Shown: positions 1 to 63,810, counted from the first letter of the whole stretch. The stretch is 63,810 nt of DNA, filler included, from Vannella sp. (GCA_023345925.1; 4 parts of 4 records of this genome joined end to end with filler, not necessarily neighbours in it), one strand, 5' to 3'. Numbers and translations: made by a program. Notes: a model not told the origin generated them from the sequence alone.

Positions 1-392
1 CTTTCGACTCGTTGAGGAAGAGTACTTGCCCAGGAGAGATCCATTCTGCTCGTCCACACCCAAAGCCCGCCTTCGGTGTCTACAGCGGCGCAGTGAAACT
101 TGCCAGCAGCAATCAAAACAATGGGAGGGAGTTCAGGGACCCGTTGGAAGATGGGAGAGGAAGGAGAGTTCCAGCAGTAACCAGCCTTCCACACACCGCC
201 TTCCGCATCCAAAACAAGAGAGAAGTAGCATCCCCAGTCCACTTGGACCAGCTCCGGACCATTCCAAGAGACCTCTGCTGGTTGCCATTGGTCATTCTTG
301 TGACCAAGACCGAGCTGACCGCAGTTGTTTTGCCCAAAAGCGAAAAGGCGCCCTTCGAGGGAGAGGAGGAGCGTGTGGTCACCAAAGGGCAT
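1..392 (-). CDS. RCC1/BLIP-II repeat protein, paralog of 9397-10455; runs off the left edge of the window
   Basis: Manual minus-strand translation from ATG at 392: MPFGDHTLLLSLEGRLFAFGQNNCGQLGLGHKNDQWQPAEVSWNGPELVQVDWGCYFSLVLDAEGGVW..., with GQLGLG RCC1 motifs and collinear with the 9397-10455 protein. Missing from the ORF track because it has no stop inside the window. Confidence 0.9.
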   Translation of the reverse strand, partial: MPFGDHTLLLSLEGRLFAFGQNNCGQLGLGHKNDQWQPAEVSWNGPELVQVDWGCYFSLVLDAEGGVWKAGYCWNSPSSPIFQRVPELPPIVLIAAGKFHCAAVDTEGGLWVWTSRMDLSWASTLPQRVE

Positions 393-468
393 TGAACAAA
401 TGAGACTCCATTCCTCACTCTGCACTTACCAAATGTCACTGTTCGTTCCCAGTGGCGGTCAATGGGGA

Positions 469-563
469 CCTAAAAGGAGATCAATCAGCCAATTAATGGG
501 ATTTTCCTGAAATTGCTTCTAAATCTGGAACATGGTGCGTTGGCTGATTGATCTCCTTTTAGG
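469..563. repeat. Perfect 24-bp inverted repeat with 47-bp spacer (hairpin or MITE-like) upstream of the RCC1 gene
   Basis: cctaaaaggagatcaatcagccaa (469-492) is the exact reverse complement of ttggctgattgatctccttttagg (540-563). Confidence 0.9.
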
Positions 564-726
564 CACTCAACGGATTTACGACTTTTGGAACCCTCTCCCC
601 CTTCTCTCAAAGTGTCCTGATGACCTCCGTCTCTTCAGTATAAGATTTTGTTAGAAAGTCAAGGTTTAGGGAAAAGGCGGAGAAGGTAAAGAGACTCTAA
701 AAACAGAGAAAGAGGAAGTGACTTGG

Positions 727-3700
727 TCATAGAGCGGCGCTGTCAGGGGTTGCGAAAGCCCTGTCAAATTCCTTGTTGATCTGCCGGGTGTTCCAGCGGA
801 CACGAATCTCCACTGCAACGACACCCAGGGCAACAAAGACAATGGCACCGCAAATCATTCCCAAGGAGATCCACGAGATGGTTCTGTCTCCATCTCCTTT
901 GGGATTGCAGGGATCTTCCTCTGATGGTCCCAGTAAAAGCAGAGCAAAATTGGTCAAATGGTTCGTTTGGCCACACAGAGAACCTTCTTCTGTTCTGGTG
1001 AGGCACCTATCTTCGCATTTCCACTTGGCCTTTCTCTCGTCGTAGTAACTCAAACACTGTCTTTTGTTCTCCTCATCAGACGGGACGAAGCAAACAGTCA
1101 AAGGAACATCTAAATCGGTGATGGAATTGTTTTTGCTATCAACAAGGGTTATCTGAAGGATGGAACTCCCAAGCTGCTGATTCGCAGGAGCTGCGGGCTC
1201 AACACTGGAGCCAATCACTGTGAGTGTAACATTTGGTTGGCTGCTTAACAGTGCAGGTATGAACAGACTTCCCAACTGATTACCATCCCCATCAGTCACC
1301 CTCACCTCTGATCGGGAAGTTTGGTTGGCTAAAGTCACGATTACTGTTTCCCCATTATTGGTGGTGGATGGAGACTGTGTTCCGGTCTGAGGGGTGTCGA
1401 TGAATGAAGTCTGCTGTGTTGAGAGTGAGGGCGTTTCAGATTGTAAGATTAGGTTTGGTACGGAGGTTGAGATGTTGGCTGTCACTGATGATGAAGAGTT
1501 CTCAGTAAATGAGGTAATCATTGATAGTGAAGAGAATTCCGAGGGCGATACTCCCAGTGAAAGTGAGTCTCCACTAGAAGATGCTATCGTTGGTGACAGT
1601 AATCCCGAAGGAGAGGCTGCCAAAGATAGCGGGAAAATCTCTGAAGGCGAAGATATCCATGATGATGAATGACTTTCAGAGGCAGAGGTCGTCATGGAGG
1701 GTGTTCTTGAAGGCAAGTTCAGGAATGATGGTGAAAGAATACCCTCTGAAGAAGAGACCGTCTTTGATACTGAAGAGGTTTCATAATTCGAGGTGGTCAA
1801 TGAGGGTGACAGAGTTCCAGATGAAGACACTGTTAATGATGGAGAAGCTTCGGATAAGAAGGCTATCATTGAAAGCGTTGGGGTTTCAGAAGGTAAGGCT
1901 GTCACTGATGATATTCCAGAAGACGAGGCAGTAGCTGACGATGACGAGGTTTCAGAAGAAGAGGCAGTCACTGATGATGATTGGGTTTCAGAAGATGAGG
2001 CAGTCACTGATGATAATTGGGTTTCAAGAGATGATGAAGTTTCAGAAAACGAGGCAGTCATTGACGATGATGAAGTTTCAGAAAACGAGGCAGTCACTGA
2101 TGATGATTGGGTTTCAGAAGATGAGGCAGTCACTGACGATGATGAGGTTCCAGAAGAAGAGCCTGTTGTTGATGGGGTTCCGGATGCTGAAGCGGAGGAT
2201 GAAGGTGAGGTCGTCAATGATAATGAAGAGGTATCAGATGATGAAGCTGTCACAGATCCGGAAGAGGTCTCAGAAGGCGAGGCTGTGACTGATGGTGTGC
2301 TGCTTTTCGAAGAAGACGATGTCACTGAGGATGTTCCAGAAGAGGAGGTTGTCGAAGACAGTGAGCGGCTCCGAGAATCAGAAACAGAAGTCGTTTCTGA
2401 GGACGAAAGGGTTCCAGAGGGTGAAGAGGTTCTAGAACAGGAGCTCGTTGGAGACAGTGAGGGGTAACTGGAAACAGAAGCAGAAGCCGTCCCTGATGCT
2501 GAAAGAGAAGACAGTGGCGATGGTGGGGAAGTGCTGGCATTCGATTGGGAACAAAAGAGGGAAAAGTGGTTTGACGAGAAAGAGGAGACATTAACATTGA
2601 GTGCACTCCCAGAACTTGCCGCTACAGAATTTACAAACAAGCCAGTGTTACCTCTGGCACCCGCTTTGACGAACACAGAGAAGAATCCTTGAGAGGCAGA
2701 TAATCGTGATGATGTTGCGAAAAAGCCACCTCCTCCTCCTCCACCCCCTCCATGGTTGATTGCTCCGGTGGTTCCATTACCTCCGTTAAGGAGCCATTTA
2801 AATTGATCAACGCCAAACCCTGAGGCATCGTTACAAAGAATCACAGCTGTTCCGCCAGCGCCACCTAAGAAAACTTCAGACTCTACTCTTGATATAGAGC
2901 TCGCTTACCTCCAGGTCCTCCGTCTGAATAACCAAGATCAGTCACACCAGATTCCCCCTGAAGATTGATTGTCGGATTGCTAGAGATTGGAGTGATACGT
3001 TCAAATGCATGAAAATAAAGAAGGCCCCCTCCAGAAAGTCCATAGCTATAGTTTTCAGTTGCGTTGTTGTTTTTGGTGGCCCCTCCGCCTCCTCCACCTG
3101 ATGCTCAAATGAATACAAATTCGATCCAGCAAGCTTTCTTACCCAGAAAGATTCGATTGGATGCGTTTGATGGAGCAGGTGCACCTCCAATGCCTGGTTC
3201 ACCAACTATGTAAGGTTCCGGGGAGAATCGGCCGCCATCTCCTCCTCTGCCTCCGTTTGCGCCACCTCCACCTCCCATATCACTCCAATTGGAGCCGCCT
3301 CCGGCATTTCCAGGTGCGCCTCTTGCGCAATTCGCTCCGTCTGGATAAGTCGTCTCTGGAGTACTCCCTTCGTCTCGGGCTGTTATTGGGCTGGAGGGTC
3401 TACTTGGAGAGCCGATGAAGCCTTCGCCTTTGGGTGCATTATAAGCAGATGAATCGTTCTGTCTTGCAGCAGTAGAGTTGTCTCGGAAGCTTTGCGGAAG
3501 GAAAGTTTGATTGATGAAGAAGACGGGAGCGCCAAAACGAATCGAGGGTCCGCCACGGAACCCTTTTCCCTCTAATGAGACGTTTCCTAGGTTGATACGT
3601 TCTGCTATGACAACCAAAACACCTCCGACATATCCGTTCCAAGCAGGCACAAACGGATTGCTCACGTTCACCTCTTTGCAAAGAGAAACTAGAATGACTT

Positions 3701-4094
3701 GGAATCGGTTGTTGCCCGTGCTGGAGTAGTTGAATTGGAGGGGCTGCAAGAGAGTGACGTTTGGTTTTGCTACTGAAGCCACAGAGGCGAACTCGTATTG
3801 TCCAGCAGTCCCCACATCAGTGAAGCCGTTTCCTGTTCCCTGATCTGCTCCGTAGTTGAGATCGTTTGAGTTGCTGATGTTCCCTCCTTGCATTTGTATG
3901 ATCATCAAAGCATCTCCAACGGCTAGATCGGCTACGAAGTCACCAAGAACAAGTCGGGTTCCCTCTCCCTCCAATCCTTGGAAGTAATAATTCTTTGCAT
4001 TGCACGAGTTCAAACAAGGATGGCCCCAAGCGAACACCAAGAACATGAAGATCACAGTCCACCACTGCAGAGGAATCACCAGATCGGAAGCCAT
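727..4094 (-). CDS. Secreted single-pass surface protein: signal peptide, Gly-rich head, Ser/Thr mucin-like stalk, GAIN/GPS-like domain, one TM, short tail (exons 4094-3143, 3097-2909, 2864-727)
   Basis: Two GT-AG introns join ORFs 3105-4094 and 727-2844 in frame through a 189-nt exon (GGGGGATKNNNATENYSYGLSGGG...). Hydrophobic N-terminus; GPS motif CLSYYDE..WKC..CL..LCGQTNHLTNFALLL; TM ISWISLGMICGAIVFVALGVVAV. Confidence 0.88.
1780..2340 (-). repeat. Coding tandem repeat with ~36-bp units (12 aa, ETQSSSVTASSS-like) forming the Ser/Thr stalk
   Basis: Recurring unit gaggcagtcactgatgatgattgggtttcagaagat and variants. Confidence 0.85.
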
Positions 4095-4311
4095 GAGGGA
4101 GGAAGAAGAAATACCTTCCCAACTGCCTCACCGATCGTCAAACAAGGTCCGAAACCAAACCGGATCGTGATTGGACCATTTTGATTCTCCAGAACCGAGC
4201 AAAACCCGCTACATTATTAACAACACGAAAAGCAATTCTTCGACCATTAAAGTTGTGGCTTGATTACCAAGTCCGGGTCGAGCGGCCTGAAAGTCCCACT
4301 TTTTCTTGGCA

Positions 4312-7300
4312 ATGTGCTCGCGGCTGCTCTTCTTCATCTTGCTTGCTAGTGTTGCTTCCTGCCTTCCTCAAATGCAGAAGGACTCTCTTCTATCCCTTTT
4401 CAGTGCCACTGGCGGGCCCTACTGGATCAACAACGCTGGAACGTCACTACGGACCCTTACACTTGGCACGGTGTTGCCTGCAATGCTTCCACTGGTGACG
4501 TTACACAGATCTTTCTCAACTCTAACAACCTGACTGGTTCGCTCCCGGATCTGCAACTGCCAGCACTGTTTCTTATGTAGGGAGAAGCTGTCTCACTCCC
4601 TTTCCTCGCCAAAGACACTTATCTTTTGCCTGCAGGGGATTGAATAACAACACTATCGGTGGATCTCTTCCAGAATGGTCCAATCTTACGAGTCTGCAGT
4701 ACATGTAAGGAGATTCAGTCCTCTTCCACTCGAATGCAGGAAGGGATCCACTATGTTCAACCATGAGGCTCATTGATGGCTTTTAGATTCTTTGATACCA
4801 ATCATATCAATGGAACTCTTCCCCAATGGTCCAATCTGACAAGCCTGCGACAGATGTGAGCAATTTCAATCCCCTTTGACTCATATGAGAGTAAAAGATG
4901 CCACTTGATCATGTGGACTTGAGCTTTGCGAACATAGAACATCACTGATCGCCTGCAGATACTTATCCAACAACCAGATCAGCGGATCTGTTCCAGAATG
5001 GTCCAATCTGTCGGGACTGCAGATCATGTGAGCAGTTTCTGTACTCTCTCACTCAAATGAAGGGAACGGGACCACTTTGATACGTGGATGAGAGCACAAC
5101 AAACACGAGATATCACTCACCGACTGCCTGTAGAGATTTGAAAACAAACCTGATCAGCGGACCTCTTCCGCAATGGTCTAGTCTATCAGGACTGCAGACC
5201 ATGTGAGCAGAGCGCTTTTCTCCCCATTCAAATGAGGACTGACCGCTTCATCATGAGGATTATCACTCATTGATTGCTTGCAGGTCCTTGTCCAACAACC
5301 AGATCAGCGGACCTCTTCCGCAATGGTCCAATCTATCAGGACTGCAGATCATGTAAGTAGTTTCAGTCCTCTTCCACGAGGGGAAGAAGACCACTGGAAA
5401 GTAGTTGCAACAAACAAAGTACATCACTCATCGATTGCAATCAGATACTTGTTCAACAATACGATCACCGGACCTCTTCCAGAATGGTCAGCCTTAACGA
5501 GCCTTCGAGAGATGTAAGCAATTTCAGTCCTATCTCACTCGAATTGGAAAGGGGTTTCTTAATGATTCGGACGTGATCGCCACAAGAATGGAATGTCACT
5601 CATCGATGTTTCAGGTTCTTTTACATCAATCAGATCAGTGGAACTCTTCCAAAGTGGTCTAATCTGTCGAGACTGGAGATTATGTGAGCAGACTGGATCT
5701 CCTCTGACTCGAATGGGTCAAAAGGAATTACTTAAAATGAGCATCACTCATTTATTGCCTGCAGGAGCTTTAGCTTCAACCAGATCAGCGGTTTCCTTCC
5801 TCAATGGTTCGATCTGTCAGGATTGAAGATCATGTGAGCCGCCCAGTGCCGCCATCAATCATGTGGACAACACTCATCAATAGCTTTCAGGAACTTAAAC
5901 TCTAACAAGATCACTGGAACTCTCCCAGAATGGTCAAACTTAACTAGCCTGCAAAAGATGTGAGCAACTTCAGTCTTGTGGAGAGGGGACGCTTCACCGT
6001 GATCACAACCATCACCCCCATATGACTCATCGATTGCTTGTAGATCCCTGGAAAACAACCAGATTAGCGGACTTCTTCCATACTGGACCGGATTGGGAAA
6101 TCTGTCTGAAGTCTATCTGGGAGGAAGTAACCGTCTTTGTGGGAATCTTCCAGATCCTCGTCCAAAGCAGTATCCTCTTAGTCTCTATAACCAAAAGTTC
6201 AATTGCACTATCCTTCCTACTGGTTACAGCGAAGGTGGAGCAGCATGCGATTCTGTCGAAGGGCTATGCAATGCCTCAAGTTTTATAAGCACAACAACCT
6301 CTCCATCATCCAGTGCGAGCCCCTCCGAGTCGGAAATGGCCTCAATCAGTAGCAGTGGGTCATTCACTGCTTCTTCCAGTCCTTCTGCTTCTGTAACGCC
6401 ATCTGCAACTGATAGTGGAAGTGTTTTGAGCTCTATTTCTTCCAGTCCAAAACCTACGGATTCAGCAGCGCCCTCTTCGAGTGGCAGTGGATCGTCCTCT
6501 GCTTCCTTCAGCCCTTCTGCTACTCCTTCTTTGAGCAGCAGTGGATCATTTGCTGCATCTTTTAGTCCTTCTGCTTCTGTTACACGTTCCACATCCGGCA
6601 GTAGGAACAGACCAGGTTCTACCACTTTGATTTCAGCAACGACCTCTGTAAGTGGTAGCAGATCATCAGCCCCTTCACCAAGTCCCTCTGCTTCAGTGAC
6701 GCCCTCTACAAGTGGAAGTGAAAGTCAAACAGACTCTCTGTCAGAGTCCTTTTCTCCTTCGCTCTCTGCTATTCCGAGCAGGCCGACCACAGGATTAGAA
6801 AGTTCCACTCTCTCTCCAAGCAAAAGCGAGATTATTCAGGGCTCATTTTCCATCAGTCCCACTTCTCCTATCAGTGAGACTATGACATCAACAGCTAGTC
6901 ACTCTTTGAGCCTTAGCAATAGCTTCCCCACAATTGCCACACCTTCGCCAGTATTGCCAGTGGAAGAAATATCTAGTCCTTCTCCAAAAGTATCTGAAAG
7001 GGTATCTTTCATCCCAAGTAAAGCCTTACCCAGTCTAAGTCCCACGAGACCACAGCGCACTAGTGAAAGCAGCTCGCCATTAATCAGCACATCTGCTTTC
7101 CCTTCTCCCTTCATCACGCCGGCCTTGATTGTGGTTGTCATTCCCTCCAATCTGACTGATTATAACTTTGTGGAGCTTTACGGATTCCCTCCAGAAGGCG
7201 CGGTAGGAGCCCTTTTTGTTCCTCCTAACTTAAGCAATCAAGCCAACCCCACTTTAATCACCACCTACATGGGTACCGCCATCAGCAGCTCTTCTAACCA

Positions 7301-7784
7301 GCAAGTTCTGAGGAGCACTATCCTCAATATCACCCTCCAAGACGGCGAAGGCAACTCTCTTACCCAATTGGACTCGTCACTAACTATATGTTTGGCCCTT
7401 CTCAACGAAACGAAGAAGGGCAAAAAGGTGTGCCTCAGCTATTACAATGAGCGCAAAAACAAATGGATTTGCGAGGATGAGTGCCTCACCACTGTTGCAT
7501 TCAAAGGTTCCAACGTTTTTAACGGGACAAAAGGAGAGCACATTCTTTGTGGCCAAACTGATCACCTTACTAACTTTGCTCTTCTACTGACTGGAACCGA
7601 TACTGAAGATCCCTGCCAGTCTGGCAGACATAACACTCTTGCATGGATCTCTCTTGGAATGGTAGGCGGAGCCGTCCTTTTGGTCTCGTTCTCTGTGCTG
7701 GTTGTTGAGTTGCACTTTCGCTGGGGACGCATCAAATTGGACAGACAACTGAGAGCAGCTTGCTCTCCTCTAGCAATAGCTTAG
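4312..7784 (+). CDS. LRR receptor-like protein: signal peptide, LRRNT cap, ~11 LRRs (one per exon), Ser/Thr stalk, GAIN/GPS, one TM; exon 1 frameshifted (possible pseudogene)
   Basis: Exon 1 is 4312-4576. Nine 69-nt exons follow: 4636-4704, 4787-4855, 4959-5027, 5134-5202, 5284-5352, 5445-5513, 5615-5683, 5765-5833, 5891-5959. Last exon is 6044-7784. All introns are GT-AG phase 2. Repeat consensus xLxxNxIxGxLPxWSxLxxLxx(I/M). C-terminal LCGQTDHLTNFALLL plus TM. Frameshift near 4435-4440. Confidence 0.9.
4577..6043 (+). repeat. Tandem array of exon+intron units (69-nt LRR exon plus 57-106-nt homologous introns)
   Basis: Introns share motifs gtgagcaatttcagtcc, cactcgaat and catcactcatcgattgc(c/t)tg(c/t)ag; exons share atcagcgga..cttcc..aatggtccaatct. 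Confidence 0.92.
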
Positions 7785-8069
7785 GCCGGACTTAGCAGCC
7801 CGTTTACTTCCTCCTTCTTTCCATAAACTCGCTTGTTTCATTGGCTCAATTTTGAGAAAACCCACGAGGTCAGGCGACCTGCTCTACCCGACCTTCGAAA
7901 AAGGGTCCCAAAATCGATGCTGAGTGGGTGGAATCGGATTTAGTGTTTTCAACTTTCTGCGTCCATTGCGCGATCGGTCGCCCAGGCTCATGGATTCTCT
8001 CAAATTTGTGCCCAATCCGGTTGACAGAGCTTCCAAGCTTCAGATTAGCGGGAACTTCAGGCTCTATAT

Positions 8070-8160
8070 CTGACACTCTTCCAGAAATGATATCCTCAAT
8101 CTCTCCCCAGAGCTCCTCCGTCTGTCAAGCTCTTTTGAGCACTTGGTTCATCCGTGGATT
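8070..8160 (-). pseudogene. Decayed partial duplicate of the end of GST exon 1
   Basis: Shares tctctccccagagctcctccgtc and flanking similarity with 8461-8550. Confidence 0.7.
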
Positions 8161-8174
8161 CTGAAAGTGACATT

Positions 8175-9168
8175 TTAGTCTCTCTTGAGGGTTTGGGGTC
8201 GATTGAGATAGAGATGACGGATGTATCGAACCACATTGGGATGATCTTGGTTCAGTTTCTCAAGCAGGAGGATGAGGCCGGAGGGTAAGCTTGTCTTGCA
8301 CGAGTCAGCAATTCCTCCACCATATTCAGGAATGGGGGGGTGCACAAAGTAGCCTGCCAAAGATGCAAATGTGATATCAGCAAATGAGAGCTCATTCCCA
8401 AGAAGGTATCTGCGCAAGTGGAGAATGGTCAGTCTCCATTCTTAAACAGCAACACATTACTGACTCTCTTCCATCCTGAAGAATGTCCTCCATCTCTCCC
8501 CAGAGCTCCTCCGTCCGCTGAAGCTCTTTCTTAAGAGTCTCATCCGAGATATTGAGGCCTCTGATGAGGAAAGCCTTTAAAAGAGGAAAAAGCAATTGGA
8601 CAGCTGCTCTCTGAACAACTGGAACTTCTGGTGCAGTGGCTCCCCAGATGGTTGTGACAATCGCCCGTTCAGGAAGAAGGTAATAGTACACAATCCGTTG
8701 AAAGGACACTCCAAATCGATCAAACTTCCGTTCCAGTTCGAGGGACGCTTCGTTTGCAAGAAGGAAACGAGCGTGTGGCAAGTGACCGTACTCTCCTGCA
8801 AGATATCGGAGTATGGTGGACGAGTTGGAGATCCGGAGAGGGATCTGAGAGATGCGCAAGGTCGGGACAGTCCTCCCCGTGAAGAGCATTCCAAGGATGC
8901 CTGCGCTACACTCTTCTGTGTACTCCACTTGAGCTTGATCCAAGCACCAACGTACTTTCTCACAGTAATGACTGGCAGAGATGGACTCAAGCACGATCCG
9001 GCGCTTCCCTTTCGTGTCCGCCAACTTGGAAAGCTGAGAGACCCACACCACAAACACTCCCACCAACGTGCTCACCAAGGAAAGGAAGAAGCCTGCATTA
9101 ACAAGCCACAGGGCTAACGGCAATCCCAATAGACCCGCTCCTACCATTTGATAACGAGAGACGCGCAT
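8175..9168 (-). CDS. Glutathione S-transferase family protein with N-terminal hydrophobic anchor (intron 8464-8410)
   Basis: GST-N motif ISASHYCEKVRWCL...TVPTL..SSTILRYL; GST-C motif DGREYLLGNELSFADITFASL after splicing. Confidence 0.85.
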
Positions 9169-9396
9169 CAGAGGACCAACAAAAACTGGCTCCCTGATTC
9201 ATTGGACCAAAACACACAAAATTCATTGGATAAAGGTCCCATCGAATTTTGTCGATTTCCAGTCTTTTTTTCTTTTTTTTGGAAAAACGGTTTTATGGTT
9301 GCGTGAAGGAATTAGCAGTAGCGTGATAACTGTGTTCTCTCCAAGGTCCCCTTGGTTTAGAGAAAGAGCATCCACAGGAGCCAAGAAGGATATGTT

Positions 9397-10455
9397 TCAG
9401 CAAGTAAAACGGGCACTCTTCATTCTGCTGCGGGATGCTTGAGCAAGTGCGGGCTGGAAAGGCAATCTTGCGGGTGCTGATTGATTGGTTCTATGGCCGA
9501 GTCCAAGTTGCCCATTAAAGTTCCATCCAAAGATCAGAAGACTGTCCTGTGAGAGGGCCAAAGAATGGCAGCCTCCCGCAATCACAGCGGCTGCCCCAGC
9601 CAAAGAATGGATTTGGGTGAGCCTGATCTGGTCAGATGTGCTATTTGTTCCTAATTGCCCGTAGGCACCAAATCCACAGGTCCAGACGCCGCCGTTCTCA
9701 TCCAGAGACAGAGTGTGATAGAATCCGCAGGAGGCCACAAGCATGGGAGGGATGTTGTTGATTCGCTCAAGCTTAAAGACATCTCCATTGGTGCGTCCTA
9801 GCTGCCCATCGTCGTTGCATCCAGCAGAGAAGACGCTTCCTTCCGAGTCAATGAGAATCACTCCTGTGGAGAGGGCAGCCAGGCATCGAAGAGGTCCTTC
9901 GGAACGACTTGGTACTTCAATGAGGAGCGGTTGGAAGGCGCTGCTGGTGTGACCGAGGCCCAACTGCCCGTGGGAGTTGTCGCCTAACACCCAAAGGGTC
10001 CCTTCTTCGGCCTCTGCCACCAGAAAGCTGTTCCCACAAGCCACCTTGATGAGCGGTGGAAGACCTTCCACTCGTTGTAAGGAAGCACTCACCCAAAGGA
10101 GATCGGGCTCGATTGCCCACACCCAAAGGCCGCCTTCAGTGTCCAGAGCGGCGCTGTGAGACACACCAGCAGCCACCAAGGTGATTGAGGGTAGTTCTGT
10201 GACCTTCTGAAAGGTGAGAGAGGGAGAAGAGGACCGAGAGCAACCAGTATCCCACACAGCGCCCTCCGCATCAAGGACAAGGGAGTGGCGACATCCCCAG
10301 TCCACCTGAACCGGCTGCGGGCCATTCCAAGGCACCCTCGCTGGTTGCCATTGATCATCCTTGTGACTGAGACCAAGTTGACCGGAAGTGTTGGACCCAA
10401 AAGCCCAAAGGTCCCCTTCTATTGACAGAAGCAATGTGTGGTCACCGAAGGGCAT
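9397..10455 (-). CDS. RCC1/BLIP-II repeat protein (intronless)
   Basis: Repeated GxNxxGQLG and VAAG/VACG..H motifs; start placed at the MPFGDHT shared with the paralog at 392. Confidence 0.92.
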   Translation of the reverse strand: MPFGDHTLLLSIEGDLWAFGSNTSGQLGLSHKDDQWQPARVPWNGPQPVQVDWGCRHSLVLDAEGAVWDTGCSRSSSPSLTFQKVTELPSITLVAAGVSHSAALDTEGGLWVWAIEPDLLWVSASLQRVEGLPPLIKVACGNSFLVAEAEEGTLWVLGDNSHGQLGLGHTSSAFQPLLIEVPSRSEGPLRCLAALSTGVILIDSEGSVFSAGCNDDGQLGRTNGDVFKLERINNIPPMLVASCGFYHTLSLDENGGVWTCGFGAYGQLGTNSTSDQIRLTQIHSLAGAAAVIAGGCHSLALSQDSLLIFGWNFNGQLGLGHRTNQSAPARLPFQPALAQASRSRMKSARFTC

Positions 10456-10922
10456 GAGCAGATGACTGAAAATGGAAGAGAACGAAAGAATGTTGGAGCA
10501 GTTCAACCAAGATAACTACGAAATAGGCCATGCAGCCTCTCTTCTCAGTCTGTGAGACAGAACAACGATCCGAGAATTTCAAGTAACCGGATGTCCGGAC
10601 CACTTTCTTGCGTGCAAATGAAAAGTGGCGCAAGACAGTGATTTGACCACTATCTTGCTTTCCAATCATAACCTCTGCTGCGAGAGGCTGCTCGAACGGA
10701 AATCAGATGTGTATGAAGCAGGTCTTGTTGTGAGGAGTCGCTCTTCACCCCCAATGACAGACTGAGAACCCACTAAAACGTGGAAAGACCAATAAACAGC
10801 TTTAAATGAAAAAGGAACTCGATCTCTCAAGTGATAAGCTCGCCTGGTCCCAAAAACGAGACAAACGCAAGGGATACGCCAACGAAATACATTGATAAAT
10901 GTGAATGAATCATTAAGGAGTT

Positions 10923-13316
10923 CTAAGAGAAAAGTCGTGAGGGTCCCAACTCGAATAGGTGGTTGAGGACGAGTTTCTGAACCTGGCTTTGACACTCTTC
11001 TGATTCATATTGGTGGACTCCTCTGATGGTAAGGCCAAAGTAGTTTGATCCATAGACTTGCCAATGGGAGAGTCTCTGCTTCAACATCCATTCGGTAGAG
11101 GTACTGTGTTCCTTCATGGTCCCGGCTTCAAAATCGACTGTGAACTCGCTTCCGTCTTGCAATTCTCCATTTTGGCCAAGATTAAAGCTGAAATGCTTTT
11201 TTCCTTCCTGCAGCACCTGACTGAGAACACTATTCACCGAATGGTGGAGATGGGTGACTTCATCTCCTGAATTCTTCTTTCTGTAGAAGTTAAACTTTGG
11301 AAGAGTTCCTCCGGGTTGTAGGAAGTTGCAAAGCGAGCTCTGCAATTCTTGGAAGCGGTTGACGTCATATTCAACCAGGATGACTTTTTCTAGATCACCA
11401 TGCCCCCTTTCAAGTGCCATTCTCAATGACACGATGATTATTTTCATCCCATTTGGACGTGGGTCGGGGAGCTGTTCCAACCTTGTCATGCTAAGAAGAG
11501 GCAAGGCTATGGACTTAGCTCGGGACCTGATCGCCCCTTCAACAATAGACTTGATGAGGGTTGCCAAAACAGCAGCATTACCGTCTGTACCGGGTTTCCA
11601 ATATGGTGGAACAGCGTGGAATATGTGACGCACTCCACTTAGCAGGCCTCCAGAGCTCTTGTGGTAGTCGCCGTAGTTCACGAATAGAGACATGCACTCT
11701 TGCTGCACTTTAGCTGCATTTTCAACGACCAAACTGAGGCCTGCCGAAAATTTCATATCCGGAAGTGCTGAGGATACAATTATGTCCACCTTCTGATCAA
11801 CAATGTTACCACAAATGGCTTCAATGATAACTCCATTAACCACATATCTGCTGTCAGAGAATCGAGAGAATTCTAGAGTACATGCAGTGCGATTAGCAAT
11901 ATCATTCTTCTCTTTTTCGTGTTGAAGAAATTCGTACTCTGCATGAGAGAGTGGCATCCGTAGAGATACGGAATTAGATTCCCATTTTTCCAGTTGGGAT
12001 CTTACACTTTCCAAAGCCTTTCCAACAAGTGGCTCTTCGCCTGTGAAGGAGATAATGTCTCCAGACACTTTGAATGTAACATTCATATCTTTCAGCATCT
12101 CAAACAGATTTCCAATTCCTTTTTGCTTGCAAAAGTGGAGACCTAAAGGGAAGGAACTGCAGTCCAAATGTTGAGAGAGGTTTCGTTCTTTGAGGAACTG
12201 ATGAATGGCCCTGATGTCGAGTTTGGAACCAGTCACTCGGATTATTCTATCCGACGGGCTGCTTAAAATGCACGCACGAGGGCGATTAGAAAACTTCTCT
12301 TCAAGATCTTGAAGTGAAAGATTGGAGTGAAAAGTGCGGGTAGTAAAACCCTGTTGAATGAACTGCTTCGTTGAAATTTCCACACTCTCCTTAGTTCCTA
12401 CGATGATGATTTGACACCCTTTTGAGTAACAGCACACATCTTCGTTGCTCAGAGCTTCACCGAACATTGGGATAACGTTGTTCAAATCTGAATCATCCGG
12501 AATAGGGAAGGGAATTCTGTGAGAACAAAGTTTTCTGTTGATTTTTTTGCATTCTGTGAGTGTTTCATCGACTGAAAGCTTGTGGCCACTGATGAAAAGA
12601 GCCATGTGATCTTCCGCTAATTGAACTTTGGCTGCCTTTTGTAATTTCGTCAGATCTCTGTTCACAGGGCTTGCTTTTGAGCGCCTCCACCATTCACTTT
12701 TTACATTTGACTCGATCAGCATCATTTTGGTATCCTGCCATCGATCGCAAGTCTCAACAAGTACCTCCTCATCATCAATGGATGTGCAAATAGTGACTTT
12801 TCTCTCACGTTGATGGATAGTCCAACTCGGAAACTGAGATTGGCACTGACGAACAAAAAAGTTGGCAATCTCAGATGCCTCCTGAGAAGATACTCCGGGG
12901 AAGGAGATTTCCTTCGTCATCAATTTGCTGATCAAAGATTGGAGTCGATCTAGGACACTGCCGTCTGAAGTACATATGACGCAGTTGTCTTGATACTCCC
13001 AAGCGTCACCATTATTGGGATCGGTAAACACCGAAAGGTACCCAGAAGCCATCCATTTGGAAATGACGGAGAAGTCAGTCCCTGGTCCCTCGCTTGCTTT
13101 CAGCAGGAAGCCCCAGCGGACTCGTGGTACGTTGAGAGAAGAGGGCTCCGATCGGCTATTGGGAGAGTCCTGTCCAACTGCTTGCAACTTCGCACAAGGT
13201 TCCTCCCTCAGAGTGTTTCCTCGTTTCTTGTTCAACAAACGTCGCCGATTCGCTCCACAATGGAGTACTCTCGTTACCCCGCTTTGTGGTCCGCGGTCTG
13301 GCGGGTTGTCAGCCAT
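10923..13316 (-). CDS. PARP14/PARP9-like protein: KH-like repeats, Macro domain, WWE-like segment; no ART catalytic domain seen
   Basis: Macro motifs IEAICGNIVDQKVDIIVSSA, HIFHAVPPYW, SIALPLLS; WWE-like FSFNLG..EFTVDFEAGTM..; KH-like segments (IIIVGTKESV, IIRVTGSK, IISFTGEEPLV). The KH and WWE calls are weaker than the Macro call. Confidence 0.7.
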   Translation of the reverse strand: MADNPPDRGPQSGVTRVLHCGANRRRLLNKKRGNTLREEPCAKLQAVGQDSPNSRSEPSSLNVPRVRWGFLLKASEGPGTDFSVISKWMASGYLSVFTDPNNGDAWEYQDNCVICTSDGSVLDRLQSLISKLMTKEISFPGVSSQEASEIANFFVRQCQSQFPSWTIHQRERKVTICTSIDDEEVLVETCDRWQDTKMMLIESNVKSEWWRRSKASPVNRDLTKLQKAAKVQLAEDHMALFISGHKLSVDETLTECKKINRKLCSHRIPFPIPDDSDLNNVIPMFGEALSNEDVCCYSKGCQIIIVGTKESVEISTKQFIQQGFTTRTFHSNLSLQDLEEKFSNRPRACILSSPSDRIIRVTGSKLDIRAIHQFLKERNLSQHLDCSSFPLGLHFCKQKGIGNLFEMLKDMNVTFKVSGDIISFTGEEPLVGKALESVRSQLEKWESNSVSLRMPLSHAEYEFLQHEKEKNDIANRTACTLEFSRFSDSRYVVNGVIIEAICGNIVDQKVDIIVSSALPDMKFSAGLSLVVENAAKVQQECMSLFVNYGDYHKSSGGLLSGVRHIFHAVPPYWKPGTDGNAAVLATLIKSIVEGAIRSRAKSIALPLLSMTRLEQLPDPRPNGMKIIIVSLRMALERGHGDLEKVILVEYDVNRFQELQSSLCNFLQPGGTLPKFNFYRKKNSGDEVTHLHHSVNSVLSQVLQEGKKHFSFNLGQNGELQDGSEFTVDFEAGTMKEHSTSTEWMLKQRLSHWQVYGSNYFGLTIRGVHQYESEECQSQVQKLVLNHLFELGPSRLFS

Positions 13317-13349
13317 AGCAGCCCAGCAGCAAATGGGAAGCGACAATAT

Positions 13350-13403
13350 CCCGTCATTTCCCCGTCATTTCCCCTTCATTTCCCCTTCATTTCCCCTGAT
13401 TTC
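13350..13403. repeat. Five copies of an 11-bp unit cccc(g/t)tcattt in the divergent Macro/VPS13 intergenic region
   Basis: cccgtcattt ccccgtcattt ccccttcattt ccccttcattt cccctgattt. Confidence 0.85.
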
Positions 13404-13527
13404 ATCTTTGTTCCAAAACTCCCTGTTTGGCCAGTGTTTACTCTTTAATTAAGAATTGAAGGACAAAGTCGCTATCAGAGAATAACAATCATAATGACCA
13501 GTGAGGCAGGAACGTCCATTTTGAGGG

Positions 13528-16500
13528 ATGTTCGAGCAGCTCGTTTGGAGCCTGATCGAGCAATATGCCCAACGCTTTCTCAAGGACTTCTCTCCTGGTG
13601 ATCAGCAGATAGACTTGTGGAATGGGAGGCTAGTGCTTGAAGACTTGGAGCTGGATATTGAGGTTTGTACCACTTCCTTCGTTCTTTACCCAAGTTCTAA
13701 CGAGATCTGGGTAGGAGCTCAACATGCTGGATCTCCCAGTCCGCGTTCTCTGTGGCAAGGTGAAGCAGATCATAGTTGAGATCCCATGGAGTCGTATCCT
13801 GACAGATCCAGTCAAAGTGAAAGTGAACGGAGTGGAGGTGCGCTCTCTTTCACCTCGTTCTTCCACCTTTGCTTACCTTCTCATGAACAGCTGGAAGTGA
13901 CGCTTCAGAATGGAGCTCACCCTGCTCCTAAGTCTTCCAATGTCAGGGCGCAAACCAAGAAAGGCGGATATCTCTCGATCCTTCGCGATAGGATCCTAGA
14001 GAACCTTCAAATAGAAGTAGATCATGTGCGAATCGCAATCACTGATACGAAAGGGAGCTTCCCTGCAACATTCTGGCTAGTTATCCGTCGCCTTATCATG
14101 AACAGTCCTCCTGATTCTTCGTCTGATACAGTACAGCTATCTCCTGAGTGTAATCAATGCCCTGAGACATTCCCAACCTGGTTAAACCTCAACAACTTGG
14201 CCTCACAGAGTGGAGAGGTACGGAAGTGCCTGGAGGTGTGCGGGTTCGACCTGTACATTGAAGAAGCAGGAGAGCAGAGCGCTTCTCTTCCAACTTTAGA
14301 TGAATTTTGGAGCTGGCAGAGAAGAATGAGCTCACATCTCCACGCCCATGCGGTTGTAAGTGACGCAACCATGAAAGTTACTTTCTCTCTCGTTTGGCAC
14401 CCAATTCGAATCCTGCACTCTTGTGTAGTTGAGGGTCCAAATCCTATTGATATTCAACTCAAAGACACTGATATCCGAGTGTTTCTTTCATTGATTGATC
14501 AGCTCCGGCTATTGGTCTCTCGTTCTTCCTCAGAATCGGTACCAACAGAGCAAACAGAAATCAATGATGACGACGCTGAGTTTCTAGAGGAGACAGAACA
14601 GAATGGAGGGCTATTCTCTTGGATTCATTCCACCTGGTCAGGCTATGGCACCTGGCTTGGAGGTACATCTAACAACCAGGATGACTATTCATCAGGGGAG
14701 GATGAAGACTTCAGCATGGAAACCTCAGAAACTCAAGAATTGACAAAGGAGGAGCGAGATAATCTCAATCTTCTCCAAGAAGAACGGATCACCAGCTCGA
14801 ATACCAAGGCACTGTCGACTAACGTCCAAATTTCTCTGAGTGGGATTCGTTTAACCCTCATACAGCATGATGAGATCTTTGATATCGGTACTGGGCAATG
14901 TTTTGTGGTTCCCAGACCACTAATTCGGATTGTTTCTGAAAGCGTCCACTTGCAGATGTCGTATCATTTCCCCGGAACAAGACTTCATGCATCTTGTGGC
15001 AGTCTATACGTTGAAGATTTGTCTTGCTCAGAAACCAGTCTTTTTCCTGAAATCATTCAAATACCTCGTTCCAACTTTGTCCGTGACTCAAGTGCTTCAA
15101 AAGTACCAATCCACCTCAGCTTTTGTGCTGGTTTTCAGGGATCTCATTCATCTATAGATCTGACTTCTCCAAGCATCCTCATAGCAATCCCTGCTTCAGT
15201 TCTTACAAGACTGGTTTCTTTTGTGAAATGTGTAATTCAGCTCCCACATGCACATGCTAGTACCTCTGCTCCTTCTTCACCAGTCAAGGTCTCACTAGTT
15301 CCATCTTGGGGATTATCAATCCGCTTCGAACAGATCCATTTAATTCAATGCGCCAACTTTCAAGAAAAGAATACTGAGCTCTTAGTGGTCGAATTGGAAT
15401 CTCTGTCTGTAGAAAAGAGAAACATCCCAGAAGTACTGAGGAGATTTGATATTCTTGTACCACATCTTGCGGTTTACAGCGCAACCTTACCCACCTACCT
15501 CTGTAATAGCACCCAAGAAAGATTTTACTTTCTTCAGCCCCTTGAATTTGGCGTGGCTATCCGACAAATTCCTTCGTTACTCTCCCTTTCAGACATTCCA
15601 CAACATTTTTACCAAATCGAGTGTTCTATAAGCAACGCTCAACTCTTTTTTGTCGCCAGCAAATTGAAACTGTTATCCTCTATCGCTAAGCAATTCAAAA
15701 ATCCATTAAGGGAGCAGAATTCTGTGATCCGCAAAGAAAAGATCATTCATTCACCAAATCCCCCTCATAATCGCAACTGGCACTCGCTGAATTTGAACCT
15801 TGAACCAGAGACTGCAACATTTCAGAATGCTCCCTCTTCAAGAGTCGCTTTTCAATTGCTTATCAACTCCGCCTCTTTCAGCTTCCTTTCAGAACGCCAG
15901 CATCTTCGCTTTCTAACTGCGGCATGTCTCTATGTTGGAGAACTTCGTGCTAAACTTGAAATGAATAGAGGAGGAACTGATCTGGAATTTTCAGCAGAAG
16001 AAGCCCGAGTAGAAGATACAACTGGCTTCGTTTGGATGAGATTAACGTCATCCCCTCTCAGAGTTCCTTTGCTTGATTCCGAGCATTCATTCTCAGCGGC
16101 CCCCGAAGATGTTCATTTTGCTACTCCACTTTCAAAGCTTCCTTCAATGAGAGTACCAAAGGATTCTGATCCTCTGACTCCCCTCCAAGCTAATCGCCCG
16201 GGAATGTCACCCACTCCTGCTCCCCAGTCTAAGCAAACGATTTATATTTCGGCCCACTTGCCAAAGGACTTAGTTGGGCCTTCCTTGAAGATGAATCTTT
16301 GTAATTTAGATTGCATTTATAAGCACAATGCCCTTTGCGCAATTCTTTCAGCTCTTCCTCAAATTCCGCCTCGCAAAAGGCAAGGCCGTTCGCTGCAAAC
16401 GATGTCAAAAGAACTTCTGATGTGGCATTGGGCAGTTGCGCACATATTAGAGGATCGGCGCAACAGTCTGATTGCGTCTGCTAGACAAGGAATCACAGCT

Positions 16501-19500
16501 CTATATTTCTCGTCCAGAGAAGACTGGCTCAATTCACTGCTTACTGAAAAGAACTTCAAAAGTAGCAGCTATCGATTTACCTTAAAAGATATCACAGAAC
16601 ATCTCTCGCGATTACCTTCTGCTTTACAGATAAGCGCTGAGCAAATCCGACTTTCCTATCTCGAAGATCCACCATCATCTGACCAAAATCAATGGGAGAT
16701 CCTTATCCCTTCCATCAAGTGCTGTAGTAGACCATCTGATCAATCTTCTTCTCTTTTCAACCAAACCTCAATATCAGTTCAAATTGATGTTTCCACCTTG
16801 TCTACCACACTAACCAAAAAAGGAAGATCTGTTGATCCAGAAATTTTAGGTGCAAACTCTGATGCCAGCTCAGAAGATGAGAGATCTGAGCTCTCCATCG
16901 GCCCAACTCCCCTGGGTTTTTCGACCCAAAATCTGTCGCAGCCACTTTTGAAGATGAAGAGATGCCGTGTTCAGCTTACTTGGGACTCGAATCACTCTCG
17001 AGGCAAGCCTTCTCTGATAGGAAATGTGAAGCTCAAAAATTTTCTGACAGACGTGAGTGTTTTGCAATGGAATGATGTAAAGCGACTTCGTGAGCTCATT
17101 GCAGCTTCGAAATGGCCTGAAAGAAGCTCCCCCTTGCAAGAATCCGGAAAAGGAAACGGCTCTTGTTTCCATATCAATGTGACTGTGATGTCAGCAAAGG
17201 TTCGGCTACGAGATGCTGAGAAGAAACCGATAAGCTTGTTGACTTTCGAGAACCTGTCTCTTGGTGCTGACCGTAGCCACGATGGAGAAGGTCGTCTCGA
17301 TTTAAATGTGATTCTATCTGGAGTGGAACTACTGTCATTTGCCGCCACGACCCCAGTTCAGATCATCTACCAAACGAAGGAGGAAATATGTGCACTGCGA
17401 GCATCTGTGCTCAGAAAGGAGCAAAAACAATCAGAAAATTGGGTAATTCATGTTAGCGGGTCGATATCAGGGTATCAATTCAGATGGGATCCTCTTTTTG
17501 GCCAGCAACTACAGCAGTTTGTATCGCCAGCCAATTTGCATCAAAAAGAATCTTTAGAAGTTCCGCAGAAACATCTGGAGGTATTCGTTGAAGAAATAAT
17601 GTGCTCTGATATTAGTGTAGCTCTGGGAAGTGCCGAATCTGTTTCCATTCACATCTTTTTCGGCAAAATCTTTGCCAAATCTTCAAGACCACTTGGTGAT
17701 GAAAGCTCTCATGCTCATGTAGCTTTAGAGTCTGTAACATTGAGCGTGAAAGACTTTATTACCACCCAGAGCCAAATTGTATTCCGAACCCAATTGCTTG
17801 AGGCTGAAATAACGAATTCCCCTAGTTCTTTAGCCATTTCTTTCCGATGTGAAGGACTTGATGTGGACATGTCGTCATTTATTTTGGACTGTATCAAACG
17901 TACGATTGCTTCATTCTCTCGCCCGAACAAAGCAAATCTCTCCTCTAGTCGCCCACAAGATGAACACAAGAAAGAAGTGAAGTTTGAGTTCCTCTTTGAC
18001 TCTTCGCACTTGTACTTTTGCAGAGAAGAGGTCCGGCATGTCGATATCTTCTTCGAACGATTTCAAATTCTACGGGGAACGTTAACAGACAATTTATGCC
18101 CTTGGAGCTTCCTTTCCTTCGCATTTACAAAGAGCACAGCTTCTCATCGCCAAGATGGCACACTTCCATGGAGATCAGTTCTTGTTGGCAACACGTTCTC
18201 GCGTAAATTGGCAAAATCTTCATTGCCAGGTCTCTGTGATAATGCAGTGGGGTACTACGCAAAATTGTGGAGAACAGATGGATCTTCAAGCAAGACAAGA
18301 ATTTATTTCGGAGAATTGGAAGCTCAAATCAAACCGTTACTTGCTAGTCTCGTACAACTCCGCCAAATTATTTCTAGAACTCCTTCTCATCCAAAAGAGA
18401 GTCAATCCATCCAGCCACACGTCCCTACTTCATATTTTTTGCACGATTGGGATGTAAATATTGGTAAAATCTCTGGGACATTCCGCTTAGACTCGCTCAA
18501 GGAAAAGTCTGTCCTTACCCTTCACATCCAATCAGTATCCTTCCAAACTCATGCTCAGATCTCTGGAAGCTCAATATCTAATTCTGCAGTCGGATATGCT
18601 TCTATTGAACTTTCACAATTGGCTGGTAATGATACAGCTCGGTTATGGAGCATCTACAATTGCACAATTTCTCAATTCCCTCCCTCCCGCGGGTATATCC
18701 GCTCTGTCGAGGTTGAGTGTGATGTCTTTGAAGTGACACTGCCTCTCTCCGTCATTCCCTTGTTACAATATTATGCACTTGATATAGTCCAACTCAACAA
18801 AACCTTACGGAAGCCACCAATCAGATCGAATCGCCTTTGCACCTTTAATGGTGAGTTACTGAACTCACCTGAATCAGTTATTCAGGCAAAGTTATCCTCT
18901 ATTTGCTTTGATCACGCCTCATCAGCTCTGCGGTTCAATGCAGGATATTCATGGAAAGGCAGTAGTGCAAAGGAACGCACAAAAACAGTTATTTGGAGCG
19001 CAGGAGAAGGATTAATTCGAATAAGGCGCCTGAGTTGGACGAATGAAGGAGGATCTCCCAGAACTTCCGCTGTAATCCTACAATGTCATTGTGATGAAAA
19101 TGGCTGGATTGATGTGCTTGCTCCAATCGAAGCTAATTGTGCCTTAAATCATGTGGATACCCTTATAGCAAGCCGAGTCTCCGCAAAAACTTGGCGCTTA
19201 GTCTTCCCCTGCCCAGACAGTGAACAGGAAGGATTCAATTGGCCATTTATCAGCAACTTTCAAATTTTGGTCGACAACGAACAAGAATCTTTGCAGAACT
19301 CAGCTGTCAATGACGGATTCAATGGATCTTTGCAGACTAAGATCAAAATTGGGAACAGCACTGTGGCGCTCCACAGCGATACCCAAAGATTGAGTAGTCT
19401 ATTATTCCAAGCAGACTACCAGCTTTTAGAAGCTAATTTGATGTGTTTTCGACCATCTTTGGAGTCTCCGATGCATTTTGATGGATACTTGGAGACCCTC

Positions 19501-22500
19501 CTGCAACTTAAATATCAAGACTATGCACTTCTTGCCATCAAACCGCTACTAACTGCTCACCCCCGCATCCACATTAATTCTGACTGCATTGGGTGCCTTT
19601 CCTTCTCTGTTTGGGATTCTCCTGATAATCCCACAGAACTGAGGTTAACACGTCCTGTTCTCCAGCTAGCTCGAAATGTGATTGACTATCTTCAGCACAC
19701 AGCAATTACCCTTGCTAAAGGTCTGCCTATGGAAATCGACAAGTTGGGAATGTTTTTCCATTATCGCTTTGTCAATCATACCGGTATCACTTTAAAAGTG
19801 TCTGAAATACGGAAGGAACTGGTTCAAGAAACAAACAGGGAGCTACTGCCGATGGAATCAACTTACTGGAAGTGGGGTCTGACTTGCGAGGAACCCTTTT
19901 CTCGTAGAATACTCCTCCAAAGCGCTTCTTTTGCTTCAATCCCTCTCGACCTATCGCAACTAGGGATACAGCGAATCACTTTGGTAAGTTCTGATGGAGG
20001 AATCCTGACAATTTTACTCCGCATCAGCTATCCAGAAGCGAGAAGTTGCTCTGCTTCAAAGACCCTTGAAGTTGAATTTCTAGGGGAGTGGAAAGTTAGT
20101 AATTTCCTCCCCTTCCCAGTTTCAATTGAAGTACCAACGCCTTTTCAATCACCTTTGACAGTGGATTGTCCAAAAATCAAGACTGGTTTGCCCCAGCAGC
20201 GATTCTTCTGCAGCTGGGGCTCGAGTGAATCCAAACAGATTCATTTCAAGATCCGATCGCAAGGGTCTCCTGATTGCCAGCTCTCCTTGGACCTCCTTTC
20301 GCTTCGAAAATATGGAGTGTCCTCTCCAAGTCTTATTTGTGTACGACAGCTTGGAGAGTTGCATCAGCAGTACGCTTGGGTCAATTTCGAGAGAGAAAAG
20401 TTGGAGGGAGGTTATGAGCAACTTCATCTCCTTCTTAGCTCTCCTTTCTGCCTCATCAATCAAACTTCTTTAAGTCTTCGCTGGCGTGTGGAATATTCTG
20501 TCGGAATCCTGGGAGAAGGAATCATTCAAGAAAGAGAAGAGCTTCCTCTGTTCTTCTCTCCAAGGAGAAAGTGTTTCCTTCGAATCTGTTCTTCTCACCT
20601 TAATCAGGAGAGCTCCATTTGGTCAGCTCCTTATGAAATCACTCGAATACAACCACCCTGGGTTGTTCAAATGGAGAGTGGAATCGGACAGCTCTCTCAT
20701 GATGGTTTCCAATCCCCAATGCAGCTCCAACTCAGCTTCTATTCGAAGACGAATAACATGAATCAACGGTCCATTACTCTGGTCGCTCCACTCATCCTTC
20801 GGAACGAAACCTCAGAAGGTCTCTTCATTGCCCAATTACTCCTTTCTCAAGACAGGAAACCAAAGTTTCAACAGCAACTCTATCTGCCACCTGGCGCCAT
20901 CGCTCCTTTCGGATGCAGTTCGGATCTGCCCAAGACCTCCACATCACTTTGTGTGTTTGCTTTTTCAGCAAGATCTTCAGCTCCGACTTCCTTAAGAGCT
21001 GTTGCTTCTCCTTTAGCAGATTGGAACATGGCCATGGGGATTGATCCAACCCTTGTTTGCGGGGATTACTTGATCGGCTACCGGGAGATCATTCCGAACT
21101 TGGAGGGAAAGAGCGTTTACTCGCATAATTACTTGGCTCGCCTTTCTGACGACCAAGTGCTCGGGCAGAGGACTATTCGTTTGCTTGCTCCGTTCATGCT
21201 TCGGAATGAAACCAGTCATGCTCTCGCTATCGATAGCATTTGGACCTCAAATATGGATTTAACTGCCGATGAAGGAAACAGAATGCCGCAGGGAACATCT
21301 CCGAATCACTCCACAATTCTGGTTCCCCCCAAAAGTTCTCACTTGATTCACCACTGGACTCACTCTGTTGAAGATCAACCTTCACGCAGATACGGACTTG
21401 GTTTGGGAATGCTTGCTCGATACGAAGGAATAGGGTGGATGGATATCCTCCTGGTGAACCTCAACAAATCCGCATCCTCTCATGAGGTCCACAACAACCT
21501 GACGTTCCAACTCGACAGAATTCAAGTGAGTTTAATACCCAAGGTGGAAGAGAACTATCAAGGTCAATTTGAAGTGCTAGTCAAACCTGGTGATCCTTTC
21601 CCTTACTGGATTGTCAATTACACGCGTTATCCTTTTCGCTGTCGTTTTAGTCACTTGAGTGAAGAAATTGACCTGCATCCGGGCATCAGCTGTCCCATCT
21701 CTGAGCACCCAAAACTCGAGGATGGGCTTCTAATGTCTCTTCAAATGGCTCATCACCGGTGGACAGACAACATCCTTATTCAACGTCCCAGGCACTTCCT
21801 TTTTGCTTTGTACGGACCAATGGGTAGTATTTCCCTCCAAGCGTCCATTCAGTTTGTCCGGGGATCTGCTTTCTTATATCTCAGAGAAGCGTCACATCTA
21901 TTGGAAGGAAAACTTGACAAATTCAGATCTACCAACGAAATTGTGGACCAACGAGAGCTGTCAAAAATGCATTTGAAAGACTCGAACAAAGAAACCATCT
22001 TTCGAGAGCTCATTGGTTCTTCCCAAAAGCACCTCAGCAATCAATTTCTGGTTGCTCCAGGACTTATCGGAGGGCTCAAGTTATCGCACACCTTCATTAC
22101 GTTTTTGGGTGAAGATGGAACGTCTTTGTTGCGATGTGACTTAAAGGGACTGGGGACGAGTGTATCTCGACTACTCAGAAGAAACGAGCGGATACAAATG
22201 AGGATCCAATTGGAATCTCTCCTCGTTCATAACTCTCTAGCTGATTCACACGTTCCTGTACGTTGGGGCTGCGCTGAAGACCAAGCTGAAGAGTCGGCAT
22301 TCCAACTTTCTGTTGATTTGCCAGCACCTTTCTTGGGACATTTGTCTCGACTTTCGGTCAAAAGCGCTCCTTTGTATTTGAATTTGACTGGACCTTTTGT
22401 TTCTTTGCTTCTGCAGCTCGCTCCTGCTTGGATTTCTGCTATTCAGCATCCCACACAATCACACGGCACACTGAGAACTAGAAAGGAAGAAACTTCTCAT

Positions 22501-23757
22501 GCGAAAGTGTTTTTAGATCAATTCGAAGTTGCTCTTGGAATGGTAGAGGTCACTTGGCTGAATTCATCCTCATCCCTTCAATCACAACTTCCTTTGCCCT
22601 CTCAATTCCTGTCTGTCAGTAACTTGAGACTGAGATTCAGTGCCGTCCGTCACATCGGATGCCCCATCAATGTAGCACAAGCTGTGCGACAATGTGTCCT
22701 GACATGGCGCAGAGATCTTCTTTGGAGACTCTTTCCTACCTTGGGAAGTTTCGATCTTTTGGGCAATCCAACGCATTTAGTCCGACAGATGAAGCACTAT
22801 TTACGTGAGTATTCTGAGCTTATCAGATGGTCGGATGGTTCCGTAGAAGAGTCCACAATGGATGGCACACAATTTGGACTGGCAAGGAACTCCGAAAGTT
22901 TAGGTTTTGCAATCCTAGCTGCGCTTGTCGATTGTACAATAAGCTTTAATGGAGCATTGAAGGATGCAATGGCACTTGTAAGTCGAGATGCCTTGGCGCT
23001 ATCAGAGAAAGCACCAGAGCTTCTGGGGGAAAGCCAAAGTGACCAACTTCGGCATTTCCTGCAAACTGCTCGAGCTTCTCTGGAAGAGGCTATGAGAGAT
23101 TCGCTTTCTCTTCCTATGCAAGGATTCCGCTCAAATGGGGTCTTCGGGTTGCTTGTAGGGACCAAAGAAGCTCTTATCGGGTGGACTGCACCGTGCCTGG
23201 CAGGATTAGACGGCGCACAGAAAGTTCTCCTTCTCCTTCGTCGCTGGCTAATGAGTAAGAATACCTTTAAACCATTACCAGCTTCAAATACATTCCAGTC
23301 TACTCTCCTGTCAGCAGAAGAGCTGATTCGTCCTCTGAATCTGCTCGAACTACCTTCTGATGCTTTTTCTGCTTTGATTGGACCTGACTTGAAGGCAAAA
23401 GTGATTTTTTCTTGCAGAGTTAACGTTTGGACCGAACAATATGGTACTCTTCTTCAACACAGCCGCTCTTTGGTACTTTTTAGTGACTCTGTTACTCTTC
23501 TCAGCAGTAATTCTGTTTCTTTAGAGGTCCTGTTACATCAATTGGATCAAATTGCGCATGAGAATGAAGAACTCTTGACATTGAGCTGGCATGGATGCAC
23601 TCAACTTCTCCAATTGTCTTTTTTCCACCTTGCTGAGAGAGCAGAGTTTGTAGCACACCTCCAACGGCTCTATTACGGTTCAACAGGATTTGTATTGGTC
23701 CATCCGAGAGCCTGCCGCAGTTATGACGAGCCCCATTATGATTTGTTGGACGAATAA
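13528..23757 (+). CDS. VPS13: VPS13-family bridge-like lipid transfer protein (probably VPS13B-like); introns 13663-13714 and 13838-13890
   Basis: Chorein-N start MFEQLVWSLIEQYAQRFLKDF..IDLWNGRLVLEDLEL..IPWSRILTDPVKV; repeated P(F/L)xLxNxT segments; C-terminal LGSFDLLGNP motif; ~3,300 aa. Confidence 0.9.
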
Positions 23758-23890
23758 AGTATTCGAGTGAGTCCACCTCAATTATCACATCACATAGCGG
23801 CTGATCGTGCCCACGGAAACCTGAGAAGTTCGATTTTTCAACTTCGGCCTGATTATCATTCAAAGCCCTTCCTTTTCAAAACAGATAAAA

Positions 23891-23990
23891 NNNNNNNNNN
23901 NNNNNNNNNNNNNNNNNNNNNNNNNNNNNNNNNNTTAATTAATTAANNNNNNNNNNNNNNNNNNNNNNNNNNNNNNNNNNNNNNNNNNNN
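23891..23990. other. Artificial contig linker
   Basis: N44-TTAATTAATTAA-N44, exactly 100 nt, stops in all six frames. Confidence 0.98.
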
Positions 23991-25462
23991 GGCATTATTT
24001 TGACGATCACTCCCGGCGCGTCGCTGGCAAGGAAGAGGCCGTGGGCAGATTGGGCCAAGCCAACGGGGCGGATCCAACGCCTGTGCGGGTTAGCAAGAGC
24101 GAAGGATGAAGGGGGGATGAGGGAGAGCGACGTACTGGGATTGGTAGGCGCCAGGGCCGGAGTAGCCGAGGAAAGGCCGGCTTGAAACAGGCTTCCCATT
24201 TGCGAAGACAACATGGTCTATGCGGTATCCGACGGGAATCTGGCTGTTCCAGCTTCCATGGAAGCTGACGAAGGCGTCTCCTTCTGCAACACCATTCCAA
24301 GAGTCGTCATCCCAGAAGAGAAGGTCCATCGGGGCTGTGTGGGGCTCAAAACACCAGGCAGGTGTCCTTACATTGTTTGTATCGCGACACCAGCCGTCAC
24401 TAAGCCCAGGATTGATCAGTATCGCTCACCAAACCAGTTCATGTGAAAGGGAGCTCACCTGATGCTCCGAGAGAACTCTGACTGATAGAACTGAGTACCA
24501 GGAGGATAGAGCCCCAGCTTGTACGAGCTCCAGCAGTAAGGGTAGCCAAAGAAGTCTCCAGGGTTGGAGAGGTCGTTCAGCTCCTCACAAGGATTCCCCA
24601 CGTGCAGATCTCCTCCCAAGTCTAGAGGAGGTGGTGAGTAATAATCCTTGTCCCAATGGGCAACAAACCAGCTCGGTACGCGCTATCGACGCCATTTTCG
24701 ACACCCCACAGTTTCCAGTCCTTGTCAAAGCGGATCCCAACCTCGTTTCGGAGTCCATTAGAGAATACAAAGCCATCTGTCCATTCGATACCACCCTCAG
24801 GCACCTCTGTCACGTTGAATTGGTTGACCCGCGCGTGGGTTGAGTCTGGATCCACGTTGGATCCGCTTCCCACTTGGACATAGAGGTATCCCTCTTGGTC
24901 AAAGGCTAAAGAACGACTGACATGATGGCAACAGGGGATGCCTTTGACTACAACTGCGCCTTCGCCCAGCGGACTTCGATCTCCTGCCGTGTAGGGCCAA
25001 CGAAGGACATGTGTCGCATTAGAAGCATACAAGTATCCCCCATTGATGCGAACCGCATGGTTAAGGCCTGGATTGGTGACGAGTATGGCTCGCTCTGATG
25101 GATCACTCCAACTTGACTTGATCATTAGCACAGTGGAGAGTCAAATGGGCGGTCTTACTTGTTACCGTCCTCATCCCATAGTACAGTGACTCGATTGGCT
25201 TGCGATTCAACCGTAAGCAGATCCCCATTCGCCGCCACTTCAAGGGAACGTGATCCCATCAGCCCTCGCGCCCACACAGTGGGGCAGAAGCCCGGCTCTA
25301 TCACCGCATTTGGCATCGCATTCACGCAAATCGCTACAGTAAACCCTTCATCAGCCTCCTCTTACCCCTCCTCCCCTGAAGAAGTGACCCACGCGGCTCC
25401 AACCCCGGATAAATCATGTTCCCCCAACACACCCCCACCAAAGCCACCAGCGCCCACCACAT
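23991..25462 (-). CDS. Secreted PQQ-dependent sugar/L-sorbosone dehydrogenase-like beta-propeller; multi-exon, 3' end cut by the contig end
   Basis: Signal peptide MWWALVALVGVCWG; motifs LNHAVRI, HVSRSLAFDQEGYLYVQVGSGSNVD, GLRNEVGIRFD, LWGVENG, FVSFHGSWNSQIPVGYRI, IRPVGL. Confidence 0.88.
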
Positions 25463-25545
25463 GGACACCAAGAAATGCCTTTTAGGGCTCAGTCTTCGGC
25501 AGGGGAAGGAAATTGCCGAGTCGTCTGGTCCGGACCATTCTTTGA

Positions 25546-27478
25546 ATGGCCAACTTTCCTCGCCCGGTGGCTTTGCTTGGGGACGATGGCGATGGCTCTG
25601 GAGAGAAGTGTAGAGGGGTGACGTTGCCCTTGACTAGGAGTGAGAGGGAGGACGTGGTACAGAGAACGAAGAGTGGCCGTTTTCAGAAGTTCAACATTGT
25701 GAAGAATGTGGAGGACAATAGAGAGCAGAAGCAGCGCTTTTTAGTGCTGCAGGAGCTACTTACTTCGGAACAAGACTATGTCAGAGATCTAGGTTACATC
25801 GTACAGGGCTTTCTCCAGCCCCTTCGCTCTATTGGGGTGTGCGGACAGGAAGTTCCGCTCATCTTTGGCAACATCGAGCTCCTTTACAGGTGAGCGCCTT
25901 GTCGTTCTTAAACTAGAAGCTAACGGCCATCTCGTAGTGTCAACAAGGACCTCTCTGCCAAGTTCAATGCCCTCTTGGACGAGGGAGGGAAGGACCCTTC
26001 TCATCAATTTCTCATCGGAAACACGTTCTGTGAGATGGTACGACACCCCTTGACTCTCATGAATGTGTATCAATGTTATGATAGTCAACAAGCCTACTCT
26101 CCTATGACCAGTACTGCGCTAATCACGAAAAGTACGAACCATTGTCACTCCATTTATGTACTCACTCGTTCAAAAGGGGCGCTGCTCGCCTTCAGAAGTG
26201 TATGAAGCAATCAGCGTTTGCAGGGGAGATTGAGGTATGAGACTACCCGCACAGAAACGAAGTGGAAGTGACAATGACCTTTGTCACAGAAATGCCGCGA
26301 TCGTATGGTCGGAACTGGGAAGCTTCTCCACCTGCCTGACCTCTTGATCAAGCCCATTCAGCGCATATGCAAGTATCCTCTTCTGCTTAAAGTAACGAAC
26401 GCTCTCCTTCTCCAACAAACGCAGCATGTTTACTTTGGACACAGGAACTCGTCAAATGCACGCCAGAAGACCATCCTGATCACTTGCCCTTGCTCAATGC
26501 TATCACCTTGATCGAGGAAATCACTTCAAAGATCAATGACAACCGAAGGGACGCGGATAACTTCGAAACTCTTCTCCTCATCCAACGCCAACTGGATGGC
26601 TTTGAGGTAGGATCGGCGCTTTGTCCCTCTCTAGTGCCTGACCTCTTTGTAGGGTAAGCTAGCAGAACCTGGACGTTACTTTTGCCGAGAAGGGATGCTC
26701 AAGAAGGTCAATCCGCGAGGGAAGGTGCAAGCCCGCCACTTCCTCCTCTTCAATGACACGATGATCTGGTGCAAAGGCAAAGCAGGAACCTCTATATTGA
26801 AGTCTCGCTTCCAGTTCAAGGGCGCACTCTGGCTTGACACGGCTGTGGTACGAGATACTCCCGATCCAAACGGTATGCCAGCAACGTGTGGAGCCTGGGA
26901 CCTTCTTTGCTCACCTAATGGCAGCTTTCAAGTTCCAGATCATCAAACTAGACACAAAGAAGATCTACGATCTCGTTGCTGACACGGAAGAGAGCAAACA
27001 GTCCTGGATCAAGTCAGTAGACGAACTCATCAGCGTCTGGTTAGAAGTGGAGAAGACCAACCAAGAGCGGAACGATGCTTTGAAGGAACAAGCAAACAGT
27101 CAAAGTTCTGAGCCTTCCGGGAGGCTCTCTGGTTCCGAACCCTCTCCTGTTGCCTTGCGAGCACTCAGTCAGTCCTCCGGCTCAAGACGTGGTACTCTCA
27201 GTCAGAAGTCAGCCACTAGCTCCAGCTCCCTCAGGTTGAACGGGGAGCCATCCCTTGAAGCGTCATTCGAGAAAATGGCTTTGGAGAAGGCAGCTCAGGA
27301 GAAGTTGGCCCTGGAGAAGCGCCTTGCTAAGCTTGAGGCTTCTGTTGAGCTTCTTTTGGAGGAGAATCAACTCTTGAAGCAGCGTGTGGCAGACTTGGAG
27401 TCAACGCCCAAGGAGGGAAGATCGCGAAGGTCTACCAAAAAGGTCAAGCTTGATGATGAAGTAAGCCAAGATAAATGA
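25546..27478 (+). CDS. Dbl-family RhoGEF (DH-PH) with C-terminal coiled coil; multi-exon
   Basis: DH motifs LQELLTSEQDYVRDL, IFGNIELL, LLIKPIQRICKYPLLLK; PH motifs EGMLKK..RHFLLFND..SWIKSV. Confidence 0.92.
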
Positions 27479-27534
27479 GAGCTTAGACAATCTGGAGGCT
27501 TGATGCTGGTTTATTCCTGTAAGGGAAGACTCAC

Positions 27535-27796
27535 TTACAAACCGAGCTTGGTGCGTCTCCAGTTCCTTCTCTTGGCGTTGTATCTAGTATCATCTGTTAG
27601 GAGTTGCATGTGAGCACCACGGTGGTAAGACCTACCGAATCTTGTTGTCGGTCTTGTAGCGGAACCATTGGGGAAGGGGACGGTTAGCGTTTCTTGCCTT
27701 GGCAAGGGTCTGCTTGATCTTGAAAGACTTGTGGGAAGGCTAACCGCGAGCGTGAGCAAAAGAGCAGATCTCCTCCTTCACGACTGCACGTACCAT
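27535..27796 (-). CDS. RPL39: 60S ribosomal protein L39 (eL39), two introns
   Basis: Spliced translation [51 protein letters not shown]. Confidence 0.97.
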
Positions 27797-27916
27797 CTCC
27801 GAGACCAAAAAAAAAGGAGCCACTGGACGAAAATTTTCGTCACAAACCCAACTGCTCCTTTTTCTTCCTGGTATTGATGTGGAACCAAAACTATTCATTG
27901 ATACATTCATTTGTTG

Positions 27917-30572
27917 ATGCTACGGGCGGTGAGAGGTCTTCCTTTCTCACGGTTTGGCCAAAGGGTCATTCGTGCCAGCTTGTGCCAGGACTTGCCTGCT
28001 TCGGGATCAGTTGATCCGTTACAGCAGTCCAAATGGCAAAGGATAAGAAGGAAAGAGGGTATAGAGCGTCAGGAGTTCGACCTCTCGTCCATGCGGGCTG
28101 TTATCAATAAGATCATCTACCATAACGAAGCGAATGGCTACTCTGTGATGGCTATCTCCCCCAAAGAGGCTCTTTCTCAAGAGGTGACAGTGATAGGAAC
28201 GTTCATTGGCCCTTCCGAAGGGGAGCACATCGAGATTCAGGGTGGTTCTTGGAAGTCTCGAGGAGAAGAGTCTCAGATCCTTGCTGATCGGATTCTCCCA
28301 GTGAACCCAACAACAGTGGTCGAGACAGAACTCTACCTGTCAAAGTTCTTCAAGGGAATCGGCAGGAAGCGAGCCAAGGCGATCGTGGACATGTTCGGAG
28401 TGAAGGTTTTTGACGTCATTGAGAACAACCCTTCCGCGCTCTTGAAGGTCTCCGGTTTAGGAGCAAAGAAGCTCGAGTCTGTTATACAGCCTTATCTCGA
28501 ACGGGTCTCTGCGCGTGAGCTAGTCGACTTTCTTGTCAAATACGGTACGCTCGAGGAGGGATAATCTCTCTCTCTCCCATTCTAAGCTCTTCTAGATATC
28601 ACAAGTGACCATGGGTTGACTATTTGGAAGAAATATGGGAATGATGCTATTCAGAGGATCAAAGACAACCCGTACACCCTTTCACAAGACATTCGCGGGT
28701 TCAAGTTCACTCAAGCTGACGAACTGGCACAGAAACTGGGTGTTTCTGCCACTTCCGCAGTGAGAATAGTAGCGGGAGCACGCCATGTTCTGTTAGTGGG
28801 CTCAGTTCGCTTTGGACATTCAGTATTGCCTTTGACTTTTCTCCTTCAAGAGTGCGGCCAGTTGCTGGGATTACCTCCATTCACAGTGTATGAGATGATC
28901 CTTCAAGATATTCACTCTGAAGAACCCTCTTTGGTGGTCCTTCCTCAGCAAAGGGTGGACTTTGGAGACCTTTATGACTATGATTCCGTCAATTTCTTCC
29001 TATCCGAAGGGGAGGCCACATCCTTCATTGCTAAGAAGGAGGTTTATGACCAGGAGCGTGGCATTGCCTTGGATATCCAACGCATTCTAACCTCAGAAGA
29101 GAGTCATCCTTTGGCTCACATTCTCCAGGAGGAGGGTGAAAGTCAAGTTCTAAGTGGAGTTAGTGATGGCCTTTCTCCCAGCCAGATGGAGGCACTCCGC
29201 CTCTCGCTCAAGGAGAAAATCTTAGTGGTGACTGGAGGGCCAGGAGTGGGAAAGACAGCGACAGTCACCCGGATTATGAAGCTTTTTGAGAAGTATCAAT
29301 TGCCCACTCTTGTGTGCGCACCCACTGGAAGGGCTGCTGTCCGATTACAGGAGCTTTCCGGCATTCCGGCATGCACCGTCCACCGTTTATTAGAGTGTGC
29401 AGCCGGTTTCACTTTCCAACGGAATGAGGAGAATCCGCTCAGTTGCAAGCTGTTGGTGGTGGACGAGTTCAGTATGATGGACTTGGCCCTGACCCATGCT
29501 CTCTTCAAAGCGCTCCCGTCTGATACACTTGTTATCATCGTTGGAGATCCTGACCAACTTCCTTCTGTAGGCCCGGGAAATGTACTCCGGGTAAGTGATA
29601 TCGACAGAATCGGGTTCGCATTCCATCTGACTTTGTGGAGAAGGACATCATTTCCGGGGCGGCTTGCAAAGTCCATCATCTTTCGGAGGTTTTCCGACAA
29701 AAGGAAGCGAGCAACATCATTCGAGCGGCTCACACAATCAACAGTGGTTCCCTGCCAGACCTGAGCCACACGGTACCAACCAAAGCCCATCAAATAAGCC
29801 CCTTAACGAGCGACTTTTGCTTCGTAGAAGCTAGCAACAGTACCAATGTAGTACGTAGGAAAGCAGAACACTACACCAAAGCGACTAACAGCCTGTAAAG
29901 CTCAAAACCATATGCACATTAGTGACTTACATCCTCCCCCAGTACGGCTTCACGCCGGACCAGATCCAAATCCTGACTCCAGTCAACAAGAACGAACTGG
30001 GCGCTCAAAACCTCAACTTTAACCTCCAACAGCAGCTGAATCCCTTCCAATCGGGACGTCCCGAGATGACTTGTCATGGCGTTACTTATCGGGTGGGCGA
30101 CCGGGTGATGCAGATCTCTAACAACTACGACAAGGACATCTACAATGGGGAGATGGGGCTCGTTCGGGGTATCACGCGGACGGCTCTTTCCTCGAAGTCG
30201 AAGAAGAAGGTCGATGGATGGTGTGTGACCGTCCAGTTTGATCGCCATACAGAGGAGGTCTCTTTCAATGAAGGAGAGATGGATCAGCTCCTGTTGTCCT
30301 ACGCTGTAACCATCCATAAGAGCCAAGGGAATGAGTTCCCAGTGACTATCATCCCCCTTCACCCTCAGCACAAGCGCATGCTCCAACGTAACCTCATCTA
30401 CACTGCTGTAACCCGCGGCAAACAGTTAGTCATCATCGTAGGAGATCGCAGCGCCCTTCAAATGTCCGTCGACACCCTCAATGCTCAAGGCGCCTCCCGT
30501 TTCACTCACCTGGCAGAGACTATCCATCAAACTACCCTTCCAGCTCCTCTCAGCCCCGAGCCAGAGCGATAA
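27917..30572 (+). CDS. recD2: RecD2-type (SF1B) ATP-dependent DNA helicase with putative mitochondrial targeting peptide; introns 28545-28595, 29591-29643, 29851-29900
   Basis: RecD2 N-terminus (IIYHNEANGYSV, KGIGRKRAKAIVDMFG, IKDNPYTL); TGGPGVGKT, APTGRAA, VVDEFSM, VGDPDQLPSVGPG, EVFRQ, YAVTIHKSQG, RNLIYTAVTRGK; Arg-rich, acid-free N-terminus. Confidence 0.92.
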
Positions 30573-30619
30573 CAAAGAGTTTCCGAGCTTCCTCGCCCAT
30601 TTCCTTCTCGCCCTGGTTG

Positions 30620-32348
30620 ATGGAGCGGACGCGTGTTGTTGAGTCTTTGGAGCTTCCAAAGCCTGTAGAGAAGGTACTACGCGATGTTGATACTCTCTTG
30701 AAGCGAAGGCAGCTCGTCCAGCAGGAGATTGAGGTGAGCAAAGGGAGGAACCAAGAACGGGATGGAAGATGACGAGGACATTGGCGTAGCTCTTGAAGAA
30801 CAAACTGGTGGCTCATCAAGATGAAAGAGAACCTGTCCCAACACCTGAATCAGAGGTATGGGGGCTCTTCTACCCTCGAAAGCCCTCTCAACGGGAGCGG
30901 GGCAGCTCGTCTTGGTTCCTTATGCCCTTCTCCATCGCCTGGTTCTAGAACGGAGTCAATTGTTAAGTAACATCGCTGCTCAGAAGGTAATCAATCCTCT
31001 ACAACCTTGAGAGTGGTCCTCACGGGGGGTACAGCGAACCATTGCTAGTTTATCAAACTCTTTGAGGGACGTGAGCCTCCCAGAGGACGGTGAAGAGGAA
31101 CGAGGTGGCTTCGCATTGCTTAACGCTGCTGCATACCTTCGAGTCCAAGGTGACCGCCACACGTCTGGCTTCATTGCGCCTGAGAATGTGGAAAGGGCTG
31201 TCCTCAAGTTCCAGCCTGGACCCCGTCTGACCGTCAGTCAGAAAGCAAGAACCTTAGGTCGATCTCACATGAAGCACTTCGTGCCTCAAAGCAACAATAT
31301 TCCCAGCGTGGCCGTGGAAACCTTGCGCGGGGGTGCCGCCTTGAATACGCTGAAGGGACCTGGCTTTAGCTCCGCTCCGATTCAGTGCTTTGGTCAACAT
31401 TGGTGCGGTCACTCTTTCAGCACCTTCCCTTGGGAGGAGGGGAACCACCAACGTGTGGGCGATCCCATCTGCGATCGCTTCTTCTCCCGGCTCTACGAGA
31501 ACCGCATCGTTACTGCAGTGGCCAGTGGATGTGGCTGGCATGAACAGAACCGCTCTGCAGCCAAGAAGGCTGTCAAGGCCTTCTGTGACCACGTCAATGC
31601 CAACCAAAAGAGCGCGAAGAACCTCATTGAGCTCTCCCAGACGATGCTGAACGGCTTTGCCGAGGCCCATTGTCGTATCTTGGAGAAGAGGAGCCAACCA
31701 GGCATGGAGGGAACTGCCACCATGATCGGCTCGGTCCTTGTTCGCTCCAGTTCAAACCAGTGGTCGTATCTCTGCTGCAACTTGGGTACAAGTAGGTCCT
31801 TCCTCTACGAGCACAAGAAAAGGAAGGTCTGTGAGGTGACGAAGACGGAGGAGTTTGCTGCTGCCGATTCGATTTACTCAGGAGGTTGCTTAGGAGAGAG
31901 AGGAATCATCCCCAACCTCCGCGGCCTTGAGATATTCCACCGGTACTGCGAGGAGGGCGACTTCATCCTCCTAGTGACTGATGGAGTCCATGGAAACTGT
32001 GACATGCGCCACCAGGGCATCCGTCCAGCAGACAAGGGACAGGGTGGACTGGATTGGTCTGATGTTGATTCCAAGAGCGCTGCCAAGCTCGACCAAGAGC
32101 ACATGGAAGAGCAGTTTTCCAACATCATCAAATCCATCCCCGGAGACCTCTCTGTCGACACCATCTGCCTTGCCTTCACCGATTACTGTCAAAAGGCCAC
32201 AGAGAACATCCGAAGCTTCATGAAAGAGAGCAAAGGGCGCCTCCCCAGTGACTACACACTCTACCCTGGCAAAGTGGACCATTCTACCGTTATCTGCTTC
32301 CGCGTGGGGGAAGTGAGCCTTTCCTACGACCAGTGGATGGGCAAGTGA
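30620..32348 (+). CDS. PP2C-like (CG9801-type) domain protein with N-terminal coiled-coil exons; probable pseudophosphatase
   Basis: Short upstream exons from ATG 30620 (MERTRVVESLE...) splice in frame to ORF 31062-32348; motifs FSTFP, GDPICD, GGCLG, GDFILLVTDGVH, GKVDHST. Confidence 0.75.
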
Positions 32349-32429
32349 CAACCTCACACCAAGTTTGGTTGTCACAACATGTTCCAATGTTGTTGTTGGA
32401 ACAAGGTACCTGATAATACTGTGCCTGAA

Positions 32430-32825
32430 CTATTCCAAGAAAATTTTAGAACTTTTCCGGACATTATAATTATGGGTTGTATCATCATTCGACAGAGTCC
32501 TTCGCTGATGGGAAAGGAGGTGGTTGGCACCTTCCTTTTGGGTCAGCTGGCCATGGAGAGGAGAGGGCGCGCTGAGGTAGCCTTTGAGAACATGACGATT
32601 CAGATCGTTTTGATGAGGAGCGAGGGAGAGGAGGTGGAGAGTCTTCGCTTGGAGGTGGAACTGGAAGAAGGCAACACAAAGCGGGTAGGAAGGCTTGATA
32701 GCACTACGAGGAGACTTATTGGGATACATATAGCCCTTCTCTCGCTCCTTCTCACTGAAAACAAAGGTGGAAATGGCAGAAGAAGGCTCAAAAGTCACCT
32801 TTACCGACCGTCGTGGGTTCTTCAT
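32430..32825 (-). CDS. Hypothetical small protein
   Basis: ATG-started 131-aa ORF filling the intergenic space; no recognised domain. Confidence 0.3.
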   Translation of the reverse strand: MKNPRRSVKVTFEPSSAISTFVFSEKEREKGYMYPNKSPRSAIKPSYPLCVAFFQFHLQAKTLHLLSLAPHQNDLNRHVLKGYLSAPSPLHGQLTQKEGANHLLSHQRRTLSNDDTTHNYNVRKSSKIFLE

Positions 32826-32904
32826 CCTTTCAGGAGAGGCAGGCGTGATTTCTCAGCTATTGGATTGTCTCCAATCTAAGGGTAAGTCTTAACCGTGTGT
32901 TTGG

Positions 32905-34102
32905 TTGCCAAAATCAGGGACTGACAATCATCCAGCATCGCTGGTTCCTGATGAGGATTCTCTGTCTCGGCCTGCAGGAGGTTCTACCCCCACCATCACG
33001 CGTAGTCCCGCTCCCAGAAGTCTTTGGCCAACGTCCAAGAGGTCCTCAGGCTCCAGTGGTCGAGTGAACCAGGTTCAAGTGGGAGCGCGCCAACCTTCTC
33101 CTCTTCCCTCAGCCTTCCAAGCAGCACGTCCAACAGGCGATTCACAAAGGAACTCTTTCATGCGGCGAGAAAAGATACCTTCCGTATCAAGCGCTTCCGC
33201 CATCATCAACCTGAATGTGGTCGAACCTGAAAGGGGTCCCTCACCTCCTCCCCAAGAGGAGGGCTTGAACTTCTTTGAGATGGAGATTTACAAGATCCGC
33301 ATGAACCTACTCAAGGAGGACGCCACTCCCAAGGAGGTGGACTTTGCACCCCGCTATGAACCGGCTGTTTATGTGGCACAGATTCTTCTTAGTGACCCTG
33401 ACTCATTTGTACGTGGATACAAGACTTAGGAGAGTGCTAATGGTAGTGCAGATTCGTTCTTACGATAAGAAACTGGTGCCGAAGGCGGTCTCTCAGTGTA
33501 TGAAGTATCTGAACAATTGTGAGTCACTTTGTGGTTCTTCCCTTTCTGATAGGGTCAATAGCTCTTCACGAGCGCTGGATTCTTTGTGGATTGGAAGATT
33601 ACGACAAATGGGTTCAGATTGAGGAGCTGGATGCCTCAGGGGTGAAGAAAACAACCGATCCGTTTGCTATTGCAGAGTATCTTCTACTTCTTATCAGGCG
33701 GCTCTGCCCTGTTCTTGTTCTTGATAACTATGAGCCAGAAGAATCATTCCTGGGTACGTGGGACTGGCCTGCTTCCTTTCTTGTGAGAAATTGACATTTC
33801 CATGCAAATAGAGGTTTCTGGAAACGAGGAAAAAGAGAATGCCTACCTCTCTGCGCTAGTCCGCTCTCAGCCTGATGAAAACCGTGCTCTATTAGGAGCT
33901 CTGCTTGGGTTCTTAAAGGTGGCTCTCCTGCGGAGTGCTGAGAATGGACTGACCCGCGACATTCTGTCCTCCTTTTACGGACGCTATTTGATCTCTCCCA
34001 GTGACTTGGCGTACAAGAGAACTGCTCCACAGCCACTACAGCGACCGCTGGAGCTATGAGACGTTCATAAAAGAAGATACATCTTTCACTGAAAGTGTGT
34101 GA
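32905..34102 (+). CDS. Divergent RhoGAP-like protein, multi-exon; ends approximate
   Basis: LVPKAVSQCMKYL..DPFAIAEYLLLLIRRLCPVL..QPDENRALLGALLGFL..ENGLTRDILSSFYGRYLI follows the RhoGAP helix pattern. Confidence 0.6.
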
Positions 34103-34174
34103 AGAGGCTGGGCTACGCCTCTTGGATGGTTTATCAAGAAGATTGAGATTTCGAACAGTAAAGTACAGATGGAG

Positions 34175-35499
34175 TTAGTTGCCAATAGCTTCGAGAATGC
34201 TGTCGCTCACGTCACTTAAGTCACTCAGATTGTCCAAGTCATACTCGCCCAAGTCATCTTCGTCAGAAATGAACTCGTCGATCGAATTGAGCAGGCTTGA
34301 GCTGGCAATGGCTGGTGCCACTTTGGGCACTTTGGTTTCCGGTTTTTGCTCTGGTTCAGGGCGGGACTCCAAAGGCCGCTTCAGTCCCACTTGGTCGGGA
34401 TGAGGCGATGTCGTGGAAGGCTTGCTTATTAGCGAACTCAGATCCTTGACGCCAAAGTTGGTTGTCCCAGGAGTGTCGATTGGGGCCTTCTGTGGCACAG
34501 AATCCTTCTCGGGAGCCGGAGCCTTCTGGGGTACAGGGGCCTTCTGTGGGATGGGGACCGGAGCCTTCTGGGGTGCAGGGGCCTTCTGGGGTACAGGGGC
34601 CTTCTGTGGAGTTGCAGTTATCGTTGGAGGAGGAGAAGGTTGGCGAACGGGCTCCTGGTTGGCGAGGTCTTGCTTTGCGCGCATGATCTCCTCTACGGAC
34701 TTGACACCAAAGTTGGGGCTTTCAATCTGCTCTGTGAGTATGCCAGTCTTCAGTTTGTGACCGGATCGTGTTCCTTTTGGGCCCTTCTCGTTGAGCGGGG
34801 ACTTTTCGCGCTCCCTCTTCGTGCTATCCGTCTGCGGAGCTGATCTACTCAGCCTTGAAGGGTTTGGTGTTCTCCTCGGAGGGGATCTTGTTCGATCCGA
34901 TGGGTGTTGTCGCTCTTGTTCTCTGGGAGGTTGATCGCTCTGTCGGTGCGAGGTTTGGGGCCTTAATCCGCCTCGTGCTCCTCGATCTGATTTGGGGACG
35001 TTCAATGGGACACCGTGAGAGTTGAGAGGGACAGTGGGACCGTGAGAATAGGGACAGGAGGCTCCGTTAGTGCATTGTCCAAGAGGGAAGAACTTGCAGA
35101 GCGGACGCTCAGCGGTGGGGACACCAACACCATAGCCTCTGGTAGACGCGTGAAAGCCACCCCGAGAAGGTACTCCATAGCCTCTGGTAGACGCGTGAAA
35201 GCCACCCCGCGTAGGAGGCGGAAGGAAAGCTGGTTGCTGTTCAGGCTTTGGGTGACGAAGAGCACAGTCCGATTGGGTACATTGACCACTAGTCCAGGAG
35301 GAACACACTTTAGTCGTATTGCGAGCGTGTTCGCAATGCCGATACTCGCACGCATCCCCCTTTCACCCTCCCCGTCAACAGAACCGCCACCAACCTCTTA
35401 CCAACATACCTTTAAACACTCCTTACCCTCCGTAATGAAGTAGAAACAGTCCTGCTTGCCTTGTGCCCGACGAACACCCACAGCAGCCCCTCCCTCCAT
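34175..35499 (-). CDS. CCCH zinc-finger protein (ZC3H11-like N-terminus) with RGG-like and PQKAP repeats
   Basis: DCFYFIT..CLK/GDACEYRHCE..CSSWTSGQCTQSDCALRHP; further finger CKFFPLGQCTNGASCPYSH; RGGFHASTRGYGV x2; PQKAP(V/A) x5-6. Confidence 0.85.
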
Positions 35500-35607
35500 T
35501 CCAAGCAACAAATGAACCAAAAAAATATCGCAAAGAATGCATTTTAATTGAATCTTATAAATGGTGCCTTTGGGAGGGTTGGGAAGGTCATTACTTTGGG
35601 GGCGGTC

Positions 35608-38600
35608 ATGGGCGAGGGCCATTCGAAGTTGGAAGAGGCCGTGAGGTGTCCAGTGTCGACGAGTTTGCGCTCTTCTCATTCGGAGGTGGCGGTGAAGAGG
35701 AAGCGGAGGCACAAACTTCATCGTCGAAGAGCGCCAACGGAGCCACCAACTCGTTCCTCGTTGACTGTAAAGGAACAAGATGAAGGTGGAGGAGAGGCGC
35801 ACGCTCGGTCTTCTCGTTCCTCGGAGGATCGAGAGAGCACTCACTCGCAAATGGCCAACAGACGCGAGAAGGTCCTCAGGCAGTCATCAGCCAACATCGA
35901 GACTTCCACGATGACTCTGGTGGAGAAGAAGGATCGGCGGAAGCAGCTCAAACACACACCCGGAGTTCTCGACTTTCGACAGACTTTGAACCTCTCCAGT
36001 ACAGGATCAAGCCCTTCTCTCTCCCTTGGGAAGCCTCCAGCATCTCGAAGACACTCTCAGGTGGTCGAGAGACCGCCGCCCACGAAGCAGAAGCAGAACA
36101 AACCTCCTTCTAGCGACGCAGAAACTCGAACGCGCTCGGCGTCTCATCGGGGACCACTGGGAAGGAGAAAGAGACCAATCGGCCCGCCTTCGACTCTGCC
36201 AAGTGCTCCTCCAGGAGGAGGAGCCTATCTCACAGGTGAGCCGATAGAGGAAGATAGCGACAGCGTGGACTGGGATGCTCTTGACGCCTCAGAAGAACCC
36301 TCCGAAGAGGTTTCAAAGCCTGTTCGACACCAGAGGTCCAAGTCAGCGACTGCAGGTGCAGCGACTACAGGTGGGGCCTATCTCATGGAAGAGTTGGTTG
36401 AAGAGGATTGCGAAGACAGTGATAGTGTTGATTGGGATGCTTTGGACCACTCAGAAGTGGAAGAAGAGGAAGAAGAAAGTCTCTCCGAAGCTCCTGTCAA
36501 GGTAAGACTCTCTGCCAATCACAATTAGTCTCTGCTCACAGAATGGGCAGGCTCCCAAGGACTACTCTGATGTCCTTCGCTTCCTTACAACCATCGACAC
36601 AAGAGTCATGTGCGTGTTCTCCATTGGTTCCTCTTATCTACTGTTCTAATAGCTGGCTTTCAGGAATGAGATTGGGGTCCGAATGAGTCAGAGGATCCCC
36701 GGGTTCATGAAACATCTTCGTGCTGCAGTGGAAGATTACCAAGATGAGCTTCGTGCCTTGGGAGATTCTTTTTCTGATGAGGATAGCTCAGAGGAGGTTC
36801 CACAAAAGAGAGATCTCCGCTCTTCTGCAGCAAGAAGGATTGCTATTGGCTTAGAGGGGGATGACGATGACCGAGAAACGGCTCCTTTTGCCTCTTCCAC
36901 GTGTGGATATGATTGGAATCGACAGTTCCAGGCTATTATTAGTCAATTGAAGCTTCATGGTGACATTATGGAGCACCGAGTGCGCTGCTACCGCACTCTA
37001 AGTAACCTTGCCCTTGACTTTATCCATTGCGCCAAAGTTTATGGCCGCTTAATCATCTCAGAGGCGGCCACGCCTGATGCCAATAAGACCATTCTACCAA
37101 CCAAGATTGGGGGCTTTGCAGGAGGAGACAAATACATTGTCAACAACATTCTCTTCAAGTTCGCCGTCGACTCCCAGAACATGTTCGACTTTGAAGAGGC
37201 TGCCCACAAGATTGCTGGTCACGACTTGTAAGAAATCTCCAGCGGCTGGAGTAGTGAGAGACTATGTGGCTCACTTTGGAACAGGAAAGGGCTGATTAGC
37301 TACTTTAACTTGGGTATAGCTGATATGTACTTTCCTCTGATGGCTTTGGTTGATTATTTGGGGTATCGCCTGATTGCTATTTCCGTCCTTCCCATCACCA
37401 AAGAGACTATTGTGTATGGTTCATCCGATGCAGCGGTTCATGTGTGCAACAGCAGTGAGGAGCTTCAGCGGAAGATGATCTTGTCCGGGCAAATGCTGAA
37501 CCTGAAGAAACATTTGGTTGGGCTGACACCAGAAAATCAGGTTGAATTGTACTCCGCAGGGGACCTTGAAGGCCACAAAGTCAACGACGACTTCTATTTA
37601 CTTGACTTTTCTCGCGCTTTCCCTCCTTGCACATACGACCGAAGGTAAGGAAAGACTATCCATCAAGACTGTTTGCTTAATTCTCTTCTAGTAAGAGGAA
37701 TAGTTATCTCTTCCGCTTGTTGCGACCGGAGTTTGTGAAGAGCTACAAAATTCCTCTTTGCTCTGATGCATACAGTGGGTTCGTTACTGTGGATGCGCAA
37801 GTGCACATTCAAGAAGTAGAAGAAGCTACCCGAGTCCTACTTGATGAAGAAGTTCCAAAAGTGGCTCGCATGTTAGATGCTTTGGATGAAAGGAAGAAGG
37901 AGCAGGTCAACCTCAAGGAATTCCTCCACGAGAATGGCATCAACCTCCGGTACATGGGCCTGATAAGGCACCATGTCAAGACACCGAGTATCAAAGGAAT
38001 GATCTTCATTCACATGCTAGCGCGGGTCATCAAACACCAAATCCGGAGGAAGATGCGCGAACAAATGCGAAAATGGAAGCTCCCTCTGGAGCACACTTGC
38101 CGGCAACATGTCATCAGCTATCTGAATCTTGTGTTTGGCTCGTCCGAAGAATCAGATGCCCATTTCGATGAGATCCTCGGCCCTCGCATGTGCGAGAGCT
38201 TCCTGGATGCACTCGAAACAGAGGAACGGGAAAAGCCGCTCAAGAAGATGCTAACCCCACAGAACTTGTGTGAGTTGTTCCTTCTCGTTCAGGAGATGAC
38301 TGCACTTCAATTCACAAGCAACGCTCTTCGTGAATTCTCGACGGACAGCTCTATTTACGCTTACAAGTCTCCTTTCCATCTTACTGAGCTGTTGGAAATG
38401 GGTGTGCGTGTAAGGCATTTGAATATTGTCGCACTGGCTCAAGGTTATGTCTTAAAGAATGGCGCAAGGAGTAATTCTTCTGCAGAGAATGCCACCCGTT
38501 TATGTGAGCTGGCTAAGATCAAGTTTAAACAAGCGCTGGAAGACAATCCAGGAGATAAGAGAGCTCTCAGTGAATTGGCAGATACTTCAGCTATTCTCAA

Positions 38601-38931
38601 TGATTACCAGGGCGCTCGCGAGTACTATTTACGGGCCATAGCTATCGACCAAAAGGATGTGAACACACTATTCCGCTACGCGGTGTTCTTGGAGGACAAG
38701 ATGAAGCTCATGCCAGAGGCGGAAGAGTTTTATCTTCGCACTCTGGAGTCCAATCCCCGCCATGATCACTGCCTACAACGCTACGGCCACTTTCTGGAAT
38801 GCCAAGGTGACCCTGACGAAGCTGAGAAGTTTTTCATCCGGGCCAGCGAGATCCGTGGCGAACGCATTCGGGGAGGTGGGGAAGATGCCCCGCGTGTGGG
38901 GAACATTGTCACTGAAGGCTTCATCTTCTAA
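35608..38931 (+). CDS. Clu-domain protein with central CLU region and C-terminal TPRs; disordered N-terminus; multi-exon
   Basis: DWNRQFQ, DFIHCAKVYGRLIISE, GGFAGGDKYIVNNILFKF, PLMALVDYLGYRLIAISVLPI, DLEGH..YLLDFSRAFPP, LRPEFV, LHENGINLRYMG; TPR-like AREYYLRAI. Start is uncertain. Confidence 0.88.
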
Positions 38932-39164
38932 CACACATGACTGAGGAAGTCTTTTCTACACTAAAATCCTCCCCAACAAGGCACTATCACTTGTCACTTG
39001 GGGATGAGGAGACAACGAGGGTAAACGCAACAGTTTCAACGTTTTCTGATGTTCATCCCATGAGCTTCATTGCTCCAGATCGACGTTTCTTTGACGAACT
39101 GAAACTCCTGCTCAGTTCCCTCCTCTATCAGTTCCTCTTCCCGCCATTTCCTCTTCCCCTTCGG

Positions 39165-40457
39165 ATGGAAGAAGCGGTGACTTGCGGGGTCTGTTTGGAG
39201 TTCTACAAGGATCCGCGGAGTCTACCTTGTGGGCACACGTTCTGTTTTAGATGCATTTGTGGGTGGCATAAGGGAGCCAGTTTGGTCTGTCCTTTGTGCA
39301 TGTCGGAGGCTTTGGGGACTCCGACGGCCTTGCCAAAGAACTTTACCGTGCAGGAAGTGCTGGATTCGTTTCACCAGCAGTCTGCTGTTGCTACGGTTGC
39401 GCCACAGTCTGAGATACCGGGTGGGTGTGGTGCGTGTGGGAAGGCAACCAGTTTGTACTGCACGGAATGTCTTCAACGGGTGTGCAAAGACTGCAAGGAG
39501 AAGCATGAAAGATCTCCTTTGTCTTCAAGGCACCCACCTCTTGTTAGCATCAGGCTAGACCAGTGCCAAGTGCACGTCCTCTCCCTGGACTTCTTTTGTT
39601 CGCATTGTCGCCAAACTCTCTGCACCAGATGCGCCGAGAACCATCCTCATGAGGTTTGTGGAGTCAAGGAGGTCATCACTCAAAGGAAATACTTCCTGCG
39701 GTCCATTTATGACGTTTCTCCTCTTGAGAATGAGTTGACTCAGGAGGTTTCCCACTTGGAAACGCTTCTAGCTCAGCATGACACGATGCAGGCAGAGATG
39801 AATTCGTTCCTCTCTTCTGCAGAGGCGCTAAGGGAGGAGATTGCAAAGAATGAGTCTCTTCAATTGATTTCTCTTTCCCGGAAAGACGCGCTTTGCCACT
39901 CCCTGGCACCACTTGCTGATGATAATGACTTGTTAGATCAACCAACATTCAACCGAATGATCCAAGAGGCAACCAGACGAAAGCTCGCCCAACAGACAGC
40001 GAAAGTTCGGTTTCCTCACAAAGTCGAGCCGTTTGGTCTGTCTTCATCTGACACATCATCAAAAGGCGGGAAGCGGTTCAGCAAAGGCTCCATAACATCC
40101 AGAGCGGGCCAAAAGGTGACTTTTGACTTCCATTGTGTCGGAGGGGATCTTCAAGAGGGCGCTGAAGTCAAAGCGGGGGAGCACTTTGTGCAGATTTGGA
40201 AGGTTGTGAATACTGGCACAGCAACGTGGACTTCTGGAATGGATTTGGTGCGCACAGCAGGAGCCCAGATCCACTACACTGTTGGAGAACTTCCTCTCCT
40301 CGCTCCAGGAGAGACTGGCGAGCTCCAAGTCCGATTCATCGCACCCAAACCTCAAGGAAACTACATTTGCCACTTCCGACTCCGCCTTCCTGACACCAAA
40401 GCGATTGGACCTCGTCTATGGATCGACATTCAAGTCCTCCCTCCCGAAGCGGCATGA
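39165..40457 (+). CDS. TRIM-like RING/B-box/B-box/coiled-coil protein with C-terminal NBR1-FW (Ig-like) domain
   Basis: CGVCLEFYKDPRSLPCGHTFCFRC..CPLC; B-boxes CGAC..YCTECLQRVCKDC and CQVH..FFCSHCRQTLCTRC..H; FVQIWKVVNTGTATW..LAPGETGELQVRFIAP..GNYICHFRL..GPRLWIDIQV. Confidence 0.88.
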   Translation: MEEAVTCGVCLEFYKDPRSLPCGHTFCFRCICGWHKGASLVCPLCMSEALGTPTALPKNFTVQEVLDSFHQQSAVATVAPQSEIPGGCGACGKATSLYCTECLQRVCKDCKEKHERSPLSSRHPPLVSIRLDQCQVHVLSLDFFCSHCRQTLCTRCAENHPHEVCGVKEVITQRKYFLRSIYDVSPLENELTQEVSHLETLLAQHDTMQAEMNSFLSSAEALREEIAKNESLQLISLSRKDALCHSLAPLADDNDLLDQPTFNRMIQEATRRKLAQQTAKVRFPHKVEPFGLSSSDTSSKGGKRFSKGSITSRAGQKVTFDFHCVGGDLQEGAEVKAGEHFVQIWKVVNTGTATWTSGMDLVRTAGAQIHYTVGELPLLAPGETGELQVRFIAPKPQGNYICHFRLRLPDTKAIGPRLWIDIQVLPPEAA

Positions 40458-40531
40458 GGAGGCGCTCATCTTTGAGTTCCCCGCTTGTTTGGCGTACGCG
40501 TGCTTGTTGGTGCATTAAACAGCTCATTTGG

Positions 40532-43500
40532 ATGGATTCGGAGACCAGTGAGAGGGCGGACCGATTGGAGGTCGAGAGCGTCTTTGCGGAGCTGTTTCGG
40601 GGGACTGATGAGGTTCCTCTGGAGGCGGAGGAGGGCTGGTTTTCTCTTCATGTTCGGACAGAGAGGTCGGCTCCGCTTCTGGGGAAGAGCGAAGGAAAAC
40701 AGGTTCGGGGGGCGGCTTCGCACACATTCTTTGGCTCGTCCACCCTTCGCATTCCAGTTCAGAGCTCTTTTACGATCTGGATGGTGAAGGTGACTCTGTT
40801 TGATCGTATGAGAGGCGCGGAAGGCTTTGATCCTCCTTCTCTCTCCCTTTTTCTTCCCAACTCACAAGAGCCACTCCACGTGCGTCCTCCTTTCATTCCA
40901 TTGACGATCACTCATCTTATCTCTTCAGAATGAGATCGTCATCGCCTCACTGAGCCTTGATTCAGGGAGAGCTCTGGTAGCCGTACCTTCTGCAGCTCAA
41001 TACACGACCAAGCGAAGTAGGTTGATGTTCTCCGTCCGCGTCATCGCTTACATATAGATAGAGTTCATTGGTGGACGCTCAAAGTCGTCCCGCTGCCATC
41101 CTGCACTGACATTTGCGATCGGAAGGGGGTTAACAAGGGGTGTTGTGGGCTTCCCTTGCACGTTCTCCGTCTTCCCAGTAAGCAAGAACGAAAGGTACAT
41201 CCCAAGCTTAGATAGCAAGTTCTCTGTCCGCCTCCAGCTGACGAGAGTTGCTGCACAAGCTTCCTCGGCTCCACTCCCAAGTGCAGAGTGCAAACAGGAC
41301 AAACAGGGTCGTACTTGCGTCTCCTTCGTACCCCACATAGCTGGAGAGTACCTTGTCCACGTCACCTACAAGAAACAGCCCATCGCCCTCAGTCCCTTCG
41401 AACTGATCGTTCTCGACGTGGAACACACCGAAGGAGGCATCAGAGAGATGGCCTTTAGTGGATGGGAGGCAGAGGCAGCTTCTGTACTCTCACACCTGTC
41501 TGAGGACCCTTCACAGTACGATCTGGTCTTCGGAGTGGGAATGACCGCTCTCCTTCATCTCTTTAACTCCAGCGAGGAGGTCATCCAACGTGATATGGGA
41601 CAGATACTTAGTCACTTGCTTCATACAGAAGAGAACCAGATCCGCCTGGCAACCGAAGGAAGCATCCACTTTGTAGAAAAAGTCCTCCGGAACCCTTACT
41701 GGCTTGGGAACGAGACGATATGCACCTTTGTAGGGCGTCTAGTCTCCTTTGCACTGGAGACAAACACCTCCTTCCGAATGCGCTTCCTGGGCAACGTTGG
41801 GGTCGAGCCACTCCTCTCTATGGCATACAGTTCGGGCATAGAGAGCGTTCGATACGCTGTCAAGTCTCTCTTCGTCCTGTCCGTTCACACGGATAACATT
41901 GCCGCACTATTAGCGCATGGACTCTTCGTAGAAGCCATAATTCACCTTCTTTCGACGGAAGATGTGATTACGAAACGATATACTCTTCACACTTTCTACA
42001 ATTTGACCAAGTCAGAGTCGTTTGTCAACTCTCTGACCCAAAGAAAGGTGAATATTCTCATGCAACAAGTCAATTCGGAGGACCGTCGACTCAAATTGGA
42101 TATTTTAATCATTCTTGTTCAAGTGGCTTCTGCTTTGGTGACCAAATCGTTTATAGAAACGGATGTTTACTCTCATGTTTATGGGTGCTTGACACTGCAG
42201 TCTGTTGTACAAGGCTGGGACATTCCTGTGGATGCAAGTGAAGATGTAATTGAATCCATTCTTACCAATGACCCTGGGGATTCTGAAAGCAAGATCCAAC
42301 ACAGTCTTAATGTGGCCACTCTCAGATTCTTTGCTGTTGTCTTTGAGAACGCCTCTCGTCCGGAAGCTGGAGGAATTGCTGACCACATTTGTGAATTTGC
42401 TGAAGGCGATGTTCTGAGGACCATTTGCAAGTTGGCAGGTTCTGTGGATATCCGTATACAGAAAGAAGCATGCAAGATTCTCTGTTACATGGCAGAGCAC
42501 CGAGAATGTGGGCAGAAGATTGTAGACACGGATGGAATCCTTTGGATGCTCGGGTCTTTCCCCCATATCGATGTGCAAAAGCAGAAATACTTATTTGGCA
42601 CTCTCGCTCGACTTTCCTACTACTTCAATTCCTCCTTTGAGCTGCCTGATGAGGCGTTGATTGACCAATTGCTGGAGTTTGTTCTTTCATCTGACCGCTA
42701 TTTGCAGGAGCGGGCAATCACCTGCCTAGCTCATTTAGCTCAGAGTGATATCTATAGAGATGATCTTCTGCGTGACACCAAACTCCTTCACATTATCCTG
42801 GAGAACGCACGAAGCCAAGATCTTAACTTACATTCCCAAGACATCCAATGGGCTCAGATCCAGTTTCCAGAAGAGGAGGTTGATCTTTCTGGGGGTATTG
42901 CTCTCAATAGAGTACTCCAGTGCAAAGTCAATGGAGTATCATACGCTATTAAGCAATTTGACGTGAACGACATTCAGTTTAGCCTGAAAGAGTTTCGCTC
43001 AGAAGTGGCAATTATGAGTCTATTACGGCATGACAACATTGTTAATGCTGTCAGTGCGTGCACTAGAAGACCTAACCTCTTCATCCTTTCGGAGCTATTC
43101 ACGAGGGGGAGTCTTGTAGGCTTCTTGAAGAGCCCAGAATTCTCCTTTTCTCGAGGAGTTCGCGTTCTCTTGGATGCAGCGAGAGGACTTTCATTCCTTC
43201 ATTCCCGTGGAATCATTCATCGAGATGTTAAGCCAGGCAATATCCTTATCCGCCAGAACTATAGCGCTGCAGTGACCGATTTTGGAACATCGCGAGTCCG
43301 ACAGGACCGAATGACACCTACTGTCGGCACTGCACTTTACATGGCGCCTGACCTTGTCGAATCTTCAAACTATACCGAGAAGGCGGACATCTACAGCTTT
43401 GCTGTGGTCATGTGGGAGGTCATGGAGCGGGTTTATCCGTTCCCACCTTCGCTTCAACCAATCGAAATCATCTTCCAAGTGAAGGCAGGGATGCGGCCAG

Positions 43501-44771
43501 CCTTCTCCTTTGAGAGTCCTCTCCACAATCTCATTGAATCATGTTGGAATGCAGATCCCATTGAGCGTCCTACAGCTGGGGCTGTTGTAGAGCGACTGGA
43601 AGCTATCCTTCGGGATTATAGTGACTTTGACTTACCTGCACCGACGTCCCTGACTCCCATTTCTGGGTTGCAAATGGACCTTTCTTCTATTAGGCGGAAC
43701 GGCGGAGGGTCAGACTTGGCACCTCCATCTCATAGAGCTCGCAAGCTTGTGGACATTCAAGAGCCACGTTCAGCTCGTTCTCCTCGTGCAGAAGTGACAT
43801 CACCCCGGGCTAAAGCTGGTAGTCGAGGCCTAATCTCTCGTCTGATATCACGGAAGTCACTCTCAGAGAAGGTGAACGCCCCTGCTGAACGCAGCGAAGT
43901 GGCTCAAGTCAGCTCCTCTGAGGGCTCTTTGGAGGGTGAGGTTCAGGTAGAGGGAAAGGAAGAAAAGAGGCGAACGCACCGATCAAAGAGAAGGCGAACA
44001 ACGAAGGAGGAAGTGCCTGAAGGCGGAGCTATCAGCGAAGGTCTCAGTGAGAGGGACTCCCAAACGGCAAGGGCCATACGAAGGAAGAAACGGAAAGACA
44101 AAGCTACGGGTGTTGAAAGAAAGCACAGGAAGAGGGACCCACTCAACACTTCTCCAGAACCAGCCAGCGACTCAGACCCAATGGTCAATGAGGAGGCTCT
44201 CTCCCAAGTAGCAGTAGAACCCCTTTATCCTTCAGAACTGTACTGCCCTTCTGTTGGAGAAGGTCAATGTAGCCCGCGGTCGGTTGATAACGAGAAATCT
44301 CTTCTCCACAGCGAAGGCTCTGAAACCACGGAACTCCACAATGCAGTATCCAATGATAGTTCACTGATACAAGATGCCTCCAAGGAGGCACTGAGTGAAG
44401 GAGAAGCTAAACCCCGCGCTGTTCACTCACAAATGACAGAGAACGCTCCGGTTGCACCTATTCAGCGTCGTGCCACAGCAGATAACATAGACTGGGCCCC
44501 AGGAGCATCTGAGAGTAGCCCTCTTATCCCCAAGAAGGTGCGGAGAGCTGCTGAATCGAGCAATCCGGGGGTTGTGTTACCGCGAACCGACTCTTCCCCA
44601 GAGGCCCCAAAGGGGCGGAGTCTTTCCGTCATTGAAAGAGGAGAGTCTTTTGATTCTTCTGCCAGTGACAACGTGTATCTTCGCTCTCAGCAGGCTGCGT
44701 GTGAAGCACGTGCAACTGCCGCGGCCTTGTCCAAGCGCTTTGAACCACACCCTCGTCCACACCAAAGCTGA
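40532..44771 (+). CDS. Tyrosine-kinase-like (TKL) protein kinase with filamin-type Ig repeat(s) and ARM repeats; 5' exons approximate
   Basis: Filamin motif GEYLVHVTYKKQPIALSPF; long helical ARM-like region; YAIK, FRSEVAIMS, HRDVKPGN, DFG, GTALYMAPD, DIYSFAVVMWE, CWNADPIERP. Confidence 0.88.
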
Positions 44772-44942
44772 AAAGATTAGGAAGGTACTCGCTACATAAA
44801 AGGAAAAACGACAAAATCCACACCGGCCGTTTCTAAACTTGGATGTTTTCCCATAAAGAGGCGAAACGTGGACAACACCCTTTCTTAATCGGGGTAGCCG
44901 CCCTTATTCGGTCGGGCACACTTCCTGCTCTCATCGTGAACC

Positions 44943-45629
44943 ATGCCACGGCTCAACATGGAAAAAAGCCCTGAAGGTCTCGTTGTTGAAGGTGATCGGC
45001 ATTCCTTACGATTTGACGATTTGGCCCAGTTCTTCCACCTCCCGTTAGGAACAGCGTGTTCCCATCTGGGAATCGGCGGAACTGTCTTCAAGAAGATCTG
45101 TCGCAAGAACGGTATACCGAGGTGGCCTCATCGAAAGCTGTGCAGCATTGACAAGACCATCTCCACGCTGGAAGAGAGGATCACATCTGAATCAGCGGAT
45201 GAGAAGGCGGTTACTCAAGCCCAGATCGAACAACTCAAGTCAGAGAAGCACTCTATCATGACTGTCGCTCCTGGGTGCCCAAAAGATGACAGCCCCATCA
45301 AGAGACCGACCAACCTGACCTTCATGCAGTGGGAACCTAACCCTGTTACGAAAGTTACCGCTCCTCCCACTTCAACAAGCAGTCCCTTCATTACGTACGA
45401 TTTCCCTACGTCAGCACCAAGCAGTGTCTCTCCCCCCGCCCTGTTCAGCTGGGAGCCTCCAACAGATGAGAGACCCCGAAGGCAGACTCCCTCGCCTCCT
45501 TTGTTTCTTGAGCCCAATCTCGACTTCCAGGTGACCTCTTACGGGCTGGTGAGATCATGGCAGCTCCCTTCTCTTCGACACCATGCTAAAGACTCCCAAC
45601 GCCGGTATAGCGGCGCTTTCGGAATGTAA
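44943..45629 (+). CDS. RWP-RK domain transcription factor
   Basis: LAQFFHLPLGTACSHLGIGGTVFKKICRKNGIPRWPHRKL. Confidence 0.95.
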   Translation: MPRLNMEKSPEGLVVEGDRHSLRFDDLAQFFHLPLGTACSHLGIGGTVFKKICRKNGIPRWPHRKLCSIDKTISTLEERITSESADEKAVTQAQIEQLKSEKHSIMTVAPGCPKDDSPIKRPTNLTFMQWEPNPVTKVTAPPTSTSSPFITYDFPTSAPSSVSPPALFSWEPPTDERPRRQTPSPPLFLEPNLDFQVTSYGLVRSWQLPSLRHHAKDSQRRYSGAFGM

Positions 45630-45795
45630 AACATTGTAATACACTAATTATTTCGACTCACGAGCTGGTCAGAAGTCCCATAAGCAAACAAACCTCAGTC
45701 ATCCCCGAAATAGCTCTTTCGGCGAATTTTCTGAAAGTTGGGAGGAAAATGGGGAATCGACGTGGCGAACGCCATTCTCTTATTCCCTTCACCTG

Positions 45796-46263
45796 ATGGC
45801 AGTCGAGTGCTGGAGTTCACTTCATCGCCTGGTTGTTGCAGGAATCTATCAACAGGAGGTTTATGACAGTCTGAGAGGGGAAGTGGACTTGTTGACGCCC
45901 AGCGGGAACAGTACTCTTCATCTTGCGTGCACGCAAGAGAACGACGATGTATTTATTCACCTTCTAAACGCTGACGCTGATGTCAACGCCACCAACAAAT
46001 CAGGAGAGACACCTCTTCACTGGGTCTGCCGTTCCCAAAGGTCCTCTTGGGTCAAAACCCTCCTCAAATGTGGAGCCTCCCTCTCCGCCATTGATGCTCA
46101 AGGAGACCCACCTCTCCACTGGGCTATCGAAGCAGATAACCCACGCATCACACGCCTCCTCCTCTCCCGAGGAGCGTCCCCATACGTGGTCAACCGCGCA
46201 GGACAACAAGCCGCTGATGTCGCTGATTTTTGGGACTCAACTCGTTGCCGCCCACTCTTGTGA
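45796..46263 (+). CDS. Small ankyrin-repeat protein
   Basis: GNSTLHLAC, GETPLHWVC, GDPPLHWAI. Confidence 0.93.
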   Translation: MAVECWSSLHRLVVAGIYQQEVYDSLRGEVDLLTPSGNSTLHLACTQENDDVFIHLLNADADVNATNKSGETPLHWVCRSQRSSWVKTLLKCGASLSAIDAQGDPPLHWAIEADNPRITRLLLSRGASPYVVNRAGQQAADVADFWDSTRCRPLL

Positions 46264-46328
46264 ATTGCTCCATCATGTTAATCGTATTTAAATCTAATTT
46301 ATGAGCCAATTTGACTATTTTTTATCCG

Positions 46329-48165
46329 ATGCCTCTCCGCCGGCGTCCAAGAACGAGGAGAAGTGTTTCGTCTAGTAAGAGAGAGAGGCGAGGTTCGAAG
46401 AAAAGCGAACCAGGGGAGGAGGAAGTGGAGAGTGAGGAGGTGACGAAGACGGAGTCGGAGGACGGAAGCGAAGAAGAGACAACGGGAGAGGCAAGCTCTC
46501 CTTCGCGCTCAAAGGCCATTGATCTTGACTCGAATGAGATGCAATGTGAAGAAGATGAACCAGAACCGGTTCTTAAGAAGCCTACTGGCTCGAAGCTGGG
46601 GAAGCGGCAGTTGCCGCTTCTCTCCTTCTCTCTTTCAACTGCCAAGCGCCCGCGTGTTGTGTCTACTGTGAGCTTGCAAGCGCAGTGCCAAGACTCAATC
46701 CCAAGCGGTGTGTTGAGTGATGAAGAGCTCAGCTCTGACTCTGAAGAGGAGTTCCCCAGAGCGGACGAGAAAGGATTTACCGAAGCGGTTCTCGAGGTGG
46801 AGATAGCCGAGTGGGTTGAACATAGCCTCAACGATTCGCTTCGCTTGGCCAAAGAGAAGGTCAGACCAGATCAATCTAAAGCTCATCTCAGTGTCGATGA
46901 GAGGATTGAGTATGAGCTTGCTAACGGTAGGCGCCCTTGGAGGTCTACGTGACGTTACTGACTGTTTCATGATAGGCTCGCACCTCTACCCAGCAGAGGA
47001 TATGGATGATATCAAGCCAACACTCCACATTCGGTTATTCCCGAGAGGGTTCTCTATTGGAGACCAGGTGGGCTTCTCCTTCACTTGATTTCAACACACT
47101 GACGTTAAGATATGACTAGATGACACTTCATCCCTACAACTCAGACACAGAAGTCTTCTTGAGGGCGATTGATCAACATCGGATGCCACCTGATCTCCTG
47201 GAGCTCCTTGAAGAGGTCCCCTGCTACTACTACGATGGATGCTTAGTTGTGATGCTAGAAGACCACCGCTTCTCAGAGCTTCACCCCCAAAAGAGACAGA
47301 TTCTCCTTCGAGTGAGTGTCCCGCCACCTTTCTGTGAGCAAATCTGAAGAAAGCGCAGCCAGATCAAGAGTCCATTACCTATGAACTAGAAAGAGCGTTT
47401 GCTGATCATGAGCGTTGCCAAGAGCATAATCTAATTGAAGCTGAGCGACTGGCTCTGCTGGCCATGAACATTCCTGTTTGCCTTGACCCTTCCCCGCGTG
47501 TGGCCCTTGTGAACAACATAGTGAATTATAATCGGTACAAGTTTGCGCGATGGGACAAGTGTTTGCGGTTGAAGCCACCGAAAGAAGCCGCAGTGCCGCG
47601 CATTTACTTTGACACTTTGAATCAAATGGCTCACCAAATGGACAAGAGGAACAAGCCCACCACTTATCGCCCAGCTTCCTTAGAGGACTTGCGCTCACTT
47701 TCTACTCGGAGTGTGGCTATTCCCAGTGCCAGCTCTGAATTCGTTCCAGTGCCAGTTGGGATGGCCCTCCAGCCGCCAGTGCTCCCATCAGGACCTTTCC
47801 CATACGATCCAGCGACTACTATCGTAGCTCAACGAGAGTCTCTCCACTTCTCACATCGGAACGGGACTCAGTTTACTCACTTTGAGCTGGAGGAATGCAC
47901 GGGAATGGGATACAAAGCCTCTCTTCGGATGGGTCTTATGCCTTACACAGATACCAATGGATCTGTTATTCGATTCCTCTTGCGAGACGCTGCAGCGGTC
48001 AGTCAATTCATCAGCAAGCTGAATGCCATGATCAAGCGCGAGGGAGGAAATTTGATTAAGGAGTCCGACTTGCGCCGATCTGGCGGGGTCCTTCGGTCAG
48101 CTTCTGTCTCTATTCAGAAGGTTGGACTCTCACCTGGTCCCGTCAGCGTCAACAAGCTGAGCTAA
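46329..48165 (+). CDS. SPT20: SAGA subunit Spt20 domain protein, multi-exon
   Basis: PTLHIRLFPRGFSIG, PYN..FLRAID..PPDLLELL..YYDGCLVV..DHR, ILLRP, PVCLDPSPRV. Confidence 0.8.
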
Positions 48166-48191
48166 AGTGTTTCCCCGCAACTCCTTTGCAA

Positions 48192-49188
48192 CTACTTGCT
48201 GCCAGGTAGGAGCAAAGGATCCAGAGGAGGTCGAGGCATCACGCATCCTTCTCGTATCCATTTGGTCAAGACCATCTTCTCTCCTTGAAGTACCGGTAAA
48301 CCTGCGTGGAGCGATTGGGGATTCCATTCGTGATCAGGCCCGTACGTCCAGAATAGCAGGGCGTCCCCGGACTCTGAAGGGCTCTGTGAGTACTCAGTAA
48401 GAAGGGAGGAGGGATAGTCTTACCAATGGGGACTCGCAACCCAATCTCAGGGAACTCCGTCTCTCCGCCTCGATCAGGGGCTTTGGCATAGATCAGGACT
48501 GTTGCGATTCGTGCGCCAGGGTATCCCATAGCTTCGTTGGGTCAGCGTGGGTACCAGGAGGAGAGGAGAGCCCCACCTTCTTCGATAGATCGACCAGGAG
48601 CGAGGGAAGCCGGGTCAAAGCTATCATGGTGAGGCTTGTACTCTTGCTGAGTGGAGTAGCGAAGAAAGTAGAAGCTCTCTCCGTTCTCAGAGGGAACTTG
48701 ACTCCAAAGAGCTATCCGTTCTTCCAGCGTTCGGACTATTCGATCCTTCAAGCCCTCGTGCTGCAAGGAGAGCGTGAGAATGGCCTCTCAGAGGTTCATC
48801 GTTTCATACTAGGAAGCGTCCTGAACTAGAACGGTCTGTGCTGTTCCCTCCAGCTCCAGATCGAAGCCGAATGTGGGACCTCTTGAGGTGGTCGGGTCCT
48901 GCAAGCCGGAGCTGCCCTCACAGCCTAAGTTACCTCCAATTGAAGGGTTCAGAGTCAGCGTACCATGTATTCCCTCTCGAAATCGTCAAGGAAACGTTTG
49001 TAGAGGAACACTCCAGGTGATGAGCAGAGCCGAGACACCTTTTCCGGTTCAAACAAGACAGGGCATCGTTCAAAGTACTCCTTCTCTCGACTGACAAAGC
49101 CCTTATCACCAAGTATTGACCAACCCAGAAAGAAAGTGAAGCAAAACACGAAAACCCCCACAACCTGCCATCCGCGCCTCCGCGCCAT
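48192..49188 (-). CDS. Prolyl 4-hydroxylase alpha-like 2OG-Fe(II) oxygenase with N-terminal membrane anchor, multi-exon
   Basis: RTSSMKR, LEERIALWSQVPSENGE, YKPHHDSF, RIATVLIY..GGETEFP, GDALLFW..SLHAGLPVLQGEKMVLTKWIR. Confidence 0.9.
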
Positions 49189-49362
49189 CCAACGAAGGGT
49201 GAAATGAGGACATTTCGTCGCGCTCTCTGTGTCTTCACATGGAGTGGTGCAAGACGCTCCCCTCCTGAAGATGAAAATGGGAACTCTTTGAGCCAGCTCG
49301 ATGGATGCTGGTAGGGTTCATGGAGGACCGTGGAGGGAACCGCGGTTTAGTCTTCTCAGACA

Positions 49363-49809
49363 CTACTTGTCTTGGGGACGGACCACAGCATCGTGGAGGG
49401 AACTGGTTTGGGATTGGATGAAAACGAGCTTCTTGGCAAGAGCTGCATTTCTCTGGAGTTGTTGGAACAGTTCTCCGAGTAGCTGCTGAATCTCAGTTTG
49501 GCGATCTTCCATCTTCCTTTGGAGGACCATCCCGAATTCAGAAAGGAGCTCGTTCTGGTGGTGGAAGAGATCTGGACGAAGTGAGAGATCAGTATTGAAG
49601 GGATGCCAGATACCTTCAACTATCTTGAGCTCCTTCTCGCTGATGGATCGTGCCTTATCCTCCAAAACCATCCCCTTCTCTTCGTTGATGGCATCCATGT
49701 CATCACTGGTGTAGCATGCGGCGTCATTTGAGACCTGTATTCAAGTTAACCATCAACCTCTTTGCTACAACTCATTGCATACAGGAGAATCAACCCGGGA
49801 AGAAGCCAT
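49363..49809 (-). CDS. Hypothetical small coiled-coil protein (one intron)
   Basis: MASSRVDSP, GT-AG intron, then VSNDAAC...EIQQLLGELFQQLQRNAALAKKL. Confidence 0.5.
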
Positions 49810-49961
49810 CAGAAAATACATTCAGCCAAACACACAGAATCGACTCCCCGTAAATATCTAGATACTTTGCACGGATTGAAACTCGGCCTCTGCACTTTGC
49901 GAGTTATTTGGAATGAGTGGGGCTGAACTTAAGTTATTTTTTTATAACAGGCCGTTGGGGA

Positions 49962-51273
49962 ATGGCTCAGGTCGTCCACTCTCTCAACTTTGGGGTGAAA
50001 TTGAGGGATCCTCACACTGACAGTACAAAGCCCAGAGTGCTGCGGTTTGACTTTTGCAGCAAGGTCATGCTCCTTCTGTCTAGGGGAGCTGTGAAGGATG
50101 CTCATCCGTTTGGCGACATCCTCCAAGGAAACATCCTTCCTCAGCCTTTCCTACTTGAAGTAGCCCTCCGATCCTCTTCGTAAGTAGCTTTTCTACTGTA
50201 TCCAGGCGATCTTAGTCGCTCTCCACAGCTTTCAACTGCTTCTGCAATCGCAGGAGTCGAGAGACTTCGTATTCTCCCTCCTCCTTGGTATAGCGCAGAG
50301 CAAGAACCTTTACGACTTCTTTGTAGGTTCTAGAGGGGTCCACTAACGCTAGGTAATCCTTACAAGCTCTTGCAGGAGTCAACAATCTTCCAAAAGGGAT
50401 GGCTTGACAAGAAGGGGCACCTCAAGTGGAGTCCGCGCTTTGCGGCTCTTGAGGAGATCTGTTCCGCAAAGAACATTCCCAATCCTTTCAAACTTACCCA
50501 ACTCCTGTGTTACAAGTCCTCCAAAGACTCCTATCCCGTCAATGTAATCGAGATTAGGTGAGAAATGCATCCGCTTCCGCTCCATTGCCTCTCACCCGTC
50601 ATCCCAGCAACTTTGCAGTGGACGTTGATGCTTCAAAAGGAGAAGGACATCATAGTTCCTTCCGAATACGAGCCTTCTTCCGCTCCTACGACTTTTACTC
50701 GAGTCATGCAGTCAGTCCAATGTCCCATTCTGGCACAAGAACTCTCCTCACCCGCCCCACAGAGTCAAGTAGAGGCTTGGATATCTGCTATATCAGAGCA
50801 AATCACAAAAGGAACTTTATTTCCCCCTCCACCAACGCTCCAGCCAACAATTGAACCAAAAAAGCAAGTATCACACAAAGCCGTTTTCAGTGATCTCCAC
50901 CGCATCTTACAGCAAACCAACGTCGACCTAAGAACCTACTTTATGCCTGAATCCCTTGGTGTAAGATGCCCTATCGCCATCATCATCGTTCGGAGATCTC
51001 ACATTGCCTTCTCAGGAAGAGGATTGTGCTTTAGGAGACGAACCAGCACGGTCGCAATCTCAGCCCATCCTCCGTGCTCGTGTCAGCAGGTCTGGTTGGG
51101 AATCAAAAGTGACCCCCAGAGTAAGATATCTCACCCAATCCTCTCGTCTATCACCCTCTCACACTCCCTCCCTCCTCAAGAAGGCCGACGAATGCCTCAC
51201 AGAAAGTCTCAACGCTAACGGCATTGTAATGGGCCTCACCCGGCCAGACCCACCCCCAGCAGCTCCCTCCTAA
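49962..51273 (+). CDS. PH-domain protein, multi-exon; 5' structure unresolved
   Basis: IFQKGWLDKKGHLKWSPRFAAL..LLCYKSSKD..PVNVIEI..FRIRAFFRSYDFY..VEAWISAI. Confidence 0.7.
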
Positions 51274-51405
51274 ACCTTTCCACCTCTCCTTGCCCTCTCA
51301 ATGGCGACCGGAAGAGTCCCTGGGCTTGCTCAGGGGGTGTGCTCTATGATCAATCCTCTTTAGTGGAAGGGGAGCATGTAAAGAGCAGTTTTGGAGCATT
51401 TCCTG

Positions 51406-52216
51406 ATGCTCCGGGCGGCTTGGGGGGTGAGCGGGCTTGATTTAGGGAGAGGGAGTCGCTGATGGTGGGTAGCATGGTCGTTTGCCGGTTATATGGAGCG
51501 CTACGCGCTCGCTGCACGTACGACCGGCAGTAGAACAGTCTAGTGCGGGGAAGAAGTTCCACGCGAGGATGTTCCCTGAAGATCAGCGTTACCAGGACGC
51601 CTACATCAATGACCTTCACAAGGGATCAGACAAAGCAGCGCTCTATGACCACTACTTTCAGCGAGCAGAGAACCTCGTCAGAACTCTCCCTCAAGAGCCA
51701 CCGGCCCAACCTCGCCCTTACGGAGAGAAGTTCTGGTTCTGGTTCAAGATTGCGATACTGGTGGCCATCGCCATCGATGCGTACAAGCTAGTACGCATAT
51801 ACAAGAAGTCTGGGTTCTCTGGATTGCCTTCATTGCCGGGATTGAGCGGGAGAGGATCGTCTCCAAGCTTCAAGATCAGCCAAGGAGGAGAGACGCGGTT
51901 CAGTGATGTCCATGGTATTGAAGAGGTGAAGCAGGAGTTACAGATCGTCGTTGACTTCTTGAACACTCCTCAGAAGTTCAAGGAGATTGGCGCGAAGATC
52001 CCTCGAGGTACGTGGGTCCGGAGCCCGGACCTATTCTAGCGTCTGACTGATCCAGGTGTGCTATTGTATGGTCCTCCGGGCACTGGAAAGACTCTGATGG
52101 CTCGTGCAATCGCTGGGGAAGCAAATGTCCCCATTCTGTTCGCCAATGCGTCCTCCTTTGAAGAGATGTATGTTGGTGTTGGCAGCCGCAGGATCAAAGA
52201 ACTGTTTGGTGAGCAT
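51406..52216 (+). CDS. YME1: Mitochondrial FtsH/YME1-like AAA+ protease, 5' part (cut by the contig end)
   Basis: Presequence [22 protein letters not shown]; one [72 protein letters not shown]. Confidence 0.85.
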
Positions 52217-52316
52217 NNNNNNNNNNNNNNNNNNNNNNNNNNNNNNNNNNNNNNNNNNNNTTAATTAATTAANNNNNNNNNNNNNNNNNNNNNNNNNNNN
52301 NNNNNNNNNNNNNNNN
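52217..52316. other. Artificial contig linker
   Basis: N44-TTAATTAATTAA-N44. Confidence 0.98.
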
Positions 52317-52406
52317 AAGGTCCGGATCGAGTTTAGAGGCACTTTTCAACCATGGGTAGCGGACCAGGCCAGGTTGAGTTTGGTCCTTGTTGCCACCTAG
52401 AGGGTG

Positions 52407-52572
52407 ATGGAGTGCAAGGTCGCTGTGGTTGGAATGGGAGGTGTTGGCAAGTCAGGTTCTATGTTCTCAAAATAGTTTGTTTCTCAGTAAGTAGGAGGCT
52501 GGTTATCAGAGGAAGAGCATTCATGTGACGAGAGTGAAGAAGACGAGGAATTTATTCACTAATACAAATTAG
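52407..52572 (+). pseudogene. Ras-like small GTPase 5' fragment
   Basis: MECKVAVVGMGGVGKS (G1 box), but no G3/G4 boxes before the convergent gene ending at 52589. Confidence 0.55.
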
Positions 52573-52588
52573 AGTCCCCCACGGGCTC

Positions 52589-53297
52589 TCACTCGTCCTG
52601 CTCTGGATCCTCAGTGACAGGCTCGTCTTCAGAGGCATCCTCAGAGTTCTCGAGGTTGTCGAGTCCTTCCTCGTCAGATCCTTCGCCTTCTTCTCCGTCT
52701 TCCTCTCCCTCTTCGCCTTCTTCTCCGTCTTCCTCTCCCTCTTCACCTTCCTCTCCGTCTTCCTCTCCCTCTTCGCCCTCTTCCTCTGTTTCTTTCCTCC
52801 GGCGCTTCTGGCGGAAGTAGGTGCGGCGCTCTCGCTCTCGCATAGCTTCGATCTTCCTGTCCTCCTCCAGGCGCACCCGTTGTTTGTCCTCTTCGGTGAA
52901 GACCGTTCTGTAGCATTGTCAAACCCCTCGTTACATTGATGTACAAGGTTCGTACTCTACGATCTCAGCAGAGCACCTGCACCATCCACAAACATTCAAG
53001 GACCGCGCACATTCATCACATAGCGTGTGGTAGGCTCGTTTCACCTTCTTCTCTTGACAGTTGTTACTACTCTCTCATTAGATCGGTCGATCAGGCATGA
53101 TCAGACGCCTACCAATGCGCTGGAGCCTTCAGAGGCTTGTACTTTCGGTACTTCTTCCGCCACTCAATCTTCTCCGAGCAGCGGCCACACAGTCCCTGGT
53201 TGGGACTAGCAAGGATCACCGCAGTCTTCTTACTCCCCTTGTTATGGTAAAACGCCACTTTGTTCTGATGCGCCGGCTTCTTCCCTTTCGGCGGCAT
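52589..53297 (-). CDS. C9orf85-like (DUF2039) Cys-rich protein with acidic tail, two introns
   Basis: PAHQNKVAFYHNK..GLCGRCSEKIEWRKKYRKYKPL..C..CQEKKVKRAYHTLCDECA..VCGWC; tail of 30-bp GEEDGEEGEE repeats (about 52680-52785). Confidence 0.9.
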
Positions 53298-53397
53298 CGG
53301 ACTGGTGGGCTCTTCGAAATAGCGCTTTCACGGCTCCCATGATAATTGATGGATTTGCGATGATTTATTGGTTTATTTGGTTCATTTTGAAGGCGGA

Positions 53398-54164
53398 ATG
53401 GGGAAAGGGGCTGATCAGGACAGTGCGGAGGAGGTTTTGAGGAAGAAGGAGAAGAAGGAGAGGAAAGAGAAGAAGAGGGAACGAAGGGAACTGAAAGAAG
53501 AGAAGGCGAAGAGCGGGGAATCAGAAGGGACTTCAGAGAGGAAGAAGGAGAAGAAGGAGAAGAAGGACAAGCAAACGAAGGACAGGAAAGAGTCCAAAGA
53601 AGCCAGCCCGATCCTCGAAGACGCCCAGCAACGAACCGCTGCTACAACAGACTCACCATCCTCTGCCAAGAGGCATCGGGCGGTCGATCAGGAGACTGAA
53701 CGTCCACTTAAACCTCAAAAGACCCAAGTGACGGACACCCCCTCGAGCGTGACTGCCCCCAAAGGGAAGCCAGTACCAAAGCCAACCCCTGCAAACATGA
53801 GCGCACAAGAGAAGCGCAAGCTCCTCTGGGGAAACAAGGTGATCTCCTCTGATCATCCCCTGCACCCTTGATAACACCCCCCAGAGAGAGAAGACGGAGA
53901 CAGTCTGGGCCGCCGCTGATCTTGGTGATCAAGAGAAGAACCAGAAGCTTCTCAAGCTCATGGGAGTCAAGAAACCAGAGCAACAGCTCCCTGTACGCTC
54001 CCTACCCCTTCCCCCCTTCCCCACTGACTCTCCGCAAGGCCTCCAAGTCCGTACCCAAAGAACTTGATCCCACAGTGATCAACAAACGCTTCAAAGAGCT
54101 CGAGAACGAGTACGAGCAAAGCCAAAAGGCCAACCGCAACCGGGGCTCTGGTTTGGGCTTCTAA
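53398..54164 (+). CDS. Lys-rich protein with C-terminal SMAP domain (RSRC2-like C-terminus), multi-exon
   Basis: EKRKLLWGNK..WAAADLGDQEKNQKLLKLMGVK..FKELENEYEQSQ..RGSGLGF. Confidence 0.8.
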
Positions 54165-54228
54165 TCATAAAAACGCCCACAAATTGATGGATTGGACTTT
54201 TAAACACTTTTTGTGTCATCGCAGCGGC

Positions 54229-55662
54229 ATGGTGAGCTTGGTCATCGTCAGGCTGACGGTGTGGGTTGCTGATGATGGTTGTAGAGCTCAGTAGATCCAG
54301 AGACACTTTATACCAAGCAGGATATCATTGGCAAGGGCTCCTTTGGTAAGGTGTACAAGGGAGTGGATAAGAAGACCAACAAGCCTGTGGCGATCAAAAT
54401 CATCGACTTGGAAGACGCGGAAGATGAGATTGAAGATATCCAACAAGAGATTTCCGTCCTCTCTCAATGTGAGAGTCCTTATGTGACTCGCTACTACGGC
54501 TCCTATCTTAAGGGACAGAAGCTCTGGATTATCATGGAGTTCCTTGCTGGTGGCTCTATCCTGGACTTGGTAAGCTATCTCTCACGTTCACTATTTATCA
54601 CTATTTGTCATGATTTGTTCAAGAGTGCCTAACTCCCCTTTCCTTCCAGATGAAACCTGGTCCTTTGGACGAAGGGTACTGTGCCATCGTTATCAGAGAG
54701 CTCTTGAAGGCTCTGGAGTACTTGCACAACGAAGGCAAAATCCACCGGGACATTAAGGCTGCCAACATCCTCTTGGCTTCGAATGGAGACGTGAAGCTTG
54801 CTGACTTTGGAGTGGCTGGACAGTTGAGCGATGCTGTGACGAAGAGAAACACTTTTGTCGGTACTCCCTTCTGGATGGCGCCTGAGGTCATTCAGCAAGC
54901 TGGCTATGACTCAAAGGCCGACATCTGGTCCACAGGTGTGACCGCACTCGAGTTGGCCAAGGGTGAACCCCCGTATGCTGACCTCCATCCCATGCGCGTT
55001 CTCTTCCTCATTCCTAAGAACGATCCACCAGTGCTCGAGGGCAACTTCTCCAAGGCTTTCAAAGAGTTTATTGCTCTGTGTCTCAAGAAGGACCCTGAAG
55101 AGCGCCCCACTGTGAAGGAGCTCCTCAAGCACAGGTTCATTAAGGGAGCTAAGAAGACCTCTTGCCTGACAGAGCTCGTGGACCGACTGGCTAGATGGAA
55201 GCTCGTCATTGGAAACGAGTCTTCCAGCGAGTCTGAAGAAGAGGGGGAGAAGAAAGCTTCCTCTGCTGCTGCAGATGATGGCTGGGACTTCGATGATGGA
55301 GATGACAAGCCAGTTGAAAAGCCAGTTGAAAGAGCTGCTCCCAAGCCCGTTGCTGTTGCACCAACACCAGCCCCTGCAGTTGCAGCCCCTGCAGCAGCTA
55401 CCCCACAACGTGCATCTGCCCTGACTTCTGTCATCTACCCAGTTCTTGGGCGAGTAAGTTGATCAACACCCTCTGTTTGGACAAGGCTCTAACTAAGTTC
55501 CTGCAGCTGTTGAAGGCACAAAACGACGAGCGAACTGTCGCATCCTTGGCCCAACTCAAGATTGCATTCGACAATGCAGAGAGCGCACAACCCGGCATCA
55601 CCCATCAGATGATCGCGCACATCATCGAGACCTTGAAGAGTAACAGTGCCAACCGAGGATAA
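54229..55662 (+). CDS. STE20 GCK-III kinase (MST3/MST4/STK25, Dictyostelium SvkA-like), three introns
   Basis: [80 protein letters not shown]-terminal [16 protein letters not shown] segment. Confidence 0.96.
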
Positions 55663-55758
55663 CAGATCACCAAAGCTCCTCCTCCCCTCTTTGAATGTAA
55701 ATTCCAGTGCCTTTGACGCCACATCTCGCAATACAGCGCATTTCCTCTCCCTCCTTCG

Positions 55759-57190
55759 ATGCAGCGCCCTCGAGGACGTCTCCTTTCCCTTCTGGATCGC
55801 TGTGGGAGGGCTCGATGGGCTTCTACATCACCGCAGAGTGTATTAGCATCTCCTCTGAGTGTTGAGAACTCTCCTTTTCAACTTCAAACGCTGCAGGAGC
55901 GCCTTCCCCGGTTGCTGGAATCGTTGCAATGGTCAAAAGCTAACGCGGAGAGGGAGAAGCTTGATCATTTGGTGCATATCCTCAAAGCTGGTCCAGTTAA
56001 GAGTTCAGGAGCCTCTTCTCCACTCCCTCTTGTGGCTACGGAGTATCCCAATGAGGCAACCCGGTGTCCCACTTCGCTTCTTCTCATCAACAAGTGGCAG
56101 GACTACCTCAAACAGCAAAGCATTGGCTCTCGTCTTAGTCCATACGACTTTCGACCAACCATAGTGGCGGAAATGTACTTTTACTACCGCATTGTAGATG
56201 CAGCCGGGTTCTTCCACCAGTCCAAGGATGGAAAAGAGCCTTTGGATCCATTCCAAGATGAGAAGAGGACCGCATTGGAAGCTGTGATGCATAGAGAGGC
56301 ACCATTACTTGCCAACTACGTGACACAGTCCATACCAAGTGTGGCCAGTCTCATTTTGGTCTCTCTTTTGGGAAACAAAGCAGATTTGAGTCTTATTTCC
56401 CGCCTATCGGGGGCAAAAGAGGCTCATGTGAGTGGAGGGTTGGAGGAAACACTTCGTGAACAACAGAGATACCTCTTGGCGGATCATACTGCAGAGGTTC
56501 TATCTCATTTGCAGTCCTTGCCACGAGGTTTGAGGCGTTTGGATGTGGGTACGTGTCTGTTTCTCCGTTTTTTCACCTTTCTAATGGACCAGAACTCGCT
56601 TAGTTCTGGATAATGGCGGATTGGAGCTTCTGAGTGATTTTGTGATGGCAACGGGATTGCTGAACCAGAATGCTGGACTGACAATCCACTTTCATACCAA
56701 ATGGCATCCGACCTTCATCTCTGATGCCACTTCAGTGGACGCACTTGATATGGTCCAGAGACTTACCAAAGATGAGTCTCTGAGTGTCAGGAGGTTGGGA
56801 GAAATGATTTCCCGTCTCATGGACGAGAAAAGGCTTCGAATCGAAGATCACTTGGCTTGGAACGCTCCTATTCTCTTTAACAAGTTACCAACTGACTTGA
56901 TAACGGATTTAGATAGCTCAGATCTTGTTGTCTTCAAAGGAGATGCCAATTACAGGCGCTTGGTGCTGGATACCAAGTGGCCTACTGCGACCTCATTCGA
57001 AGGGATAACAAGCTACCTGTCCTTTCCCCGTCTGGCTCTCCGTACAGTGAAAGCAGAGCTCTGTACTGGAATGGAGCAGGAACGATTCGAGGAAGCTCAG
57101 AAAGAGGATCTTCACTTTCAAGAGAATGGGAAGTGGGGAGTCATCCATTTTGGTGCGAGCCACCACGCAGGATTCCCCCTCTCTCAATGA
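55759..57190 (+). CDS. ARMT1/DUF89 damage-control phosphatase family protein (one intron)
   Basis: AEMYFYYRI, DPFQDEK, LLGNKADLS, LDNGGLELLSD, KWHPTFISDAT, LVVFKGDANYRRL, LRTVKAE. Confidence 0.9.
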
Positions 57191-57807
57191 AAGACCAGCA
57201 GAATGAGCTCATTCCACAGGATGCCCCACTTTCATCTCTAGATACAGTGTCTTCGAGACAGGAGCCCTTGCGCATTCCAATTCATATGGATGAGTTTGCC
57301 AACTCCTTTCCCTCCTCACACAAGTAGGGTGCCCCTAAACTGAACTTCCACGCAAGTGCAAATGACTTGGAAGTTGAACCTGGTTTATTGTGAAAGAACA
57401 GAAGCTCACATTGCTACGATCATCATCAGTGCCATATCAAATGAGATCTCGAGGATTTTGCTATCAGAACTTTTGTTGTTGTTTGCACCAGGGATACGGA
57501 CGGGAACTTGGGACTGGAACAGGATTAGGAACAAGAATGGTAGCGATAACTGTGATGACGATGTGGATAAGTGAGTTGGTTCAGTGGAGTCGAAAGTCCA
57601 CTCATTTCAAGACTCTCAATACATCTGGCCGCAGACTGAATTGACATTGTCAACCAAACCACTTTTCCGAACCCAATTCAGCCTCCCCTTAGACGCTAAT
57701 GAATATGATTGGCTTCAATAGCACAGCACAAATCGTTGACTCGAATTCGGAGCAAAAGGCAATTTTTTTATTTTTTTATTTTGAGGTTTCTTTTCCTCGA
57801 CTCGCTC

Positions 57808-59896
57808 ATGGATGTGCAAGTGGTGGGAGTGGCCTTGTTAGTGGGCAATCTCGCCCTCTTTGTGGTGCTTTACGGGGTTGTCTCCCTATTGAAGCGAGGA
57901 AGGGTGATTAAGGTGATGTGGCGCCCTTCTTATCGTGCCTTGTAGCTCACGGGGAGCGAAGTTGGTCCCAGTGGAGGATGTTCGGGAGACTACGTACACT
58001 TTCCCGCACTTTTCTGCTCCAACTTTGAAAGGTGTATCTCTAAGGTACGCTTATGGTCGTGTCACTTGACCAGTGACTGAGAAAGGGAGTAGTTTGGTCG
58101 TGTTCTTGGTGGAAACGTTCTCCTTTGTTCGCCAGATCCTCCGTTCGTCGAATCACATGAACGTACTTCGCCAATATCATGTTCCAGAGGCTCCTACCTT
58201 CTTTCCCATCCACTATCCGACCGCATCACTGAAAGAGAAAGCTCCCGCTTCTTCTCTCTCTCTCACCAAGATCTGCGACGCCTCTGTGAGCTCTTCAAAC
58301 AACGTAGCATCTGGAGAGTTCCGTTATCATACGGTTAGGGACTACCGAGCGGCCTACTTGTCTGGAAAGAAGACTCCTTCCGATGTGGCGGAGAACTTAA
58401 TCGCCGCTCTTCAGGGACACTGCAAGGTTCTACGGGCCATCGTGGAGTACGACGCTACCTCTATAAGAGAGCAAGCGAAGGAGAGTACCCAGCGCTTCAA
58501 GGACAAGAACCCGCGGAGTCTTCTGGAAGGAATTCCCATCTCGGTGAAGGATCAGATTCAAGTGGAGGGCTTACGCACTTCTAAGGGTTTGCGGACATCG
58601 CAATCTACAGAAGGTTAGCTACAAAGGGAGCAGAAGCCTTGGATAGTGCTGATTGGGACTAGTGGACGCCGCAGTGGTGAGGAGATTGAGGGAAGCGGGT
58701 GCAATCATCTACGGCAAGGCTAATCAGACCGAAATGGGCATTCATGTGACTGGTAACTCACCTCAAGAAGGCAATACGCGTTCGCTAATGCCAGGTTAGG
58801 CCTTAATGCGAACAAGAGATACGGGCATTGCCGGAATCCTTACAATCCGGCTCATCACACGGGAGGCTCTTCGTCTGGAAGCGGTTCTGCAGTCGTATGT
58901 GGTATCACTTAGTTCTTGGTGAACTGATTGTTGTACTCTAGGGTGCAGGACTTGGTCCGATTAGTGTGGCTGCCGATGGGGGAGGCTCCATTCGGATTCC
59001 GGCATCTTTATGTGGAGCCGTTGGGATCAAACCAACTTGTGGCAGAAATCCACTTACAGTAGGGACTGCAACGCTTCGAATTCTAGGCACCTGACTTGAT
59101 GATAGGGAGATACTGCCTGCTTTGGAAGTACTGTTGATGTTGTTGGGCCAGTGACAGTCTCGGCAGAGGATGCTGCAATCGCAATGGCAATCATGTCTGG
59201 ATTGGACCAGCAGGACCCTTTGTCACTCCATTCCCCTCCTTTCTCTCTTGACTTGTTTGAAAGCTCTTTGCCAAATCCTCAGAATCTTGATGGAATACGG
59301 ATTGGAGTGTATCAGGAGTGGATCAATGACTCTCCGAAGGAGATTTCAGAAGCGTGCTGGGAGATGGTCCGAAGATTTGAACAGTTTGGGGCCGAGATTG
59401 TCCAAATCAAGGTGCCAGAACTGCACTTGATGGTTCCTGGACACGTCACCGCAATATCTTCTGAGATGTACACGGATATTCATGATCTGTTAGGTTCAAA
59501 TTCATCTTCCCTCACTCTACCAAGTCGCCTTCTCTTCTCGTAAGTCTTTCTTCGTCTTTCTTCGTCTCACAATCGATAGCTTGGTGAGTGGCAACTTAGC
59601 TTGTGATTACCTTCAATCGGCAAAAGTACGGACTCGCGTTATGGCTCACTTTCGGTCCATTTTGGAGAAAGTTGATTTCATAATGACTCCGGCCAATGCC
59701 ACTGCCGCTCCCTCCATTCCAAAGAGGTTATCTGATTCCCAAGAGGAATCAAACTTACTCAAACAAGTAAGTTCATTCAAAGGGATACCGCAAATCAGTC
59801 TAAATGAGACCAAAAGGATGCCATAATGCAGTATATGCACGCTGCCAATTTCACTGGACTCCCAGCTTGCGTCTTTCCGGCATCCTACACGAAAGA
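57808..59896 (+). CDS. Amidase-signature enzyme (fatty acid amide hydrolase-like) with N-terminal TM; many introns; cut by the contig end
   Basis: [61 protein letters not shown]. Confidence 0.92.
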
Positions 59897-59996
59897 NNNN
59901 NNNNNNNNNNNNNNNNNNNNNNNNNNNNNNNNNNNNNNNNTTAATTAATTAANNNNNNNNNNNNNNNNNNNNNNNNNNNNNNNNNNNNNNNNNNNN
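59897..59996. other. Artificial contig linker
   Basis: N44-TTAATTAATTAA-N44. Confidence 0.98.
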
Positions 59997-60045
59997 TGAG
60001 CCCGTCGGACAAGTCGATTCACAGACTAACCGGATGAAAGGAGGC

Positions 60046-61298
60046 TTCGGTTCCATTTCCACCTTTAGCTTCAACCACCCAAACGGTGGAGTTGGATTCG
60101 GTGAAATCAAGGTGGATGAGAACGGTTCCCCCAGCGCCTCCTTTCATCCGGTTAGTCTGTGAATCGACTTGTCCGACGGGCTCACCTCCTCCTCCTCCTC
60201 CTTCAGGAGCTAACCCTCGAGAAACCCCATTAGCTCTGATATGCACTCGGATTGGGGCCTGAGAATTCACCAGTCTGCTTGCGTGGAAGTAGATCAGTCC
60301 TCCTCCTCGTTGTCCATTGGATGCTCTCGCACTTTTTGAACTCCATCCACACCCTCCTCCACCACCTAAACACCATCAGAATACTTTCTTAAGGATATCG
60401 TCTTACCCAGGAACATCCTTTCATCATGAGGAACGGGGCCAGCTCCTATTCCCGGTCCAGCATTTGGATTACCAGAAAGACCGTCACCTCCAGCTCCTCT
60501 GTTCGACCCTCCTCCTCCTCCAGTATTTATTGCATTTCCACCACCACCAGCGTTCCCAGGAGAGCCTCTGGCAAACTCCCACTTGTCTGGGTAGGTTGTG
60601 TTTTGGGGAAATTGACTTGGTTGCCCAATGAAGCCTTCTCCTTTCCTTGCGTTTGTACGGCCAGAATCTGCGTAAGTGAAGTTGTCATAAGGGTCGTTTG
60701 CATTAGAGACGCTCTCAGTTCCTCCTCGGAAGCCGGCACCATCTGCATTCAGCTTGGCTCCGTTGTTGACGATCAGATGGAGGGCCACTAAAGGCAGCAC
60801 GCCGCCCTTCTTGCCGTCCCATGGTGGAGCTGAAATGGACGTGGAAATGGTTGAAAGCCAGCAGACAGGAAAGCTGACCACTTGGAACCTTGCAGAGACA
60901 CCGGAAACGTACGAGAAGTTCAGCGGAAGCAGCAATTCGATGATTGTCTCGTTGGTAGCGCTTATAGTAGCCTTTCCCACGTGGTTGAATTCGTAGAGGC
61001 CCACAGCGCCGAGGTCGTCGTTCAAGTAGCCAAATCCTCCTCCAGAACCGTCTCCGTAATAGTTGCTGTTTTCGTTGACGACCTTGCCACCTTGGATCTG
61101 GATGATCATCAAAGCACCGGAGAAGTTCCCGTTCAGGACTCTCACAGTGACGGTGTTGCTCGGCAGGTCGACGCTCACTCCCTCGTAATGGAGAAAGTCA
61201 GCCGAAGTGATGTTGCACGCAGGCACCGGGAAGCATTGACAGCTCACGAACGCACAAAGAGTCACGAAGATCACTCCAATACCCCCAGGGAAGAGCAT
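60046..61298 (-). CDS. Secreted Gly-rich-head protein, paralog of 727-4094; 3' part lost at the contig end
   Basis: Signal peptide; shared blocks ALMIIQIQGG, GLYEF, RFQVV, PPWDGKKGGVL, GFRGG, KGEGFIG, ARGSPGNAGGGG; introns at the same two positions as in 727-4094. Confidence 0.85.
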
Positions 61299-61340
61299 GA
61301 GCAAATGTGCTCGAGAACGCCAAAACTAGGACGACAGAAG

Positions 61341-61388
61341 AGGAGGGCTTCCGATTGGTCGGCCCAGGAGGGTTCCGATTGGTCGGCC
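61341..61388. promoter_or_regulatory. Tandem duplicated CCAAT-box-containing element upstream of the Gly-rich gene
   Basis: aggaggg(c)ttccgattggtcggcc occurs twice, 40-90 bp upstream of the ATG at 61298. Confidence 0.55.
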
Positions 61389-61547
61389 TTTTCTTTGGCT
61401 ATCTGTTGCTTCAGCTCTTGAGTTCTCTGTGAAGGACCTGTTCCATCAATAAGAGGGTAAGGGTCGGGAAATCCAGTTTATTGGGCGGGAAAGGGGAAAG
61501 GGGAAAGGGGCGGAATACTGTCACAATTGATGGAGGGGCTCGTCTCC

Positions 61548-63227
61548 TCACATGGGCGGGTGGGGAGCGGCCATGTCCATGAGATCCACGGCGCCGTTCG
61601 TGTGGATGTCGGAAGGGGGAGCGGCAAGAGGGTCTTCTGATGCACTGTCAAAAGGGAGAGGCTGGGCCATGTCTCCCAGATCGGAGGGGGCCTCACTCAT
61701 GTGGAAGGGAGGAAGGGGATGAGCGCCAACGGGCAAGACCATCGGAGGACCCAAGAATGCAGTGCCCAAATGGTGCTCGTGTTGTTGCATGTGGAGGGGG
61801 ACAGCCCCTAACGGTGCTGTCGGAATGACCGCAACAGGCTTCACCTTGACAACAGGAGGGGCTCGAACGATGCCCTCGGCTAAGTCCATGGCGATAGCTT
61901 GGTCTTGGATCGCCTTGCGAGCCTTTCGCCCCTTTGTACGGGACAGAACACTGGCGCCAGACTCGTTGGGGATGCGGGGATCAGCTTTGTAGCGCAGGAG
62001 CATCTCAATCATCTCCGTGTTGCCCTTCCAACCGACAATGTGAAGCAAAGTGCCTCCCATGTCCTCCCAGGAGAAGTTGGGGTTCGCCCCGTGCTTCAAG
62101 AAGACCTCCAGGCATTCCTCTCGCTCCATCACAGCAGCGTACACCAGTGGGGGAACGCCCTCGCCAATGTCTTGTTCCTTTCCGCGGCCCGCTCGGATGA
62201 TCTTGGACTCGGGCGTTGCAACTCCCAGCAGTGGAAGGAAGAGCTCCTTCTTCTTGTCGAAGAGTACCTCCAAAGCAGCGACATTGTGCGCGTAGACGCA
62301 CCGGTTCAGCACCTCAGGACTGTAAAAGATCTCTGGCTGGGGGAAGCGCTCAGGGTCGGGCACACAGTCCTCGAGGAAGGCCAGAAGGGGGAGAGTCTTG
62401 CGCTTGTGCTCGTCATTCATGGTAACGTCCATCATCTCCATGATCGCCTCTCCATCGGGAGAGACTTTGGTGTTGCGGATGATGTACTCGGCAATCTCGA
62501 GCTCACGGGCTTTGATGGCCTCGCGGAGGGACAGTTCAAAGTCATACGGAGAGAACTCCTCCTTGTACTCGGTCAGGAAGATCCGAACGAGCTCCATATC
62601 GCCGCACTCCGCGGCCACAGTAAGGTACGTGAAGAAGGACATGCCATCCCGGCTCATCAGAGTGACAGCAGGGTTCCCTCCGTGGTCTAGACACATCTTC
62701 AGCTCGTTGTGCATCTTCTCGTCAAGAATGTGGCGCTTTCCAAAGTCGTGGTAAAGGCGAAGCATTCGGTCCGTTGCTGCGTGGCTCCACTTGTTCTCTG
62801 GGTCCTGGAAGTCATCCACCAAGAGGTCAGACTTCTTCCTGCGAGGGCGCCGAGGGGAAGGATCGGCTACTTCGCCAGTTTGGCTGTGATCGTATCCAAG
62901 AGGATACGGGATGCCCGTGTCGGCAGCGGCAGCGCTCGCAGGAGCTTCATACAGCTCGCCAGAGGGCTGCTCTGGGAGGGTCTGAGCTGCGTCCTCCAGT
63001 TTGTGGACCACATCAACAGAAGCAGCTGGTGCCTCACTCGATAGAGCCGTACCAAAGTCAGGAAAGTCTGAGAAGATAGAGCTTTCAGTAGTGGTAGTAG
63101 CCTCAGTGGTGGAAGGATCCACCAGGGAGAGGATGTCTTCGAGTTTGGCCTTCTTCTCCGCCGACTCTCCCTCCACGGGGGGTTCCAAAGGACGCTTATC
63201 ACCGAGAATATCTGTTGGTTCGTTCAT
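61548..63227 (-). CDS. Ankyrin-repeat protein with low-complexity termini and basic NLS-like patches
   Basis: TYLTVAAECGDMELVRIFL, GVPPLVYAA..HGANPN, GGTLLHIVGWKGNTEMIEMLLRYKADP; start placed at MNEPTD. Confidence 0.85.
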   Translation of the reverse strand: MNEPTDILGDKRPLEPPVEGESAEKKAKLEDILSLVDPSTTEATTTTESSIFSDFPDFGTALSSEAPAASVDVVHKLEDAAQTLPEQPSGELYEAPASAAAADTGIPYPLGYDHSQTGEVADPSPRRPRRKKSDLLVDDFQDPENKWSHAATDRMLRLYHDFGKRHILDEKMHNELKMCLDHGGNPAVTLMSRDGMSFFTYLTVAAECGDMELVRIFLTEYKEEFSPYDFELSLREAIKARELEIAEYIIRNTKVSPDGEAIMEMMDVTMNDEHKRKTLPLLAFLEDCVPDPERFPQPEIFYSPEVLNRCVYAHNVAALEVLFDKKKELFLPLLGVATPESKIIRAGRGKEQDIGEGVPPLVYAAVMEREECLEVFLKHGANPNFSWEDMGGTLLHIVGWKGNTEMIEMLLRYKADPRIPNESGASVLSRTKGRKARKAIQDQAIAMDLAEGIVRAPPVVKVKPVAVIPTAPLGAVPLHMQQHEHHLGTAFLGPPMVLPVGAHPLPPFHMSEAPSDLGDMAQPLPFDSASEDPLAAPPSDIHTNGAVDLMDMAAPHPPM

Positions 63228-63810
63228 TCCGTAAGTCTTCAACGCGTGTAGAACAGCACCGAGACCGGGAGGACGAAAAAATGGCTGCAACGGTCATCCT
63301 CTGACTTTTCGGTTGGTGGAAGCGGTCGAGGTGACATTTGACCAGAAAGGAGAGGTCCAGAAGGCTAGCAAACCATCAAATATGTTTAGTTATAATATAT
63401 TCTTTTTTCAGGACCGATTCTTACCTCTCCAGCAATCTCCAAGAGGGAGTTAGGAAACCCCGCTGGGATCGAGAGAAATCAGCTCGTCCTCACTTCCCGG
63501 CGATCCACTGGCCCTCTCATTTACCAAATCAATGATTTGGATTATTATCAAGAAGAGGTCAAAGTCTAGTCTTTCCCAGACCCACCAGAAAGAGGTTCCG
63601 GAAAGGGGCCTCATTTAAATCGGGAAAAAATCGTAACCCCAAGAAGGACCTTCAACACTCTCCTGCGGATTAGAATCAAAAGGCTCACTTTCTGCCTTCT
63701 CGTGCCGCCCGCTCTTCTCACTGGCTGTCTGTCAAGCTCTGGCGGCACGGAGTCTGAAGTAACCAGGGTGATTCGAGAGGGCTGAACTGCCTTCTCTGAT
63801 GTTCTCTTCT

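Follow-up and report, generated by a model that had tools for sequence, protein, structure and literature searches.

A Vannella leucine-rich repeat gene with nine 69-nt one-repeat exons on a predicted GAIN/ZU5-like single-helix scaffold, probably one of a large family

The window, i.e. the whole 63,810-nt stretch of Vannella sp. DNA that was analyzed, contains a leucine-rich repeat (LRR) gene at 4312-7784 on the plus strand. Its predicted product consists of a signal peptide, about 11 LRRs of 23 aa, a stalk, a GAIN-B/ZU5-like domain, a membrane helix, and a tail. The in-frame allele would be 876 aa long by arithmetic. A neighbour gene on the minus strand is located head to head with the LRR gene, and the two gene starts are about 218 nt apart. 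Contigs of three biofilm metagenome runs of one study (X1, X2, and X3) were compared with the window. A further run, X4 (share 0.06, 6 contigs on the gene), was too small to use. The features are as follows.

727..4094, minus strand: head-to-head neighbour gene with a non-LRR, Gly-rich ectodomain and a stalk-GPS-one-helix C-terminus (44% identity in the GPS-TM part)
4312..4576, plus strand: exon 1 (265 nt), with the start codon, a predicted signal peptide, a Cys-containing N-terminal cap, and the first LRR
4434..4459, plus strand: polymorphic site (4-base indel after 4435, substitutions at 4434 and 4459; Tyr in the window, Cys in X1 and X3 contigs)
4577..6043, plus strand: ten phase-2 introns of 57-106 nt, homologous by intron-core alignment
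4636..4704, plus strand: LRR cassette exon 2 (69 nt)
4787..4855, plus strand: LRR cassette exon 3 (69 nt)
4959..5027, plus strand: LRR cassette exon 4 (69 nt), the nearest to most related contigs
5134..5202, plus strand: LRR cassette exon 5 (69 nt)
5284..5352, plus strand: LRR cassette exon 6 (69 nt), 87% identical to exon 4
5445..5513, plus strand: LRR cassette exon 7 (69 nt), 5' half nearest to exon 6 and 3' half nearest to exon 10
5615..5683, plus strand: LRR cassette exon 8 (69 nt), 5' half nearest to exon 3 and 3' half nearest to exon 4
5765..5833, plus strand: LRR cassette exon 9 (69 nt)
5891..5959, plus strand: LRR cassette exon 10 (69 nt)
6044..6272, plus strand: start of exon 11 (6044-7784), with the last LRR and a Cys-containing C-terminal cap
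6285..7109, plus strand: Ser/Thr/Pro-rich stalk with degenerate internal repeats (60% S+T+P)
7122..7595, plus strand: predicted GAIN-B/ZU5-like beta-sandwich with a GPS motif (intact H-L-T at 7563-7571)
7635..7784, plus strand: one predicted transmembrane helix (a single hydrophobic segment), a tail of about 21 residues, and the stop codon

The nine cassette exons (exons 2-10, from 4636 to 5959) were each exactly 69 nt long. The ten introns between 4577 and 6043 were all GT..AG introns in phase 2. Five of the ten junction codons were AT/A (Ile), and the other five were AT/G (Met). These data matched the original prediction of nine 69-nt exons with phase-2 junctions at AT/A or AT/G exactly, and the uniform phase bore out its statement that the exons are interchangeable without frame loss. 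The spliced frame was open from exon 2 to the stop codon at 7782-7784. Splice sites were near-uniform: 7 of the 10 donors were GTGAGC or GTAAGC, and all ten introns carried a CTNAY branch-point-like motif 14-18 nt upstream of their 3' ends. A degenerate acceptor-exon-donor pattern matched eight of the nine cassette exons and had no match in 100 window shuffles. Because the introns are in phase 2 and follow a GTRA(G) consensus, read-through at each donor gives Met-stop; intron retention would therefore lead either to a short protein with LRRs alone or to degradation of the message.

In each LRR, the intron splits position 4 of LxxLxLxxNxL, so that the upstream exon supplies x2/x3 and the downstream exon supplies x5/x7/x8/x10. 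The predicted splitting of the concave strand over two exons was thus correct. The gene is a one-LRR-per-exon array: its exons are consecutive, equal in length, and the same in phase, with one repeat each. The cassette pattern was also searched in JGI metagenomes, where it matched a single locus, L001, which belongs to a different organism and was used as a control. L001 carries at 112-1270 a one-LRR-per-exon array in phase 2 with GTA-type donors, in which eight 72-nt exons and one 69-nt exon were found. The phase-2 intron at the first Leu of xxLxLxx was present both in the LRR gene and in the unrelated L001. According to the available text of Sun and Wang (2011, PMC3050792), a phase-2 intron splits this Leu in rice LRR kinases; the position is usual in plant LRR kinases and therefore needs no special explanation. 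The text available for PMC11378527 also gives phase-2 LRR introns for vertebrate gonadotropin receptors.

The signal peptide was called from a hydrophobic N-terminus judged by eye. The exon 1 cap gave a weak LRRNT_2 match (E 0.42), below the Pfam cut-off, and the 3D shape of the LRR arm is predicted from the repeat motif. A Pfam search of exon 11 gave no match. In a profile search, the H-L-T motif was aligned with the GPS of ADGRG3 at E 0.98. Residues 360-579 were then modeled; the model is of low confidence (pLDDT 58) and lacks helical subdomain A, and the upstream sequence is 60% S/T/P. Using this model, GAIN domains were the top three Foldseek matches (best E 0.0015, none below 0.001). A wide structural search with the same model gave ZU5 domains at Z 10.9 and 9.4 and GAIN domains at Z 9.9, 9.3, and 9.1 (rmsd 3.3-3.9 Å, 126-139 residues aligned); ZU5 and GAIN were tied. 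The best ESM Atlas match was a GPS at 0.89, which is a lead only.

An H-L-T GPS motif within a GAIN-like beta-sandwich, the mark of adhesion GPCRs, was thus found as a motif plus a predicted fold. In the available text of Arac et al. (2012, PMC3321182) and of the eLife article PMC12716839, GAIN domains are described outside holozoans and without seven helices. The LRR gene product resembles adhesion GPCRs, PKD1-like proteins, and Dictyostelium and Tetrahymena GAIN proteins, as these sources present them, in its adhesive ectodomain, its stalk, and its membrane-proximal beta-sandwich with H-L-T. Differences from adhesion GPCRs, as described there, are that it has one helix instead of seven, that its model lacks helical subdomain A, and that its GAIN match is tied with ZU5. 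We rejected an assignment as an adhesion GPCR, as one membrane helix is followed by the stop codon. From the motif, self-cleavage at the GPS site and shedding of the head are predicted. As there is no enzyme domain in the 21-residue tail, a partner would be required for any signalling.

The search for relatives of the GPS region gave 451 at E 0.001 or better. Among 147 of them, 107 had H-L-T, 30 had H-F-T, and 10 had neither; the long ones inspected among the 147 had unrelated ectodomains. Pfam was run on 27 of the 150 listed matches and gave 5 ZU5, 2 GPS, 2 collar, and 0 LRR matches, with nothing for 19. The ZU5 matches were in P0146, P0152, P0214, P0231, and P0253, mostly with several matched stretches each. 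In P0199 and P0248, which are relatives of window 7122-7781, a phage tail collar domain is located N-terminal to the GPS-helix part. The exon-11 cap opens P0126 (68% identity over 56 aa), which has a GPS-TM end, and also opens P0327, where Cys-rich repeats follow. The Gly-rich ectodomain of the neighbour gene at 727-4094 was 37% identical (E 4e-27) to that of 60366-61325 on the minus strand, with no Pfam match. As the same C-terminal part is located under unrelated ectodomains, including that of the neighbour gene, the stalk-GPS-helix part appears to be a shared anchor with swappable heads.

None of 401 proteins contained both at least three LRR motifs and a GPS motif; this absence carries little weight because metagenome gene calls would split such genes. 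Among the best 120 of 266 matches of an LRR profile search, there was no spliced family member; most were intronless-looking, apparently bacterial LRR proteins with 23-24-aa repeats, and plant receptors. In viral contigs, the cassette pattern had no match, and a GPS-profile scan gave 68 pattern matches, none of which was confirmed.

At 80% likeness, 453, 307, and 348 contigs of X1, X2, and X3 were located on window 3900-8000. Those less than 90% identical to the window numbered 279, 195, and 204, respectively; the search for paralogous cassettes that the original prediction had called for thus yielded hundreds of diverged contigs. Contig depth over the LRR gene peaked on the cassette exons. 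A single variant base at 4990 in exon 4 was present in 65, 39, and 54 contigs of X1, X2, and X3, whereas a helix-region variant was present in up to 13. Among the related contigs listed, loose ends showed AT/GT donors and CAG/R acceptors as in the window, indicating that the relatives share the exon layout. Most of the joints listed between cassette types recurred in two or three runs at similar depth. Recurring joints, such as an exon-4-like cassette followed by another exon-4-like cassette, fit inherited paralogs with other cassette orders; joints were assigned by best match among exons 60-87% similar and are noisy. The contigs are fragments, so exon number and order in the paralogs are only inferred. 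These sequences suggest that the LRR gene probably belongs to a large family. As a rough estimate, the family may comprise tens of genes and about a hundred or more cassettes, given that summed contig depth does not equal copy number, that other organisms may contribute, and that the assignment of fragments to a genome is uncertain.

Near-identical contigs (at most 2 substitutions) from the three runs tiled the array in the window's exon order, among the contigs listed. Introns 1, 2, 5, 6, 8, 9, and 10 were bridged with at least 31 bases on each side, and intron 3 was bridged by an X2 contig. The flanks were shorter for introns 4 and 7, and no single contig among those listed spanned exon 7 or exon 10. 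Ten joints were listed at 93% likeness. They were located inside exons and had at most 36 bases on the short side, as paralog matches would give.

The cassette exons were 48-87% identical in pairs, with dS of about 1. At the six concave positions, pN was 0.54 and pS was 0.60 (dN/dS 0.8-1.0), whereas at the other 16 positions pN was 0.16 and pS was 0.54 (dN/dS about 0.18), indicating purifying selection. This concentration of variation (pN 0.54 versus 0.16) agrees with the earlier view of the concave strand as a variable binding face. It may reflect loss of constraint or saturated diversification; positive selection is unproven. The intron cores could be aligned with each other (z up to 9.6), with the exception of introns 1 and 9, indicating that exon and intron were copied as units.

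Mosaicism of the exons was analyzed with codon blocks and a simulated null instead of a site-wise test, because sites of the same codon inflate incompatibility. With four window sizes, the codon-block incompatibility test gave p values of 0.005-0.020. The observed p was reached by 3 of 150 and 4 of 150 no-recombination simulations; with nine sequences of 66 nt, the signal is modest. In exons 7 and 8, the 5' and 3' halves had different nearest neighbours. Similarity between exons was not significantly correlated with that between their flanking introns (Mantel p 0.18 and 0.72). The breakpoints, if real, are inside the conserved exon core as in homologous recombination, not at splice sites. The longest exact run common to two exon-intron units was 27 nt, which, together with dS of about 1, indicates that exchange inside the LRR gene was not very recent.

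Our preferred reading, to which we give a probability of about 0.65, is that the LRR gene belongs to a likely large amoebozoan family of predicted single-pass surface proteins whose LRR arm is made of 69-base exon-plus-intron units. Heritable events, namely unequal crossing-over and gene conversion, would have increased the number of these units and recombined them, and neither splicing nor a programmed rearrangement would be needed. The symmetric phase would let copy-number changes and crossovers preserve the frame, and the conserved exon core would supply homology for the exchange. Diversity would be kept as many genes and alleles through birth and death. The LRR arm is predicted to act as a binding head on a glycosylated stalk, GPS self-cleavage would let the head be shed, and the protein may serve in adhesion to, or recognition of, prey, microbes, or substrate.

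The closest known case is Tetrahymena, in which tens of thousands of 90-bp phase-2 LRR exons are shuffled by ectopic recombination, as stated in the available text of Xiong et al. (2019, PMC6564038). Shared features are fixed-length one-repeat exons and phase-2 introns; many copies, which here are suggested by contig fragments of uncertain genome assignment, and inherited ectopic recombination are probable further ones. Differences from what that text describes are the exon length (69 versus 90 nt), the introns of 57-106 nt, which have no room for retroelements, and the scaffold, as the LRR array is here followed by a stalk, then a GPS domain, then a single helix. By this analogy, the LRR gene is best read as working like the germline-shuffling arrays of Tetrahymena, but on a GPS single-helix scaffold.

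Brown algae and plants offer further parallels. Ectocarpus has 72-nt LRR exons, of which the shuffled type I has non-coding intronic copies, and type II, which begins with xLxxNxL, carries no sign of shuffling in the available text of Zambounis et al. (2012, PMC3341825). The LRR gene shares one LRR per exon, phase 2, and the type II boundary with the brown-algal LRR-ROCO and LRR-kinase genes described there and in PMC11378527. Unlike those genes as presented, it has no ROC-COR or kinase, is predicted to be extracellular, and has repeats of 23 instead of 24 aa. Unlike Ectocarpus LRR-ROCO genes in these sources, it has no non-coding or inverted intronic LRR exons in the window. An assignment as a ROCO gene was rejected: there is no ROC-COR GTPase, and the last exon encodes a stalk, a GPS-like domain, and one helix. 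With plant LRR receptor kinases (ERECTA, SERK), as far as PMC3050792 describes them, the gene shares the intron position, the GxLP repeat, the signal peptide, the caps, and the single helix. It differs from them in its 23-aa repeat with a fixed Trp, its Ile/Met junction, the absence of a kinase, its GPS domain, and its long stalk.

The exon layout alone is ordinary, as it is already known in plants, Tetrahymena, and brown algae. The LRR gene adds to this an apparently large amoebozoan cassette family, and the GAIN/ZU5-like single-helix scaffold that bears the cassettes is found under other ectodomains as well. In a search of openly accessible literature listings, no description of an amoeba cassette family on such a scaffold was found. 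GPS domains would here serve to anchor variable heads in proteins other than GPCRs. If the paralogs exchange cassettes, this would be another independent origin of receptor diversification of the Tetrahymena/Ectocarpus type. The group is culturable, so that prey and pathogen recognition can be tested in it.

An old, static tandem duplication, in which the array was built once and whole genes were then duplicated with no ongoing cassette exchange, is unlikely but deserves serious weighing. It would explain the dS of about 1 between exons, the lack of any pair above 87% identity, and the constant exon order in the near-identical contigs of the three runs. The ordinary occurrence of the same intron position in plant LRR kinases (PMC3050792) and the type II exons of Ectocarpus, which have the same boundary offset and no sign of shuffling in the available text of PMC3341825, also agree with it. 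It accounts less well for introns that can still be aligned, for the modest mosaic signal, and for relatives' contigs that join cassettes in orders absent from the LRR gene, noisy as these joints are.

Improbable in our view is a repertoire made at the level of splicing, in which cassette skipping yields many isoforms of one gene by combining x2/x3 of one repeat with x5/x7/x8/x10 of another. Arithmetically, skipping could create 45 new junctions and as many as 512 subsets of the exons, all skips preserve the frame, and the exons are short. Dscam-type mutually exclusive clusters use complementary docking and selector elements in their introns. Among the 25 longest of 30 inverted repeats in this single gene, analyzed without orthologs for covariation, no recurrent docking-type pair was found. 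The introns are only 57-106 nt long, and their donors (7 of 10 GTGAGC or GTAAGC) and branch motifs (10 of 10) are regular; skipping is generally linked to weak sites and long flanking introns, although exceptions are known in algae and in some protists, which skip exons despite short introns (PMC6142364, in the text available). Up to nine splice forms are mentioned for Ectocarpus ROCO genes in the available part of PMC11378527. Variety would, moreover, be available from a large gene family without any skipping.

It is a long shot that several hundred interchangeable LRR cassettes across the genome form one pool that is remixed fast by targeted conversion or regulated skipping. Clones or single cells would then display different faces on self-cleaving, sheddable proteins, amounting to anticipatory recognition or antigenic variation in a free-living amoeba. 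The original prediction had proposed a combinatorial diversification system. Its molecular basis held up in part, as the cassettes are frame-interchangeable and related and show modest mosaicism. A cell-level system is possible but gained no support: exon order was constant in near-identical contigs, introns were short, splice sites were near-uniform, and there were no orphan cassettes in the window.

Lamprey VLRs have modular LRRs, a variable concave face, and a Ser/Thr/Pro stalk, and the LRR gene shares all three. In lamprey, an incomplete germline gene is completed in somatic cells with intronless orphan cassettes that flank it, and a cytidine deaminase is involved. A programmed or somatic rearrangement of this kind, or of the kind proposed for Ectocarpus, in which cells rewrite the array from donor cassettes, is highly improbable here. 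The large pool of similar cassettes in X1-X3 could supply donors, and rare rearrangements could be missed since contigs drop rare variants (X1-X3 may also include the window's own source). Against it, the LRR gene is complete and spliced rather than an empty germline locus, all 11 matches of the LRR motif in six frames of the 63,810-nt window were within this gene on the plus strand, and a search of the window with the LRR motif and the cassette pattern found no cassette within an intron, in inverted orientation, or as an orphan. An assignment as a VLR was thus rejected, and the comparison with lamprey proved weak. The ten joints listed at 93% likeness, which are located inside exons and have short sides of at most 36 bases, argue in the same direction. 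Recombinant loci of somatic origin are unreported even in brown algae, for which splice variants are reported, in the available text of Teng et al. (2024, PMC11378527).

As an explanation of the locus, a dead or dying pseudogene copy, or an assembly error behind the exon 1 frameshift, is scarcely credible: exon 1 of the window allele is frameshifted near 4435 and has Tyr at 4459, where the X1 and X3 contigs have the cap Cys, but one X1 contig has an open frame, neither a stop codon nor a damaged splice site occurs elsewhere in the gene, the non-concave positions are under purifying selection (dN/dS about 0.18), and the defect concerns one allele and not the family. Compared with the window, this X1 contig (1258 nt) is longer by four bases after 4435 and differs at 4434 and 4459, which opens the frame and gives the cap Cys. 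An X2 contig covering 4265-4437 was the same as the window, although it reaches only two bases beyond the indel. The LRR gene thus occurs as a frameshifted and as an in-frame allele. The frameshift itself is plausibly a real null allele, and an assembly error is conceivable.

Several other features of the window were observed. Just downstream of the LRR gene, a non-coding stretch at about 7870-8000 was single in the window and was matched by many diverged X1-X3 contigs; it is a candidate dispersed repeat or shared promoter-like element. A minus-strand gene of GST-like type has a 33-nt duplication (94%) toward its 3' end, at 8075-8122 and 8483-8515. RCC1-repeat genes on the minus strand, at 9397-10515 (by Pfam) and about 100-470 (by eye), flank both surface-protein genes. 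The plus strand has at 13780-23757 a stop-free frame of 3325 codons in an otherwise intron-bearing genome, whose product may resemble a VPS13-type protein. N runs (paired, 44 + 44 bases) at 23891-23990, 52217-52316, and 59897-59996 join the four pieces of the window.

An intron-split gene is located at 27902-30572 on the plus strand, in which a P-loop and later motifs were seen. Its product presumably resembles a bacterial-type RecD2/TraA helicase, and the gene is possibly an old gene transfer. A Filamin-Armadillo-kinase protein (Pfam) is encoded at 41058-44771 on the plus strand. The third piece of the window contains a STE20-type kinase, whose placement makes a Vannella-related amoeba the likely host, provided that all pieces come from one organism. 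In a 28-row tree, this kinase fell into a 17-row clade with support of 97/98, and the only named member of this clade was a Vannella transcript; dictyostelids, Physarum, and Planoprotostelium were outside it.
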